Part shown: one piece after another, positions 1 through 64,000 of the stretch | How positions within the stretch are numbered: position 1 is the first letter of the stretch | Layout of the letters: every line of letters starts with the position of its first letter | Assembly (NCBI GenBank): GCA_965219415.1 | Contig: CBDCNP010000002.1 | Location: 3,040,001-3,104,000, forward strand | Reading direction: 5' to 3' | From: Candidatus Marinacidobacterales bacterium | GTDB lineage: Bacteria; Acidobacteriota; Vicinamibacteria; Marinacidobacterales; DATDRI01 | Length of the DNA: 64,000 bases | Translations under genes and position numbers: made by a program | Notes under the pieces: model-generated | Databases searched by the model: none | What the model was told of the DNA's origin: nothing | Seen by the model: only the letters and a program-made list of their open reading frames with translations

Positions 1-474
1 CCGAAGGACGCGCTGGCAAAGACGTTCAAAGGCGGCAGGCTCCATGCGTCGAACAATGCTCAAAAGGGCTTTTTTCCAATCCTGCTCATCTGTCACATCA
101 TCTTTGTCAGGTTCGGCGTTCCGCGATCGCCTCGCCTTGTTCTGTTTCGCGCGTCCCAGACGGACTAGATCATGCATTTCCTGCTCCGTCTGAATCCTTC
201 GGCCAACGTCTGTGATCGTCCAAATGCCACGTGACGTATTGTCGATGGCGCCGGCAAACCGCAGATTAGTTCGCACCCATGCAGCACGATAATCGACTTC
301 GGATTGTGGGCCATCTTTGTGCGGGACGTCTAAAAGCTTGTCGGGTAGCGCCAGATCGGTAGCCACCTGCTCCGAAAGCTCCTGGATAGAGGCGGAACCA
401 CCCCGGTCTTTCAATGCTTTGAGGGTTGGCCAATACAAGTCTTTGTCGCTGGGAATTTGGCGCTCGTCAGTCAT
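1..474 (-). CDS. mrr: Mrr-family (type IV) restriction endonuclease, runs off window start
   Basis: Not in ORF track. Manual translation from ATG at 474 gives MTDERQIPSDKDLYWPTLKALKDRGGSASIQE...DYRAAWVRTNL...RGIWTIT (Mrr_N winged helix) and then MEPAAFERLCQRVLR (start of Mrr_cat). Confidence 0.85.
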   Translation of the reverse strand, partial: MTDERQIPSDKDLYWPTLKALKDRGGSASIQELSEQVATDLALPDKLLDVPHKDGPQSEVDYRAAWVRTNLRFAGAIDNTSRGIWTITDVGRRIQTEQEMHDLVRLGRAKQNKARRSRNAEPDKDDVTDEQDWKKALLSIVRRMEPAAFERLCQRVLR

Positions 475-534
475 TCTTCTCGTTCAAATTGTACCACCTG
501 GATGCGTCTCGACTACCGTGGAAAAAGAACGGTG

Positions 535-683
535 CCCGTCCTGTGCCAAAACTCGGCCCTTTTGAAGTAGATCATAAATCAGCAGCTTAGACGCCCTTGG
601 AATCCGCGCAGAATCCAGGGTATTTCGCGCCGCAGGGCTGACTTCCGACCCATGGGCTGGCGGATGAATAAATAGAAGGCACA
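535..683. mobile_element. Chimeric mini-element: family D end (CCCGTCCTGTGCCAAAAC) + family F end (AAATAGAAGGCACA)
   Basis: Both end motifs recur many times in the window; the interior matches the reverse complement of ~41725-41843. Confidence 0.7.
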
Positions 684-687
684 ACCA

Positions 688-728
688 CTACCCGCAGCCG
701 CGTAGCAACACTTGATGGCGCAAGCACC
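688..728 (-). mobile_element. Isolated family A (IS1-like) terminal repeat
   Basis: CAACACTTGATGGCGCAAGCACC is the reverse complement of the TIR at 44546. Confidence 0.8.
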
Positions 729-796
729 GGAGAAACAGTAGTATCCTGGGGGCGTCTTTCAATACAGAAGGGGGCAACGCCATTTGGAGGAGAACT

Positions 797-1060
797 ATGG
801 CAAAAGCGCGAGTGTTGACGCGGTTGGAACTAGCCGAGCATTTGAGTGTCGATAAACAGATGGTAACGAAATGGGAGCGGTCTGGGATGCCGGTCCACAC
901 CAGAGGGCGCGGCGTGGCGTCTCAATTCCGTCTGGGGGAGGTCCGGGCGTGGCTAAGGGTGCGGGAAGCTAAGGCCAAAGCGGCGGAGAAGGCGAAGGTG
1001 CGGGAAGCCAAAGCGGCAGAGAAGGCAGCGAAGGGTACTGTCAAGTTGACGAAAAGCTAG
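797..1060 (+). CDS. Lambda Nu1-like terminase small-subunit HTH protein, 3' end replaced by an IS6 end
   Basis: ELAEHLSVDKQMVTKWERSGMPV...FRLGEVRAW resembles the Nu1 winged HTH; GGAG RBS; last codons (GTVKL) come from IS6-type TIR GGTACTGTCAAGTTGA at 1034. Confidence 0.6.
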   Translation: MAKARVLTRLELAEHLSVDKQMVTKWERSGMPVHTRGRGVASQFRLGEVRAWLRVREAKAKAAEKAKVREAKAAEKAAKGTVKLTKS

Positions 1061-1225
1061 CTGACCGACCTGTGCTCCGCAAAAAATCGATCCGGCGTTG
1101 ATTGCGCGTTTTAGACTTACTATGTCGGCTGCTTCTGGCCGATCTTCTTTTTTGGTGCTTCCGCAATCAAGTGTTGGTGGCTGCCGCGTAACCCGCTCGC
1201 GTGCTAGAGTTTGAGCCTGATTTCC
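1034..1225 (+). mobile_element. Stack of IS ends: IS6 end (1034), truncated family E MITE (1071-1153), family A end (1154-1225)
   Basis: Motifs match the intact copies at 61431, 37499 and 58170-58239. Confidence 0.75.
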
Positions 1226-1320
1226 TGACAACCGGCTGAGGATCCTGCCGGTGTAGTGGAAAAAAAGCGCGCAAGGCGTTCGTGAGAGAACTTCGTTGAC
1301 CATCATGGGGAGGCCGCTGG

Positions 1321-1893
1321 ATGGCACGTTCATCTAATCGGACAAGGCAGTGGTCCGAGCTGCTGCACTGGCTCAAGCGATTTCGGGCAGATCCGGACTT
1401 CGAGAAAGGGGAACGGACGTACAAAGTGGCACTTGCCGCCAGAGTCAACGAGGCGCGCAAGCGCATCCGATCAGGACAGGCAGATTGGGAGGACGCGGTT
1501 CGCCGTGCCTTCACCGACAAGGACAATAATCTGACGGGATGGCGGACGCGCTCCAGATTTCTTGAGTGGATGGAACGCGAATCCGACACGTGCAAGGGCG
1601 CGCTGCAGGCCTTGTGGTCGACCACTGGGCCGCCTCCCCCACCGGAAGAGCGCCTACGAGGCTTCTTCGAGCAAGTGCCCGGAAACGTTCTTAAATCGCT
1701 CGGCGAGCGTCTGAACATCGGGTCTTTCCTGATGATGGCGGAGGACCCGGACCGGCTGCCGCCGGTAAAGATCAGCCCATTCCGCAAAGCCTGGAAACTG
1801 GCGGGCCGACAAGTTCGGAGCCGAGCGCGGTCTATGGAGAGATCCTTCGATTCCTGGACGAGCTCGCTGGAGACAGTGCCGGCTGGCCGGCCC
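1321..1893 (+). pseudogene. N-terminal fragment of an unknown protein, possibly a McrB-like defence protein
   Basis: ORF with RBS, apparent frameshift near 1810, cut at 1894 by a family B end; product assignment is weak. Confidence 0.3.
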
Positions 1894-2240
1894 TGTCCAT
1901 CATCATTATTTGTCCGGGACTGGACTCTAGGCCCGGACTACCCTTGAGCACATGCTGGAGAGCGTGGTCAGCGCGCGAGGGAAGGTGCTGAGGACGAACT
2001 TCTCGGCGACCAGCCGAGTAACGCGAGCGACCAAGCTGACTCAGGCTACCTCTCGCCACTCGTATCGATGGTGCAATCCACCGACTCGCGGCAGTGCGAC
2101 GACTTTCGCCGTAGGAGACGGTCGGTGCGTGACCCGTCTGGTCAAAACACTCGAACGCCCATCGGGTCAGCAGTTTGCACCTTTCCAACGGGAAGCCGCA
2201 TGAGTATTTTGACCTGTGCCTTCTATTTATTCATCCGGGC
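1894..2240. mobile_element. Stack: family B right-end fragment (1894-2132), family C mini-element (2133-2214), family F end (2215-2238)
   Basis: Near identity to the ends of the intact elements at 22960-24245 and 32112-33312. Confidence 0.8.
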
Positions 2241-2753
2241 TGTCCATCATCATTATTAATCCGGGACTGGATCTAGGCCCGGACCGCCCTCGAGCCCATG
2301 CTTGAGAGCGTGATCAGCGCGCGAGGGAAGGTTCTGAGCACGAAATTCTCGGCGACCAGCCGAGTAACGCGAGCGACCAAGCTGACTCAGACTGCCTCTC
2401 GCCACTCGTATCGATGGTGCAGTCCACCGATTCGCGGCAGTGCGACGACTTTCGCCGTAGGAGACGGTCGGTGCGTGACCGCTCTCAAGCTCGGTGTGTC
2501 CTTGTTCAGCCCCAGGTGGCAACGGTCCTCATGATAGTAGCTGATGTAAGCTCGCACGAGCCGGATGAGATGACATGCGCTGAGAACCACGACGTGTTCA
2601 AGGAGCTCGCGACGGCAGCTACCGACCCCGTCCTGTGCCAAAACTCGGCCCAGCCGGCATTGACGAAAGAACTGCGCCTCTCGAAATCAGGCTAAAATTC
2701 TAGCACGCGAACAGGTTACGTGGCGACCGCCAACACTTGACTGCGGAAGCACC
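2241..2753. mobile_element. Composite B+D+A mini-element, copy 1
   Basis: B right end, then D end at 2627, then A end at 2731-2753; same order and breakpoints at 53294-53808. Confidence 0.8.
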
Positions 2754-2803
2754 GGCGGAAGCACCCCACGGGTGCTCCGCGATAGGCGGGGCGGACACGG
2801 ACT

Positions 2804-4036
2804 CTATGCAGTCGGACGCGGATGCCCGAACTCGCCTACTGGATGACCCGCCGCCAATAGCATCTTCCGAATTCTCCGCAGAAAATCGGGTGATTTCAGC
2901 ATTTCGCTACTAAAGTGAGGACCGGAGGGGAGCACCAAGTCGCATACACGTCCATTTTTATCCAGTTTGTAGAGTATGACAGTGGCTTGTCTATCGGGAG
3001 CCTTTCCTTCGTGAGCTTCTCCTTTTGCTTGTGCCCCCCACCTCTCGGGGAACGACCGCGCGAGCAGCCACATCGAAGCCTCCGCCTTCGGCGGGCTAAA
3101 CTTCGACATGATCGTAGCGTACTTGACCTTCCCGTCTTTCAACTGGCCGTTTAGAATTTCGCCGCCCTTGTATTTCACCGTCTGCTGGATAATCTTGCTC
3201 TCCCCGAGGGCGCTCCGCTCGATGTTCTCGAGGTGAACCAATTCGAAGTGTACCAGGGCCTTCCGGACGGACTCGTAAAATTCATGAAATAGGCCGCTCT
3301 CTACCTTCCCACGTGCGAGCCACCTGCAAAGTGTCTCTGGGGTTATGCCAACGGACTGCGCTGCATCCTTATAGCTCATCCCTGTTCGAACGCACCTGAG
3401 GATCTTCTCTTGGCACTCGGGGGTGAGTTTAGTTTTCCGTCCAGCCATGTTTGGGGGAATCTTAAAATTCACGGAATTGTCCGCTCTTGGCCTCTTTCCT
3501 GGCAATTGCGCAGTTTTATTCTCCCCCATTCGGCGCACACGTCCATTATCCGGTAGGAGGCAAATGACGGTGGGTTGTCTATCGCGAGCCTCTCCTTCGT
3601 GAGCTTCTCTTTTTGCTCGTGGCCCCCACCTATCGGGGAACCGCCGCGCGAGCAGCCACGCCGACCTCTTCCAGTTCCGCGGGCGAGACTTCGTCGCGGT
3701 CGTAGCGTACTTGACCTTCCCGTCTTTCAACTGGCCGTTTAGGATTTCGCCGACCTCGTATCTCAGCGTCTGCCGGGTGATCTTGCTCTCCCCGAGGGCG
3801 CTCCGCTCGATGTTCTTGAGGTGAACCCATTCGAAGTCTGCCAGGGCCTCCTGGACGGACTCGTAAAATTCATGAAATAGGCCGCTCTCTACCTTCCCAC
3901 GTGCGAGCCACCTGCAAAGTGTCTCTAGGGCTATGCCAGCAGACTCCGCTGCCGCCTTATAGGTCATCCCTGCTCGAACGCACTTGAGAATCTTCTCTTG
4001 GCGCTCGGGGGTGAGTTTGGTTTTCCGCCCAGCCAT
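2804..4036 (-). CDS. Protein with two tandem terminase-small-subunit-like HTH domains
   Basis: MAGRKTKLTPE.QEKIL.CVR.GM.YK.AA.S.GI..ETLCRWLARG...WLLAR.FP.RWG occurs twice (starts 4036 and 3448); the start could be further upstream. Confidence 0.6.
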   Translation of the reverse strand: MAGRKTKLTPERQEKILKCVRAGMTYKAAAESAGIALETLCRWLARGKVESGLFHEFYESVQEALADFEWVHLKNIERSALGESKITRQTLRYEVGEILNGQLKDGKVKYATTATKSRPRNWKRSAWLLARRFPDRWGPRAKREAHEGEARDRQPTVICLLPDNGRVRRMGENKTAQLPGKRPRADNSVNFKIPPNMAGRKTKLTPECQEKILRCVRTGMSYKDAAQSVGITPETLCRWLARGKVESGLFHEFYESVRKALVHFELVHLENIERSALGESKIIQQTVKYKGGEILNGQLKDGKVKYATIMSKFSPPKAEASMWLLARSFPERWGAQAKGEAHEGKAPDRQATVILYKLDKNGRVCDLVLPSGPHFSSEMLKSPDFLRRIRKMLLAAGHPVGEFGHPRPTA

Positions 4037-4511
4037 TTTTGGAATTCTACCATAGGTTTCGCTCTTGATAAAATTGACGATATAGGCCACTCTTGGCCTG
4101 CTCCCCACGCGCGAAACAGGCGTAGAACTTGGCCTTATTGACGCCTGCGACGTCTGCGACCTACCCCCGGCATCCTTAGCCAGAATGCACTCCCGGATGG
4201 TTTTTTGGCGCTCGGGGGTCACTTTGTGTCCATTATTCTCTGTAAACTCCCTGTTTTTCACGGTTACCAGCCGAGACCGGATAGCTCCAAACTGCACTAT
4301 CCGCCACCCAGTCTGGCCAATTGTGGCACTGCAGAGACGCGTGAGATTTTCCGCGCAGTTAGCGGGGTTTTGCAGGATCAGGTGGCACCAGAGACGCGCT
4401 AGAAGGGCGGAACGGACCTCATTTTCGGGATTCGTCTCTAATCCGGATTTTCGAGTGCCACGTTTGCGCCAAAGGGGGAAGTGGGCCGCTGGCAGGGCCG
4501 TGCGGCCGCCC

Positions 4512-4606
4512 AAAAGAGGCCACCCGAGGGATCCAGAATCGAGGCCGGGGCTACCGTGGCGTAGCGGGCTAGCACGTTCTGGTCCAGGTGTGCCCGGGCT
4601 TCATTG
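4512..4606. repeat. ~95 bp dispersed repeat, second copy at 42459-42556
   Basis: AAAAGAGGCCACCCGAG..CCAGAATCGAGGCCGGGGCTAC.GTGG.GTAGCGGG is shared by both copies. Confidence 0.7.
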
Positions 4607-4828
4607 ATGCCCTCACTTGCCTCGGATTTTGTATCAACCAGGATCTGGCAAGGCTCGAGAGCATCCCATCCATCGTCGCTCTTTGGCCCGTTATTGATCG
4701 GCCTTTTCTTGGGAAATCAGCCCTTCTGTCCAAATTGCAAGATTTTCCGCAACCGTCGGCTCAGGCCCGTTCGGCCCAAACGTTACACTTGCTAATGACC
4801 ACGCTGGAGCAGGAAGCCGCTGTTATTC

Positions 4829-5557
4829 CTACCACGCCAACCCGGTTCCGCACTGCCGCAGTTCCTCTCGGCGCCGCTCGTAGTCCGGCATAACCCGTCC
4901 GACCGCCTGCCAGTAGTCACGGCCGTGGCCGCGGTGCAGGAGATGCACCAACTCGTGGACGACGACGTAGTCGATGAGCCGCATCGGGGCCTGGATGATG
5001 CGCCAGTTCAGCCGAATCGTGCCACGGTGGTTGCAGCTTCCCCAGCGTTTCTGTTGGTCCGCGACGATGACCCGGGGCATTGGAGTACCCACCTTCGAGC
5101 GCCATGCCTCCACCCGTTCCGGGAGCCGTTCGGCGGCGTGACGGCGGAACCACGACACCAAAGCGGCTCGCACATGGGCGGTCTGATGCGTTTCCCCCAG
5201 CGCGGGTACGTGCAGCCATCCGCCGCGCAGCTTTGCCTCACCGGTCGCGCGCGGATCGACCTTCAAGCGGTAGTGCCGCCCCAGGTACAGGACACTCTCC
5301 CCGCTGACGAACTCGCGCGGCGAAGCGGGCGGAGCCTGGCCTTCCGCACGCCGGAGGCGCCGCACGATCCATTCCGCCTTGCGGGTCACAATTGCGTCGA
5401 GTCGGTCGGTGGCGAGGCGTTCCGGAGCGATCACCAAGACACTCCCGGTGGGCTCTACCGTCACGGCCACCGTCTTCTTCCGACGGGCGCTGCGGCGGAT
5501 AGTGTAGGACACTCGCCTGCTTCCCCAGACGATGGCAGAGGTCTCCGGGGCTGTCAT
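4829..5557 (-). CDS. M48/YgjP (DUF45) zinc metalloprotease associated with type I RM
   Basis: RWGSC, IRLNWR, DYVVVHELVH motifs; overlaps the hsdR stop codon. Confidence 0.9.
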   Translation of the reverse strand: MTAPETSAIVWGSRRVSYTIRRSARRKKTVAVTVEPTGSVLVIAPERLATDRLDAIVTRKAEWIVRRLRRAEGQAPPASPREFVSGESVLYLGRHYRLKVDPRATGEAKLRGGWLHVPALGETHQTAHVRAALVSWFRRHAAERLPERVEAWRSKVGTPMPRVIVADQQKRWGSCNHRGTIRLNWRIIQAPMRLIDYVVVHELVHLLHRGHGRDYWQAVGRVMPDYERRREELRQCGTGLAW

Positions 5558-8199
5558 CTGCCGGTTCTCACCTTGGCCAAGTCCACAATTTCCGCCGCCA
5601 GCGATTCCACTGCTTCGGCGGAGATGCCGCTGGCACGTAGCTGCCGCTTGATCTTGCTGCGCATCTGCCGCTGCAGGTCATCCTTCTGCCACCAGTCGAC
5701 CAGCTCCGTGAAGGGTGTCACGGCCTCGTCGATGAGCGATGCCAGGTCGCGGTTGGCGGCGTTGTACGAAGTGGAATCTCCCCCTTCCGCCATCGGACGT
5801 TGCCGCTCCAGCAGCCCGTAAATGGCAAAGCCACGCCCGTCGAGCCCCATGTCCTGTGCCCGAGCCTGCTCGCCCTTCAGTTCTTCGCGCAGGCTGCTCA
5901 GAAGCGACAGCTGCTTGGCGGCATCGAGCCATTCCAGCCGCCGCTGCTCAATAATCTCTTCCAACCGTTCGCGCAGCGACTGATAGAAGGCTGGGTTTTC
6001 TTCCACGCGGACGTTGATCTCGTGACGGATGGCGTGCTCCATCTCGCTCGCCTTCGCCTCGTCGGTCTTGAGCGCATCGACCTTCTCTTCAAACTCCGGC
6101 GAGAAAAGCTGGACCTTCGTGACCAGGATCTGGATGCCGTCCGCGACTACGGCGTCGGCAATCAGCTTCCGCACTTTCTCGCCGCAGCCCGATAGGTCGA
6201 GCCGGTCATCCCGGTAGCGGGCGCGCGCGGTTCCGCGAATCTTGCCTAGCCAGCGCAGGTCGGCGTTATACGCGAGGGCGCGCTGGTCCGGCAACAGCAT
6301 GTCGATCGATTGGCTGAAGCGGCGGAACGCGAGGTCGAACTCCGCGCGGACATCCTTCGGCTCCAGCACCCGCACACAGGCTTCCAAGTCGTTCTTGTCT
6401 TTGACCATCCGGAAGAACTTCGTCGCCGCCGCGTGTCGGCTCTGAAGCCGCGGCAACTCGTCCATCTTCGGCGTGAGCGCATCCTGGATGTGCGTGGTCG
6501 AGAAGACAGCGAGCGCGTCCTGTAGCTTCGCCGACACGCCCCAGTAGTCCACGACCAGACCGTAGGTCTTCTCCTCCCCGAGCGGCCGGTTCACGCGGGC
6601 GATGGCTTGTAGCAGCGTGTGTTCCTTGAGCGGCCCATCAAGATACATGACCTGCTCGACCGGCGCGTCGAAACCGGTCAGCAGCATGTCGCACACCACC
6701 AGAATGGACAGCGGGTCGTTCCGGTCCTTGAACCGTTCGATGAGCCGGTCTTGTTGCTCCTTGCCCAGATGCCAGCGCGCAAGCCGCTCCTCGTCGTTGT
6801 TGCTCGACGACACGATCAGAGCCGATTCAGGGCCGTTCAGCCGGTCCAGGGTCTCCTTATAAGTTACTGCGGCGTGGCGGCTCGTGGTCACTACCTGGGC
6901 CTTGAATCGATTCGGGGCGATGAACCCGGTGAAATGGTCAATCAGGTCCAGGCAAATCGTCTCGATGCGACGCGGTGCGCTGGCAATCGCTTGCTCGGTG
7001 GCAAACCGCTGCTTGATAGCGGTCCGTTCGTCCTCGGTGTAGTCGGCAAATACACGATCGAACACCTGATCGATGGTCTGTCCGATGATTTGCAGCTCGG
7101 GGAGCCGGCCTCTCATAGAAGATGGGCACCGTCGCCCCGTCCTGAACTGCCTGCTCAATGGTGTAGGTATCGATGTAAGGACCGAACGTCTGCAGCGTGC
7201 TGCGGTCCTTCTTATCGATTGGCGTGCCGGTGAAGCCGAGAAAGCAAGCGTTGGGCAGCGCCTGTCGCATATTCGCAGCCAGGCTCCTGTACTGCGTGCG
7301 GTGGGCTTCATCCACCATGACGAAGATGTTGGTGGCCTCGGACAGGGTCGGGTGGACCGCTCCCCGTTGGTCGGCGTCGGTGATCTCCTGGAATTTCTGG
7401 ATCGTGGTCATCACCGTCCTGCCGGTCGGATGTTCCAGGATTCGCCGCAGATCGCGCACGCTGTCTGCCCGTTCGGGATTCGGGAACCCGCATGCGGTGA
7501 ACACGCCCGCGATCTGCCGATCGAGCTTCGTGCGGTCGGTGACGATCACAATGGTGGGTTGCTGCTGGGCGGCGTCGCGGCGCAGCTTGAGCGCCAGCCA
7601 GAGCATCGTCAGGCTCTTGCCCGAACCCTGCGTGTGCCAAACGATACCGCCGCGCTCGCCAGGCTTCCGGGCCGTCTGAATCCGGCCCATCGCCTCGTTC
7701 ACGGCGATGAACTGCTTATAGCGTGTCAGCTTGCGGACGCTCCGGCCGCCTTCGACCTCGAACACGACGAAGTTCCGCACGATGTCCAGCAGATTGCGCG
7801 GCTTGAGGAGTCCGTACAACAAGACGTCCTGTGGCGTCGGCTTGCGCTTGAGTCTCTCACCGAGCTGCTTCACGGTCAGCGGGTACGGCTCCTTCCATTT
7901 CAGGAAAAACCGCTCTGGCGTGCTGACCGTTCCGTAGACGGCCCGTTCGCCGCAGGTTCCGACGAGAATCTGCGTCGCCTCGAAGAGCTTCGGCGCTCCC
8001 TGGTCCTTCCACTGCGTGCCAGCCTCCTGGTACCGGTGGAGCTGCTGGATCGCCTTCGCCTTCCAAGCATCGCCGATGGTGGGGCTCTTGCATTCAATGA
8101 CGGCGAGCGGGAGGCCGTTGACGAACGCCTCGACATCCGGGACGACGTGCTTCTTCGACCCGAGCACCTTGTACTGTCGGGTAACGATCCATTCGTTGC
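5554..8199 (-). pseudogene. hsdR: Type I restriction enzyme R subunit, 5'-truncated and frameshifted near 7110
   Basis: FVNGLPLAVIECK, HTQGSGKS, DEAHR, GFTGTP, MLLTGFDAP, QAIARVNR split over two frames; cut by a MITE at 8200. Confidence 0.9.
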
Positions 8200-8365
8200 G
8201 GTGCTTCCGTCATCAAGTGTTGGTGATGTGACGCTAAGACGTTACGGTGCATTAAGTTACAGCCAAAATAGCGCTCGTGACCTTCGCTGCGCGCTAAATG
8301 GAGCGTAAGCACCTCTTTTGCAAAGGGATGCGTACACATCACGAACAGTAAACAGCGCAAGCACC
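8200..8365 (+). mobile_element. Family A 166-bp MITE
   Basis: GGTGCTTCCG...CGCAAGCACC termini; copies at 30886, 35094 and 57164. Confidence 0.85.
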
Positions 8366-8366
8366 C

Positions 8367-9740
8367 CTATCTGTAAAACCGGCCATCCTTGATCACATGA
8401 AGGACCCCGTGCTTGAGCAGCGTGATGTCCTGCAGGGGGTCGCCATCGACGACGATCAGGTCGGCAAATTTCCCTACCTCGATCGTTCCTAGATCGGCGT
8501 CTACCCCCTGCATCTGTGCCGCTCGTAAGGTCGCGCTCTGTATCGCCTCCATCGGAGACAATCCCACCTCGACCAAGTTCGCGAGTTCTCGAGGCAACGG
8601 AACGTGGAAGTTGACGGGCGTTCCCGAGTCACAGCCAGCGACGATCTGCTCCCGGCCTCCTGCCACGATGAATCGACGGAACTTTTGCTTGACAACCTTC
8701 ATTCGCTCACGCGCACCGATCGCCCATGGAATGGACTGAGGACTACTCCAAGACCGGCGCATATAATCGTAAATGTCTGGAGGAAACTGCTTCCGGAAGC
8801 GAGGGTGATCCAGAATCTCTGGAAAATCCAGGACACGGACGTAGGACTGGCGCATCTCCATCGTAGAGACGAAGTAGGGACCGCGGAGAATGTTCGACGA
8901 GGGACCCAGGGCCACCGGCTTCGCACCCCGTACGAGTAGCCTCATGTCCTCGTCGCTGTACTCGGATAATGGACTGGCTGCGAAGACAACGTGCAGTCTG
9001 TCAACACCGGCCCGAACCGCGGTGCGCATGGCGCTCACGTGCCGCGCCTCGGCGTCCACTCCAATGCCAGCCCGATGGGCGGCATCCACCAGCGCCTCCA
9101 ACACCGGCAGTTTCCAAAATCCCCCGATTTGGATCTGATCGATGTTTGATGCGATGAGCTGTTCCGCGGCCTCGCGCGCCGCTTGTGGAGTCGTCAACCG
9201 ATAGAAGTTCGAAACGCCGTCCGCGGCACGATCGCGTTCGGGGTGATTCTCGATGCTTCGCCCTGTCAGGTAGAGACGAGGACCGAGTCTCTTCCCCGAT
9301 TCGATCGCCTCGCGAAGCTGCTTCTGTTCCTCGAGTGGACCGCTCGCATTCCGGAAGCTTGTGACACCGGCCATCAGATTGAGCTCCGCTACGATGGCCA
9401 TGATCTCCGTCTTCCGATCCGCGAAGTGGGAAACGAACTCGCCAGGGTTCCCGGCTCCTATGTGAAGGAGATGACCGTGCGACTCCCAGAGTCCGGGCAT
9501 GACCGTCATGCCATTGGTGTCGATGACCCGCGCGCCAGAAGGAATGGCTATCGCTCCGACCCGGCCGATTGCGTCGATTCGACTGCCCTTCACCAAGACG
9601 ACGGCGTTGTCGAGAGGTGGACCTCCGTACCCGTCGACGAGCCTCCCCCCGGCTAGGGCAAGGGTTTCCGAGCGGGCATCTGCTGATGTGGTAAGCACAC
9701 AAGCGATAAGAACCGAGGCCGCCGATGTCGAGCGGATCAT
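8367..9740 (-). CDS. Secreted amidohydrolase family protein
   Basis: Signal peptide; VMPGLWESHGH; EAIQSATLRAA; GTIEVGKFADLIVVDGDPL. Confidence 0.85.
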   Translation of the reverse strand: MIRSTSAASVLIACVLTTSADARSETLALAGGRLVDGYGGPPLDNAVVLVKGSRIDAIGRVGAIAIPSGARVIDTNGMTVMPGLWESHGHLLHIGAGNPGEFVSHFADRKTEIMAIVAELNLMAGVTSFRNASGPLEEQKQLREAIESGKRLGPRLYLTGRSIENHPERDRAADGVSNFYRLTTPQAAREAAEQLIASNIDQIQIGGFWKLPVLEALVDAAHRAGIGVDAEARHVSAMRTAVRAGVDRLHVVFAASPLSEYSDEDMRLLVRGAKPVALGPSSNILRGPYFVSTMEMRQSYVRVLDFPEILDHPRFRKQFPPDIYDYMRRSWSSPQSIPWAIGARERMKVVKQKFRRFIVAGGREQIVAGCDSGTPVNFHVPLPRELANLVEVGLSPMEAIQSATLRAAQMQGVDADLGTIEVGKFADLIVVDGDPLQDITLLKHGVLHVIKDGRFYR

Positions 9741-9896
9741 CGGGTCACACTCGCTCCATTATCGTCACCACGCCCTGACCACCACCGATGCAGAGGGTGC
9801 TTCCGCCATCAAGTGATGGAATGGACTCCTCCACTGACATAGACGGCATCGATGTGCCAAAGTCAGTCGAATACGCATCGAAAAGGAGGAGTCCAA

Positions 9897-10928
9897 ATGA
9901 AAGATACGACAATCGCTGTGGATCTTGCAAAGAACGTCTTCGAGATTGCCATCTCGGGAGAAGCGGGGAAGGTGTCCAAGCAACTCCGTGTGAGTCGACC
10001 CAAATTGGTGTCGTTCTTTGCCAAACAGAGCGCTGCCACCGTGCTTCTCGAAGCCTGCGGCTCGGCTCACTTCTGGGCAAGGACGTTCCGAAGGTTGGGA
10101 CACGACGTCGTCCTGCTCCCACCTCACCTCGTGAGGCCGTATCGACGCGGGAGCAAGAACGACCGCGCCGACACGAAGGCGTTGCTCGAGGCCTACAGGA
10201 ACGAGGAGCTTCTTCCCGTACCCATCAAGTCCGTGCACCAGCACACCCTCGCTGCGCTCCATCGCCTGCGCTCAGGATGGCTCTCCACACGGACCGCACG
10301 CATCAATGCCGTACGCGGGCTCCTGCGCGAACTCGGATTCATCATCCCAAAGGGCGCTCACTTCGTCGTGCCCGCCCTCTTCGAACTCGTCGAAGACGCT
10401 GATTCTGATTTGCCCGACGTGCTCCGTTCGCATCTCCGTGATGCCTGCTCCGAGATTCGAGAACTCAAGGACAAGTGCGCTAGCATCGAGCACGAGCTCA
10501 AGGCGCTCACCAAGCAGCTTCCTGAAGTCCAACGACTTCTCGCCATTCCCGGCATCGGACTTCTGGCCGCGACCGCCATCGTGGGCTTCGTCGGCGATCT
10601 TCGCCGCTTCCCATCGGGGCGCCGCTTCTCGAGCTACCTCGGCCTAGTTCCCAAGGAAAACTCCAGTGGCGACATTCGCCGCCTCGGACGCATCACCAAG
10701 CGTGGCGACTCCTACCTCCGTATGCTCCTCACCCAGGGCGGGCGCGCCGTGCTCCGCGCGGCGAACGTCAGCAAGAGCCCGCCCGACAAGCTCCGCGCCT
10801 GGGCTCGGAAGGTCCACCGCTCGCGGGGACACAACAAGGCCGTGATTGCTGTCGCCAACAAACTCGCCCGGATCGTCTGGGCCGTCTCCACCCGCGAGAG
10901 TGAATTCCAGTCGCCGGTGGCCGCTTAG
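9897..10928 (+). CDS. IS110 DEDD recombinase/transposase
   Basis: AVDLAKNVF, LEACG, KNDRAD, IPGIG, YLGLVPKENSSG, ITKRGD; GGAGG RBS. Confidence 0.95.
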   Translation: MKDTTIAVDLAKNVFEIAISGEAGKVSKQLRVSRPKLVSFFAKQSAATVLLEACGSAHFWARTFRRLGHDVVLLPPHLVRPYRRGSKNDRADTKALLEAYRNEELLPVPIKSVHQHTLAALHRLRSGWLSTRTARINAVRGLLRELGFIIPKGAHFVVPALFELVEDADSDLPDVLRSHLRDACSEIRELKDKCASIEHELKALTKQLPEVQRLLAIPGIGLLAATAIVGFVGDLRRFPSGRRFSSYLGLVPKENSSGDIRRLGRITKRGDSYLRMLLTQGGRAVLRAANVSKSPPDKLRAWARKVHRSRGHNKAVIAVANKLARIVWAVSTRESEFQSPVAA

Positions 10929-10974
10929 ATTTAGAGGCTCCACTTTCGTGTTTTCCTTTTTCCCTTCCAAAAGA

Positions 10975-11160
10975 GGCTGCGACGATACCCATCCAACTGA
11001 TGGCGTACCGGTCGGACCGGCGCGGGGTCAAGCCAATAGCAACACTGGCCCTAAGAGGTCGTTCAAAGTGATTGGCTCCTCGCGCGCGGATTTTCCATCA
11101 TGGCCCGGAGCACCCAAGACGCTCCTCACTGAGGCCGAAGATACGTTTGCAGTCTGACCC
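10975..11160 (+). ncRNA. Bridge RNA / seekRNA of the IS110 element (boundaries approximate)
   Basis: Stem AGCCAAT/ATTGGCT encloses target-matching segments; second loop carries TTCCATCAT and AGATACG, matching the circle junction. Confidence 0.8.
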
Positions 11161-11486
11161 ACTCGTCACGACGCGATGGATGCGCAGCTTCGATGGAAGA
11201 TTTATTAAGAAAGGGGCGTGACTAGAAAGAAAGGGGCTTGACTAGAGGAGTCCAGATATGTTGCTACGCCGTGTTTGAATGCTAGTGTCAGCTGGCCTGC
11301 CTGTGTCGGCGAACGCCATTAACAATGATGTCGGCGTGCACACCAAGGTGTCTCTGAACGTCAGGCACCGTGTGGTCAGCCCAGCCCGCATCGTCGAAAG
11401 AACTGCGTCTCTCGAAATCGGGCCCCCAAACTCTAGCACACGAGCAGGTTACGCGGCAGCCACCAACACTTGATGGCGGAAGCACC

Positions 11487-11681
11487 CAATGACTCCGGTG
11501 TGGTCGAGAGCGAGAAACCAGGGACCGGAAGGCCCTGTCGCTGAGAGGTGGATGGTCCCCTTCGCAGTGGTGGAGTCGTAGCGCACCCACCCAGCCTCTT
11601 CTCCCAAGGGGCGGCGATAGCCGTTCTGCCAGGCGGCTTTCCGGCATTCCTCAGCAACAACGAAGCCTTGAGGTATTTCGA

Positions 11682-11685
<4 letters not shown>
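11487..11685 (-). pseudogene. N-terminal fragment of the fourth gene of the helicase-methylase operon (possibly HNH nuclease)
   Basis: GTG start overlaps the methylase TGA; EECRKAAWQNGYRR... cut by the MITE; nuclease call is from recollection of similar N-termini only. Confidence 0.45.
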
Positions 11686-15683
<3,998 letters not shown>

Positions 15684-15686
15684 GGC

Positions 15687-18452
15687 TCACGCCTCGCTCG
15701 GCAACAGAACGAAGAGGCCGATGACGTCAGGGGGCTGGACGCCTTCCACGCTCACGCGCGATGCCGACCCTGCAGCCGCCCGCAGTCTGGCATGGTCTTC
15801 CGCAAGCTTATCAGCACGCACGCGTACGAACTCGCCGATGGGACCGGCCACGAGGTCGGGCAGATCTTCCTGCGCGCGTTGGATGAACCGATCCCTTGCC
15901 GTTGGAGCCAGATCGGCAGCGGCGGGTGTGTCGAGGAGCGTCTTTGCGGCATCGCCCGATGCGACAATGGTGCCGTCGTGCAAGGCGACCAGCGCGGCTT
16001 CTTCCGCGAGCAGCAGGCGTTCCTTTCGGGCATGGATTGTGAGCTTGAAGCGAAGCCTCAGAAGCGCGATCCACGTCACGCGTTCAACGGCTGGGGTCGG
16101 CCATGCACCCACACGACCGATTCCAAGGTTGGCGAGCGTTTCGGGGTCGAGCGATGCCTCGACAAGCGCCTCCGCAAGGGTTGCGGTGAGGGGGTGGGTC
16201 CGTGTGAGAAGCGCTGTCCCTGAGGGGGCTGGCTCGGACGGGGCAAGCCGCACAGACCGGGACATACCTTGTTGCGCCAGGCGCTCGCGCAGTCCGGCTT
16301 CGAGCGCATGAACGTGGGCCACGAGGACCGACCTCCGTGGCTCCAGGGGGACGCCAAAACGCGACATGGTGCGTTCGATGAAGGTGCGAGCTGCCTCCGG
16401 CGAACCGAGGAAGCTTGCAGCCTTTTTCCATTCGGGAGCCACTTCTTGCGGCTTCATAGCGTTCTGGGCGAAGCGAGTCCGGGAGCGTTTCTCCTTCTCC
16501 GAGACGTCGCGCCAACGGGTTTCGACGAGGCGAGCACCGTCCTTGAGACGCAGATCGAGTGTCATCTGCTCCCTACCGCCCTGGCGAAGCATCATCGAAG
16601 CCATGAGGGCATCGGTGACGGGACCCCGTTCGTCCGGGAGGGGCACGGTCACGCCAGTCACCTTACGGATCTCCTCGGCCTTGCGCAGGATGACGTCCAG
16701 GACGGCACCGTCGATCGCGCTCGCCGGCGAGAACATCATGATCGAATGGACGAGTTCGGCGGGCTGGCCGAAACGGTCGACGCGACCCTCCCGCTGCTGA
16801 TGGCGGGTCGGATTCCACGAAAGATCGTAATGAACCACCGTGTCGAAGAGCTGCTGGAGATTGATCCCCTCCGACAAGCAGTCGGTAGCGACCAGAATAC
16901 GCTGGACCTCTTTCTCGTCTTCCGCAGGCGCCATATCGGCGACCCGGTCCCGTCGCTCGTCCGGTGTGAGCACTCCGGTGATGGCCTCGACGCGCAACTT
17001 CGGGAAGGATTTCCGCAGGCCGTTGCGAACGTGCTCTGCCGTGGCAAGATACCGGCAGAAGACGACCGGGTTCGCGCCCTTCTTCAGGAGGGGAGTGAGG
17101 ACACCGACCAGCGCCTCGAGCTTCGGATCGGGCTCCTTCGTCAGGCGTTCAGCGTGCCGGACAAGGCTCAGGAGGGCAGGATCCGCATCGAACGCCACGC
17201 TCGGCTCGATGTCGACGGCGTCCTCGTCATCCCCATCCTCGTCGTAGATCTGAGACTCTAGACGCTCGGCTTCATGCGTCATGCGGTTACGCAGTGCGCT
17301 CAGAGCTGCGGTAGGTGACGAGCCGACGCAACGCATCAATGCCAGCGTTCCCCAGAACGCCAGTCGGCGCTCGCGCTGGCTGGTTCCTGCACGGGAGACC
17401 ACGCCCAGGCAATAGTCGAGGACGGCTTCCTGGAAATCGAGATAGGCTTTTGACAGTGGATAGGGCGTCTCCGTAGTTTCGTGCTTCGGGAAGGCACGCT
17501 CCTCACCCCACTCGCCAGATACCAAATCGATTCTTCGCCGCTGCACGAAGTGACGGGCCAGGCGCTCCCGGTAACGGGCGTCGTCGAAGCTCATGGAGGC
17601 AAATTCCAGGTCGACCAGGGACAGAAGGCGTGAGAACGCCTCCTCATCACCCGAATGCGGCGTGGCTGTCAGCAGGATCATGCGCCGTTGCGGATCGCGG
17701 GCGAGACCTTGGAGAAGTGCAAACCGCTGCTGCTTACCTTTATGAGTGCCCACGCAGGCATGGGCCTCATCCACGATCACGAAGTCGGGACAAGCCCGGG
17801 CGAATCCCTCTCGCCGCTTCTCAGCCTTGATGTAGTCCAGGCTGACCACCGTGTAGGGATAGGCATCGAAAAGCGTCTGCGCAACGGGCAGGCCACGCTC
17901 CAGGCGCGCGGCCGAGCCCGATGTGACCGCTACGGGGTCAATACCGAAGCGGGATTTCAGTTCGAGCACCCATTGTTCGACGAGGTGAGGCGGGCATAGG
18001 ACCGAGAAGGCATCGACCTCGCCGCGATCCAAGAATTCCCGAAGGATGAGACCAGCTTCAATCGTCTTGCCGATGCCCACGTCATCCGCTATCAAGAGGC
18101 GAGGCACTTGGAGGCGAAGCGCCATCAGCAGCGGCACAAGCTGATAGGTCCGTGGCTCGAAAGCGAGCTGCGCTGCTGAGCGGAAAGGACCGGCCCCGCG
18201 CCGGAGAGTGAGGCGAAGCGCATCGGCAAGAAGAGCCGCCTTCGACTGGACCGTTGGAACGGCGTTTTCGGGCAGGTAGAAGCGGGCAGGTCCGACGGGC
18301 TCGCTCTCGAGCCGGGGGTCGAGAAGAACGGTGTCCTTCTCGTTGCCGGAAAGGGGGCGAAGCGCGAGTAGGTGGTCTCGGGGTGCTGGTAAGGCAACCC
18401 ATTCCCGACCCCGGGCACGGACAAGGTCGCCTGGAGCAAAGGAAAGAGGCAT
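15687..18452 (-). CDS. SNF2-like helicase (DrmD-like)
   Basis: LLIADDVGIGKT, DEAH, LLTATPH, SEGINLQ, WNPTRHQQREGRVDR. Confidence 0.9.
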   Translation of the reverse strand: MPLSFAPGDLVRARGREWVALPAPRDHLLALRPLSGNEKDTVLLDPRLESEPVGPARFYLPENAVPTVQSKAALLADALRLTLRRGAGPFRSAAQLAFEPRTYQLVPLLMALRLQVPRLLIADDVGIGKTIEAGLILREFLDRGEVDAFSVLCPPHLVEQWVLELKSRFGIDPVAVTSGSAARLERGLPVAQTLFDAYPYTVVSLDYIKAEKRREGFARACPDFVIVDEAHACVGTHKGKQQRFALLQGLARDPQRRMILLTATPHSGDEEAFSRLLSLVDLEFASMSFDDARYRERLARHFVQRRRIDLVSGEWGEERAFPKHETTETPYPLSKAYLDFQEAVLDYCLGVVSRAGTSQRERRLAFWGTLALMRCVGSSPTAALSALRNRMTHEAERLESQIYDEDGDDEDAVDIEPSVAFDADPALLSLVRHAERLTKEPDPKLEALVGVLTPLLKKGANPVVFCRYLATAEHVRNGLRKSFPKLRVEAITGVLTPDERRDRVADMAPAEDEKEVQRILVATDCLSEGINLQQLFDTVVHYDLSWNPTRHQQREGRVDRFGQPAELVHSIMMFSPASAIDGAVLDVILRKAEEIRKVTGVTVPLPDERGPVTDALMASMMLRQGGREQMTLDLRLKDGARLVETRWRDVSEKEKRSRTRFAQNAMKPQEVAPEWKKAASFLGSPEAARTFIERTMSRFGVPLEPRRSVLVAHVHALEAGLRERLAQQGMSRSVRLAPSEPAPSGTALLTRTHPLTATLAEALVEASLDPETLANLGIGRVGAWPTPAVERVTWIALLRLRFKLTIHARKERLLLAEEAALVALHDGTIVASGDAAKTLLDTPAAADLAPTARDRFIQRAQEDLPDLVAGPIGEFVRVRADKLAEDHARLRAAAGSASRVSVEGVQPPDVIGLFVLLPSEA

Positions 18453-18457
18453 TTCGG

Positions 18458-21400
18458 TCAGTCTCTCAATGCCGCAATCAATTCGGCCGGCAGGCCTTCG
18501 GATGAGTCGGCCGGCAGTTCGAAGAGGCTCCATCCCCGGTCGTCCGCTGCGGCCTTCACCGCCTCCGGAATAACGCCCGCTCTCGCGGCAACGTAATGGC
18601 TATGCCAGGTGAAAGGGAACGAAACATCGGCAAGGGTTAGATGCCTTGCGTCCGGCGCGGGGATGCCATGTTGGTCGAAGACCTCCGACCAGCCGCCCTC
18701 AGTCACAGTGCCTTCCGGCGCAGTCGCGAGCACGACCTTTCCTCGCGCGAGATCAATCAGCAGCTGCTGTACCGCGACGCTGGCACGGTCGATCAACTCG
18801 TGATCGGGCTGGTTGAAATAGGACAGAAGACAACGATAACAGCCCCGCACGCAGGCTTCTTCGCGTTCCTTGAGAAGGTTCGGGTCGTCTGCGGCGATGG
18901 CGGCATCGACCTCGTCGAAATGCATAAGTTCGAGGGCTTGCCTCGCAACCTGGTTCAGTGCATCCGGATCTTCAATCAGGCGGCTCAGCACGCCCGCACC
19001 GCCCTCGCTTGCCTCATAGGCAAAGACAGCGCGCCGGTTATCCCGGCTGGGTAATGGCTCTCCAAGAATTTCGCCTTCCTCAAGCTGGAAGACCACCGCG
19101 ATACCCCGCATCAGGGCATGCTGGAGTGTGGCGATGGTGCTCTGGTCATGGCTATCTTCGAACCGAAACAAGAGGGCATTTTTCCGATCCCGAACAATCG
19201 GAACGATCCGCACCAGCCTGACCACATCGGGCCGAACCTCAACGTCCTCTGGATCCTCATCCTCAGTCTTGGCCCAGTATCCCGTGCGGGGATCGATCAC
19301 GAATCCGAGCACAGTCTTGTTGCGGCGCCGCTTCAAGCCTTTGTTGATCCGACTTATTTCTGCGCTGTTGGCGTATTGCAATTTCATCAGAGGCGTATCC
19401 CCGACTTGAAATTCAGCCTCAGTGACCTCGACACGCCCGTGCTTTCTCGGCCATGCGAAAACGGTCTGAATCTCGAAGCCCTGGCGAATCCGTTCCTCGT
19501 CATTGGCGGTGATACGCTCGGTCGGAGCCGCTTCGACATTGTCGATCCTGAGCGTGCGTTTGACCGGCATCGCTCCAGCCATCGGGAACTGGCAGGCGTG
19601 ACAGCGCTCGACTTCGCCATTGTGAGCTCCACCACAGTTCGGACAGATCACGATGTCCTGCGTCGCAAGCTGCTGACCATCAGCGGTCCGGACTTCGGGA
19701 GGCAGTTTCGCCTTGACGACCCGAAATGCGCGGCCTTCATGATAGATGAGACTGCGAGGGCCGAACTCGGAGATAGCAAGAAAGCGGGAGCGCTGCAGGT
19801 AGGAACCCGACTTGCCCTCGCCCGGAATGAAGGCGTAAAGCGGCAGCCTGGGAAAATTGTAGCCGGGAAGAAACCCTTCGGTCGCAAGGTAACGGTAAGA
19901 ATAGAAGTCCGAGCCGTGGGTTGACTTGCCTCGTTCAAGAAGGGTGATCTGATCCGTGGCCTGCACCTGTGCAGCCTTGATCTTGCGCCGCTCAGCCCCG
20001 GATAATCCTGTCATCTCAGACCGCTTGTTGGCCTCAGACAGTTGCGTGCGCGCGGAGTGATAGAGTTCACGCCATCGGTCGAAGGCGCTGTTGAATTCGG
20101 CCGGTGCCTGGGTAGCAACCTCCTTTACATAATCATCCGGGTCATCTATCCAGAGAGGCTTCCTCTCACCGACTGATGTGAGGATTTGCTCAAGGACACG
20201 GCGCAGCCGGGCGCAGGCCTTGTCCACCAGGGCGGGATCCCGGATGACCCCCAAAATCTCGTCCCTGAGGGGATAGCCTGGTTTCTGGAGGTCGAGGATT
20301 TCGGGAATGTCCGGCGACAGAGCCAGCCCCGCTGTGGCAAGCCAGACCGCCTGTAGATGAGAAGTGATTAGGTTCTTGTTGGTGATGTCGAGTGCTGGCG
20401 GGCGAACCGCACCGGCCACCATGTCGATGCGCCGCTCGAAAAAATACTGATCATGCGGCGACTGGGCCGCACAGTAAGTGAAGATCAAGGCCGCCTGTCC
20501 TGACCGGCCCGCACGGCCCGCACGCTGCACATAATTGGCGGGCGTAGGCGGCACATTGCGCAGATAGACCGTATTCAACGCCGAGATATCGACCCCCAGT
20601 TCCATGGTCGGCGTACAGAACAACGCGGGGAGAAGCTGTTTCGACTCCCCGCTGGCCTTGATTTCGGCTTCGCACTCCGCGATCCGTGCTCGGTCGTCGG
20701 CTTCAAAGCGGAAACGCCATTCCCGCCATTCCCGTTGCTTATAGTTCACCTGGGCCGTATGCTCCCGGCTCTCCATGCCGAACAACGAGCTGGTGTTTGC
20801 CGCGAGATCGTTGGCAACTCGGGTATAGAGGCCGTGGAAGTATGGATTGCCGACAGCCGCTGCGCTCCGAGTAGCTTTACCTGCAATCAGTCGAATGGCT
20901 GAGGGTGATAGACGCCACCCTTGAAGTTCGCCTTCACTGGCCGTCAAAGTCACAAGCCCTTCTGCGGCCAGGATGCCAAGGAGATTGGTAAGGAAGGTGA
21001 TGTAGTCGTCCCCACCAAGCTTGGTACCGATGATGCTCTCATGGTTAATGAGGCGCGCTATGCGCGAACGCGGACCCGCGCGAAGGATCATCCGTTCTTC
21101 ACGCAGACTGGTAAGTTTCTTGCCAGGGGCTTTCAGGAAGAGGGTGGTGCGCTCCCGCGTTGTTTCCTTGTCATCGATGCTCCAGGGAGCCCGCAGGACC
21201 GACCGCGATCTCTGGGCAACGGTGTCCAGAACGGCAAGATCGAGCGCCTCGGTATCAACGGCCAAGCCTTCGAGCATGGCGGTTAGCAAAATCCTGATGA
21301 CCTTCTTGCGAGCGTCATGATCCAGAGAGTCGAGTTCAGGCAGAATAGCCGCGAGTCTCTCCACGTCTGCGGCCACGTCGTCGAGCCCAACGAAGTCCAC

Positions 21401-22959
21401 CTCGATCAACTTCAATGTCGACAGGTTCGGATTGGTGAAACGCCAACCCCGACGCAAATCAATCCAAACCCGGTGCGCGAGCACCTTGGCTAACGCCCGC
21501 TCTGCGTCGCTGCGAACCACGGCCCCTGCCTCCGGGCTCAACATCCAGTGCACCCGCAGCGCCGTGTTCGCACCCGTAAAACCCAAGGCCCGCTGAACAC
21601 GGAAGCCAAACTCGTCATCCCGCAGACCATCCTCACCGGCATCGAGAACAGCTCGCAGGATGGCTCCACGCAGAAGACTCACGAACAGAAAATCGTTGAA
21701 ATGCCCCACTTGAAGCGCAGCGTCCTGGCGGTTGTCGGTGAAACCAAGCAGTTTCCGCTTATCCTCGGGAACCGCATTGTTGGATTGGTTCAACCACTCG
21801 AGAGCGCTCGAGACGAGAAGCGTAGTCGCCGAGCTTCGCCCTTCGGCGGTAAGACCCGCAAGCTTGCTGCGCTCGCGCATGCGGCCTTGCGGTTCGTCGA
21901 GACAACGGGCACAAAAGCCGAATTTGCCGGGGATGAACCAGAAGGGCTCACCGTCGTCGTCGAGATGACCGCTACCCGCGACTCTCACCTTCCTCGGTAC
22001 GCGGTTTTTCCGGTACGGCCGCAGTTTGAGTAGCTCCTTGCGCTCTTCCGTCCAGCCTTCCGGAAAGTTCTCGAGCGTGCCGTCGAACCGGTAGTCCGGA
22101 TCCCCGAGACCGGCCGGCGTCAGATACCCGGCAACTTCCGTATCGTCGTCTCTCTCGATTGGAATGTCTTCGATATTGCGCGGCAAGAAGAGCACACCAT
22201 CTTCCTGCTCCGTTCTCGTCACCACGTAGTACTCCTGACCGCACTGGCGGCAGAAGCGAATGGGATAGAGCCGGGTTCCAGGAGCATCGGGATCCTCGAG
22301 CTGTCCCTCGAGCAAAACGGTTCGCTGCTTCAAACGCAATGTTGCGAAGATGTCACCTGCTCCCGCGATGAAACGATGCAGCTTGAAGGCCATAAACGCG
22401 TGTTCGCCACTACCACCCCGATCCTTATCAGGGAGGCTGATGCGAGTCAGGAAGTTCTCCAGCACCTCACTGCAGCGCTTGGGGTCGATTCCGCTATCCT
22501 GGGCAAGCAACTTGGTAGCTTCGACAAAAGTTATTGGCCGTCGCCGCTTGAGAATCTGGCCATCCTCCAGACCGAGCACCAGTTCCACCCAGACCGCCAG
22601 CGGATGAGTGACTAATTCTGCATCGGTCAGCCGTTCGGGAAGGTCTCTCTCGAGTACATTCGCGAGCTTCGGAACAACGTCTGCGCGCGCGAGACGATCA
22701 TCCGTGGCCCGGCGCAGCGACTCGTCGATCACTCCGTCTGGGCCGATCGAGGTTCCAAACAGACGTGAAACCACCTTCGAGACTTCCAAGGCACGGCTGG
22801 CACCACTGCCTTCGCTGGACATCGTCGCAGAAGTCCCTATACAAAGTGGAGCCTTGTTAGGCGTACAGCGATCGCGTAGCCGACGAACAAGAATGGCAAC
22901 GTCAGCGCCCTGGCGGCCGCGGTAGGTATGCAACTCGTCCAGGACGATGAACTCAAGCC
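18458..22959 (-). pseudogene. DEAD/DEAH helicase with C-terminal DUF1998, 5'-truncated
   Basis: Begins at LDELHTYRG (motif I missing); TPTMELGVDI; YVQRAGRAGR; CVRGCYRCLLSY zinc motif; cut by a family B IS at 22960. Confidence 0.88.
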
Positions 22960-24245
22960 TGTGCATCGTCAAAACTGCTCCGCCCACGAAATCAAGGACT
23001 TACGCTCCGCTTGAATTCCGGGCCGAAGACGGCGAAACTCCGCCGCTATGCTCAACGTTGTTGTCTTCCTCGTCTCACTTGGCGTCCGTGCCATTCGGGC
23101 GATGTGTCGGCGCCGCGCCGACCTGGTGTTGGAGAACGTCGCTTTGCGGCAGCAAGTGACGGCGCTGAAGAAAGAGCGCCCACGCCCACCGCTCGACGAC
23201 ACGGAACGGGCTTTCTGGGTTGCCCTTCGAGGTTCGTGGCCCGTGTGGGCGAGCCGCCTGCTCATCGTCCACGCGGACACCGTAGCCCGTTGGCATCGCG
23301 ACCGATTCCGACGGTACTGGGCAAAGATCTCGCAGCGCCGCCATCCCGGTCGGCCTCGGATTGATGCCGAGATTCGTCGCCTCGTCCGCACGATGGCGCA
23401 AGACGGCTGGGGGGCGCCACGCATCCATGCTGAGCTCACCAAGCTCGGTTTCATCATCTCCGAGAGCACGGTGTCGCGATACCTGCCGCGGCGTCCCGCG
23501 GAGCCCGACCAGCTGAAACGATGGATGGCTTTCTTGCGCAACCATAAAGACGATATCGCCGCCATGGATCTGTTCACCGTGCCCACCGCGTCGCTCCGGC
23601 TGCTGTACGGCTTCTTCGTCATCGAGCACGGTCGCCGGCACATCGTTCACTTCAACGCCACGTTCCACCCGACGTCTGCTTGGGTTATTCAGCAACTACG
23701 CGAGGCGTTTCCCTACGACACCGCTCCGAGATATCTCCTCTTCGATCGCGACTTCATCTTTAACGCAGCGGTCATCGAGTTCATCAAGGCAACGGGCACA
23801 AAACCCGTTCGCACTTCGTTTCGCAGCCCATGGCAAAACGGAACCGCGGAGCGGTGGGTCGGCAGCTGCCGTCGCGAGCTCCTTGAGCACGTCGTGGTTC
23901 TCGGTGCATGTCATCTCATCCGGCTCGTGCGAGCTTACATCAGCTACTATCATGAGGACCGTTGCCACTTGGGGCTGAACAAGGACACACCGAGCTTGAG
24001 AACGGTCACGCACCGACCGTCTCCTACGGCGAAAGTAGTCGCACTGCCGCGAGTCGGTGGACTGCACCATCGATACGAGTGGCGAGAGGCAGCCTGAGTC
24101 AGCTTGGTCGCTCGCGTTACTCGGCTGGTCGCCGAGAAGTTCGTCCTCAGCACCTTCCCTCGCGCCCTGACCACGCTCTCCAGCATGTGCTCGAGGGCGG
24201 TCCGGGCCCTAGAGTCCAGTCCCGGATTAATAATGATGATGGACA
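22960..24245 (+). mobile_element. Family B IS (rve integrase-type, TGT...ACA ends), intact
   Basis: Imperfect TIRs TGTGCATCGTCAAAA and TAATGATGATGGACA flank an intact transposase. Confidence 0.88.
23048..24097 (+). CDS. Integrase-core (DDE) transposase
   Basis: WGAPRIHAEL, MDLFTV, FDRD, SPWQNGTAERW. Confidence 0.92.
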   Translation: MLNVVVFLVSLGVRAIRAMCRRRADLVLENVALRQQVTALKKERPRPPLDDTERAFWVALRGSWPVWASRLLIVHADTVARWHRDRFRRYWAKISQRRHPGRPRIDAEIRRLVRTMAQDGWGAPRIHAELTKLGFIISESTVSRYLPRRPAEPDQLKRWMAFLRNHKDDIAAMDLFTVPTASLRLLYGFFVIEHGRRHIVHFNATFHPTSAWVIQQLREAFPYDTAPRYLLFDRDFIFNAAVIEFIKATGTKPVRTSFRSPWQNGTAERWVGSCRRELLEHVVVLGACHLIRLVRAYISYYHEDRCHLGLNKDTPSLRTVTHRPSPTAKVVALPRVGGLHHRYEWREAA

Positions 24246-24247
24246 GC

Positions 24248-24508
24248 CTAAGGGAGTGGATCGATCCGACCGGGAGCCTCGAAACTTCGGGCTCGCTTCC
24301 AAGCTCTCATGAGCTCATCCTGATGTTGAGAGGCCCACTCCACAACGAGACCGGTCGCGCGAGCGGGAAGGCGGCCTGCCGTCAGCGATAGCGTCTCGAT
24401 GGCAAAGAGAGCCTCGTCGGACCCGTAATACGCATGGAAATGAGGAGGGGCATGATCGTTGAAGAACATCCGCACGACGATGCCATAAAACCGGCTTAGC
24501 TCAGGCAT
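24248..24508 (-). CDS. DUF4160 domain protein (putative toxin)
   Basis: MPELSRFYGIVVRMFFNDHAPPHFHAYY signature. Confidence 0.9.
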   Translation of the reverse strand: MPELSRFYGIVVRMFFNDHAPPHFHAYYGSDEALFAIETLSLTAGRLPARATGLVVEWASQHQDELMRAWKRARSFEAPGRIDPLP

Positions 24509-24785
24509 CTACATCGGCGACCGATATTCGAGGGAAAACCTCCTCCGGCTTCTTTCCGGTTAGCTCGAGGTAGATGCTGTCCGGGCATAGCTCGATGTCT
24601 TTGTTCCACGCGATGCTTCCGTGGGGGCTCACGTGGACGGTCTCGAAGAATGCAGGATCACTCCACGACGAGAATATGCCCTTGCCGACGAAGGGAATGA
24701 GGTCCACCTCGCCTTCGGTGCCATCCTCGTAACGCACCCAAATCTGGTATTTGGGCAGCGCTCGAACTTCGCGAACCTTCAACAT
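24501..24785 (-). CDS. DUF2442 domain protein (putative antitoxin)
   Basis: IWVRYEDGTEGEVDL...IAWNKDIELCPDSIY; overlaps the DUF4160 gene. Confidence 0.85.
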   Translation of the reverse strand: MLKVREVRALPKYQIWVRYEDGTEGEVDLIPFVGKGIFSSWSDPAFFETVHVSPHGSIAWNKDIELCPDSIYLELTGKKPEEVFPRISVADVDA

Positions 24786-24865
24786 GCCCACATTGTAGCA
24801 CCTCCCGGGCATGTCGAGAGCTGAGCGCGGCGGTGCTATTTCCGAGACTGGATCCTCCGAGATCC

Positions 24866-25147
24866 CCCGTGGTGTCCAATAACACAAACGAACTCAAGAC
24901 TCTTGCGCCACCTTGGCCCGATCTCAAACATAGACACTAAGCTGCGGATTTATGGTCTCTTTCAAAAGAGCCGAGTTTTGGCACAGGACGGGATCGGCGT
25001 CCTCATGACCGAGGATTCTAGCTCCCATCGCCCAACCAAGCGCATACACGTCTATTCCGAAACATCCCGGCGTGCCGATCTTGAGTTCGTTTGTATTTTT
25101 GGACACGACGGCGTACACGTCATCAACAGCAAACAGCGCAAGCACCC
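24866..25147. mobile_element. Family D mini-element (24866-24992), further D end (to 25111) and A MITE end (to 25147)
   Basis: CCCGTGGTGTCCAATAAC ... GTTTTGGCACAGGACGGG form imperfect TIRs. Confidence 0.7.
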
Positions 25148-25182
25148 GTGGCGGCAGGCTCGGGTGTGCCGCCACCGAACCA

Positions 25183-27768
25183 TCAGAACGAGACGGTTGT
25201 GGTCATCGACACCGTCCGCGGCGCGCCGAGCCAGGCGGCGTTCTCGGTGATGGCTGAGAGGTAGGCGCTGTCGAGCAAGTTATTCACCACAATCGAGAAC
25301 TCCGTCGATCGGAGCAAATTGCTCAACGCCTCGCCCGAGAAACTGATGTAGGCGTCCACCAGCCAGTAGGCGTCCGCGTACCAGTCCGCGGTCAGGCTGA
25401 CACGCCGCGACGACGTGTACTTGGCGGTAAGTCCCGCGCCGAGCGGCCCGCTACGGTCAAGCGAAACGACCCACAGCCGGGCCGGCACCCCGGTGACGTC
25501 AGTGCCCGCCACGATGCCCTGGTTCGCGTCGACGAGTGAATCGCCGCTCCCGATGTACTCCGAGTCATTGAACGTGAAGGCGGTGTAGAAAGACGTCCGA
25601 TGCGGCATCTGCACTGTCGCCGAAAGCTCGATACCGCTCGTGTCGATACCGCCTGCGTTGAAGTAGGCTCCGCCTCCTGGGATGAGGTAGTTGGGACCGG
25701 CAGGCGTTTGCGGGCCGAGGTAGAAGATCCGGTTCTCGAAATCGATGGTGTACCAGGTGGCGCTCAATGCCACCCGGTCCCCCGAATACTGCAGCCCGAT
25801 ATCGATGTTCGAAGCGGTTTCCGGTTCGAGCAGGTCAAGACTCCGGCCCGGCACCTCAAGCAGCGTGCTGCTGAACGCCTTGAAGTTCTGGGCATAGCCC
25901 GCAAAGAAGTCGAGCCCTTCGACCGGCGTATCATATGTGACGCCACCGGAGAAGAGCAGGTCCGAATCGGAATCGACGGTCAGGTCCGGGTCGACATTGA
26001 ACAAGTCCTCGCGCGACACGCCCACGAGGAACTGCTTGACGCCGCCGCTCAGCGCGAACGGGCCAGCGTAGATCGTCTCCTCGACGTACCACTTGAAGAC
26101 GTTCTGCGGGAAATCCCACTCGTACTGGTGCCAGTAGGCTTGCTCATCCCACTTGAAGCTGAGCGTCGGGTCCAGCATCCGGTGCCAGTCCCGGCCAAGG
26201 TCCCGCCGCGAGTCTTCGTACCAGATGCCGGCGCGCAGCGTGCTGCCGGCGTCGCCGATGGTAGTGAACCACTCCTCGTCGAGCGTCACGCCGACACGGT
26301 CCTTCCCGTAGTGGCTGTGGCGGTACGACTGCACCGCAGTAGCGCCGGGGTGGCACACCGGGTCGACCTCCGGACCTCCCGAGCCGTAGTAGTTGAAGAT
26401 GTAGGACGACGTACATCCGGGCATCGGCCCGACAGCAACTCCGTTCCGGTTCACGAACCGGATCAAGCCGAGCTGCGCACCGCCCCGGACTGGTGTCCCG
26501 CCCATCAACTCCGACTCCGGCCCGCCGTCGTCGGTGACGTCGACGATGTAAGGGGGCAGCCAGTCGCCGCGGCCCCGGTTGCGATGAAAATAGGCGCCCA
26601 AGCTCAGCGAGGTGACGTCGCTGAACGACCAATCCGCCTTCAGGTAGCCGAACGTGTTGTTCCGCCGGGTCTGCCAGCCGGGCCGGTAGAACTGGTTCAG
26701 GTATGGCACACCGGGCCAGTCGCCGACCAGGCGGTCCCACCGCGGGTTGGCCCTGAAGTCGGCATCGCTGTAGATCCGCTGGTAGGTGTCCTCGTGGATG
26801 CTGTCGTACGAGATGTAGCTGGTCAGATCGAGGCGTCCGTGCGACGAAACGAGCTTGGCGGCGACGTGCTCCCGCTCGTTCCGCGCGGAGCCCTGCACCC
26901 AGTCGGTCGCCTCCTGACGGACCGTGGCGAGCCAGGCACGCGTCTCACCACCGAACAACGATCCGGTGTCGACCCGCATCGAGAACCGCCTGCCGTCGTT
27001 CTCGCCGATCGTGGCCGACGCGGTATAGGTCCGCTCCGCCGCCGGATTGTCCGTCAGGTAGTTGAAGGTGCCACCCAGCGCCTCGACCGATCGGGAGGCT
27101 ATGTCGGCCGTCCCCTGAGACACCTCGACACCTCCGAGGTTCATCGGGTCGATGAACCGGTTCGCCTTGGCACCGCTCCAGTAGTCGGAGGTGCCGTTCG
27201 GAAAACCGTCGATGGTTGTGCCGATCTGCGCGTCGTTGATGGTCACCTGAAAGCCGCGCATGGCGACGTTGCTCGACCAGTCGTCGAAGCCGTAGGCGTC
27301 CCCCTCCTGGACGGATACACCGGGGAGGTTGTCCACCACCGACGTCACGCTGGTGATGTTTGACTGCTGCAGCATCATCGGTTCGGCGACGACGTTGCGC
27401 GCGAAGGTCTGGGGCTCCTCGGCGACGACGCTGACCGTTTCCAGCAGCCGCGTGACCTGCAGGCTGACGTTCACCGTCGGCGCGGACGCGGCGGCCAGCT
27501 CGACGGTACGCGCCAACTCCTCGAAGCCTGGCAGTGTGAACGTAATGGTGTACACGCCCGGCGGCAGCGCCTCGAACACGTAACTTCCGTCCCCATCGGT
27601 TACAACCACGTACGGGCCGCCGGCCAGCGCGGGTCCCGCGGCTGCGACGGTCACGCCGGGCAGCACACCGCCGGTTTCGTCGGTGACCGTGCCCGCAATT
27701 CGGCCGTCCTGCGCACTGGCGGCGCACGGGGCTACCACCAAGCATGTCACAATCAGAGCGATCTTCAT
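25183..27768 (-). CDS. TonB-dependent receptor with N-terminal carboxypeptidase-regulatory-like domain
   Basis: Signal peptide; GTVTDETGGVLPGVTV; plug; LEPETA; NNLLD; C-terminal Phe. Confidence 0.9.
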   Translation of the reverse strand: MKIALIVTCLVVAPCAASAQDGRIAGTVTDETGGVLPGVTVAAAGPALAGGPYVVVTDGDGSYVFEALPPGVYTITFTLPGFEELARTVELAAASAPTVNVSLQVTRLLETVSVVAEEPQTFARNVVAEPMMLQQSNITSVTSVVDNLPGVSVQEGDAYGFDDWSSNVAMRGFQVTINDAQIGTTIDGFPNGTSDYWSGAKANRFIDPMNLGGVEVSQGTADIASRSVEALGGTFNYLTDNPAAERTYTASATIGENDGRRFSMRVDTGSLFGGETRAWLATVRQEATDWVQGSARNEREHVAAKLVSSHGRLDLTSYISYDSIHEDTYQRIYSDADFRANPRWDRLVGDWPGVPYLNQFYRPGWQTRRNNTFGYLKADWSFSDVTSLSLGAYFHRNRGRGDWLPPYIVDVTDDGGPESELMGGTPVRGGAQLGLIRFVNRNGVAVGPMPGCTSSYIFNYYGSGGPEVDPVCHPGATAVQSYRHSHYGKDRVGVTLDEEWFTTIGDAGSTLRAGIWYEDSRRDLGRDWHRMLDPTLSFKWDEQAYWHQYEWDFPQNVFKWYVEETIYAGPFALSGGVKQFLVGVSREDLFNVDPDLTVDSDSDLLFSGGVTYDTPVEGLDFFAGYAQNFKAFSSTLLEVPGRSLDLLEPETASNIDIGLQYSGDRVALSATWYTIDFENRIFYLGPQTPAGPNYLIPGGGAYFNAGGIDTSGIELSATVQMPHRTSFYTAFTFNDSEYIGSGDSLVDANQGIVAGTDVTGVPARLWVVSLDRSGPLGAGLTAKYTSSRRVSLTADWYADAYWLVDAYISFSGEALSNLLRSTEFSIVVNNLLDSAYLSAITENAAWLGAPRTVSMTTTVSF

Positions 27769-27890
27769 TGCCAGCTACCCCCCCTCCACGTTACTCGAGG
27801 CTACGAACACAACACGACGCTCACACGCCGCCACCGAGTCACGGCCGTGAGAGAACGTTTACACTTCTACATCATTTTATGTGACATTTG

Positions 27891-28262
27891 GATGCTTCCG
27901 CCATTAAATGTTGGTGAGATGACGCTAAGACCCTACGGTGCATTAAATTACAGCTAAAATAACGCTCACGAAACGCTTGAGTCGATAGCTCGGAAGCCAT
28001 GCTTCGAGAAGCCGATGGTCGGGAAGTCGAGGACCTGAACAGGCGGGTCCGGGCCGTGCTGAGTCACGCCGTCGCCGCTTCACCGTGTTCGGCGCGATCT
28101 TGTGGCCCAGGTTGGCCATAGCTCCTTGGATTCGAGCGTAGCCCCAAGACGGGCTCGACTTGGCCATGCGCACGACCAACTCCTCGATTTCCGACGAGAT
28201 GGGCGGACGCCCCGTTTGACGACGAGGGTACGTCCATTGCCTCGCGATGAGCTCACGGTGCC
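27891..28262 (-). mobile_element. Family A MITE fragment plus internal fragment of an rve-type transposase
   Basis: GATGCTTCCGCCATTAAATGTTG; GRPPISSEIEELVVRMAKSSPSWGYARIQGA. Confidence 0.7.
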
Positions 28263-30885
28263 ACACGAAGGACTTGACGGCGATCGGGCGGTTCGGGATC
28301 GGCTTCAAGTCGGTCTATGCCTTCACGGACCGGCCCGAGGTCCACTCCGGCACGGAAGCCTTCGCCATCGAGAGCTTTGTCTGGCCGGTCGCCACATCGG
28401 AGGTCGCGCGTGACCCAGAGGAGACTGTCATCGCCATCCCCCTCAAGGCTACTGACGAATCCGGGCATGACGAGATTGCTCTCGGACTCGGCAGCCTCGG
28501 TGCCTCGGCGCTGCTGTTCCTGCGCCAGATCGAGGAAATTCGCTGGAGCGTTGAGGGCGGTCGGTCGAGGCGCTACCTCCGGGAATCAAAGGAAATCGAG
28601 GCCGGCGTTCGGCGCGTGACCGTAATTGACCAGGAACAAGATCAACCGGACTCTAGTAAAGAGTGGCTGGTCATCTCGCAAGCCGTGACCGCGGAGGATG
28701 GCGAGCCAGCGGGGCATGTCGAGCTCTCGTTCTCACTGGCTAGAGACAAGAGCTCCCAGCGAGAGCGCATCCAACGCGTCGAACGTTCCCCGCTCGTGGT
28801 ATTTTTCTCGACAGTACTGGAGACGCACCTCGGCTTCCTTGTTCAGGGCCCCTACCGGACGACCCCAAGCCGCGACAACGTGCCGCACAGCGACACTTGG
28901 AATCAGAGCCTCGTAGGGCAGACCGCTTCGCTCCTCGGGGAAGCCCTCTGCTGGCTGCGGGATAACGATCTCCTCGACACGGCGGGGCTCCGGTGCCTGC
29001 CGCTTGATCCGGTGAAGTTCGGAGAATCCAGCATGTTCGCGCCGCTCTACGATGCTACGAAGTCGGCGCTCTCGTCAGAGTGTCTGCTGCCGCGTTTCGA
29101 CGCCGGACATGTGACAGCCACTTGCGCACGGCTCGGACGCACGCAGGAACTGCGCGAGCTGTTCACGCCGACACAGCTCGCAGCGCTCTACGGAGAGGAG
29201 AACCAGCTCGTCTGGCTGAGCGAAGACATCACGCAGGATCGGACGCCTGAGCTTCGCCGCTACCTGATGCAGGAGCTGGACGTCCCGGAATTCACGCCGG
29301 AGACCGTCATCCCGCGTCTCGATCAAGGATTTCTTGAGGCACAATCCGACGACTGGATCGGGAAGCTCTACAAGTTCCTCAACGGGCAGCCCCGATTACG
29401 GCGACAGTTCCAAGTTCTGCCACTAATCAGGCTTGATGACGGTAGGCACGTCTCGCCGCGCTCGGACGGCCAGCCCCAGGCGTTTCTGCCGGGTCCGATC
29501 GAGACGGGCTTCCCGGTTGTGCGCGCCGCAGTGTGCGTCGGCGAGACGTCGTTCGAGTTCTTGCGGTCACTGGGGCTGATGGAGCCCGACCCAGTGGATG
29601 ACATCGTCCGGAACGTTCTCCCGAAGTACCAGCAGGACGAGGTCGATGTGAGCGATGCAGATTATGAAGCGGATATTCGTCGGATACTTAACGCGTTTGG
29701 CACGGATTCGAAGAAGCGACGAGAGAAGCTGGTGGCTGCACTGCGCGGGACGGCGTTCGTGAAGGCTATTCACGCGGGCGATGGATACAAAGCGGTCAAG
29801 AAACCGGGCGAGCTCTATCTAGCAACGGAACGCCTCAAGAAGCTGTTTGCCAGCGTTGATGGTGTGTTTCTCGTCAACGACGCCTACGCATGCCTGCGGG
29901 GCGAAGACATCCGCGAGCTACTCGAAGTATGCGGTGCCACGCGGTCTCTGCAACCGGTTCCCGTCGAGTGCCACCTGTCATGGAGGGAACGGACCGAGAT
30001 CCGGCGGACTCAGGGCCTTGAGCGATCGACGTGGGAGCGGCGAACCGACGACAAGACACTTCGTGGGCTGGATGCGCTGTTGAGTCTGCTGCCGAGCGTC
30101 GGACCGGCTGAACGGCGACAAAGGTCGGCTCTGCTTTGGAAGGCCCTCGCAGATGTCGAGAGCCGTCAAGGCTCTCGAACGTTCGAAGTCGAGTATACAT
30201 GGAGCTATTCGCACGAGATGAAAACGGCCACGTTCGACGCCGCCTTCGTTAAACAGCTTCAGGAAAGAGCATGGGTCCACGATGCAGACGGTAACCTGCT
30301 CGCCCCGGAGCTGGTCGTTTTCGACACGCTCGGTTGGAAGCCGAACCCGTTCCTCCTCTCCAAGATTCGCTTCAAGCCGCCGATCGTCGACCAACTCGCC
30401 AAGGAGGCGGGGATCGAGCCGGGGGTGTTGGACCTTCTCAAGAAGCATGGCATCACCAGCGAAGCTGACCTGCGCGAGCGACTCGGGGTGAAGGAGGAAC
30501 CCACATCCGACAACGTGGTCAATCCAGTTGCCATTGATGACGCGTTGAAGAGCCTGCTCGGCGACACACCGTCGCCGACACCCCCCGTTCCAGATCCCGC
30601 CGGAGTGGACCCTATGCCTCCAAGCGGCGGCGAGGGTAGCGGTAGCTGCACGTCGAGAAGCGCGGGCGGACGGCGGTTCATTTCATACGTTGCAACGCAT
30701 CCCGATGGCGAGGACTCTGACCCCGATGGCTTCGATCAAGCCGCGCATATGGCGCTTGAGGCGAAGGCCATCAAGTTCATCCTGTCAAAGCCAGGGTGGC
30801 AGCGAGCACCGACGCACAACCCGGGCTTCGATCTCTACGAGAAAGGACCGGATGAGCAGCCGACGCGGTGGTGTGAAATCAAAGC
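28263..30885 (+). pseudogene. Sacsin-like HATPase / NO VEIN (DUF3883) protein truncated at both ends
   Basis: IGRFGIGFKSVY, FLVQGPYRTTPSRD, C-terminal NPGFDL...CEIK; ATPase N-terminus absent; 3' end cut by a MITE. Confidence 0.75.
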
Positions 30886-31051
30886 GGTGCTTGCGCTGTT
30901 TGCTGTTGGTGATGTGTACGTATCCCTTTGCAAAAAAAGCGCTTACGCTCCATTTAGCGCACGGCGAAGGTCGTGAGCGCTATTTTGGCTGTAATTTAAT
31001 GCAGCGTAAAGTCTTAGCGTCATCTCACCAACACTTAATAGCGGAAGCACC
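30886..31051 (-). mobile_element. Family A 166-bp MITE
   Basis: Reverse-complement copy of 8200-8365. Confidence 0.85.
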
Positions 31052-31174
31052 GCTTTATGCTCGAAGCGTGAGGTTTGGGGCCGTCCCGTCGGCTTGCTGC
31101 AACTGCCCGACGGATCGCTTCTCGTGAGCGACGACGGTGGCGGGAAGATCTGGAGGATTACCTACCGCGGTTAG
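31052..31174 (+). pseudogene. 3' remnant of a PQQ-dependent sugar/sorbosone dehydrogenase
   Basis: WGRPVGLLQLPDGSLLVSDDGGGKIWRITYRG-stop. Confidence 0.75.
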
Positions 31175-31225
31175 GGCTTGAGCGCCGCGGGTTCCTGCAG
31201 GGCGACGGCTAGCTCTCGCAAGGGT

Positions 31226-31320
31226 TGTGATCCGCAAAAAAGGAAGATCGGCCAGAAGCAGCCGACCATGGCGAGTCTAAAACGCGCAATCAACGCTGGA
31301 TCGACTTTTTGCGGAGCACA
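31226..31320 (-). mobile_element. Family E ~94-bp MITE
   Basis: TGTGATCCGCAAAAAA ... TTTTTGCGGAGCACA; copy at 37499. Confidence 0.85.
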
Positions 31321-31395
31321 CCACTGACATTAGCATTCAAATGCCTCTAGCGGCGTAGCAGCCTTTGATGGCAGAAGCACCACCTGCTAGCATCC

Positions 31396-32111
31396 TGTCC
31401 ATCATCATTACTTGTCCGGGACTGGACTCTAGGCCCGGACTGCCCTCGAGCTCATGCTGGAGAGCGTGGTCAGCGCGCGAGGGAAGGTTCTGAGGACGAA
31501 CTTCTCGGCGACCAGCCGAGTAGCGCGAGCGACCAAGCTGACTCAGGCTGCCTCTCGCCACTCGTATCGATGGTGCAGTCCACCGACTCGAGGCAGCGCG
31601 ACGACTTTCGCCGTAGGAGACGGTCGGTGCGTGATCGCTCTCAAGCTCGGTGTGTCCTTGTTCAGCCCCAAGTGGCAACGGTCCTCATGATAGTAGCTGA
31701 TGTAAGCTCGCACGAGCCGGATGAGATGACATGCGCCGAGAACCACGACGTGCTCAAGGAGCTCGCGACGGCAGCTGCCGACCCACCGCTCCGCGGTTCC
31801 GTTTTGCCATGGGCTGCGAAACGAAGTGCGAACGGGTTTTGTGCCCGTTGCCTTGATGAACTCGATGACCGCAGCGCTAAAGATGAAGTCGCGATCGAAG
31901 ATGAGATATTTCGGAGCGGTGTCGTAGGGAAACGCCTCACGCAGTTGCTGAATAACCCAAGCAGACGTCGGGTGGAAGGTGGCGTTGAAGTGAACGATGT
32001 GCCGACGACCGTGCTCGATGACGAAGAAGCCGTACAGCAGCCGGAGCGACGCGGTGGGCACGGTGAACAGATCCATGGCGGCGATATCGTCTTTATGGTT
32101 GCGCAAGAAAG
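31396..32111 (-). mobile_element. Family B IS, 3' half, cut by a family C element
   Basis: Near identity to ~23530-24245. Confidence 0.88.
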
Positions 32112-33312
32112 CCCGTGAGGTCAAAATACTCATGCGGCTTCCCGATGGTAGAAACGTAGCAACCCGCCAAGCCGTTCACGGGAGCGCACCTTGCGCTCGG
32201 ACTGAGGTAACGGGTCGCTGGCTGGGAACAGCAGCAGATTCTCCTTGCCTTGATGATTCCTCTCGTGGTGATAGTAGACGACGTACTCCCTAAGCGCATG
32301 ACGGAGCGACTTCTCGCCGAACAGGATGAGCTTCGAGAGACATTCCTCTTTGACTGACTTCACCCAGCGCTCCGCGAACGAGTTCAAATCCGGGCTCCGT
32401 GCGGGCAGCTTGACGGGCGCGACGCCAACCGCCTCGATGGTCCGGTGGAACGACTCGCAGAACTTCGAGTCCCGGTCGTGAATGAGGTATCGGCTCGAGG
32501 ACAGAAAGCCGACATCTGCCATGGTCACGTTGCGAGCCACTTGAGTCATCCACTGTTCGTTCGGATGCGGCGTGATGCCGGCGACGTGGACTCGACGGGT
32601 AGCCAGGTGCATGAAGAACAGAACGTAGTACGTCACCAACCCGCCCTGAGTCCACACTTGCGTGGTGAAGAAATCTGTCGCCGCGAGCACGTCCATGTGC
32701 GAGCGGATGAACTCCCTCCACGTCGTGGTCTTCCGACGCTCTGGTGCGAGCGGAATGCCGTGGCGTTTCAGAATGTTACCGACGGTTTGGTCGGCCACTT
32801 CATACCCGACGTTGGCTAGCGCCCCTGCAATCCGATCGTAACCCCAGGACTTGTTCTCCTTGGCGAGACGCACTACCAGATCTTCGATGTCGGCGTCGAT
32901 TCGTGGTCGCCCTGGATACGGACGGTTCTTGGAGCTGTCGAACTTCTTCGCGACAAGCCTCCGGTGCCAACCTAGGATCGTGTCGGGATTCACGATACTC
33001 GCGATCTCATCAAGGGCTTGCTTACCCAGACGCTTTCCGAGCTCGGCCAGAGACCGCCGTTCGTCATCGGTCAGGTGCAAGCGACCCTGGAGCTGATTTC
33101 GAAGAACTCGATTCTCGGCCACAAGATACTCGTTGCGCAGGAGCAACTCCGCATCCACGGATCCTGAGATGTAGCTCAGCATGGTCTTCCAATCCATCGC
33201 AACTCCTTCCGCTGAACTGGAATACGTATCCGACAGCGATGGCGGATTCAAGCGGCCTTTGCGAAGGTGCAAACTGCTGACCCGCTGGGCGTTCGAGTAT
33301 TTTGACCAGACG
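32112..33312 (-). mobile_element. Family C IS (rve integrase-type), intact
   Basis: TIRs CCGTGAGGTCAAAATACTC and GAGTATTTTGACCAGACG. Confidence 0.88.
32130..33197 (-). CDS. Integrase-core (DDE) transposase
   Basis: WGYDRIAGAL, ATDFFT, IHDRDSKF, SPDLNSFAERW; start MDWKT follows an AAGGAG RBS. Confidence 0.92.
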   Translation of the reverse strand: MDWKTMLSYISGSVDAELLLRNEYLVAENRVLRNQLQGRLHLTDDERRSLAELGKRLGKQALDEIASIVNPDTILGWHRRLVAKKFDSSKNRPYPGRPRIDADIEDLVVRLAKENKSWGYDRIAGALANVGYEVADQTVGNILKRHGIPLAPERRKTTTWREFIRSHMDVLAATDFFTTQVWTQGGLVTYYVLFFMHLATRRVHVAGITPHPNEQWMTQVARNVTMADVGFLSSSRYLIHDRDSKFCESFHRTIEAVGVAPVKLPARSPDLNSFAERWVKSVKEECLSKLILFGEKSLRHALREYVVYYHHERNHQGKENLLLFPASDPLPQSERKVRSRERLGGLLRFYHREAA

Positions 33313-34049
33313 ACCAATGGACCCCGTCCTGTGCCAAAACTCGGCCCAGCCGGCATTGACGAAAGAACTGCGCCTGTCCCTTCCATAAACTCGAGCTGTA
33401 TGAGATTGGCGAATTTCCTGCAACCGGAATGCTTTGGTCGTCTTCATGTAGGACGTTTTAAGAGCCGGCGTCGGCTCTACTCAACAACCTGTCCCGGCTT
33501 CAGGAAGTTCAGGTTCGACGTGAGGCCGCGCGTAAACGTCTCTGGGTCCACGTAGGCGCAATGCCAGCACAGCTTGCGCGCTCGAACTCCTAAAACGTCC
33601 CGGCGCGCCGGTCTTGATTTCGTTTGTGTTTTTGGACACGACGGGGTGCCGATGAAGATCGAGCCAAGCAGCTGGCCGCAGCGTTGGCGGCCCTAGACAG
33701 TAACGATGAGAACTCGCTCATTAATCGACTGGTGCGCGAAATCCATCGCGCACGACAGGCGGTGCTGAACGCGGTGAACCCCGACGCTCTGGATTCACCC
33801 ATGGCGATCATAAAGGCCACGCTCACCGACCTGCTCAACGAGCACGCGAGGTCGCAAGCCGAGATGCTGCGGGCCCAGCAGGACCAGAGCCGCGTGTCCG
33901 CTCACACCCGTACCTCGTTGTATCTATCAAGAGCAACTATTTACTTGACTAACCACCTTCTACGATCCTCCCTATCTCGATAATGGTAGGAACTCGACTC
34001 CCAGGCCCGGCGCGTAATAACCTGTAGAATCGAAAGGATATAGATACCC

Positions 34050-34779
34050 ATGCGTTTCGTGGCTATGGTGTTCGTGGCGCTCATGGGCTGGACAGCCGAA
34101 GCGGACGCTACGCTGATTTTGGTGTACCGATCCAGCGACGCGATCATCATCGCCGCTGATAGTCTCAGGACGATCGGCACTGACCCGCCCAGACAAGTTC
34201 ACGTGTGCAAAATCCGAAACTTTGGGGACGTAGTGTTCGCTGCTAGTGGCACCAGCTATTCACGAGGGCCGTTGTCACTCGACGCGATCACCGCAGAACT
34301 TCACCGGGCCACGTATCCCGTCTTCTGGGACCGGATCAAAATGTTCGATTACGTGGTAGATACGGACTTCAAAAAGGTCCACAGCAGGAGGGTAACGACT
34401 GCCCATCGTGAGAAGCTAGAGCCTGAAATCCTAACGTTTGAGTACATTCTCGGCTTCATACTGGATGGTCGACTGGTCGCGTTGACAAGACGACTCACAA
34501 GTTCGCGCGCCGGCGTGGATTTTGGTACGCGGGAAGTCCTATCCGTGGGCACCGTCTTGCCATTAGGACAACCCGACATTCTGGACCATCTCTCCGATGT
34601 CGACCTTCCCGACGGTGCAGACAATACGGACCTGCCCACACTATTCACGGCGACCATTAACCACCAAGCGCAACGCATGCCGACGAAGGTCGGCGGCCAC
34701 GTCGACATCATCCGCCTGGCCGCCGATGGTGCCGAGTGGCTACAGCGCAAGGATCAGTGCGCCGCCCAAGAGGCCAGAC
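34050..34779 (+). CDS. Signal-peptide-bearing proteasome-beta/HslV-like Ntn hydrolase; native 3' end replaced by IS sequence
   Basis: After ADA| the sequence has T1...AAD17S...CK34I...ASG47 and a C-terminal VGGHVDIIRL. Confidence 0.6.
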
Positions 34780-34969
34780 CCCGTGAGGTCAAAATACTCA
34801 TGCGGCTTCCCGATGGTAGAAACGTAGCAACCCGCCAAGCCGTTCACGGGAGCGCACCTTTCGTGGTGATGGTAGACGACGTACTCCCTAAGTGCATGGT
34901 GGATTCAAGCGGCTCTTGGAAAGGTGCAAACTGCTGACCCGCTGGGCGTTCGAGTATTTTGACCAGACG
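34780..34969 (-). mobile_element. Family C internally deleted mini-element
   Basis: Both family C TIRs joined through short internal pieces. Confidence 0.85.
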
Positions 34970-35093
34970 ACATGGCACACCAGTCTTGATACAGCCAGTC
35001 TCATAAAGGAGGCGCACAAGCAAAGAGGGAACGGGCATTAACTCCGATGAACTTGTGTAATTGTTAGCGGCGGCTGTAAATTGCACATTTGTG

Positions 35094-35260
35094 GGTGCTT
35101 GCGCTGTTTGCTGTTGGTGATGTGTACGTATCCCTTTGCAAAAAAAAGAGTTTACGCTCCATTTAGCGTGCGGCGAAGGTCGTGAGCGCTATTTTGGCTG
35201 TAATTTAATGCAGCGTAGAGTCTTAGCGTCATCCCACCAACACTTAATGGCGGAAGCACC
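35094..35260 (-). mobile_element. Family A 166-bp MITE
   Basis: Copy of 30886-31051. Confidence 0.85.
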
Positions 35261-35468
35261 AAACATCGACGTGGCCTTCATGACCATGAACCTCCCCTAC
35301 ACGATGCCCTCCGAGGAGGCGGCGGAATGCGTGCGAGCATTCGAGCCGAGGATCGTCTATCCGTACCACTATCGCGGCTCAGATCTGAACGTTTTCGTCT
35401 CGGCGCTGAAGGACAAGTCAAACATAGAGGTTCGCGTTCGCGAGTGGTACGGGGGCTCCTCGAACTAA
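35261..35468 (+). pseudogene. 3' remnant of an MBL-fold metallo-hydrolase
   Basis: IDVAFMTMNLPYTM...PRIVYPYHY. Confidence 0.75.
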
Positions 35469-35778
35469 CACCCATTGGCGATCGTCGAAAACCCCGTAGC
35501 GAAACTTACCAACGCCACACCTCACCGATGTTCTCGATCCGGGCGAGGCGGTCGCTTGATCTGATAGCATGATGACGAAGTGGAGGAGCGCCGTTCTTTT
35601 TCCACGGACCTAATACGTATCCGACCGCGACGGCGGATTCAAGCGGTCTTTGGAAAGGTGCAAACTGTTAACCCGCTGGGCGTTCGAGTATTTTGACCAG
35701 ACGGGCGAGACTCAACTAAAACAGTCTCCGGAAAACCCGGAGCGGTTCCAAAACAGACAGCGAGGAGAGGAGAGACAA

Positions 35779-36300
35779 ATGCAGCCACTTTACGATCCCG
35801 AGGGTGTTCGGCCCATGTGGGAGGAGCTTGCCCAATGCGGGGTCGAGCCCGTGCAAACAAGAGAGAACGTCGACGAGGCCTTGAAGAGGTCTGGGACAAC
35901 GCTCGTGGTGGTGAACTCGGTTTGTGGATGTGCTGCCGGCTCGGCGCGCCCGGGTGTGACTCGCGCCCTGCAACACAGCACAATTCCCGATCACCTCACG
36001 ACGGTCTTCGCCGGCGTGGACCGTGAGGCCACGGAGCGCGCCAGAGAGCACATGGTCGGCGTTGCTCCGAGCTCACCTTCGGTGGCCCTTTTCAAGGACG
36101 GCGAGCTCGTGCACATGCTTGAGCGACGACATATAGAGATGATGAACGATGAAATGGTGGCGCAGAACCTGACCGAGGTTTTCGACAAGTACTGCTCTCG
36201 ACAGGGACCGTCCGTCCCCAGAGAAGAGTACGAGAAGGTGGTGCACGCGCGGCAGTGTGGCTCCTCGGTGCCGTTGTTCGATCCCCTCTCAAGCCACTAG
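35779..36300 (+). CDS. BrxA/BrxB-family bacilliredoxin
   Basis: VVVNSVCGCAAGSARP, TVFAGVDREAT, PSSPSVALFKDG; GGAG RBS. Confidence 0.9.
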   Translation: MQPLYDPEGVRPMWEELAQCGVEPVQTRENVDEALKRSGTTLVVVNSVCGCAAGSARPGVTRALQHSTIPDHLTTVFAGVDREATERAREHMVGVAPSSPSVALFKDGELVHMLERRHIEMMNDEMVAQNLTEVFDKYCSRQGPSVPREEYEKVVHARQCGSSVPLFDPLSSH

Positions 36301-36409
36301 CAGGCGCTCTTCTCCCCGGCAAAGTCCAGTCCCGTCTCGGCCTTGGGGGCTGTTCCCCGCCCGTGGCGTGTCCCACCACCCATCCGGCCAGCCGTGCGCA
36401 CCTGTGCTC

Positions 36410-37496
36410 TGCCTTGGTGCACAACTCCGATAGAGGCCGAGAGCTCGCTTGGCCCCGACTCCCATCATCCGATCATCTCGCTATCAGGCATCCCGAGCGC
36501 CGTCATGGTGTTGAGAATCTTGCACCCGATCCTTGCCTCACCTCTCTGTGCCGCCAACCCTCTCGCTCGCATCGCTGAGCCCACGATAGCCTTGTAGCGA
36601 TGGAACGTTGTCTCGACTTTGCTCCGTTTGCTGTAGCCCGATTCTGTGTGCCACTTTCGTTTGCCGAGCCGAGCTTGTGCTGCAATGTTGCGATTGCGCT
36701 GTCGGCTGCTCGCCGGCCCCGATGCGAGCAGGGCACCCTTGCGCGGCGGTATCAGCACCCTCGGCGAGCGATGAGCGCTGTGATTCTCGATTGCCTCATA
36801 GACGCCGCCGGCGTCGTATGCGGTGTCAGCTCTGGCCGATGAGATGGGACTGTCGATCTGTCCGACAAGCGATGCAACCCGCGATGAATCGCGGGCTCTT
36901 TTGCTCGTCAGCTCGCCGGCGACGACTTCGCCACTCTGCTCGTCGACACACAGATGGAGCTTGCGATAGTCCCTGCTCTTTTGTGCTCTGCGCAGCTGGC
37001 CGGCGTGGACAGCGAGACCGCTGCTGTCGATCAAGATGTGCAACGGCGTCTTCTGCTTGACTGGGTAGAAGGGGACCTTACCCAGCTTCGGCTTGCGCCT
37101 CGAGAGCGTGGTGTGAACGGGCACATCATTGTCTAGCTTCATCAGAGCGAACAACGACCGCAGCAATCCCTCGCTCTGCCTAGATGACAGATGAAACACC
37201 ATGCCCAGGGTGACAGCCGTCTCGATGGCGTGGTTCGAGTACTTGCGTTGACGGCCCGGTTTCCTCCTCCTTGGCCGGGGCGCGTCCCAGTTCACAAGCT
37301 TGCCGGCGGTGAGCGAGATCCAGACGGTCAGGCTCCCGCGGTTGCGTAGACCCGCCTCATATTCACGCCAATTCCTCACGCGATAGGCCTTCTTCACATA
37401 CTTCCGCTGAGTGCGTTTGAAAATGCTCATGGGGAACCTCGTATCCGCGAGTACAGGACAATTGTGGACCGAGATCGCGAGTTGTGCACCAAGGCA
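36410..37496 (-). mobile_element. IS5-family (IS903-like) element with transposase 36465-37430
   Basis: TIR GCCTTGGTGCACAACTC / GAGTTGTGCACCAAGGC; YRVRNWREYEAGLRNRGSL, IDSSG, RKLHL, ADTAYD, RSKVET. Confidence 0.92.
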
Positions 37497-37498
37497 GC

Positions 37499-37592
37499 TG
37501 TGCTCCGCAAAAAATCGATCCGGCGTTGATTGCGCGTTTTAGACCTGCTATATTCGGCGGCTTCTGGCCGATCTTCTTTTTTGCGGATCACA
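37499..37592 (+). mobile_element. Family E ~94-bp MITE
   Basis: TGTGCTCCGCAAAAAA ... TTTTTTGCGGATCACA. Confidence 0.85.
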
Positions 37593-37784
37593 GGTGGTTG
37601 CCGGATGGGAACGGATCTGGAGGAGAGCGTCTGCGACAGCTGCGGACGGACTTATGATCACGAGAACCTCTTTGTAGTCGGTTCTCCGACGATGCCCACC
37701 GGCAGATACACCAACAGAATACTGACGTTGGTTGCTTTAAGCCTACGTTCGGCTCCGAGGATGACAGAGACGCTGAGCTAGTTC

Positions 37785-39416
37785 ATGCGAACCACGTGGG
37801 TGACTCTCGCGACGGCCCTGGCCTTGAATGCGGCCGATGGGGTCGCGGCCTCTACGTACTCCGAGCTTGTCGTGATCTATGGCGACATCGGTACCGCGCG
37901 GTCTCCCAAATGGGTCGATGGATTGCCGGATCCAAGTCCGGAAACGCTCTCCACGGACCGGCGTCAGTACGAAGAGCTTCGAAAGCGATTGGCCGCCATC
38001 GATCCGACCGGTTGGCCGGCGGCTCGCAAGATCGACTACCTCCTCGTCCGGTCTCTTCTGAACGGATGGGATTTCGAATATCGCGTCGTGCGAAATCCGT
38101 CTCGCAATCCCGGTCACTACCTCGTCGGGATTCAGGGTATTGCTTATACCGAGCTTCCTCTCGACGAGAAAAAGCTCGCCGGAATTCGCATGAAGCTGCG
38201 CGCGATTCCCCGGGTCTTGGAGCAGGGAAAGAAGAATCTCCATGAGAGGTCGCCGGCCCTATCGTGGATCACGATTGGAAATCTGGAGCTCGACATCGGA
38301 GTCCCTCATGGTGAGCCGCGGCGAGACGTGCCGCCTCCGGGGACGATTGGTTGGTTCCGAGATCTCGAGGAACGACTAGGGAAACATCATCCGGAGCTCG
38401 TGCCGGACGCCGAGGCAGCGCGGGCTGCACTCGAAGGCTACCGGGATTGGCTGAGGAAGGATCGGGGTCGGGCGGACGAGCATCCCGGAGTTGGGCGCGT
38501 CGAGTTCGACTGGTACTTGAAACATGCCCGACTGATTCCGTTTACCGCCGAAGAGATACTTGCGTTTGCAACCCACGAGCTGAAGCGGATGCAGGCGATG
38601 CTAGCTTGGGAGCGGCATCGGAACCGGAAACTACCCGAGCTCGTGCCGGTGGGATCGACAGAAGAATATGCCCGTCGAAAAGAAGACGCAGAGCGGCATA
38701 TTCGAGCCTTTCTCGTCGAGGACGACATTCTTACCGTTCCCGAGGACGTCGGGGATTTCACCGAGGCGCGGGAGCAAAGCCGCCCTTGGTTCGCTCGCCC
38801 CAGCGGAAAGCGAAACCTCTGGGAGGAGATCCAATACCGGGACCCGCGACCCGATCTGCTTCATACGGTTATACCGGGCCATGCATTCGACGATCGGGTT
38901 CGAAAGGGGCCTACCCCGATTCGCGAGAACTTCCGCGACCGGGCGGGAAGGGAAGGCTGGACCCTTTATGCTCAGGAGATGCTGTTACGCACGGGTTTTC
39001 TGGATCATCTGCCCCGCACGCGTGAGCTCATGGTCAACTTCCTCATAGCACGGTCGGCGCGGGCGATTGTGAACGTGAAGCTTCAGCTCAACGAGTTCTC
39101 GGTCGAAGAGGCCGTCGATTTCCTTTCTGAGAACGTGCCGTTCAACGCGAAAGACAGCTACCGTATCGACGCCGAGTTCTATGACATGTTGAGTCGGCCC
39201 ACTTACGCCATCAACTGGTATGTGGGCAAGGTGCAGATCGACCGGCTGGTGGCCGACCGCTCTCGCCAACTGGGAGCGGAGTTCGACTTACGACAGTTCC
39301 ACGATGCGTTTCTCGCTTCGGGTGCGATTCCGGTCGCTCTCGTTCGCTGGGCGATGACGGGATTCGACGATGAGATTCAACCCTTGTGGAACGTCGAAAC
39401 GAGCCCCAATAGGTAA
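37785..39416 (+). CDS. DUF885 family secreted protein
   Basis: Signal peptide; HTVIPGH; EGWTLYAQE; FDLRQFHDAFLASGAIP. Confidence 0.85.
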   Translation: MRTTWVTLATALALNAADGVAASTYSELVVIYGDIGTARSPKWVDGLPDPSPETLSTDRRQYEELRKRLAAIDPTGWPAARKIDYLLVRSLLNGWDFEYRVVRNPSRNPGHYLVGIQGIAYTELPLDEKKLAGIRMKLRAIPRVLEQGKKNLHERSPALSWITIGNLELDIGVPHGEPRRDVPPPGTIGWFRDLEERLGKHHPELVPDAEAARAALEGYRDWLRKDRGRADEHPGVGRVEFDWYLKHARLIPFTAEEILAFATHELKRMQAMLAWERHRNRKLPELVPVGSTEEYARRKEDAERHIRAFLVEDDILTVPEDVGDFTEAREQSRPWFARPSGKRNLWEEIQYRDPRPDLLHTVIPGHAFDDRVRKGPTPIRENFRDRAGREGWTLYAQEMLLRTGFLDHLPRTRELMVNFLIARSARAIVNVKLQLNEFSVEEAVDFLSENVPFNAKDSYRIDAEFYDMLSRPTYAINWYVGKVQIDRLVADRSRQLGAEFDLRQFHDAFLASGAIPVALVRWAMTGFDDEIQPLWNVETSPNR

Positions 39417-39460
39417 TTTCTTAGAAAGCTGTAAGCGGGTACTAATCGTACAAAAACGCC

Positions 39461-41413
39461 GTGAAGATTTCGACGATATTGGATCACATCGACAGTGGGC
39501 ACATGGCGCTCCCGGAATTCCAGCGCGGTTATGTCTGGAACCGCGATCAAGTGCGCGGCTTGTTTGATTCCCTCTATCATCGGCACCCGGTCGGTGGGCT
39601 CTTGGTCTGGGCCACGGAGGCGAAAACGGCTGTCCATCGCGGCGACCGTCCGGTCGCCGCGGGCATTGTCAAACTGCTGCTGGATGGACAACAGCGCATG
39701 ACATCGGTCTATGGCGTCGTACGGGGTAAACCGCCAAAGTTCTTTGACGGCAACTCCCGGGCGTTCACGGGGCTTCGGTTTCACCTCGGCACCGAAACCT
39801 TCGCCTTCTATCAACCTATCAAGATGCAGGACGATCCCCTGTGGATCGACATGACAGAGCTGATGCAGAGAGGCACGGAGGGTCTAGGTAGCTTCGTTGC
39901 CCAGCTTGCCGCGAATCCCCAGCACGCGGCTCTGGTCGGTGATATGGCTGGACGCCTAAGCAAAATCCTCAGCATCACCGACATCGACCTGCATGTCGAA
40001 GAGGTGACAGGTCCAGGCAAGACCCTCGATATCGTTGTCGACATCTTCAACCGTGTGAACAGCGGCGGCACCAAGCTGTCCAAGGGCGATCTAGCCTTGG
40101 CGAAGATTTGCGCGGAATGGCCAGACGCCCGCGAATCCATGAAGGCCAAGCTGCAAGAGTGGAATGCCGCGGGGTATCATTTCAATCTGGACTGGCTACT
40201 GCGGTCGATAAACACGATTCTGACCGGCGAGGCCAAGTTCAGCTTTCTCCATGACAAGGGCGCGCTCGATATCCAGGACGGGTTGAAACGCGCCTCGACG
40301 CACATCGACACGTCACTAAACCTTATCGCCGGGCGGCTCGGCCTCGACAATGATCGGGCCCTCTTCGGTCGCTTCGGCCTGCCGGTTATGGTGCGTTACA
40401 TGGACAAGAAGAGCGGTTCGCTGGACGCGAAAGAGCGGGACAAGCTGCTCTTCTGGTTCGCGCAGGCGGGCATGTGGGGCCGGTTCTCGGGATCCACCGA
40501 AACGGTCATCGACCAGGACCTCGCTGCCCTAGAAGGACCGAAAGGTGGACTCGATGCGCTGATCGAGCAATTGCGCCTGTGGCACGGGAGTTTGCGGGTT
40601 GAGCCTGATCATTTCACTGGCTGGAGCCTCGGCGCACGGTTCTATCCGGTGCTATACATGCTTACCCGCATGGGCGACGCCCTTGATTGGGGCACCGGCT
40701 TGCCGCTCAAGGCGACCTTGCTCGGCAACATGAACCGCCTGGAGGTGCACCACATCTTTCCGAAGGCGAGGCTCTATGAGCGCGACTATAGGCGGGACGA
40801 AGTGAACGCGCTGGCGAACTTCTGCCTCCTGACCAAGGACACTAACTTGGATATCAGCAAGCGCTGGCCCGAGGAATACTTTGCCGAGGTGGAGGCGAAG
40901 CATTCCGGCGCGCTCGCCTCCCAATGGATTCCCATGGATCCAGCGCTCTGGAAGATCGAACGTTATTTCGACTTCCTCGAAGCACGAAAAGCACTGCTGG
41001 CGGAGGAAGCCAACAAGCGATTCGAAGAGCTGCTGCACGGCGATACGCACTGGCTTTCTGGCATAACAGAGGTTCCATCAACGCCGTCGCCAGCGGTGGT
41101 CGGGGGGATCACGGGAGAGACCGAAGAGGCGGAGCTGAAAGCCGTAAACCAATGGGTGGAAGAACAGGGGCTCCCAAGCGGACATGTGGCCTTCGACTAT
41201 GCAGATGCCGAAACGGGAGTCCAGAAGGCCGTCTTTGATCTGGTTTGGCCGGAAGGGCTCCAGCCCGGCCTGACGGAACCGGTAGCGGTGCTGCTGAACG
41301 AAACCGCGGAGGTTTTGGCGCTGGCGAGTACTGCTGGCTTTCACTGTTTCACCACGGTTGCAGAATTTCGCACTTATGTCGAAGCCGATATCTTAAAACT
41401 TGAGACCGTCTGA
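39461..41413 (+). CDS. GmrSD-like protein (DUF262 + DUF1524/HNH)
   Basis: LPEFQRGYVW, LLDGQQR, IFNRVNSGG, EVHHIFP, LANFCLL. Confidence 0.88.
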   Translation: MKISTILDHIDSGHMALPEFQRGYVWNRDQVRGLFDSLYHRHPVGGLLVWATEAKTAVHRGDRPVAAGIVKLLLDGQQRMTSVYGVVRGKPPKFFDGNSRAFTGLRFHLGTETFAFYQPIKMQDDPLWIDMTELMQRGTEGLGSFVAQLAANPQHAALVGDMAGRLSKILSITDIDLHVEEVTGPGKTLDIVVDIFNRVNSGGTKLSKGDLALAKICAEWPDARESMKAKLQEWNAAGYHFNLDWLLRSINTILTGEAKFSFLHDKGALDIQDGLKRASTHIDTSLNLIAGRLGLDNDRALFGRFGLPVMVRYMDKKSGSLDAKERDKLLFWFAQAGMWGRFSGSTETVIDQDLAALEGPKGGLDALIEQLRLWHGSLRVEPDHFTGWSLGARFYPVLYMLTRMGDALDWGTGLPLKATLLGNMNRLEVHHIFPKARLYERDYRRDEVNALANFCLLTKDTNLDISKRWPEEYFAEVEAKHSGALASQWIPMDPALWKIERYFDFLEARKALLAEEANKRFEELLHGDTHWLSGITEVPSTPSPAVVGGITGETEEAELKAVNQWVEEQGLPSGHVAFDYADAETGVQKAVFDLVWPEGLQPGLTEPVAVLLNETAEVLALASTAGFHCFTTVAEFRTYVEADILKLETV

Positions 41414-41535
41414 GGAAGGCTCCGACTACAACGAAATGAAAGTGACTGCTGCGCTGAGCCCGTCCGTTGCATCCGTGCTGTGCGAGTGGCGACGATGAAG
41501 GTAGAGAAGTATCAGATCCCCTCGGAGGTCGAGAT

Positions 41536-42078
41536 CGTCTGGTCAAAATACTCGAACGCCCAGCGGGTCAGCAGTTTGCACCTTTCCAAGGGCTGCTTGA
41601 ATCCGGCATCGCGGTCGGATGAGTATTCCTTCCGGGTGCACAGTTCGTTGCCTGCAGCTCGCCCCGCAGCCGGATTTGAGTCAGCCGTGCCCACCCCAGT
41701 GGGCCTGTCGTCCGCCACCCGCAGCCCAGGGATCGGAAGCCAGCCTTGGCGCGAAATACCCTCGATTCTGAGCGGATTCCAAGGGCGTCTAAGCTGCTGA
41801 TTTGTGGTCTATTTCAAAAGGGCCGAGTTTTGGCACAGGACGGGAGCGGTGGGCGTGGGCGCTCTTTCTTCAGCGCCGTCACTTGCTGCCGCAAAGCGAC
41901 GTTCTCCAACACCAGGTCGGCGCGGCGCCGACACATCGCCCCAATGGCACGGACGCCAAGTGAGACGAGGAAGACAACAACGTCGAGCATAGCGGCGGAG
42001 TTTCGCCGTCTTCGGCCCGGAATTCAAGCGGAGCGTAAGTCCTTGATTTCGTGGGCGGAGCAGTTTTGACGATGCACA
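41536..42078. mobile_element. Stack: family C left end, family D end (to 41843), family B left end (to 42078)
   Basis: Identity to the ends of the intact elements. Confidence 0.8.
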
Positions 42079-42324
42079 GGTCTCATCGGTCTGCTGGCGG
42101 ACACGGCGGGCAACTTCGCGGTGGGTTCGGTCTCGCCGGGCTCCACGGTCAAGACGGTGGAGTTCAAGATGAACTTGCTGGCGGGAGTCCAGGGAGACCT
42201 GCTCGCCATCGGAGAGGTCGTCCGCAAGGGACGCTCCCTCGCCACCTGCCGGCTCGAGGTCGTTGGGGGCAACGACGATGTGGTGGCCATCGGGCTGGCC
42301 ACTTATGCCATCCAGGCTGTTTAG
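42079..42324 (+). pseudogene. 3' part of a PaaI-family thioesterase
   Basis: GLLADTAG...KTVEFKMNLLA...GEVVRKGRSLA. Confidence 0.75.
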
Positions 42325-42827
42325 CCATCTGCACCTGCTTGTTGCAGCCCAGGCGGTGCTTCCGCCATTAAGTGTTGGTAAAATAACGCTAAGACTTTAC
42401 GGTGCATTAAATTACAGCCATGGTCTTTCAAAAGGGCCGAGTTTTGGCACAGGACGGGAAAAGAGGCCACCCGAGAGGCCCAGAATCGAGGCCGGGGCTA
42501 CTGTGGTGTAGCGGGCCTAGCACGTTCTAGTCCAGGTCCGGCCCGGGCCTCCTTTATTTCCATCTTTGCCCATGACCTGGACCTAGGTCTTCGCCCAGGG
42601 AGCGTGGTATCTTGCTTTCTGGACGGTGTTTCCCTGCGCATGCATCGTCGGGTCGACCGGTACGGAGAACCCGATCGTGGCAGGTCTAAACCACGCAATC
42701 AACGCTAGATCGACTTTTTGCGGAGCACAGCTGATAACTCTGCGCACACCTAGCGCGTATCATTGCCGCTGCCCCTCTCGTGTCCAACTCCCCTGCTTCC
42801 CGAAAAAAATCTAGGAGAAATGACCCC

Positions 42828-44343
42828 GTGAGTGACTCACATGAGAATACGCGATTTTGGCTCGCGTTGCTGACTTACCCAGACGACGCCCAGCGACGAA
42901 CACGATACTGGAACGGTTATCTTGCGTGGAAGTTGCCGAGTGACTTCCGGTACAAAATCCGTAACGTTGGGAATCCTCCTTTCAATCGGTTCTTTCAGAA
43001 CGAACATTTGCAGTTAAAGCAAGACGAGAAGCGTAAACTCGATGCACTCGCCGATAAGTTCGGAGGACATCCTCCATTTCCAAGCAGACCCAACGGAAGT
43101 ACTGGCTCGATACATGGATTTCTCCGACCACACCTTCAACGACGACGTATGTTTTGCTGGCCGGATTTTGATCAAAGCTAGCTTTAAGAACGCCACATTC
43201 GACCGCCTCTCCGACTTCCGCAATGTAACATTTGTAGATACAGCAGACTTTGAGCGAGCAGCGTTTAGGCGTTGCACTCGTTTCGATAGCGTCACATTCG
43301 AAAATTCCGTCTATTTCAAAGCTGCGACATTCATGGAAACCACCGTGTTCGACGAATCCGAATTCAAGGATGCTGCCTCTTTTGACGGATCGAATTTCCT
43401 ACCCATCCCCGGCATACAAGGAAACTCGGCCGGTGCGGTGGATTTTCGGAATTCTGTTTTCAAGAGCGATGCAAGTTTTGAGGGAACTAAATTAGGCGTG
43501 CCAGGCAATTTAGAAGGCACAAAATTTCATAACAATGTCAACTTCAGGGATTGTCTATTCGTAAAGAGCGCAGATTTTCAGAGAGCAGTATTCGAACGTA
43601 CAGCCGATTTCTCTGCCGCACGGTTCGAGCACATTGCAAATTTCAATGACGCTAGGTTCGAAGCTACTACATATTTCTGCGATTCATTATTTCTGCAGCC
43701 ACCACAGTTTTTCGAGACTAACCTCCATGAGGATACAGATTTTAGCGGCGTAGACTGGCGCAAGGCGGAATCATGTTATGCAGTGTCATGGTGGTCGAAG
43801 AATATTTTTCGCCGCACTCAAGAACGAACTACATCGGACGTCGTCGATGCTAGCAAAGCGATGCAAGCCTGGGATCGATTGGCACTAATCATGAGCAAGG
43901 TCGAAAAACTGCCAGAAAGACATGATTTCTACAGACTTCGAATGCGCGCTCAGAGAAAACGAGATGGGTGGAGTGTTTTGTCTCTAGCCAATTGGTTGTT
44001 TGATGTTTCGTGCGACTATGGTTGGAACATGCGACGCGCATTGATTTGGTGGGCAGGGCACTACATCATTATTGGGCTATTGCTTTTCAGTCAGGCTAGC
44101 CCCGGGTACGAAACGTGCGGAGCTGTGTTGTGGGATTGTCTACTAATCAGTTTTTCGAACGCACACGCGTTTTTCGGCCTAACCTCCGACGGCGGATATT
44201 TGTACAATTCCCGGGAGTGCGTAGTCGCTGCGCTTCACAATAGTGCCCTTCTGAATGCATTGGGTGCAATTCAGGCTATCACCGGCCCCATTTTCCTTTT
44301 TCTGCTCTTGTTGACCGTACGTAATCGTTTTCGTCTGCGTTAA
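42828..44343 (+). CDS. Pentapeptide-repeat membrane protein (probable frameshift near 43080)
   Basis: Repeated A.F..A.F units; DYGWNMRRAL followed by TM helices; visibly lower GC than neighbours. Confidence 0.8.
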
Positions 44344-44545
44344 CTAGCATGGGCTAGATCTCTTAACGATGCTTGCGCTATTTGCTGTTGGTGATGTGTA
44401 CGCATCCCTTTGCAGATACCGGTGGCGTCGTCGGGTCGACTGGCACAAAGCAGCCGACCATAGCAGTCTAAAATGCGCAATCAACTCCGGATAGACTTTT
44501 TGCGGAGCAGAACAGGACGGGATTGGATTTTTTTCGAGCTGGACG

Positions 44546-45698
44546 GGTGCTTCCGCCATCAAGTGTTGCTACGCGGCTGCGGGCAGTGGTACAGGTGCGG
44601 AAGAGACCGGGTTGCGCGTCCCAGTGAGCAGGAAAACCTCGATCCGCGACCACAAAGGAATCGTCATCGCCAAGAAGATGTCTCGAAAGGTGAGCCGTCG
44701 CGTCGTCAGACCGGCTTGCATAGCCGGAGTTCGGATCTCACGTCCGAACTTCAGAGCTCCGTGCGGTCGGACGAAGTTGTAATAGCAACGGAGCAACTCG
44801 TCTCGAAAGGTATGCCGAGCTTTGCCGGATGGTCAGATTCAACCGCTCGATGAACGACGTGTTCAATGTCGAAGAGTCCTCGGAGTTATTGAGCGCGTCT
44901 TCGAATCGCCACGCGGCTCCGTGCAGCGCTCTCCGTTCGACCTTGATGATGCGATCGTTCCTGCGCGTTTTTAGGACCTGGCCGTAGAGACACGCTGGAC
45001 CGAAGAAGCGACGGATGACCTTCTGGTAGAATTCGAATCCATCCGTGACGATCAAGGGAAGACGCTCGAAATTCATCCGTCTCGAAAGGTCGCGAAACAG
45101 AGCGTGAGTGTTCCGGTAGCTTCGCCTTCCCGTCACCGTCGATGGCCAGAGCCGAGACCAGACCTCGATCGTAACGAAGACCCAACTCGGTGTCTTCTTG
45201 TTGCCCGCGAACGTGCGAATCTCGTCGGCTTGAAGCTCTTCGGCAGCGAAGCCAGCGATCCTTCTGTGATTGAATCGACGACACACTTGGGCTGCCTTCT
45301 CGAGCCAGCGGGCGACGGTGTTCCAGGCAATCCCTTTGATCCGGGAAATCGCGGAAATGCTGACACCCTCGACTCTGAGAGCAATGACCCCATCGAAAGT
45401 AGCTCTTCGATGTTGGAGACGGTAGTAGGGCGTGCCTTTCGTCGAAGAGAACGTCTTTCCGCACTCGCCGCACCGGTATCGACGGCGTTTCCCGGACCTG
45501 GTTCGGTAGAATCCGTGGCGAACGATGTTTCCGGAACTGACTTTGCCCCGCAACGGACATGCGGGATTGAGACATTTGCTATTCTTCACTTCGGCTCGGC
45601 CCTGACGATGAGAGAACTGTGTCTTCGGAATTCTGGTTCAAACTCTAGCACGCAGACCGGTTAGGGGCTGGCCGCCAACACTTAATTGCGGAAGCACC
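44546..45698 (-). mobile_element. Family A parent: IS1-family element; transposase 45589-44569 with a 3' frameshift/deletion
   Basis: 23-bp TIR GGTGCTTCCGCCATCAAGTGTTG; zinc ribbon (CLNPAC...CGEC), HTH, ADE, TDG, IERLN, YYNFVRPH. Confidence 0.88.
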
Positions 45699-45899
45699 GG
45701 TCTATTTCAAAAGGGGCCGAGTTTTGGCACAGGACGGGTTCAACCTAGTGGGTTACCGACCGCTGGCGCCCGAAACGATTTGGTTGAAACCGAATCTGCT
45801 CCGCTGACTTCGTGCTTCCATCGTTCGAGAGCGGATTGCAAACTGCTGACCCGCTGGGCGTTCGAGTATTTGGACCAGACGGGCTATCCGTCACGCAAC

Positions 45900-46907
45900 C
45901 TACATTCCGAATGTGCGGTTGGCTGCGAACAGGTAGGAATACGCGCTGACTCTTTCGGGGACGCCAGGAACGATCCCGGAAATGACGCCGGCAGCCGTGA
46001 GTGCCAAGCCAATCGGGTCACCAGTAGCCGCTGACCAAACGCTGCCTGCAATCCCCAGAGACCACGAGCGCAGATCCTTCCCGAGCGCCAGTCTGGTAGA
46101 TCGTTGGATGTCGTGGGCTGCATCAGCAACTTCCTGTCGGCGTTTCAGCAACGCACTTTCTCGCTCATCGGGGTTATCGATGTCGGCTAGTTCGGCGATG
46201 AAACCCCGAAGATCGCGCATGTATGCGCGATAGGCATCTTGGTGTTCCGTACGGAACTGAAGAACATCATCAAGAGGAATGGATGCCAAGTCGAACGTCA
46301 CGGGTTCAAGGTCTAGTTTAATCACCTTGTCCCGTGATGGCATCGACTCCCGTGACAATGTTCTCACCAAATCCATGACGGCTTCGGAGTTGTTGGTCAC
46401 CGGATGAATCGCCAATTCGTGTTTTTTTCCGGCGATACGGGCGAGTTGTGCGAGAACGGCAAGAATAGTGGTGCGTACATCAGGATGGAGCGGGATCGAA
46501 ACTCCGTCCTCGCTCGGGCGCGCAAGTCCTTTCGCTTGAAGCTCCTCGACCAAAGAACCTGCCAATTTTACGTCGGCGCCATAGCCGATTCGGGACTGCG
46601 ACAGCTCCGCGAAGTAGTCAGTCTTCCGAAGGTCATCGAATGTGCCATTGGTGAGCAGTTCAGCAACGACCTCCGCCAACTTGCCAGTGATTTCTCTGTC
46701 GATCCAGTCGTTGGGTTCGAGCACTCGCAAGAGACCTCGGTCCTCAAGAGGCTCAGCAAGCGTTGGATCTGCGTCGACGTGGCGACCGTACATGTAATTC
46801 GGTAATAGAATAGCAACGTCGTCGAAGAACAGCAGAAGCGACTTGATCCAACTACTGTCCTCCGAACTCCAATACGGTGCCGGGTAGTAGTACCCAGTAT
46901 CAGTCAT
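45900..46907 (-). CDS. Hypothetical protein
   Basis: 335-aa ORF, WIKSLLLFFDDV motif, hydrophobic C-terminus; ATGA overlap with a truncated upstream ORF; family C ends on both sides. Confidence 0.75.
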   Translation of the reverse strand: MTDTGYYYPAPYWSSEDSSWIKSLLLFFDDVAILLPNYMYGRHVDADPTLAEPLEDRGLLRVLEPNDWIDREITGKLAEVVAELLTNGTFDDLRKTDYFAELSQSRIGYGADVKLAGSLVEELQAKGLARPSEDGVSIPLHPDVRTTILAVLAQLARIAGKKHELAIHPVTNNSEAVMDLVRTLSRESMPSRDKVIKLDLEPVTFDLASIPLDDVLQFRTEHQDAYRAYMRDLRGFIAELADIDNPDERESALLKRRQEVADAAHDIQRSTRLALGKDLRSWSLGIAGSVWSAATGDPIGLALTAAGVISGIVPGVPERVSAYSYLFAANRTFGM

Positions 46908-46963
46908 TCCAGCAACTCCTTCTCGAAGCGATCCGGCGGTTGGAATGATACGCCATTGGTGGA

Positions 46964-47372
46964 CGTCTGGTCAAAATATTCGAACGCCCAGCGGGTCAGC
47001 AGTTTGCACCTTTCCAAAGGCTGTTTGAATCCGTCATCGCGGTCGGATACGTATTCCAGTTCAGCGGAAGGAGTCGCGATCGACTGGAAGACCATGCTGA
47101 GTTACGTCTCAGGATCCGTGGATGAGGAGTTGCTCCTGCGCAACGAGTTGTAATCCGCAAAAAAGAAGACCGGACCCGTTACCGTGCGAGTGGCCGTCCT
47201 GTGCCAAAACTCGGCCCTTTTGAAATAGCTCATAAATCAGCAACTTAGAGTCTGTGTTTGTGGCCGTGCCCAGGGCCGGGCACGAACGAACGACGAAATC
47301 ATGCAGGCATGGTGCCGGCAGACCGGAGATCAATCAAGTTCGGTGCGCGCGGATGAATAAATAGAAGGCACA
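46964..47372. mobile_element. Stack: family C left end with transposase start, E end remnant, D+F chimeric mini-element (47194-47372)
   Basis: DWKTMLSYVSGSVD fragment; recurrent end motifs. Confidence 0.8.
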
Positions 47373-47387
47373 ACGTCCCAGCCATGG

Positions 47388-48673
47388 TGTCCATCATCAT
47401 TATTTATCCGGGACTGGACTCTAGGCTCGGACCGCCCTCGAGCACATGCTGGAGAGCGTGGTCAGCGCGCGAGGGAAGGTGCTGAGGACGAACTTCTCGG
47501 CGACCAGCCGAGTAACGCGAGCGACCAAGCTGACTCAGGCTGCCTCTCGCCACTCGTATCGATGGTGCAGTCCACCGACTCGCGGCAGTGCGACTACTTT
47601 CGCCGTAGGAGACGGTCGGTGCGTGACCGCCCTCAAGCTCGGTGTGTCCTTGTTCAGCCCCAAGTGGCAACGGTCCTCGTGATAGTAGCTGATGTAAGCT
47701 CGCACGAGCCGGATGAGATGACATGCACCGAGAACCACGACGTGCTCAAGGAGCTCGCGACGGCAGCTGCCGACCCACCGCTCCGCGGTTCCGTTTTGCC
47801 ATGGGCTGCGAAACGAAGTGCGAACGGGTTTTGTGCCCGTTGCCTTGATGAACTCGATGACCGCAGCGCTAAAGATGAAGTCGCGATCGAAGATGAGATA
47901 TTTCGGAGCGGTGTCGTAGGGAAACGCCTCACGCAGTTGCTGAATAACCCAAGCAGACGTCGGGTGGAACGTGGCGTTGAAGTGAACGATGTGCCGACGG
48001 CCGTGCTCGATGACGAAGAAGCCGTACAGCAGCCGGAGCGAAGCGGTGGGCACGGTGAACAGATCCATGGCGGCGATATCGTCTTTATGGTTGCGCAAGA
48101 AAGCCATCCATCGCTTCAGCTGATCGGGCTCCGCGGGATGCCGCGGCAGGTATCGCGACACCGTAATCTCGGAGATGATGAAACCGAGCTTGGTGAGTTC
48201 AGCATGGATGCGTGGCGCCCCCCAGCCGTCTTGCGCCATCGTGCGGACGAGGCGGCGAATCTCGGCATCAATCCGAGGCCGACCGGGATGGTAGCGCTGC
48301 GACATCTTTGCCCAGTACCGTCGGAATCGGTCGCGATGCCAACGGGGCCACGGTGTCCGCGTGGACGATGAGCAGGCGGCTCGCCCACACGGGCCACGAA
48401 CCTCGAAGGGCAACCCAGAAAGCCCGTTCCGTGTCTTCGAGCGGTGGGCGTGGGCGCTCTTTCTTCAGCGCCGTCACTTGCTGCCGCAAAGCGACGTTCT
48501 CCAACACCAGGTCGGCGCGGCGCCGACACATCGCCCGAATGACACGGACGCCAAGTGAGACGAGGAAGACAACAACGTCGAGCATAGCGGTGGAGTTTCG
48601 CCGTCTTCGGCCCGGAATTCAAGCGGAGCGTAAGTCCTTGATTTCGTGGGCGGAGCAGTTTTGACGATGCACA
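47388..48673 (-). mobile_element. Family B IS, full length, frameshifted near 48345
   Basis: Both TIRs present; transposase split over two frames. Confidence 0.88.
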
Positions 48674-49637
48674 AGTGAGTTTGCAGAAGCAGCACGAGGA
48701 GATGTTGGAAACGGTCGTCTCACTCCAAGGAGAGATTGAGGAGCTGGAAAAAAGTCGGAGAAAGGCCTGGGATGCGGTGCAGCATCTCAAGGAGGCCGCC
48801 CGCGTAGAGGAAATCGACGACCTAGAGTCGGCAATTGAGCAATCGGACCACCTGCGGGTTCTGAGACGGGACCGAGCTCGTGTCTTGGAAACGCTGGATC
48901 AGCAAGGTGATGGGCTGGCGACGGACGTTCTTGAGAAAGAATGCAGAGATGTCGATATTGATCAGGTGCGTGCCCGGGAGGAAGAGGCCGAAGGCGAACT
49001 GAAACGTCTGCAAGAGCAGCTAGATGAGACCGTGGTGTCGAGAACCAAAGCGCGCCAAGCGTTTCAGGCGATCGGAGGGGATGATAAGGCGGCAAAGGCG
49101 GCCGCCGATCGACAGGAAGCTCTCGCCGCCATGCGGGTGTCGGCCCAACGCTATATGCGCATACGCTCGTCGGGAGTGCTGTTGCGCTGGGCGATCGATC
49201 GGTATCGGAGAGAGAAGCAGGGACCGCTTCTGAAGCGGGCCAGTGAGCTGTTCCGGGTACTGACTCTTGATTCCTTCGAACGGCTGGATGTGGCGTTTAA
49301 TGAACAGGACAGTATGCATCTGACCGGAGTTCGTCCGGACGGCAAGAGGGTAGCGATGTCAGGTTTGAGCACGGGATCGGAGGATCAGCTATTTCTGGCG
49401 TTGAGGATCGCGGCCGTAGAAAACTATCTCGGTAAAGCTTTGGCGCTGCCGTTTGTAGCAGACGATTTGTTCATCAACTTTGACCCAGAGCGGTCGGCCG
49501 CCGGGTTTGAAGTGCTGGGACAATTGGCCGAGCGCACGCAGGTGTTGTTTTACACCCATCATTCGCATTTGGTTGATCTTGCGCGGCAAACGCTGGGGAC
49601 CGACACAAGCGTGGTTTCATTGGCGGAGGTAGCTTAG
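48674..49637 (+). pseudogene. C-terminal part of a YhaN-like SMC/AAA_27 ATPase
   Basis: Coiled coil, LSTGSEDQLFLALR, LPFVADDLFINFD, QVLFYTHH; no Walker A; cut by an IS. Confidence 0.85.
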
Positions 49638-49666
49638 CTCACGGCAACCAGTCTTATCGAAGCAAC

Positions 49667-49845
49667 CCCGTCCTGTGCCAAAACTCAGCCCTTTTGAAAT
49701 AGCCCATAAATCAGCAACTTAGAGTCTGGTTTGCGGCCGTGCCCAGGGCCGAGCACGAACAAACGACGAAATCATGCAGGCATAGTCCCGGCAGATCGGA
49801 GACCGATCAGGTTCGGGGCGCGCGGATGAATAAATAGAAGGCACA
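49667..49845. mobile_element. D+F chimeric mini-element
   Basis: Same structure as 47194-47372 and 52903-53082. Confidence 0.8.
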
Positions 49846-49901
49846 GGACTTACCGCGAGTTGAGCGTTCCGTGGATTGTGACGAACGTCTTGAGCGAGTG
49901 G

Positions 49902-50013
49902 TGACCTGTCCCCCGAAAACTGGTTCAAATCTGAGTTAGAATCGGAACCGAGATAATGACCGTGAAGAGGAGCGGTCATGAAACGAACCCGTTTCACGGA
50001 GGAGCAGATCTCG
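49902..50013 (+). mobile_element. IS3-family left-end remnant
   Basis: TGACCTGTCCCC terminus, GAGGAG RBS, orfA start MKRTRFTEEQI. Confidence 0.75.
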
Positions 50014-50017
50014 CACC

Positions 50018-50506
50018 GTGAGCTTGATAGCGGCTGTACTCGTTGCTTTTGGTTTAGGTTTTGACGCCCCGGCGGAGTGGGTGTCGAAGCCGTCGTCTTC
50101 TTCGATGCGCGTCGCCGTTTGGGAGCTCACCGGCGACGAAGCTCCTGCCGAAGTCGTGATCTTTTATTTCGGTGAGAGGTCTGGAGGCGGTGTCGAAGCC
50201 AACCTCGCGCGTTGGTTCGGCCAGTTCGAGCAACCGGACGGCTCGAGCACGCGCGACAGAGCGACCATCACCGAGCGCACCGTGAACGGACTCAAGCTCA
50301 CTGTCGCAGACATGCGCGGGACGTTCGTTGCTTCGGTAAGGCCGGGAGCGCCGCAGCGCAACAACCGTCCTGGATACCGGATGATCGCTGCCATTGCTGA
50401 AGGAGGCGCGGGCCCGTGGTACATCCGCGTGCTCGGCCCCGAAGCGACGGTGACGAAATGGGAAGCGAGCGTCGAGGATTTTCTCTCGTCGCTCCGCCTC
50501 GAATAG
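50018..50506 (+). CDS. Hypothetical exported protein (possibly 5'-clipped)
   Basis: Hydrophobic N-terminus; GGGVEANLARWFGQF motif. Confidence 0.65.
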   Translation: MSLIAAVLVAFGLGFDAPAEWVSKPSSSSMRVAVWELTGDEAPAEVVIFYFGERSGGGVEANLARWFGQFEQPDGSSTRDRATITERTVNGLKLTVADMRGTFVASVRPGAPQRNNRPGYRMIAAIAEGGAGPWYIRVLGPEATVTKWEASVEDFLSSLRLE

Positions 50507-51084
50507 ACGTTAAGGCGACTGGAATTTGAACCGAACGACAACTGATGCGTTCAACGACAACGCAGCCAGGCTGAGTGTGCCACGAACATATGACCGCTAA
50601 CAGTGAGAACTTGAAGCGCCCCATTCGCGGCAGCCACGCCTATCTTAACGCCAGCCCTTGAGTCGGCATAGACTACATCAGGCAGGTCATTAGACCTGCC
50701 CTTCGTGATGCCATGAAGGAAGTCAAAGGCACTCTCTTGTCGCAGCACAATGTCGATCCCAAGGATACTAACGATGTCGTTCACTACACGAGTCTTCAGG
50801 CGCTGTTCGCCATGTTGCTCGGCAGAGCTGAGCCGAGCGGTCTTTCTGACAGATGCGGAAGTTTAAATCTCTGGGACAAGCGCAACGATTCTTGACCGTG
50901 CATGGACTCGTTCAAAACCGCTTTCGCGTCGGACGGCATTTGTTGCAAGCCCGTCATCATCGGGAGCTAAGAGGCCGCGCTTTCATTGCTTGGCGCGAGG
51001 TAACGTGTGCCTGACGAAATCGCGAAGCGCAACAGTCAACAGGGACCAGTCTGGCTACAATGACACCAACTTGACAGTACCGTT

Positions 51085-52782
51085 ATGAACGTTGATTTGA
51101 TACTGGATATGGGTTTTCACGTAGTCGGCGGCCTGGGCATTTTCTTGCTCGGCATGAAGTTCATGCAGCAGGGCCTTCAAGTCATCGCCGGCTCCCGAAT
51201 CAGACGCTTGATCAGACTGGTCACGTCCAACCGATTCCTGGCGGTGGGCATCGGGCTTTTCATCACGACCCTCGTTCAATCGAGCTCCGTCACCTCGGTC
51301 ATGGTGATCGGTCTCGTCAATAGTGAATTGATGGTGCTCACCGAAGCCATCGGCGTCATCATCGGCGCCAATATCGGCACGACCATCACCGGATGGATAT
51401 TGGCGCTTAAGATCGGGCAATACGGCCTTCCGCTGCTCGGACTGGCTGCCTTCGGGTGGCTTTTCCTCAAGGCCGAAAAGCCGCGTTACTCGGCGCTTTC
51501 GATACTCGGGATCGGGATGGTCTTTTTTGGTCTCGAGCTCATGAAGGACGGTTTCGCGCCCGTTCGAGACCTTCCCGATTTCGCCGCCTTGTTCCATCTG
51601 TTCGAGGCGGTCGACTACTTCGGTGTCCTGAAATCTGCCCTCGTGGGCTGCGTCGTGACGCTCATCGTTCAGTCTTCGTCCGCCACTTTGGGGATAACGA
51701 TAGCCCTCGCCAATACGGGCGTGATCGATTTTCAAACTGCCGGGGCCTTGGTGCTGGGCGAAAATATCGGCACGACGATTACGGCCTATTTGGCGTCGCT
51801 CGGGGCGGACGACATCAACGCGAAACGTACCGCCTATTTCCACGTTCTCTTCAACGTTTCAGGCGTAGCCGTGAGCACGGCCCTGTTTCTTCCTGTATAC
51901 CTGCCTTTCATCCAGAACGTTATCCTGGGCGGTGTGGATCCGAATATCCAGGACGTGGAGGGAAGCTTTCCTTACATGACGGCGGGGATCGCCACGGTAC
52001 ACACCACGTTCAATGTGCTCGCCACGCTCCTGTTCCTTCCTTTCGTGACGCCCATCGCGAGCGTGCTAAAGAGACTCGTCAAAGACAAGCCCAAACCTCC
52101 AAGAGCGAATTTGACCCATCTGAATTCCAATCTGGTCAGCTCGCCGTTGACCGCGATCGAGCAATCGCGCCATGAGATTCAGCGGACGGATCAACATGTG
52201 AGGGACATGCTGAACGATTTGCGTCAAGTGATTTCTGACGATAGCAGCGACCGAAGCCTGGCCGACAAGATATTCGAGGAAGAGAATACGATTGACGTCG
52301 TTCAGATCGAGGTCACGACCTTCTTGACCGACCTGCTTTCTGAAGAGCTGAGCCATGACATTGCCGAGGGGGCGCGGGCTCAATTGAGGTTGGCGGACGA
52401 GTTTGAATCGGTGAGCGACTACGTTTCGAACGTCCTCAAACTCTATCTGCGATTGCGAGAAGCCGACGTGCGGTTCACGGGCCCACAGCAAGACGAGCTA
52501 CTGGGGTTACATGACCTGATTGCCGGCTATTACGACGGCGTCCATGTGGGTCTCGAGAATCCATCCGCTGACTACTTGTTCGAGATTCGTCGAAGAAGCC
52601 GCGACATCACCAATGAAATAAGAGAGCTCAGAGATCGTCACTGGAATCGATTGTCCGAGGAAACGGTGGATCCATTGATCAGCACCTCCTATATGGATAT
52701 CGCGAATTCTTATCGCAGAATAAAGGATCACCTCCTGAACATCGGTGAAGCCGCCGTCGGCGGCAAAACCGTCAGGCGATGA
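51085..52782 (+). CDS. Na+/phosphate cotransporter with PhoU-like C-terminus
   Basis: QSSS motif twice, GANIGTT and GENIGTT. Confidence 0.93.
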   Translation: MNVDLILDMGFHVVGGLGIFLLGMKFMQQGLQVIAGSRIRRLIRLVTSNRFLAVGIGLFITTLVQSSSVTSVMVIGLVNSELMVLTEAIGVIIGANIGTTITGWILALKIGQYGLPLLGLAAFGWLFLKAEKPRYSALSILGIGMVFFGLELMKDGFAPVRDLPDFAALFHLFEAVDYFGVLKSALVGCVVTLIVQSSSATLGITIALANTGVIDFQTAGALVLGENIGTTITAYLASLGADDINAKRTAYFHVLFNVSGVAVSTALFLPVYLPFIQNVILGGVDPNIQDVEGSFPYMTAGIATVHTTFNVLATLLFLPFVTPIASVLKRLVKDKPKPPRANLTHLNSNLVSSPLTAIEQSRHEIQRTDQHVRDMLNDLRQVISDDSSDRSLADKIFEEENTIDVVQIEVTTFLTDLLSEELSHDIAEGARAQLRLADEFESVSDYVSNVLKLYLRLREADVRFTGPQQDELLGLHDLIAGYYDGVHVGLENPSADYLFEIRRRSRDITNEIRELRDRHWNRLSEETVDPLISTSYMDIANSYRRIKDHLLNIGEAAVGGKTVRR

Positions 52783-52794
52783 AGGTCTAGTGGC

Positions 52795-53265
52795 TGTCCC
52801 TTCCATTTAATCGATCCGAATGGATTTAGAGCCCGACCTCGGTAGGGTCTAGGGCTGGCGCGGTGCAAGGATGCGAATCGATGGCTGAAAGCGGCACACC
52901 ATCCCGTCCTGTGCCAAAACTCGGCCCTCTTGAAATAGATCATAAATCAGTAGCTTAGTGTCTGTGTTTGCGGAGGTGCCAAGGGCTGAGCGCGAACAAA
53001 CGACGAAATCATGCAGGCATGGTCTCGGCAGACCGGAGACCGATCAAGTTCGGGGCGCGCGGATGAATAAATAGAAGGCACAACCAGTCGACTTGCTTCC
53101 GCATCCCTCTTTGTCGCCCTTTTTGGGCCCGACCCGTGTTCAGGTCGAAGGTAGGAGCCCGTCCTGTGCCAAAACTCGGCCCTTTTGAAATAGGCCATAA
53201 ATCAGCAACTTAGTGTCTGTGTTTGCGACCGGGCCAAGGGCCGTGGGCTTTACAATCGTCTTGGG
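52795..53265. mobile_element. Family F end (52795), D+F chimera (52903-53082), family D left end (53158-53265)
   Basis: TGTCCCTTCCATTTA pairs with TGTGCCTTCTATTTA as imperfect TIRs. Confidence 0.75.
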
Positions 53266-53293
53266 CGGGCGGGTCGTCACCATGCAGATGACC

Positions 53294-53808
53294 TGTCCAT
53301 CATCATTATTAATCCGGGACTGGACTCTAGGGACCGGACCGCCCTCGAGCACATGCTGGAGAGCGTGGTCAGCGCGCGAGGGAAGGTGCTGAGGACGAAC
53401 TTCTCGGCGACCAGCCGAGTAACGCGAGCGACCAAGCTGACTCAGGCTGCGTCTCGCCACTCGTATCGATGGTGCAGTCCACCGACTCGCGGCAGTGCGA
53501 CTACTTTCGCCGTAGGAGACGGTCGATGCGTGACCGTTCTCAAGCTCGGTGTGTCCTTGTTCAGCCTCAAGTGGCAACGGTCCTCATGATAGTAGCTGAT
53601 GTAAGCTCGCACGAGCCGGATGAGATGACATGCACCGAGAACCACGACGTGCTCAAGAAGCTCGCGACGGCAGCTGCCGACCCCGTCCTGTGCCAAAACT
53701 CGGCCCAGCCGGCATCGACGAAAGAACTGCGCCTCTCGAAATCAGGCTAAGGCTCTAGCACGCGAACAGGTTACGCGGCGGCCGCCAACACTTGACTGCG
53801 GAAGCACC
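53294..53808. mobile_element. Composite B+D+A mini-element, copy 2
   Basis: Same breakpoints as 2241-2753. Confidence 0.8.
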
Positions 53809-54130
53809 GGGAACAGCAGCAGATTCTCCTTGCCTTGATGATTCCTCTCGTGGTGATGGTAGAAGATGTACTCCCTAAGCGCATGACGGAGCGACTTCTC
53901 GCCGACCGGGCCAAGGGGCCGTAGGCTTTACAATCGTCTGGCCCGAGGGTATTATCTTCAGCTCCATGATGACCTACCACGTGCAATTCCTACTGCTCGT
54001 TCTGGCTGGCTGGGTCAACCGCCAGCAGCAGGATGTGATCGACTACCTGCAAGAGGAGAACCGTGTGCTCCGCGCCGGGCTTCGGGGCAAGCGTCTCAGG
54101 CTCTCTGACGACGATCAGCGCAGGCTTGCC
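53809..54130. mobile_element. Family C internal fragment and 5' start of the probable family D transposase
   Basis: LAGWVNRQQQDVIDYLQEENRVLR; its upstream sequence continues the D left end seen at 53227-53262. Confidence 0.7.
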
Positions 54131-54239
54131 TCGCTCTCAGCCAAGAGCGGTGCAACAACGCCACTAAAATTGGTACACTTTTAGAAGTTCCCATGACCAT
54201 TAGTACAGCAGTCAATTCAGCGAAAGGGAGCTTCTTCAC

Positions 54240-57038
<2,799 letters not shown>

Positions 57039-57163
57039 CTGCCATCAGGGCCGACTCTTTCACTGTCCTTGGGGATACAGAGCCGGGCGAGGTTCCCGCC
57101 TAATCGACTTCTAGGCACCAGCCCTGAGCTGGTCTCGTGGGGGCTTCTTGGTCGTGCGACGGG

Positions 57164-57329
57164 GGTGCTTCCGCCATCAAGTGTTGGTGAGATGACGCTA
57201 AGACGTTACGGTGCATTAAGTTACAGCCAAAGTAGCGTTCGTGACCTTCGCTTCGCGCTAAATGGAGCGTAAGCGCCTCTTTTGCAACGGGATGCGTACA
57301 CATCACCAACAGTAAACAGCGCAAGCACC
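57164..57329 (+). mobile_element. Family A 166-bp MITE
   Basis: Copy of 8200-8365. Confidence 0.85.
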
Positions 57330-57660
57330 CCTCGACAGCCGAGAGGTATAACCTGTTGCCGTCGCTTGTGAGTTGCACGTGGTTGGCTAGCCTGCCGGCC
57401 AGTTCTTGCGTGAACTCCGTCGTGGTGCCGGCGTCGCGCCCGCCGACGAGCCAGGAGACGATCAGCTTGGCGTCGGCATCGAGTGCCGTCCACGTCCAGG
57501 TGTCGCCCGTGCCAGAGGGCGCGGCTTTTGCCCGCTCGACGTTCTTCTGCTTCGCGTAGGTGAAGCTCCAAATCTCATCGACCTGAACCCCGCCGTGTCC
57601 GAAAATGCGAACGGAGCCGAAAGCTCGAATCCTGGAGGCATTCTCGAGCCAGCGTGCGAC
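57330..57660 (-). pseudogene. Fragment of another IS1-like transposase
   Basis: VQVDEIWSF, WTWTALDAD, QLTSDG. Confidence 0.75.
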
Positions 57661-57661
57661 G

Positions 57662-57950
57662 GCGTCCTGTGCCAAAACTCGGCCCTTTTGAAATAGACCA
57701 CAAATCAGCAGCTTAGACGCTGTGCCTTCTATTGATTCATCCGCGCGCACCGAACTTGATTAGTCTCCGGTCTGCCGGCACCATGCCTACATGATCGACG
57801 TGTTCCGGTTCGACAGTGCCCGCCGATCCTGCCAGGCGCCACGCTCCCGGTCTTGCGATGGCGCGTCACCCCTCCCGGCACGCACGAAATCCCGAGACCG
57901 ATACCCGTTCGCGAAGGCGTCGTGTCCAAAAACACGAACGAACTCAAGAC
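57662..57950. mobile_element. Stack of D, F and D ends
   Basis: End motifs at 57662, 57721 and 57918. Confidence 0.7.
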
Positions 57951-57995
57951 CTGCATCAGCCAGAGCGTTTCGTATAGACGCGTCTACGCTTGCTT

Positions 57996-58239
57996 GGTGC
58001 TTCCGCCATCAAGTGTTGCTACGCCGTGTTTGAATGCTAGTGTCAGCTGGCCTGCCTGTGTCGGCGAACGCCATCAATAAGGATGTCGGCGTGCACACGA
58101 AGGTGTCTCTGAACGTCAGGCACCGTGTGCTCAGCCCAGCCCGCATCGCCGAAAGAACTGCGTCTCTCGAAATCAGGCTCAAACTCTAGCACACGAGCGG
58201 GTTACGCGGCAGCCACCAACACTTGATGGCGGAAGCACC
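57996..58239. mobile_element. Family A 244-bp MITE, intact (empty IS110 target)
   Basis: Perfect 23-bp TIR GGTGCTTCCGCCATCAAGTGTTG. Confidence 0.92.
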
Positions 58240-58712
58240 GAGTTGTCCAGAACGAGCTTGGTTTCGACGCCGCGTCGACGCAAGCGGAACGGCGCGTGGA
58301 TACGGAGTGCGTCCTCGCGAATGCGGTCGGGCCCCATAGACAGGGAAGTAGCGAACGCATCTCGGTCGAGCAGGATGGACACAGAGCCGGGGCTAATATC
58401 GACCCGCCGGATGAGACGAAGCAGGCGGGCTGCCGAGGCACTATCATCATCATCATTACCATTATCACCGGAACACAGCCCGTCTAGAACGTGACGCACC
58501 GAGGCGAGTTCCTGTATCGTCGGAGCCTGGGTCAGCGACGCCGGGAAGGTCGGTGCCCCCACATGCTGTTGGACGAGGTGCACGACGGTCTGTTCCAGCG
58601 TGGGTGCGGGCAGGCGCCAGCCTGAGAGGTCCTTTTGGCCACTGTGCTGGATGAGGCGCCGGGAGACGTAGTAGCGGAGCCGTTGCCCGTTTTTCTTTTT
58701 GGGTGTGGCTCG
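58240..58712 (-). pseudogene. Internal fragment of a large serine recombinase
   Basis: KKNGQRLRYYVS...WRLPAPTLEQTV...PFRLRRRGVETKLVL. Confidence 0.6.
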
Positions 58713-58762
58713 GCTGTGCTCCGCAAAAACTCGATCCGTCGTTGATTCCGCAGTTTAGAGCT

Positions 58763-59724
58763 GATGAGATGACATGCGCCGAGAACCACGACGTGCTCAA
58801 GGAGCTCGCGACGGCAGCTGCCGACCCACCGCTCCGCAGTTCCGTTTTGCCATGGGCTGCGAAACGAAGTGCGAACGGGTTTTGTGCCCGTTGCTTTGAT
58901 GAACTCGATGACCGCAGCGCTAAAGATGAAGTCGCGATCGAAGATGAGATATTTCGGAGCGGTGTCGTAGGGAAACGCCTCACGCGGTTGCTGAATAACC
59001 CAAGCAGACGTCGGGTGGAACGTGGCGTTGAAGTGAACGATGTGCCGACGGCCGTGCTCGATGACGAAGAAGCCGTACAGCAGCCGGAGCGAAGCGGTGG
59101 GCACGGTGAACAGATCCATGGCGGCGATATCGTCTTTATGGTTGCGCAAAGAAAGCCATCCATCGCTTCAGCTGGTCGGGCTCCGCAGGATGCCGCGGCA
59201 GGTATCGCGACACCGTAATCTCGGAGATGATGAAACCGAGCTTGGTGAGCTCAGCATGGATGCGTGGCGCCCCCCAGCCGTCTTGCGCCATCGTGCGGAC
59301 GAGGCGGCGAATCTCGGCATCAATCCGAGGCCGACCGGGATGGCGGCGCTGCGACATCTTTGCCCAGTACCGTCGGAATCGGTCGCGATGCCAACGGGCC
59401 ACGGTGTCCGCGTGGACGATGAGCAGGCGGCTTGCCCACACGGGCCACGAACCTCGAAGAGCAACCCAGAAAGCCCGTTCCGTGTCTTCGAGTGGTGGGC
59501 GTGGGCGCTCTTTCTTCAGCGCCGTCACTTGCTGCCGCAAAGCGACGTTCTCCAACACCAAGTCGGCGCGGCGCCGACACATCGCCCGAATGACACGGAC
59601 GCCAAGTGAGACGAGGAATATAACAACGTCGAGCATAGCGGCGGAGTTTCGCCGTCTTCGGCCCGGAATTCAAGCGGAGCGTAAGTCCTTGATTTCGTGG
59701 GCGGAGCAGTTTTGACGATGCACA
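58763..59724 (-). mobile_element. Family B IS, 3'-truncated by a family E end and frameshifted near 59148
   Basis: Near identity to ~22960-23920. Confidence 0.88.
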
Positions 59725-59958
59725 CCTCACCAATGGTGGCTCGATCGGGCAAGTCTCGGGCGGGACGTTCACGTCCCAAGGTTGGCAGGTCCAGAAGAAG
59801 AATAACTTCATCCGCTACGTTATCCGTCCGGCAAGGGCAGGCTCTCTGCCCCAGGCCGTCGAGCCCTGTGCCAGGGTGGCAGCCGAGGTGCCAAAAACCG
59901 CCGCTTGTCGCATGAAATCTCTACGGTTCATTACACTTCCCCTCTGAGCTCCCAGGCC

Positions 59959-61176
59959 TCACTCACTCGCTGGCCGAACCAGCCAGCTCTGGAGTGGATT
60001 CCCGCGCTCGATGACGCTCACCCCGGGTCGGGCGGCGTCGTTGAAGCCCGCCACCGTCCGTTCGAAGTTACTGAACAACGCCGGCAATCCTTTAGCCTCC
60101 AGCCATTCCGGTCCGGTCATTAGATTGAAGTGAACGTGGGGCACCAAGGCATTAGAGTTTCCCACCCGACCGATGAACTGACCCGCCTTCACGGGGTCGC
60201 CGACTTTGACCGGGATGCTGCCAGCCAGGAGATGGCAGGTCAACGAGTACTCACCGTCACCGTGGTCTAAGGACACGAAGTTGCCGGCAAAAACATCCCC
60301 GTCCTCTTCGAGGAGCTCCCGCGCCGCGGTCTCTCCGATCGGGTAGTCCGGTATGTCGTTTCGGACGTCCACCACCACCCCATCGCTGGCCGCGTGCACC
60401 GGCTCACCATGGCCGTAGTAGTCATCGGGTTCTTCCCCATCGGTTCGATAAAGGAGACCGTTCTCCCCCACTTTCACGAAATCCCAACCATAAGTGGTGA
60501 GACCGTTGAGACCGGTGCGCCGGTGGCCGGTGGAGAGATCGTTGCCCGCGTAGACCGCCCAGGTGCCCTCGAAGGGAAGCCTCAGGGTGACCTTTTGCTG
60601 GTAATAGACGACGGGAATCGTGAACGTTACGACTCCCGGCTTGCCTTTCGCGTCGCGCATCCGGAAAACGAGCTCGATGGAATCCGCGTTGGCGAACACC
60701 GGCCGGGAAAAGGGGATTCTGACCCAAGAGACATTTTCCCCGGGCGGCAGATCCGGTCCGGCGTGCTTCTCGCCCTCCGGCTTCCCGTAGACCTTGGTGA
60801 GATAGTATTCCTTGGTCATTGCGTAGGCCCCCTGGATCCACTCCATGCGCTCCAGGTACCCTCGGGGGTATATCTCACGCCAAACGGTTTCCTCTCCGCG
60901 TGTAAAGACGGCTTCGACTTCCTCGATAGCGAGGGCTTCGCTCTCCTGCGACTCGATGACCAGATGGAACAACCAGGTGAGCTTGTAGGGATCGGAGTTG
61001 GCGACGCGGGCGGGCGATGCCGGGTCCCGCTCGATGCCCTCGACGGCGGCGTAGACCACCGAGGGCACCGTCCGGATACTGACGTCGAACGTCCGACTCT
61101 CGCTTCCGGAGCATCCGAGAACGGCCGCGAGCATCGCTGAGAGTGCGGATAGAAAAAGAAGCTTATGAAACCTCAT
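59959..61176 (-). CDS. M23-family peptidase lipoprotein
   Basis: Lipobox VLGC; YGWDF; GNFVSLDHG; PHVHF. Confidence 0.85.
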   Translation of the reverse strand: MRFHKLLFLSALSAMLAAVLGCSGSESRTFDVSIRTVPSVVYAAVEGIERDPASPARVANSDPYKLTWLFHLVIESQESEALAIEEVEAVFTRGEETVWREIYPRGYLERMEWIQGAYAMTKEYYLTKVYGKPEGEKHAGPDLPPGENVSWVRIPFSRPVFANADSIELVFRMRDAKGKPGVVTFTIPVVYYQQKVTLRLPFEGTWAVYAGNDLSTGHRRTGLNGLTTYGWDFVKVGENGLLYRTDGEEPDDYYGHGEPVHAASDGVVVDVRNDIPDYPIGETAARELLEEDGDVFAGNFVSLDHGDGEYSLTCHLLAGSIPVKVGDPVKAGQFIGRVGNSNALVPHVHFNLMTGPEWLEAKGLPALFSNFERTVAGFNDAARPGVSVIERGNPLQSWLVRPASE

Positions 61177-61430
61177 GACGCCTCCTCAAGGCACTGAGCT
61201 AGCTGCTCTTGTGATACGTTTAACTTCTTCCGAAGTGTTCGCAGCAGCGTCGGAACACGTGTCTTTATTGTCATCTGGCCTCTCAATAGTATCAGACTCA
61301 GGTCGTATGGCAGTCAATATAGCACTTGCAAGCGCCATGTCACGCGGCATGCTTGCTGAAATTAGGTGTCATTTTCTTGTGCGCCACGCACCGGCACAGC
61401 TTGTCCGGTGCCTCCACGCGGCGCTTGAAG

Positions 61431-62236
61431 GGTATTGTCAAGTTGACGTTGAGCGAGCGAACCTATCGCGTCGAGCTGACTTCCTTTGCTCTCATCGGAC
61501 GGCACAGGTTACCTCCTGCCAGACGATGAAAGCGCGGTCTCGTAGCTCCCGATGATGATGCGCTTGCAACAAATGCCGTCCGACGCGAAAGAGATTTTGC
61601 ACGAGTCCATGCACGGTCAAGAATCGTTGCGCCTGCCCAGGAGCTTTAAACTTCCGCATCTGTCGTTCCCGTTGTCGCGTCGGTTCGTGCGAGACTTCGG
61701 CTAGGTTGTTTCTGTACTGGTCAGTGTCGTGGACGACGGACGGCATGACCTCGCGGTGAGCGGCGCTGTAGCTTCTCAGTTTGTCGGTGACCAGCTGCCA
61801 GGGCGGACGGCCTTGCCCCTTCAACAGCTTGCGGAAGAATCGTTTGGCGGCTTTCTGATCACGGCGAGGCTGGACGAGGATATCGATTACATCACCATCT
61901 TGGTCTACCGCGCGCCAGAGGTATTGGCGTTCACCTTGTATCTTTATGAAGACCTCGTCCAGGTGCCATGTGTCACCGAGACGACCCTGCCGACGCTTCA
62001 GTCGCCGAGCGTATTCCGGCCCGAACTTAATGCACCACAGTCGGACCGCTTCGTAAGAAACCGTGATGCCTCGCTGAGCGAGCAACTCTTCGACGTTTCG
62101 AAAGCTCACGCAGAATCGGTGGTAGAGCCAGACGGCGTGGCTGATGATTTCCGGTGGAAATCGATAGCCGTGGTAGCTTGGCGCATCGGTCTTCATTGGA
62201 CCATTCTGTCAGTCACCAGCTCAATTTGACAATACC
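61431..62236 (-). mobile_element. IS6-family element with transposase 61492-62196
   Basis: TIR GGTATTGTCAAGTTGA / TCAATTTGACAATACC; WHLDE, YLWRAVD, VTDKLRSY. Confidence 0.95.
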
Positions 62237-63309
62237 GTCCCGACGAGTACCGCGATCATTACCAGATGAGCCGTGAGGGAATCGATCTCATCGAGTCGAT
62301 CATCAGAGAAAACAGCCTACCCGTTCCGTTTCGGCGTGAGGGCTGTCTCAAAGTGTTTACCAGCCAGAGACGAGCCGATATCGCTGCCGCCGAGACCGAA
62401 AGGCGTCATGCCGCCGGTGTTCCGGAGGAGTTCCTCGCCGGGGAAGTGTTGGACGATTGGATTCGAATGCGGGGTGCCAAGGGTGCCATCCTCGACCCTA
62501 CCGCCGGTCAGCTGAACGGTGCTCGATTCATTCGCAGTTTGCGGCCGATCTTGGCGAACCGGGGTGTCGAGATTTACGAGCGAACGCCGGTGCTCTCGGT
62601 TCAAGAAGGCTCCGAGGTGAGACTCGAGACGGCCGCCGGTGAGGTCAGAGCCCGAGCCATCGTCTTGGCGACCAATGCCTACACCCCACGCCTCGGCTAC
62701 TTCAAGAACCAGCTCATCCCGATACATTCGCACGTCCTCGCGACCGAGCCCCTTACTAATAAGGAGTGGGCGGAGATCGGCTGGCGAAGAGGCTGTGGGT
62801 TCGTCGATGATTCGAGCCGACTAGCGTATGGCGCGATGACGGCACAAGGGCAAATGGTTTTTGGAGGCGGGAGTAACGCGTCTTACGACTATCTCTTCGG
62901 CGGCCGGGTGAGCCTTTCTGAAAAGAACGGGCAAGCTACCAACGCGGTGTTCAAACAGCTAGGGCGCTATTTCCCGAGTGCACGTCTAGTGGGAGTGCAT
63001 CAACGTTGGAGCGGTGCGATCGGCATGACGCTCGACCGCGTGCCTACGATTGGCGTGCGGGGCGAGAACCCTAACGTTTACTTTGCGTTGGGCTATAGCG
63101 GGTTCGGGATCACGATGTCGAACTTGGCGGGAAAGATGCTCTGCGACGTTTATAGCGACGACGATGACCGCTGGCGCACCCTACCTTTTTATTGTCGGGA
63201 GCCGTCGTGGATCCCACCCGAACCGCTGCGCTGGCTAGGTTACAAGACCTTTACTGGGCTGACTGGCAACTCCCCTCGCACCTGGTACAAGAAACGCGCG
63301 CGCTCGTAG
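62237..63309 (+). pseudogene. DAO-family FAD-dependent oxidoreductase, 5'-truncated by IS6
   Basis: IVLATNAY, GYSGFGI; N-terminal GxGxxG absent. Confidence 0.8.
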
Positions 63310-63395
63310 CAGCCTTCCTCTACATGGCGATGAAGGTGTACCTTAGCAACGCAGCCCGAGGGATTCGGCGCAGTCTTCTGGGCTAAAAAGATCAA

Positions 63396-64000
63396 ATGGC
63401 ACGACTTGTTCTAGTAGGAGCGGGACACGCCCACATGGAGGTGATCCGGCGTCTCATTCTGGCACCCGGTTCTTGGGCGGATCTCACCGTGGTGTCCCAA
63501 TTCGACAAGCACCACTACTCGGGGATGGTGCCGGGGTATCTCCGGGGGAGCTACCGCGAGAACGAAATCTCTTTCGACCTGCCACCGCTGATCGCCTCCG
63601 CCGGGGGTGAGTTCGTATGCAGGCGAGCGGTCGGTATCGATCCCGCCCGCCGCGTCGTTCGCTTGGAAGGTGGTGGGGAGATCGAATACGATATTGTTTC
63701 TTTCAACGTCGGGTCTCGGACCATCGCAGGGGATTCCGCGGGGCCGCACGCGGCGCTCGTGAAACCCATGTCCCGGGCGGTCGAACTTCATAGTCGCATA
63801 CTGGAGCTCGCCCATCGTGACGGGGGCAAGACACGGCATGCGGCCGTGGTTGGCGGAGGGTCCGCGGGGGTGGAGATAGCTTGTGCCATGGCCGCGTTAC
63901 TCGACGACGCAGGTGGCCGTCGGGACATAAAGATCGTCGAGGGTTCGGACGGCATTCTTCGGGGGTATTCGGAGCGGTTTCGAAAACGGACCGAAAGTAT
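63396..64000 (+). CDS. FAD-dependent pyridine nucleotide-disulfide oxidoreductase (SelD N-terminal-like), runs off window
   Basis: MARLVLVGAGHAHMEV...YSGMVPG...VVGGGSAGVE. Confidence 0.85.
   Translation, partial: MARLVLVGAGHAHMEVIRRLILAPGSWADLTVVSQFDKHHYSGMVPGYLRGSYRENEISFDLPPLIASAGGEFVCRRAVGIDPARRVVRLEGGGEIEYDIVSFNVGSRTIAGDSAGPHAALVKPMSRAVELHSRILELAHRDGGKTRHAAVVGGGSAGVEIACAMAALLDDAGGRRDIKIVEGSDGILRGYSERFRKRTES

Follow-up and report, generated by a model that had tools for sequence, protein, structure and literature searches.

Here we describe an insertion sequence (IS) of IS1111 type within the IS110 family, occupying positions 9816-11260 on the plus strand (1,445 bp) of a 64,000-nt stretch of genomic DNA from Candidatus Marinacidobacterales (hereafter the window, whose numbering is used throughout). 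It is very probably an active, or very recently active, element whose insertion into the TIR of another mobile element is guided by RNA; three bases within the match of one guide strand, the right-target guide, separate TIR ends occupied at 26% from ends occupied at 0.3%. A preliminary description of this stretch had proposed a bridge RNA or seekRNA with readable guides, programmed against a single terminus of a second element, and that observation is confirmed in every detail.

The mechanism and the class of element are already known, and knowledge of the mechanism is unchanged by this case. What it offers is a natural, high-copy data set on guide specificity (33 insertions and about 376 empty sites of two near-identical kinds, 81 TTGCTA and 295 TTGG ends, within one genome), a plausible path by which natural retargeting could lead from the attC sites of integrons to the terminus of a transposon, and an instance, in uncultured marine Acidobacteriota, of a mobile element that lives on a second one.

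The insertion sequence and its host elements

The IS is inserted 20 bp inside the left TIR of a 246-bp MITE. Its removal had been said to restore that MITE, and indeed the 246 bp left after excision agree with the intact copy (57996-58239) in 235 of the 246 columns of their alignment. The features of the element and its host are as follows.

9796-9815, plus strand: left TIR of the host MITE, outer 20 bp, forming the left target half; 9814-9815 is the TG held in common with the IS
9816-11260, plus strand: insertion sequence; its TG at 11259-11260 is equally assignable to the left side (9814-9815)
9816-9821, plus strand: left terminal extension ATGGAA, predicted to be read by loop strand 11093-11101
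9822-9831, plus strand: left subterminal inverted repeat TGGACTCCTC, the same in ISPa25
9897-10928, plus strand: transposase gene, 343 aa, with D9, E52, D89, D92 and GLVPKENSSG containing S257-G258
10929-11260, plus strand: 3' non-coding region, 332 nt
11238-11243, plus strand: TTGACT, a possible -35 box as read by eye
11245-11254, plus strand: right subterminal inverted repeat GAGGAGTCCA, followed by the extension GATA (11255-11258) and TG
11261-11486, plus strand: rest of the host MITE, opening with the right target half TTGCTA; right TIR at 11467-11486

The window element is a member of the IS110 family, as the preliminary description had it: its transposase scores above the cut-offs of Pfam PF02371 Transposase_20 for the C-terminal domain (85.5 bits against 21.3), Pfam PF01548 DEDD_Tnp_IS110 for the N-terminal, RuvC-like domain (45.9 against 29) and NCBIfam NF033542, 'IS110 family RNA-guided transposase' (302.9 against 140). 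The C-terminal domain aligns by phmmer with the transposase structures of IS621 and ISCro4, with SSG lying over their ESG. This alignment places S257-G258, and D9, E52, D89 and D92, the candidate catalytic D, E, D and D, were read directly from the sequence. Within the family, the length of 343 aa and the motif GLVPKENSSG at residues 249-258 fit the IS1111 criterion of 330-350 aa with GL-P----S(t)G, and the IS1111 trait of a long 3' non-coding region is also present (332 nt 3' of the stop codon versus a leader of 81 nt 5' of the start).

Its subterminal inverted repeats, likewise an IS1111 trait, form a perfect 10-bp pair (TGGACTCCTC / GAGGAGTCCA), one base below the range of 11-13 bp described as usual for the group (PMC11187229). 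With empty sites known, the terminal extensions are 6 bp on the left and 4 bp on the right, plus the shared TG, and published IS1111 extensions are given as 7 (or 6) bp on the left and 3 bp on the right; since the named member ISPa25 shares the 6/4 architecture, the published figures may follow a different end convention or describe a different subgroup. A putative promoter across the circle junction can also be read by eye, consisting of TTGACT, an 18-nt spacer and TGGAAT (9817-9822) with TGA directly before it.

The TIR that holds the IS also flanks a 1,153-bp element at 44546-45698 with a 283-aa ORF, whose TTGCTA-type end lies downstream of the ORF. Because the ORF scores 86.4 bits against NCBIfam transpos_IS1, below the cut-off of 100 (Pfam gives a weak HTH_23 match only), we use 'IS1-like' as a working label. 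The outer 20 nt of the TIR have 436 matches in the genome at up to two mismatches.

Insertion is specific to one of two TIR end types

Whole-genome BLAST with the IS returned 36 pieces, comprising fragments, 30 essentially full-length copies and three truncated ones that retain the left end. Each of the 33 left ends adjoins ...CATCAAGTG at the same TIR position, and their outer 10-nt flanks are of 30 different kinds; as a check on the proposal this is the strongest, since it draws on none of the strings given in the preliminary description. At the right, 28 ends are followed by TTGCTA, one by TTGGCG (the other TIR type) and one forms an internal tandem joint, the other three copies being truncated. 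Close relatives (93-98% aa) in five other genomes of Candidatus Marinacidobacterales behave similarly, with 45 of 52 left junctions in the same TIR. A listing of flanks had been proposed as the check on this targeting, and in both sets of genomes it bears the proposal out.

The preliminary description had further claimed that the guide fits the TTGCTA end and not the opposite TTGG end, a distinction that the empty sites make quantitative. The two end types share their sequence through ...AGTGTTG, and the three bases after it, which set them apart, all fall inside the 10-nt guide match; 28 of the 109 TTGCTA ends are occupied and 81 empty, versus one occupied and 295 empty among the 296 TTGG ends (odds ratio ~102, Fisher p 1.5e-16). 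The exact 10-mer occurs at 115 sites in the genome: 81 in TIRs, another in an indel-bearing TIR, 31 that represent the guide DNA of the IS itself, and two unrelated ones; outside TIRs, none of the 31 guide-DNA sites is occupied and the two sites elsewhere are both empty. Within the window, the 17-mer empty site is found exactly at 701-717 (minus strand), 44557-44573 and 58007-58023, and at up to three mismatches there are five matches, against 0.16 expected.

IS copies are 99.3-100% identical to each other, while two host MITEs match in 235 of 246 columns; the insertions thus post-date MITE divergence and, as judged from these comparisons, are recent and largely independent. It is very unlikely that the shared site is instead a matter of descent, with a single ancestral insertion multiplied passively by the IS1-like transposase. 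Flanks beyond the TIR are indeed common to some copies, in that the window copy and the copy at C3:4171993 share a 2.75-kb segment and a stretch of 59 bp to the left recurs in three copies. Examined for hitch-hiking, the duplications consist of the 2.75-kb segment and of chimeric flanks, neither of them a clean MITE-plus-IS unit. Outer flanks, however, are distinct in 30 of the 33 copies. Passive multiplication also fits poorly with residence in at least three host types that differ in the internal sequence after TTGCTA (CGCGGC in 12, CGCCGT in seven, CGCCGC in three), with the near-identity of the IS copies set against the 11 of 246 columns in which two hosts differ, and perhaps with an insertion point that splits the TIR 20 bp from its outer edge. 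Furthermore, relatives also occur at non-TIR sites that bear the guide-matched motif only: among the seven non-TIR junctions of the close relatives, L106 and L107 retain CAAGTG|TGTTGCT but lack the outer TIR altogether, which fits the prediction for recognition by short guides.

A predicted, covarying two-loop RNA scaffold in the 3' non-coding region

The 3' non-coding region is predicted to fold into an outer helix around two domains, with the following parts.

11010-11159, plus strand: predicted bridge RNA or long seekRNA scaffold, 150 nt, closed by helix P1 (11010-11017 with 11152-11159)
11020-11027 with 11078-11085, plus strand: helix P2
11031-11037 with 11071-11077, plus strand: helix P3 (AGCCAAT with ATTGGCT)
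11046-11050 with 11057-11061, plus strand: helix P4
11086-11088 with 11148-11150, plus strand: helix P5
11102-11105 with 11133-11136, plus strand: helix P6
11107-11111 with 11121-11125, plus strand: helix P7

To compare this structure across relatives, 18 of them were aligned and a covariance model was built with the seven-helix structure hand-written on the window sequence, after which 26 matches, 23 of them distinct, were realigned to the model (its E-values are rough). The scaffold is conserved and covaries, in agreement with the two-loop bridge RNA or seekRNA layout first suggested for it. The 40 pairs of the seven helices are 91.3% paired across the 23 distinct sequences, versus 32-47% after a shift of the 3' partners by 1-3 columns, and 21 of the 40 pairs have changed on both sides, values that none of 500 shuffles reaches; these figures lean towards the structure, given that the sequences share ancestry and that the model itself shaped their alignment. 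RNAalifold on a MAFFT alignment had given just 25 pairs, with the donor strands paired together, and was replaced by the hand-written structure and model realignment.

Scanning 9700-11600 against Rfam 15, with E up to 1, returned no relevant family, the one match being a chance miRNA hit inside the transposase gene. We also used the RNA model to look in this genome for a sister element with guides to the TTGG end, scoring 150 of ~2,189 first-look candidates; the matches were 31 copies of the IS itself, with no such sister among them. In four RNA-labelled metatranscriptome runs (marine sediment and sponge; searched as contigs) we found transposase pieces of 90-99% similarity together with parts of the non-coding region, which come from relatives and are not assignable to the window copy. 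One of these contigs matches the outer helices, with ~99 differing letters between them, and looks like a relative with other guides.

Four loop strands match the target and the element's own ends

The loops of this scaffold hold four strands that match, respectively, the right target, the left target, the left IS end and the right IS end. Every guide and stem string reported in the preliminary description is present in the sequence at the position given for it.

11037-11046, plus strand: right-target guide TAGCAACACT, 5' strand of the target loop, complement of the top strand AG-TG-TTGCTA
11066-11070, plus strand: left-target guide AAGTG, 3' strand of the target loop, in the sense of the top strand
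11093-11101, plus strand: left-end donor guide TTCCATCAT, 5' strand of the donor loop, complement of A-TG-ATGGAA
11139-11145, plus strand: right-end donor guide AGATACG, 3' strand of the donor loop, 6/7 to AGATA-TG

The left-target guide, being of top-strand sense, would pair with the bottom strand. In both loops the first strand is the one complementary to the top strand (11037-11046 before 11066-11070, 11093-11101 before 11139-11145), and the order described for IS1111 seekRNAs is likewise a top-strand complement 5' of a bottom-strand match (PMC11187229). The one mismatch of AGATACG, noted from the outset as a 6/7 match, falls at the first core position, against the element's own TG core. 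In most relatives the junction dinucleotide is TG on the left and CG on the right, with the second base G constant, so that the odd C is explained as the family-wide state at a core position that varies. Similarly, the core of IS621 is described as nearly invariant at its second base and tolerant at its first (PMC11208158). From one family to another, the core moves by 1-2 nt with respect to helix P4.

Across relatives, the right-target guide changes with the element's own flank. Among 15 elements, the longest exact run between this guide and the right flank averages 6.8 nt for cognate pairs versus 4.0 nt for non-cognate ones. Runs of 7-9 nt are found in the families of the window element, L061, L068, L065, L084 and L036, and a run of 6 nt in L063; runs of just 4-5 nt, at a single insertion site, are found in L082, L076, L071 and L062 (four of ~11 distinct relative families). 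The left-target strand, at 5 nt, does barely better with its cognate flank (3.4) than with others (2.7). The right-end guide tracks the right end of the element (AGATA in most, TATA in L084, ATATA-GG in L073). Even among close relatives, a variant at 93-94% has the left end ATGGGA and the guide UUCCGUCAU, both changes being wobble-compatible, together with a right-end guide that is exactly AGATATG. In distant relatives (46-62% aa, same phylum) the scaffold is kept and the loop sequences differ.

As a control for chance, dinucleotide shuffling of the non-coding region produced an unbroken match of at least 10 bases to either strand of the 33-bp target in 10 of 1000 trials; the same control is uninformative for the circle junction, since the non-coding region contains the right end itself. 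Slightly less probable still than passive multiplication is recognition of the TIR by the protein alone or by structure, with the matches in the non-coding region owed to coincidence or to a regulatory role (such as antisense action on the host transposon): this reading can point to the 1% of shuffles that yield a 10-nt match, to the shortness of the left-target match (5 nt) and to an RNA and RNA-protein binding that we infer for the window element, but it leaves unexplained that four separate matches occupy the four strands of two conserved internal loops, that the right-target strand of the loop varies among relatives in keeping with their different flanks, and that discrimination between TTGCTA and TTGG ends rests on three bases inside the 10-nt guide match, and it runs against experiments on ISEc11, ISKpn4, ISPa11 and IS621 in which the RNA is described as essential (PMC11187229, PMC11208160).

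Proposed mechanism and comparison with named systems

With guidance by RNA as the preferred reading, we propose that the 3' non-coding region would be transcribed into a structured RNA with two internal loops. In the donor loop, the 9-nt strand would pair with the core and the left end, and the 7-nt strand would match the right end and the core. The DEDD/serine recombinase, held by this RNA, would join the abutted IS ends to the TG inside a TTGCTA-type TIR, and the outcome would be an orientation-specific insertion 20 bp inside the TTGCTA-type TIR of the IS1-like element or at the corresponding MITE end. Production of the RNA and its binding by the protein are presumed for the window element, and the chemistry would be that of IS621 and ISEc11, by analogy with the work on those elements.

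The best named match in the plasmid collection is ISPa25, from a P. aeruginosa plasmid record, with 45.9% aa identity over 99% of the protein; at only 46% protein identity it is a different IS. Its left end is identical to that of the window element over 17 nt (ATGGAATGGACTCCTCC), its right end is near-identical (GGAGTCCATATA, then CG), and its 3' region matches the RNA model over all 162 positions (100.9 bits, E 5e-22), the order of gene and then RNA being common to both. The two differ in surroundings: ISPa25, described as attC-targeting (PMC11187229), is flanked by a cassette and by qacEdelta1 within a class 1 integron, whereas the target loop of the window element appears to read an IS1-like TIR.

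ISEc11, ISKpn4, ISPst6 and ISPa11, by their published description (PMC11187229), likewise have a 3' non-coding region, subterminal repeats, a transposase of ~340 aa with GL-P----SG and the same order of strands, and their long RNA of 145-170 nt compares with the 150-nt P1-closed structure here. For those four elements the RNA, the RNP and transposition have been demonstrated, as described in that source, whereas for the window element they are predicted from the sequence. IS621 is more distant, in that the phmmer alignment covers the C-terminal half only, at E ~1e-7. Two internal loops are described for it as well (PMC11208160, PMC11208158), and the C-terminal domains align, but its RNA lies in the left end rather than the right, its strand order within the loops is reversed, its core is CT rather than (T/C)G, and its subterminal repeats are shorter than those of the window element. 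A location in the right end is the one described for IS1111 bridge RNAs (PMC11208160).

Specialization on the terminus of another transposon also has a counterpart. Our literature search for an IS110-family element that targets an IS1 or MITE terminus, with supplementary target tables outside its scope, found no such case, although it did bring up work on ISPpu9. IS4321 and IS5075, of the IS1111 family, reportedly target the TIRs of Tn21-family transposons, as set out by Partridge and Hall in 2003. By description these two are likewise IS1111-type elements, inserted in one orientation and specialized on another transposon's TIR; their hosts are Tn3-family transposons, whereas those of the window element are an IS1-like IS and MITEs, with one of two TIR variants used.

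Probable origin and retargeting

Three of the more distant relatives, L061, L064 and L069 (57-62% identity), are inserted in a repeat that forms an imperfect palindrome ending in GTTAGG-like cores. In one genome ten such repeats lie on one strand at a spacing of ~470-830 bp, and the array looks like an integron cassette array; from its GTTRRRY core, we take the repeat to be a putative attC site. Given these relatives in attC-like repeats, and given that ISPa25, the closest named relative, sits in a class 1 integron, the likeliest history is that the lineage was retargeted naturally, its target loop having been rewritten from an attC site to an IS1-like terminus.

More speculatively, and with the odds in our view against the scheme as a whole, the window element could be a specialized transposon parasite that arose from an attC-targeting IS1111 ancestor by natural rewriting of its guide loops. 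As such it would cap about a quarter (28/109) of one IS1-like/MITE end, cutting the outer 20 bp from the body, and would act on its hosts as a brake or travel with them as a passenger. The TG-left and CG-right junctions of the relatives may also record which DNA strand is transferred when an IS1111-type element inserts.

Target copies in the guide DNA and joints within the IS

The DNA encoding the right-target guide (window 11037-11046, minus strand) is itself an opposite-strand copy of the 10-bp target, and the same holds for 30 other copies of the IS. All 31 of these guide-DNA target copies in the genome are empty, and the sequence to their left is CCAGTG rather than CAAGTG. Elsewhere, the IS has right ends that abut IS-internal positions, both in the source genome (G000:C3:3315125-3316853) and at four loci of a related genome (L088, L096, L097 and L113), leaving partial tandem copies of the element. 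The joints lie, for example, before ...ATTGCTGTCGCC within the transposase gene and at IS position 1159, and look like the result of recombination at target look-alikes.

The junction dinucleotides were compared among relatives of the element (L036, L061-L069, L076, L082 and L084; 14 with both junctions). TG at the left junction is paired with CG at the right in 10 of the 14, and both junctions are TG at L065 and L066. The junctions of L067 are TG and CG, and those of L071 are GG and CG.

Close to the right end, the IS carries a short repeat:

Window 11208-11245: direct tandem repeat of two ~19-nt units (AAGAAAGGGGCNTGACTAGA x2), just inside the IS right end

The TTGACT box sits in the second of these units; two IS copies in the source genome, together with the copies in a related genome, have a single ~19-nt unit instead of two.

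Over the predicted scaffold, a contig from a public RNA-labelled metatranscriptome run (X2) aligns with window 11007-11157, matching the outer helices and differing at ~99 letters between them, as would be expected for a relative carrying other guide loops.

Genomic distribution and surroundings

The TIR family that the IS targets is spread very unevenly over the three contigs of the source genome, with only 2 of its 436 matches on C1 (2.07 Mb) and sparse matches over the initial 2.5 Mb of C3. The IS follows the same pattern (32 copies on C3, one on C2 and none on C1), and GC content is equal across all contigs. This distribution could reflect a compartment of the genome, or two strains may have been combined in the assembly.

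The window copy also lies in a duplicated segment: window 8739-11486 and a 2.75-kb stretch of C3 around 4171993 are 99.6% identical, sharing 1,077 bp of upstream sequence, both parts of the interrupted MITE with its split TIR, and the IS between them. The right TIR of the MITE is the exact endpoint of the duplication. The MITE is adjoined by a long reading frame:

Window 11682-15683, minus strand: ORF of 1,333 aa adjoining the MITE

Judged by reading only, this ORF has an NPPW motif and its putative product looks like a fused restriction-modification enzyme.

At one locus in another genome (L170; G348:C78:1-6574), ten attC-like repeats lie on a single strand at spacings of 470-830 bp, separated by small ORFs. 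The arrangement resembles an array of integron cassettes, here in a different member of the phylum.

Follow-up and report, generated by a model that had tools for sequence, protein, structure and literature searches.

The gene at 34050-34937 on the forward strand of the DNA analysed here, a window of 64,000 nucleotides from Candidatus Marinacidobacterales bacterium, probably encodes a Sec-exported Ntn hydrolase of the proteasome-beta/Anbu/HslV type, in which removal of the leader would free Thr21 as the nucleophile. Since the secretion signal ends right at the catalytic threonine, the protein probably works outside the cytoplasm. To our knowledge all characterised proteasome relatives (20S, HslV, Anbu, BPH, connectase) are cytoplasmic, with Thr1 freed by Met removal or propeptide autolysis, and no description of exported proteasome homologues was found in the literature searched. 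The gene was picked out by a sequence-only reading, whose observations are confirmed by the sequence and whose interpretation is supported as far as computation goes.

Gene, family and predicted fold

The ORF starts at the first start codon downstream of a stop (ATG 34050) and consists of 243 native codons (34050-34779) followed by 52 codons inside an IS-derived repeat (Table 1). The features first read from the sequence are borne out: the 20-residue leader ending in A-D-A lies directly before Thr21, T1, D17, K34 and G47 (mature numbering) and the C-terminal VGGHVD are all present, and there are exactly two cysteines in the native part.

Table 1. Positions of the gene's elements and of the surrounding repeat and module in the window
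Feature	Position	Strand	Basis or remark
Shine-Dalgarno-like GAAAGGA	34032..34038	+	11 nt upstream of ATG; contains AGGA; direct sequence reading
Leader, residues 1-20, MRFVAMVFVALMGWTAEADA	34050..34109	+	n = MR, h = FVAMVFVALMGW, c = TAEADA; resembles a Sec/SPase I signal peptide
Thr21 codon ACG, putative N-terminal nucleophile Thr1	34110..34112	+	conservation and alignment to residue 1 of proteasome relatives
Native mature domain, residues 21-243, predicted proteasome-beta-like Ntn fold	34110..34779	+	AF2 model and conservation
Asp37 (mature D17)	34158-34160	+	sequence
Ser38	in native mature domain 34110..34779	+	conservation
Cys53 (mature C33), adjoins catalytic Lys	34206-34208	+	sequence
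Lys54 (mature K34)	34209-34211	+	sequence
Gly67 (mature G47)	34248-34250	+	sequence
VGGHVD	residues 214-219	+	sequence
Trp230	in native mature domain 34110..34779	+	conservation
Cys237 (mature C217), C-terminal tail	34758-34760	+	sequence
Repeat of ~190 bp built from both ends of the neighbouring rve-type IS; MITE-like internal-deletion derivative	34780..34969	.	repeat comparison
Unique 1.15-kb module: truncated upstream ORF 33624-33983 and the gene, repeats at both sides	33634..34781	+	comparison with L004 and contigs

The window protein by itself has no sequence match in Pfam, NCBIfam or the PDB, and none of its 28 close relatives is named or carries a Pfam domain. Its family is real and without a name, with 183 cluster representatives at E<=1e-3 and 29 at E<=1e-10, and it is patchily distributed. 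Scans with alignment A1 found two loci in genomes, just two partial matches in metagenomes (residues 3-67, 36% identity) and zero matches in viruses, and the ESM Atlas gave only unnamed clusters rich in Acidobacteriota.

Conservation was counted over 154 aligned family members. The nucleophile position is Thr in 147 and Ser in 7, Asp (mature 17) and Lys (mature 34) are each found in all 154, and Gly67 (mature 47), Ser38 and Trp230 are kept in 145, 151 and 147, respectively. The catalytic motifs are the most conserved columns of the family and are therefore not a chance pattern; the sequence-only reading had staked itself beforehand on Thr, Asp and Lys being conserved, and they are. Cys53 occurs in 153 members and Cys237 in 147. 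Both are present in 146, and six of the eight members without the full pair have aberrant C-termini. An even Cys count in the mature part is found in 132/154 members, which would fit disulfides in an exported protein. We propose that, in the oxidising envelope, a disulfide links C33, adjacent to the catalytic Lys, to C217 of the C-terminal tail.

The AF2 (AlphaFold) model (pLDDT 80.2, pTM 0.80) is proteasome-like. Foldseek returned at least 500 matches, all at E<=1e-3, and the best 36 listed are all 20S proteasome subunits or Anbu. Structural alignment with VIA to 20S beta subunits and Anbu gave Z 15.3-14.2, with 169-185 residues superposed at an rmsd of 3.0-4.2. In mature chains, residue 21 of the model falls on chain residue 1; in propeptide-bearing mutants the pairs (model/chain) are 15/-5, 19/-1 and 20/0. 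In a search of 48,161 chains that was independent of Foldseek, ranks 1-20 are all proteasome-like (Z 15.3-9.5), comprising beta subunits (15.3-13.4), Anbu (14.1), alpha subunits (12.6-9.7), HslV (11.7), PrcB (11.7), BPH (11.2 and 9.6) and connectase (9.5), with other Ntn families at Z <=9.3. Across mature beta subunits, Anbu, HslV, BPH and connectase alike, it is residue 1 that aligns with model residue 21. An Ntn fold, another point on which the reading had been set to stand or fall, is thus what the model, Foldseek and VIA searches return, and specifically a proteasome-like one.

Sequence profiles agree with the model. The family profile (A2) matches BPH at E 3.6e-6 and then beta subunits and HslV (~5e-4), with the profile Thr on chain residue 1, and hhalign against six HslV of the same phylum gave 94.5% probability with T, D and K in register. 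PF00227, the Pfam family of the 20S beta subunits (MEROPS family T1), has no match to the window protein at E<=10, so that the protein lies below the Pfam gathering threshold, and matches 22/101 members weakly (best E 6.4e-5). Together these results point to a remote homologue, outside the PF00227 model as built. The Lys is at mature 34, not 33, a shift of one residue. Equivalents of proteasome Ser129, Asp166 and Ser169 were not identified; the regions concerned contain a conserved Gly173 and the motif V-G-[GP]-P-[IV]-D (214-219). A homodimer prediction for the mature domain scored 0.00 in a run without controls, which has no bearing either way on oligomerisation.

The IS junction and the window copy

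The IS end that had been placed at 34780, after the last conserved element, is real, as seen from the repeat match, the end of homology to an orthologous locus (L004) and the lengths of homologues. The repeat at 34780-34969 replaces the native 3' end and supplies the 52 foreign codons and the TGA at 34935-34937. One part of it (34780-34863) shares 99% identity with 32112-32195, a segment located just outside the rve-type transposase ORF 32130-33386 (reverse strand) except where it overlaps the ORF's first four bases, at the stop-codon end, and another (34878-34969) matches 33221-33312 and 35612-35703. Homology to L004, a locus of 98% identity, ends at 34781. The whole 1.15-kb module shares 99.2% identity with L004:5587-6732 over 1148 nt, beyond which homology is lost on either side, and the module assembles as a separate contig in DNA runs. 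Contig depth across 34775-34969 is in the hundreds to thousands, compared with 12-31 across the gene. No match to 33400-35100 was found in a plasmid collection (blastn, distant mode).

This setting makes it possible, although somewhat unlikely, that the window copy is a dead passenger, i.e. a gene fragment trapped between IS copies that yields no working protein, whatever the family does elsewhere. The module is flanked by amplified repeats on both sides, its upstream ORF is a fragment, and the native stop has been lost and 52 foreign codons appended. However, the 243 native codons are intact, without frameshift or stop, and 98-99% identical to full-length proteins of other assemblies (P0002, P0003, L004), with the catalytic and structural residues all kept. 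A homologue at 84% identity (P0004) retains the native C-terminus. Most homologues end just 3-9 residues past the last Cys (Cys237), so few native codons have been lost in the window copy. A promoter scan of 33500-35200 found no sigma-70-like site (1.0 expected), which would suit a silent fragment. On the other side, a weak point for transcription is a 347-nt contig, 98% identical, from a single metatranscriptome library in which DNA may be present; in one other RNA run the gene was not covered, and that run covered the repeat only. The two other copies in the same genome are truncated or carry a stop, and with these and the IS-tailed window copy the lineage of the source genome may be losing the gene. 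The foreign 52-residue tail also carries two additional Cys, and the window copy may be impaired.

Leader and proposed release of Thr1

By a rule-based check, the leader of the window protein has the positive n-region, hydrophobic h-region and small -3/-1 residues of a Sec/signal peptidase I substrate. It has no lipobox Cys (no Cys in residues 1-52) and no twin-Arg (a single Arg in the n-region). Family leaders are similar, with a median pre-Thr length of 24 aa across the 154 members, a hydrophobic peak of at least 1.6 in 143 and K/R ahead of the peak in 135. The residue at -1 to Thr is Ala in 109, Gly in 23 and Ser in 5 (A/G/S 137 of 154), so a hydrophobic leader and a small -1 residue are kept in homologues.

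The -3/-1 rule is satisfied at the Thr site in 121/154 members, but the rule is permissive and 104 of these 121 also have an upstream alternative. In the window protein sites at -7, -2 and 0 fit. The earlier proposal that cleavage falls right before Thr21 stands in so far as A18-D-A20 before T21 follows the rule; it does not stand as the sole solution, as A16-E-A18 before D19 fits equally well.

Alternatively, the exported protein could free its Thr1 by autolysis, in the manner of classical beta subunits. The cut of signal peptidase would then lie upstream (between A18 and D19), or the leader would stay as a membrane anchor, and the enzyme would trim the rest. The several fitting sites of the window protein allow for this, and 22/154 members follow the rule at upstream sites only; a cut there would leave Thr preceded by 1 residue in 14 of them and by 5-19 residues in 8. 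Gly at -1 is typical of proteasome autolysis sites, and several of the 23 Gly-1 members have a clear AxA site 5-9 residues upstream. Gln is found at -1 in 10/154, preceded by an AxA-type site (the idea of Gln directly after the signal peptide is tied to Bacteroidota), and one member has a lipobox-like LSIGC. For most of the family, however, Ala at -1 together with a small or aliphatic -3, both anchored on the Thr, is what a signal peptidase site exactly at Thr predicts, and the c-region up to Thr is of typical length (5-8 residues). In a FastTree phylogeny of 148 mature domains (excluding six rows whose C-termini are aberrant), at least 32 changes of the -1 residue are counted, with many branches unsupported, which argues that the two modes are not separate clades. 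We regard release by autolysis as unlikely for the window protein. A single switch from autolysis to exposure by signal peptidase is not claimable from this tree.

A short residual propeptide seems to be retained in roughly one family member in five, and exposure of Thr1 by signal peptidase alone, which is likely for the clade of the window protein, would thus not be general to the family. In the mechanism that we favour, the leader would carry the protein across the inner membrane via the Sec pathway, and signal peptidase I would cut between A20 and T21, making Thr21 the new N-terminus; alternatively, the cut would fall between A18 and D19 and the enzyme would remove the last two residues itself. 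Catalysis would then rely, as it does in the active site of the proteasome, on the free amino group and hydroxyl of Thr21 together with the invariant D17 and K34 and the backbone of Gly47. For the family as a whole the chances seem evenly balanced that its members are extracytoplasmic proteasome-type Thr1 enzymes with activation coupled to export, in which signal peptidase I replaces the autolytic propeptide in most, the others self-cleave a short Gly-1 or Gln-1 remnant, and a disulfide near the catalytic Lys provides stability.

Relation to known Thr1 enzymes and possible function

The 20S beta subunits (PF00227) are the best structural match, with ~170-185 residues superposed at 3-4 A. They share Thr at the first mature position, Asp17 and Gly47 under the same numbers (the Lys is one later in the family) and the C-terminal GG-x-[VI]-D-[IV] strand region. 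In contrast to their cytoplasmic propeptide, the family leader is a hydrophobic n-h-c signal, and the family has a conserved Cys pair, no alpha-subunit or ATPase partner and a sequence similarity below the Pfam threshold.

Anbu (5lox, 5nyw, 5nyj, 5nyg) is similarly close (Z 15.2-14.1, model 21-236 on chain 1-210), and is also bacterial with no known ATPase partner. It resides in the cytoplasm, and loss of Met leaves Thr as its first residue. According to the main text of PMC8665760, Anbu possesses a long H5 helix at the C-terminus, whereas in the family model two strands and a tail carrying Cys form the end of the chain. HslV and BPH, group I homologs in that text, are the best profile matches, and structurally they too place Thr on residue 1, but they are shorter (~175-200 aa) and without leader and Cys pair. 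HslV works with HslU in the cytoplasm, whereas no HslU-like gene lies beside the six homologues examined. In this phylum the genuine HslV genes form ORFs of their own, ~180 aa long and without a leader.

A further 22 proteasome-like subfamilies, divergent and prokaryotic with conserved Thr1/Asp17/Lys33/Gly47, have been described (Fuchs, Alva & Lupas 2021; PMC8665760), and propeptides are given there as limited to beta subunits and HslV. The present family is the same kind of object; compared with those subfamilies by description only, it may equal one of the clusters. The main text and one supplement of that paper make no mention of signal peptides, secretion, periplasm, export, Acidobacteria or cysteine.

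Export by a signal peptide and an N-terminal nucleophile are also combined in penicillin G acylase, cephalosporin acylase and the AHL acylases PvdQ/MacQ, and in the alignment model residue 21 falls on residue 1 of their beta chains. These periplasmic acylases belong to other Ntn families (Z 8.4-6.5), are much larger, and free the nucleophile through autoproteolysis inside a precursor rather than at the junction with the signal peptide.

No conserved neighbour was found around six full-length homologues in other genomes, and no AAA+ gene lies beside these or beside the window gene, which we read as a Sec-exported Thr1 hydrolase without a conserved ATPase neighbour. The window gene sits in a defence-island setting. 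Despite this setting, assignment as a known defence component was dropped, PADLOC and PHROGs having given no family for the protein.

Without ATP or a conserved unfoldase, the enzyme would act on amide bonds in peptides or in small substrates of the envelope or the extracellular space, by cutting or possibly by transfer. A dedicated transpeptidase or ligase like connectase, joining or remodelling specific envelope or secreted peptides, is quite improbable. Connectase has the same fold and likewise a Thr1, its chain residue 1 coinciding with model residue 21 at Z 9.5 and 8.9, and its monomeric, sequence-specific character (PMC7980362) would suit a family without a conserved partner. However, structural similarity is far higher to beta subunits and Anbu (Z 14-15), both helix pairs are in the model, whereas connectase is without H1/H2 (PMC8665760, main text), and a connectase-like insertion is not evident. 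That the protein is a catalytically inert structural or binding protein keeping the Ntn fold, as proteasome alpha subunits (alpha chains Z 9.7-12.6) show can happen and as the failure to identify Ser129, Asp166 and Ser169 equivalents might suggest, is scarcely credible, since Asp, Lys and Thr/Ser at the exact catalytic positions in 154/154 members, down to ~20% identity, are hard to explain without catalysis.

An exported branch of this kind would place the proteasome catalytic machinery in a compartment without ATP or unfoldases, and would exemplify, in nature, a zymogen switch that general secretion machinery has taken over. Such a branch would also offer a small, probably partner-free Thr1 enzyme for biochemistry and biotechnology, as connectase did. 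If the reading is true, proteasome-like catalysis would extend to the ATP-free cell envelope or exterior, where possible substrate classes would include envelope peptides, signals and competitors' products.

Fold and family of the predicted protein

The sequence-only reading placed the protein with the proteasome beta subunits and HslV, and its predicted structure agrees with this. The AlphaFold2 model (26 input sequences; mean pLDDT 80.2, pTM 0.80) is poorly defined only at residues 1-15, in the leader, and at 179-185, in a loop. Foldseek returned at least 500 PDB matches, all at E≤1e-3, and among the matches listed (36) all were 20S proteasome subunits or Anbu; VIA re-alignment of Foldseek matches gave Z scores of 15.3-14.2 and rmsd values of 3.0-4.2 Å over 169-185 residues. 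Mature chains (5lox, 5nyw, 8ysx, 5lex and others) have their residue 1 aligned to model residue 21, and in propeptide-bearing mutants model residues 15, 16, 18, 19 and 20 fall on -5, -4, -2, -1 and 0. In a second search of 48,161 chains, made without Foldseek, ranks 1-20 were all proteasome-like, comprising beta subunits (15.3-13.4), Anbu (14.1), alpha subunits (12.6-9.7), HslV (11.7), mycobacterial PrcB (11.7), BPH (11.2 and 9.6) and connectase (9.5). Scores of 9.3 or less went to the remaining Ntn hydrolases (PurO, acid ceramidase, NAAA, penicillin and cephalosporin acylases, bile-salt hydrolases), and in most of them residue 21 again coincided with the nucleophile that opens the listed chain or was no more than one position away from it.

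Profile comparisons point the same way. A profile of 101 family members matched BPH best (E 3.6e-6), followed by beta subunits and HslV, with its Thr on chain residue 1, and hhalign matched it to six HslV of the same phylum at 94.5% probability, placing Thr, Asp and Lys in register. The protein alone had no match in Pfam, NCBIfam or PDB sequences. PF00227 weakly matched 22 of the 101 members (best E 6.4e-5), and NCBIfam recognised none of them except for two marginal archaeal beta-subunit matches. These weak or absent Pfam matches, taken with the agreement of structure and profiles, mark the protein as a remote but genuine proteasome-like homologue outside the current Pfam model.

Judged by sequence searches, the family is real and unnamed. 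The 28 relatives from a word-indexed search are all unnamed and free of Pfam domains. When 1.84 billion cluster representatives were searched exhaustively with HMMER, 183 matched at E≤1e-3, of which 29 reached ≤1e-10 and 8 reached ≤1e-30; the few source names seen read 'hypothetical protein'. Conservation was counted in an alignment of 154 rows (the protein and all fetched relatives of 200-400 aa, excluding shorter fragments and the read-through form). The proposed catalytic residues are kept: position 21 is Thr in 147 and Ser in seven, and Asp37 and Lys54 are present in all 154. Also conserved are Cys53 (153/154), Ser38 (151), Cys237 and Trp230 (147 each), Gly67 (145), Gly173 (142) and a V-G-x-P-[IV]-D motif.

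The source assembly belongs to the Acidobacteriota; loci with 98% and 31% identity occur in a Candidatus Marinacidobacterales MAG and a Vicinamibacterales MAG, respectively. The nearest ESM Atlas clusters are Acidobacteriota-rich, and one distant member is labelled Chitinophagaceae. Matches at E≤1e-5 occur in 23 of the 401 genomes searched from the phylum: seven, including the source genome, are strong and full-length (E≤1e-53), one is partial with a stop, and 15 are weak. Read for ORFs, the weak-match loci comprise six HslV, three 20S beta-like and two divergent leader-bearing proteasome-like genes, and four with no recognisable proteasome-like ORF. The six full-length homologues in other genomes have no AAA+ gene beside them, and share neighbours (TrkA, lipoyl synthase) only in two genomes of one genus.

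Predicted export signal, cysteine pair and proposed exposure of Thr1

The leader, MRFVAMVFVALMGWTAEADA, is followed directly by Thr21, and an AGGA-containing stretch lies 11 nt 5' of the ATG at 34050. All residues listed by the sequence-only reading were found (T1, D17, C33, K34, G47 and C217 in mature numbering), and the native part holds exactly two Cys. Export was judged by explicit sequence rules (h-region, K/R, -3/-1 residues); the leader has neither a lipobox Cys nor a twin-arginine. Across the 154 members the pre-Thr segment has a median of 24 aa, with a hydrophobic peak (Kyte-Doolittle mean of at least 1.6 over 10 residues) in 143 and K/R ahead of it in 135. Truncated gene calls account for most of the 11 below the threshold and the two others flagged just because their pre-Thr segment is very short; P0075, among the 11, instead has a pre-Thr extension of 136 residues. 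The Cys pair is complete in 146/154 (of the eight without it, six have an aberrant C-terminus) and the mature-part Cys count is even in 132/154, which fits an oxidising, extracytoplasmic location. The phylum's genuine HslV and 20S beta genes have neither such a leader nor the Cys before Lys. Export with a possible disulfide, as first proposed, is predicted for the family as well.

How Thr1 is freed is a separate question. The -1 residue is A in 109 members, G in 23, Q in 10, S in 5 and another in 7; at -3 are A (66), L (29), V (14), S (12), G (9), T (6) and others (18). Used downstream of the h-region, the -3/-1 rule admits cleavage immediately ahead of Thr in 121/154, though it is permissive, accepting upstream sites too in 104 members and leaving this site as the sole one in 17. 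It finds only upstream sites in 22, and 11 have no h-region. Small residues anchored on Thr at -1 and -3 argue that signal peptidase I typically cleaves exactly there. In the protein under study two overlapping sites fit, A16-E-A18/D19 and A18-D-A20/T21, and direct exposure of Thr by signal peptidase is somewhat favoured.

The alternative, which a minority of members points to, is a short remnant removed by the enzyme itself, much as classical beta subunits self-cleave at Gly-1/Thr1. Several of the 23 Gly-1 members have an obvious AxA site 5-9 residues upstream, and in the 10 Gln-1 members the Gln directly follows an AxA-type site. These members and P0097 would carry a remnant to be self-trimmed. 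P0097, a metagenomic member, has a leader ending in a lipobox-like LSIGC and then a 9-residue linker ending Gly-Gly/Thr; it is a possible lipoprotein form, in which autolysis would be needed for Thr1. In a FastTree tree of 148 mature domains, with many branches unsupported, the -1 state switches at least 32 times, so the two maturation modes are interleaved rather than forming two clades.

Other Acidobacteriota carry more divergent leader-bearing proteasome-like ORFs, at loci L018 and L014. The L018 ORF has a canonical ASA/Q site and then QIDRERG/T, with Val replacing the Cys before Lys. This suggests that related subfamilies are exported too and retain a Gly-1 remnant of the propeptide.

IS junction and genomic setting

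Coordinates of the gene, its copies and neighbouring features (loci outside the window carry their prefix)
Feature	Position	Strand	Details
ORF under study	34050-34937	+	295 codons
Native part of ORF	34050-34779	+	first 243 codons
Putative catalytic and other conserved residues	Thr21, Asp37, Cys53-Lys54, Gly67, VGGHVD 214-219, Cys237	+	sequence
Degraded copy, same genome (L002/L029)	G000:C3:4257334-4257939		residues 40-237, 49% identity, internal TAG; rve-type transposase gene adjoins
Degraded copy, same genome (L003/L030)	G000:C3:4137107-4137271		fragment, residues 191-237
Divergent ORF	L018:1198-2019	-	
Divergent ORF	L014:790-1734	-	
DrmMI-like methyltransferase	11682-15683	-	PADLOC, Pfam
DpdE/DrmD-like helicase	15687-18533	-	PADLOC, Pfam
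DruE/DrmA-like helicase, MZB domain	18458-22987	-	PADLOC, Pfam
TmtA-like ORF	28247-30976		909 aa; matches only mid-part of TmtA models (profile positions 131-856 of 1486)
Upstream ORF	33624-33983		119 aa; 97% identical to ORF of orthologous MAG locus; starts at repeat boundary (~33634-33645)
MITE-like element, two ends of rve-type IS	34780-34969		~190 bp
Related solo ends	33221-33312, 35612-35703, 41536-41629, 46964-47057		
Disulph_isomer ORF	35650-36300		PF06491 full domain, E 1e-56
GmrSD/HEC-05-like nuclease	39461-41413	+	PADLOC, Pfam

An IS end had been thought to replace the native stop, and a repeat copy indeed starts at 34780; there the frame stays open for 52 codons and closes at a TGA. 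Close homologues mostly stop 3-9 residues past Cys237, so the junction has cost the gene no more than a few native codons. Positions 34780-34863 are 99% identical to 32112-32195, which overlaps by 4 bases the stop-codon end of an rve-type transposase ORF (32130-33386, minus strand) and for the rest sits immediately beyond it. Further matches join 34857-34903 to 32259-32305, and 34878-34969 to both 33221-33312 and 35612-35703. These matches suggest that the element is a MITE-like form of the rve-type IS with its interior deleted. It is massively amplified, as contig depth in public DNA runs reaches thousands for the flanking repeats against 12-31 for the unique gene.

The gene sits in a defence island full of IS and MITEs, which comprises the DrmMI-, DpdE/DrmD-, DruE/DrmA-, TmtA- and GmrSD/HEC-05-like genes of the table, with one rve-type and one IS5-type transposase gene in the window. 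The TmtA-like ORF, whose 3' end enters a repeat (30886-31051; second copy 35094-35260), is probably cut at both ends by mobile elements. The ORF directly upstream, without a Pfam or PADLOC match, starts at a repeat boundary and so is probably a C-terminal piece left over from a larger gene. The Disulph_isomer ORF probably starts downstream of its listed start, which lies inside the repeat copy 35612-35703, as the Pfam match begins at residue 48. Neither PADLOC nor PHROGs gave a family for the protein itself. The unique module of 1.15 kb (33634-34781) shares 99.2% identity with the other MAG, with homology ending on both sides in both genomes, and forms its own contig in the public runs. We take the defence-island setting as incidental, from IS activity. 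In one metatranscriptome library a 347-nt contig covers 34329-34675 with 6 differences, a weak hint that a close relative is transcribed, as such libraries may contain DNA.

Relation to known proteasome-like enzymes

A 2021 survey described 22 new proteasome-like subfamilies and limits propeptides to beta subunits and HslV; by term search, its text mentions neither signal peptides, secretion, periplasm or export, nor Acidobacteria or cysteines (Fuchs, Alva and Lupas; PMC8665760). The present family might coincide with one of these clusters, its export having gone unnoticed. Exported proteasome homologues likewise did not come up in a term search of a 2026 review of proteasome assembly (PMC13022661). 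In the literature searched, nothing relevant on proteasome homologues of the periplasm or exterior turned up.

Periplasmic Ntn hydrolases such as penicillin acylase free their nucleophile through internal autoproteolysis. They share export and the N-terminal-nucleophile principle with the present family, yet belong to other families, with Z≤8.4 to the model.

As far as computation allows, fold, conservation and leader statistics support the reading of an extracytoplasmic proteasome-like Thr1 enzyme. The IS-tailed copy in the window may be impaired, and the putative activity may be that of a hydrolase or a transpeptidase. The gene belongs to an uncharacterised branch, predicted to be exported, among the proteasome-like Thr1 hydrolases.
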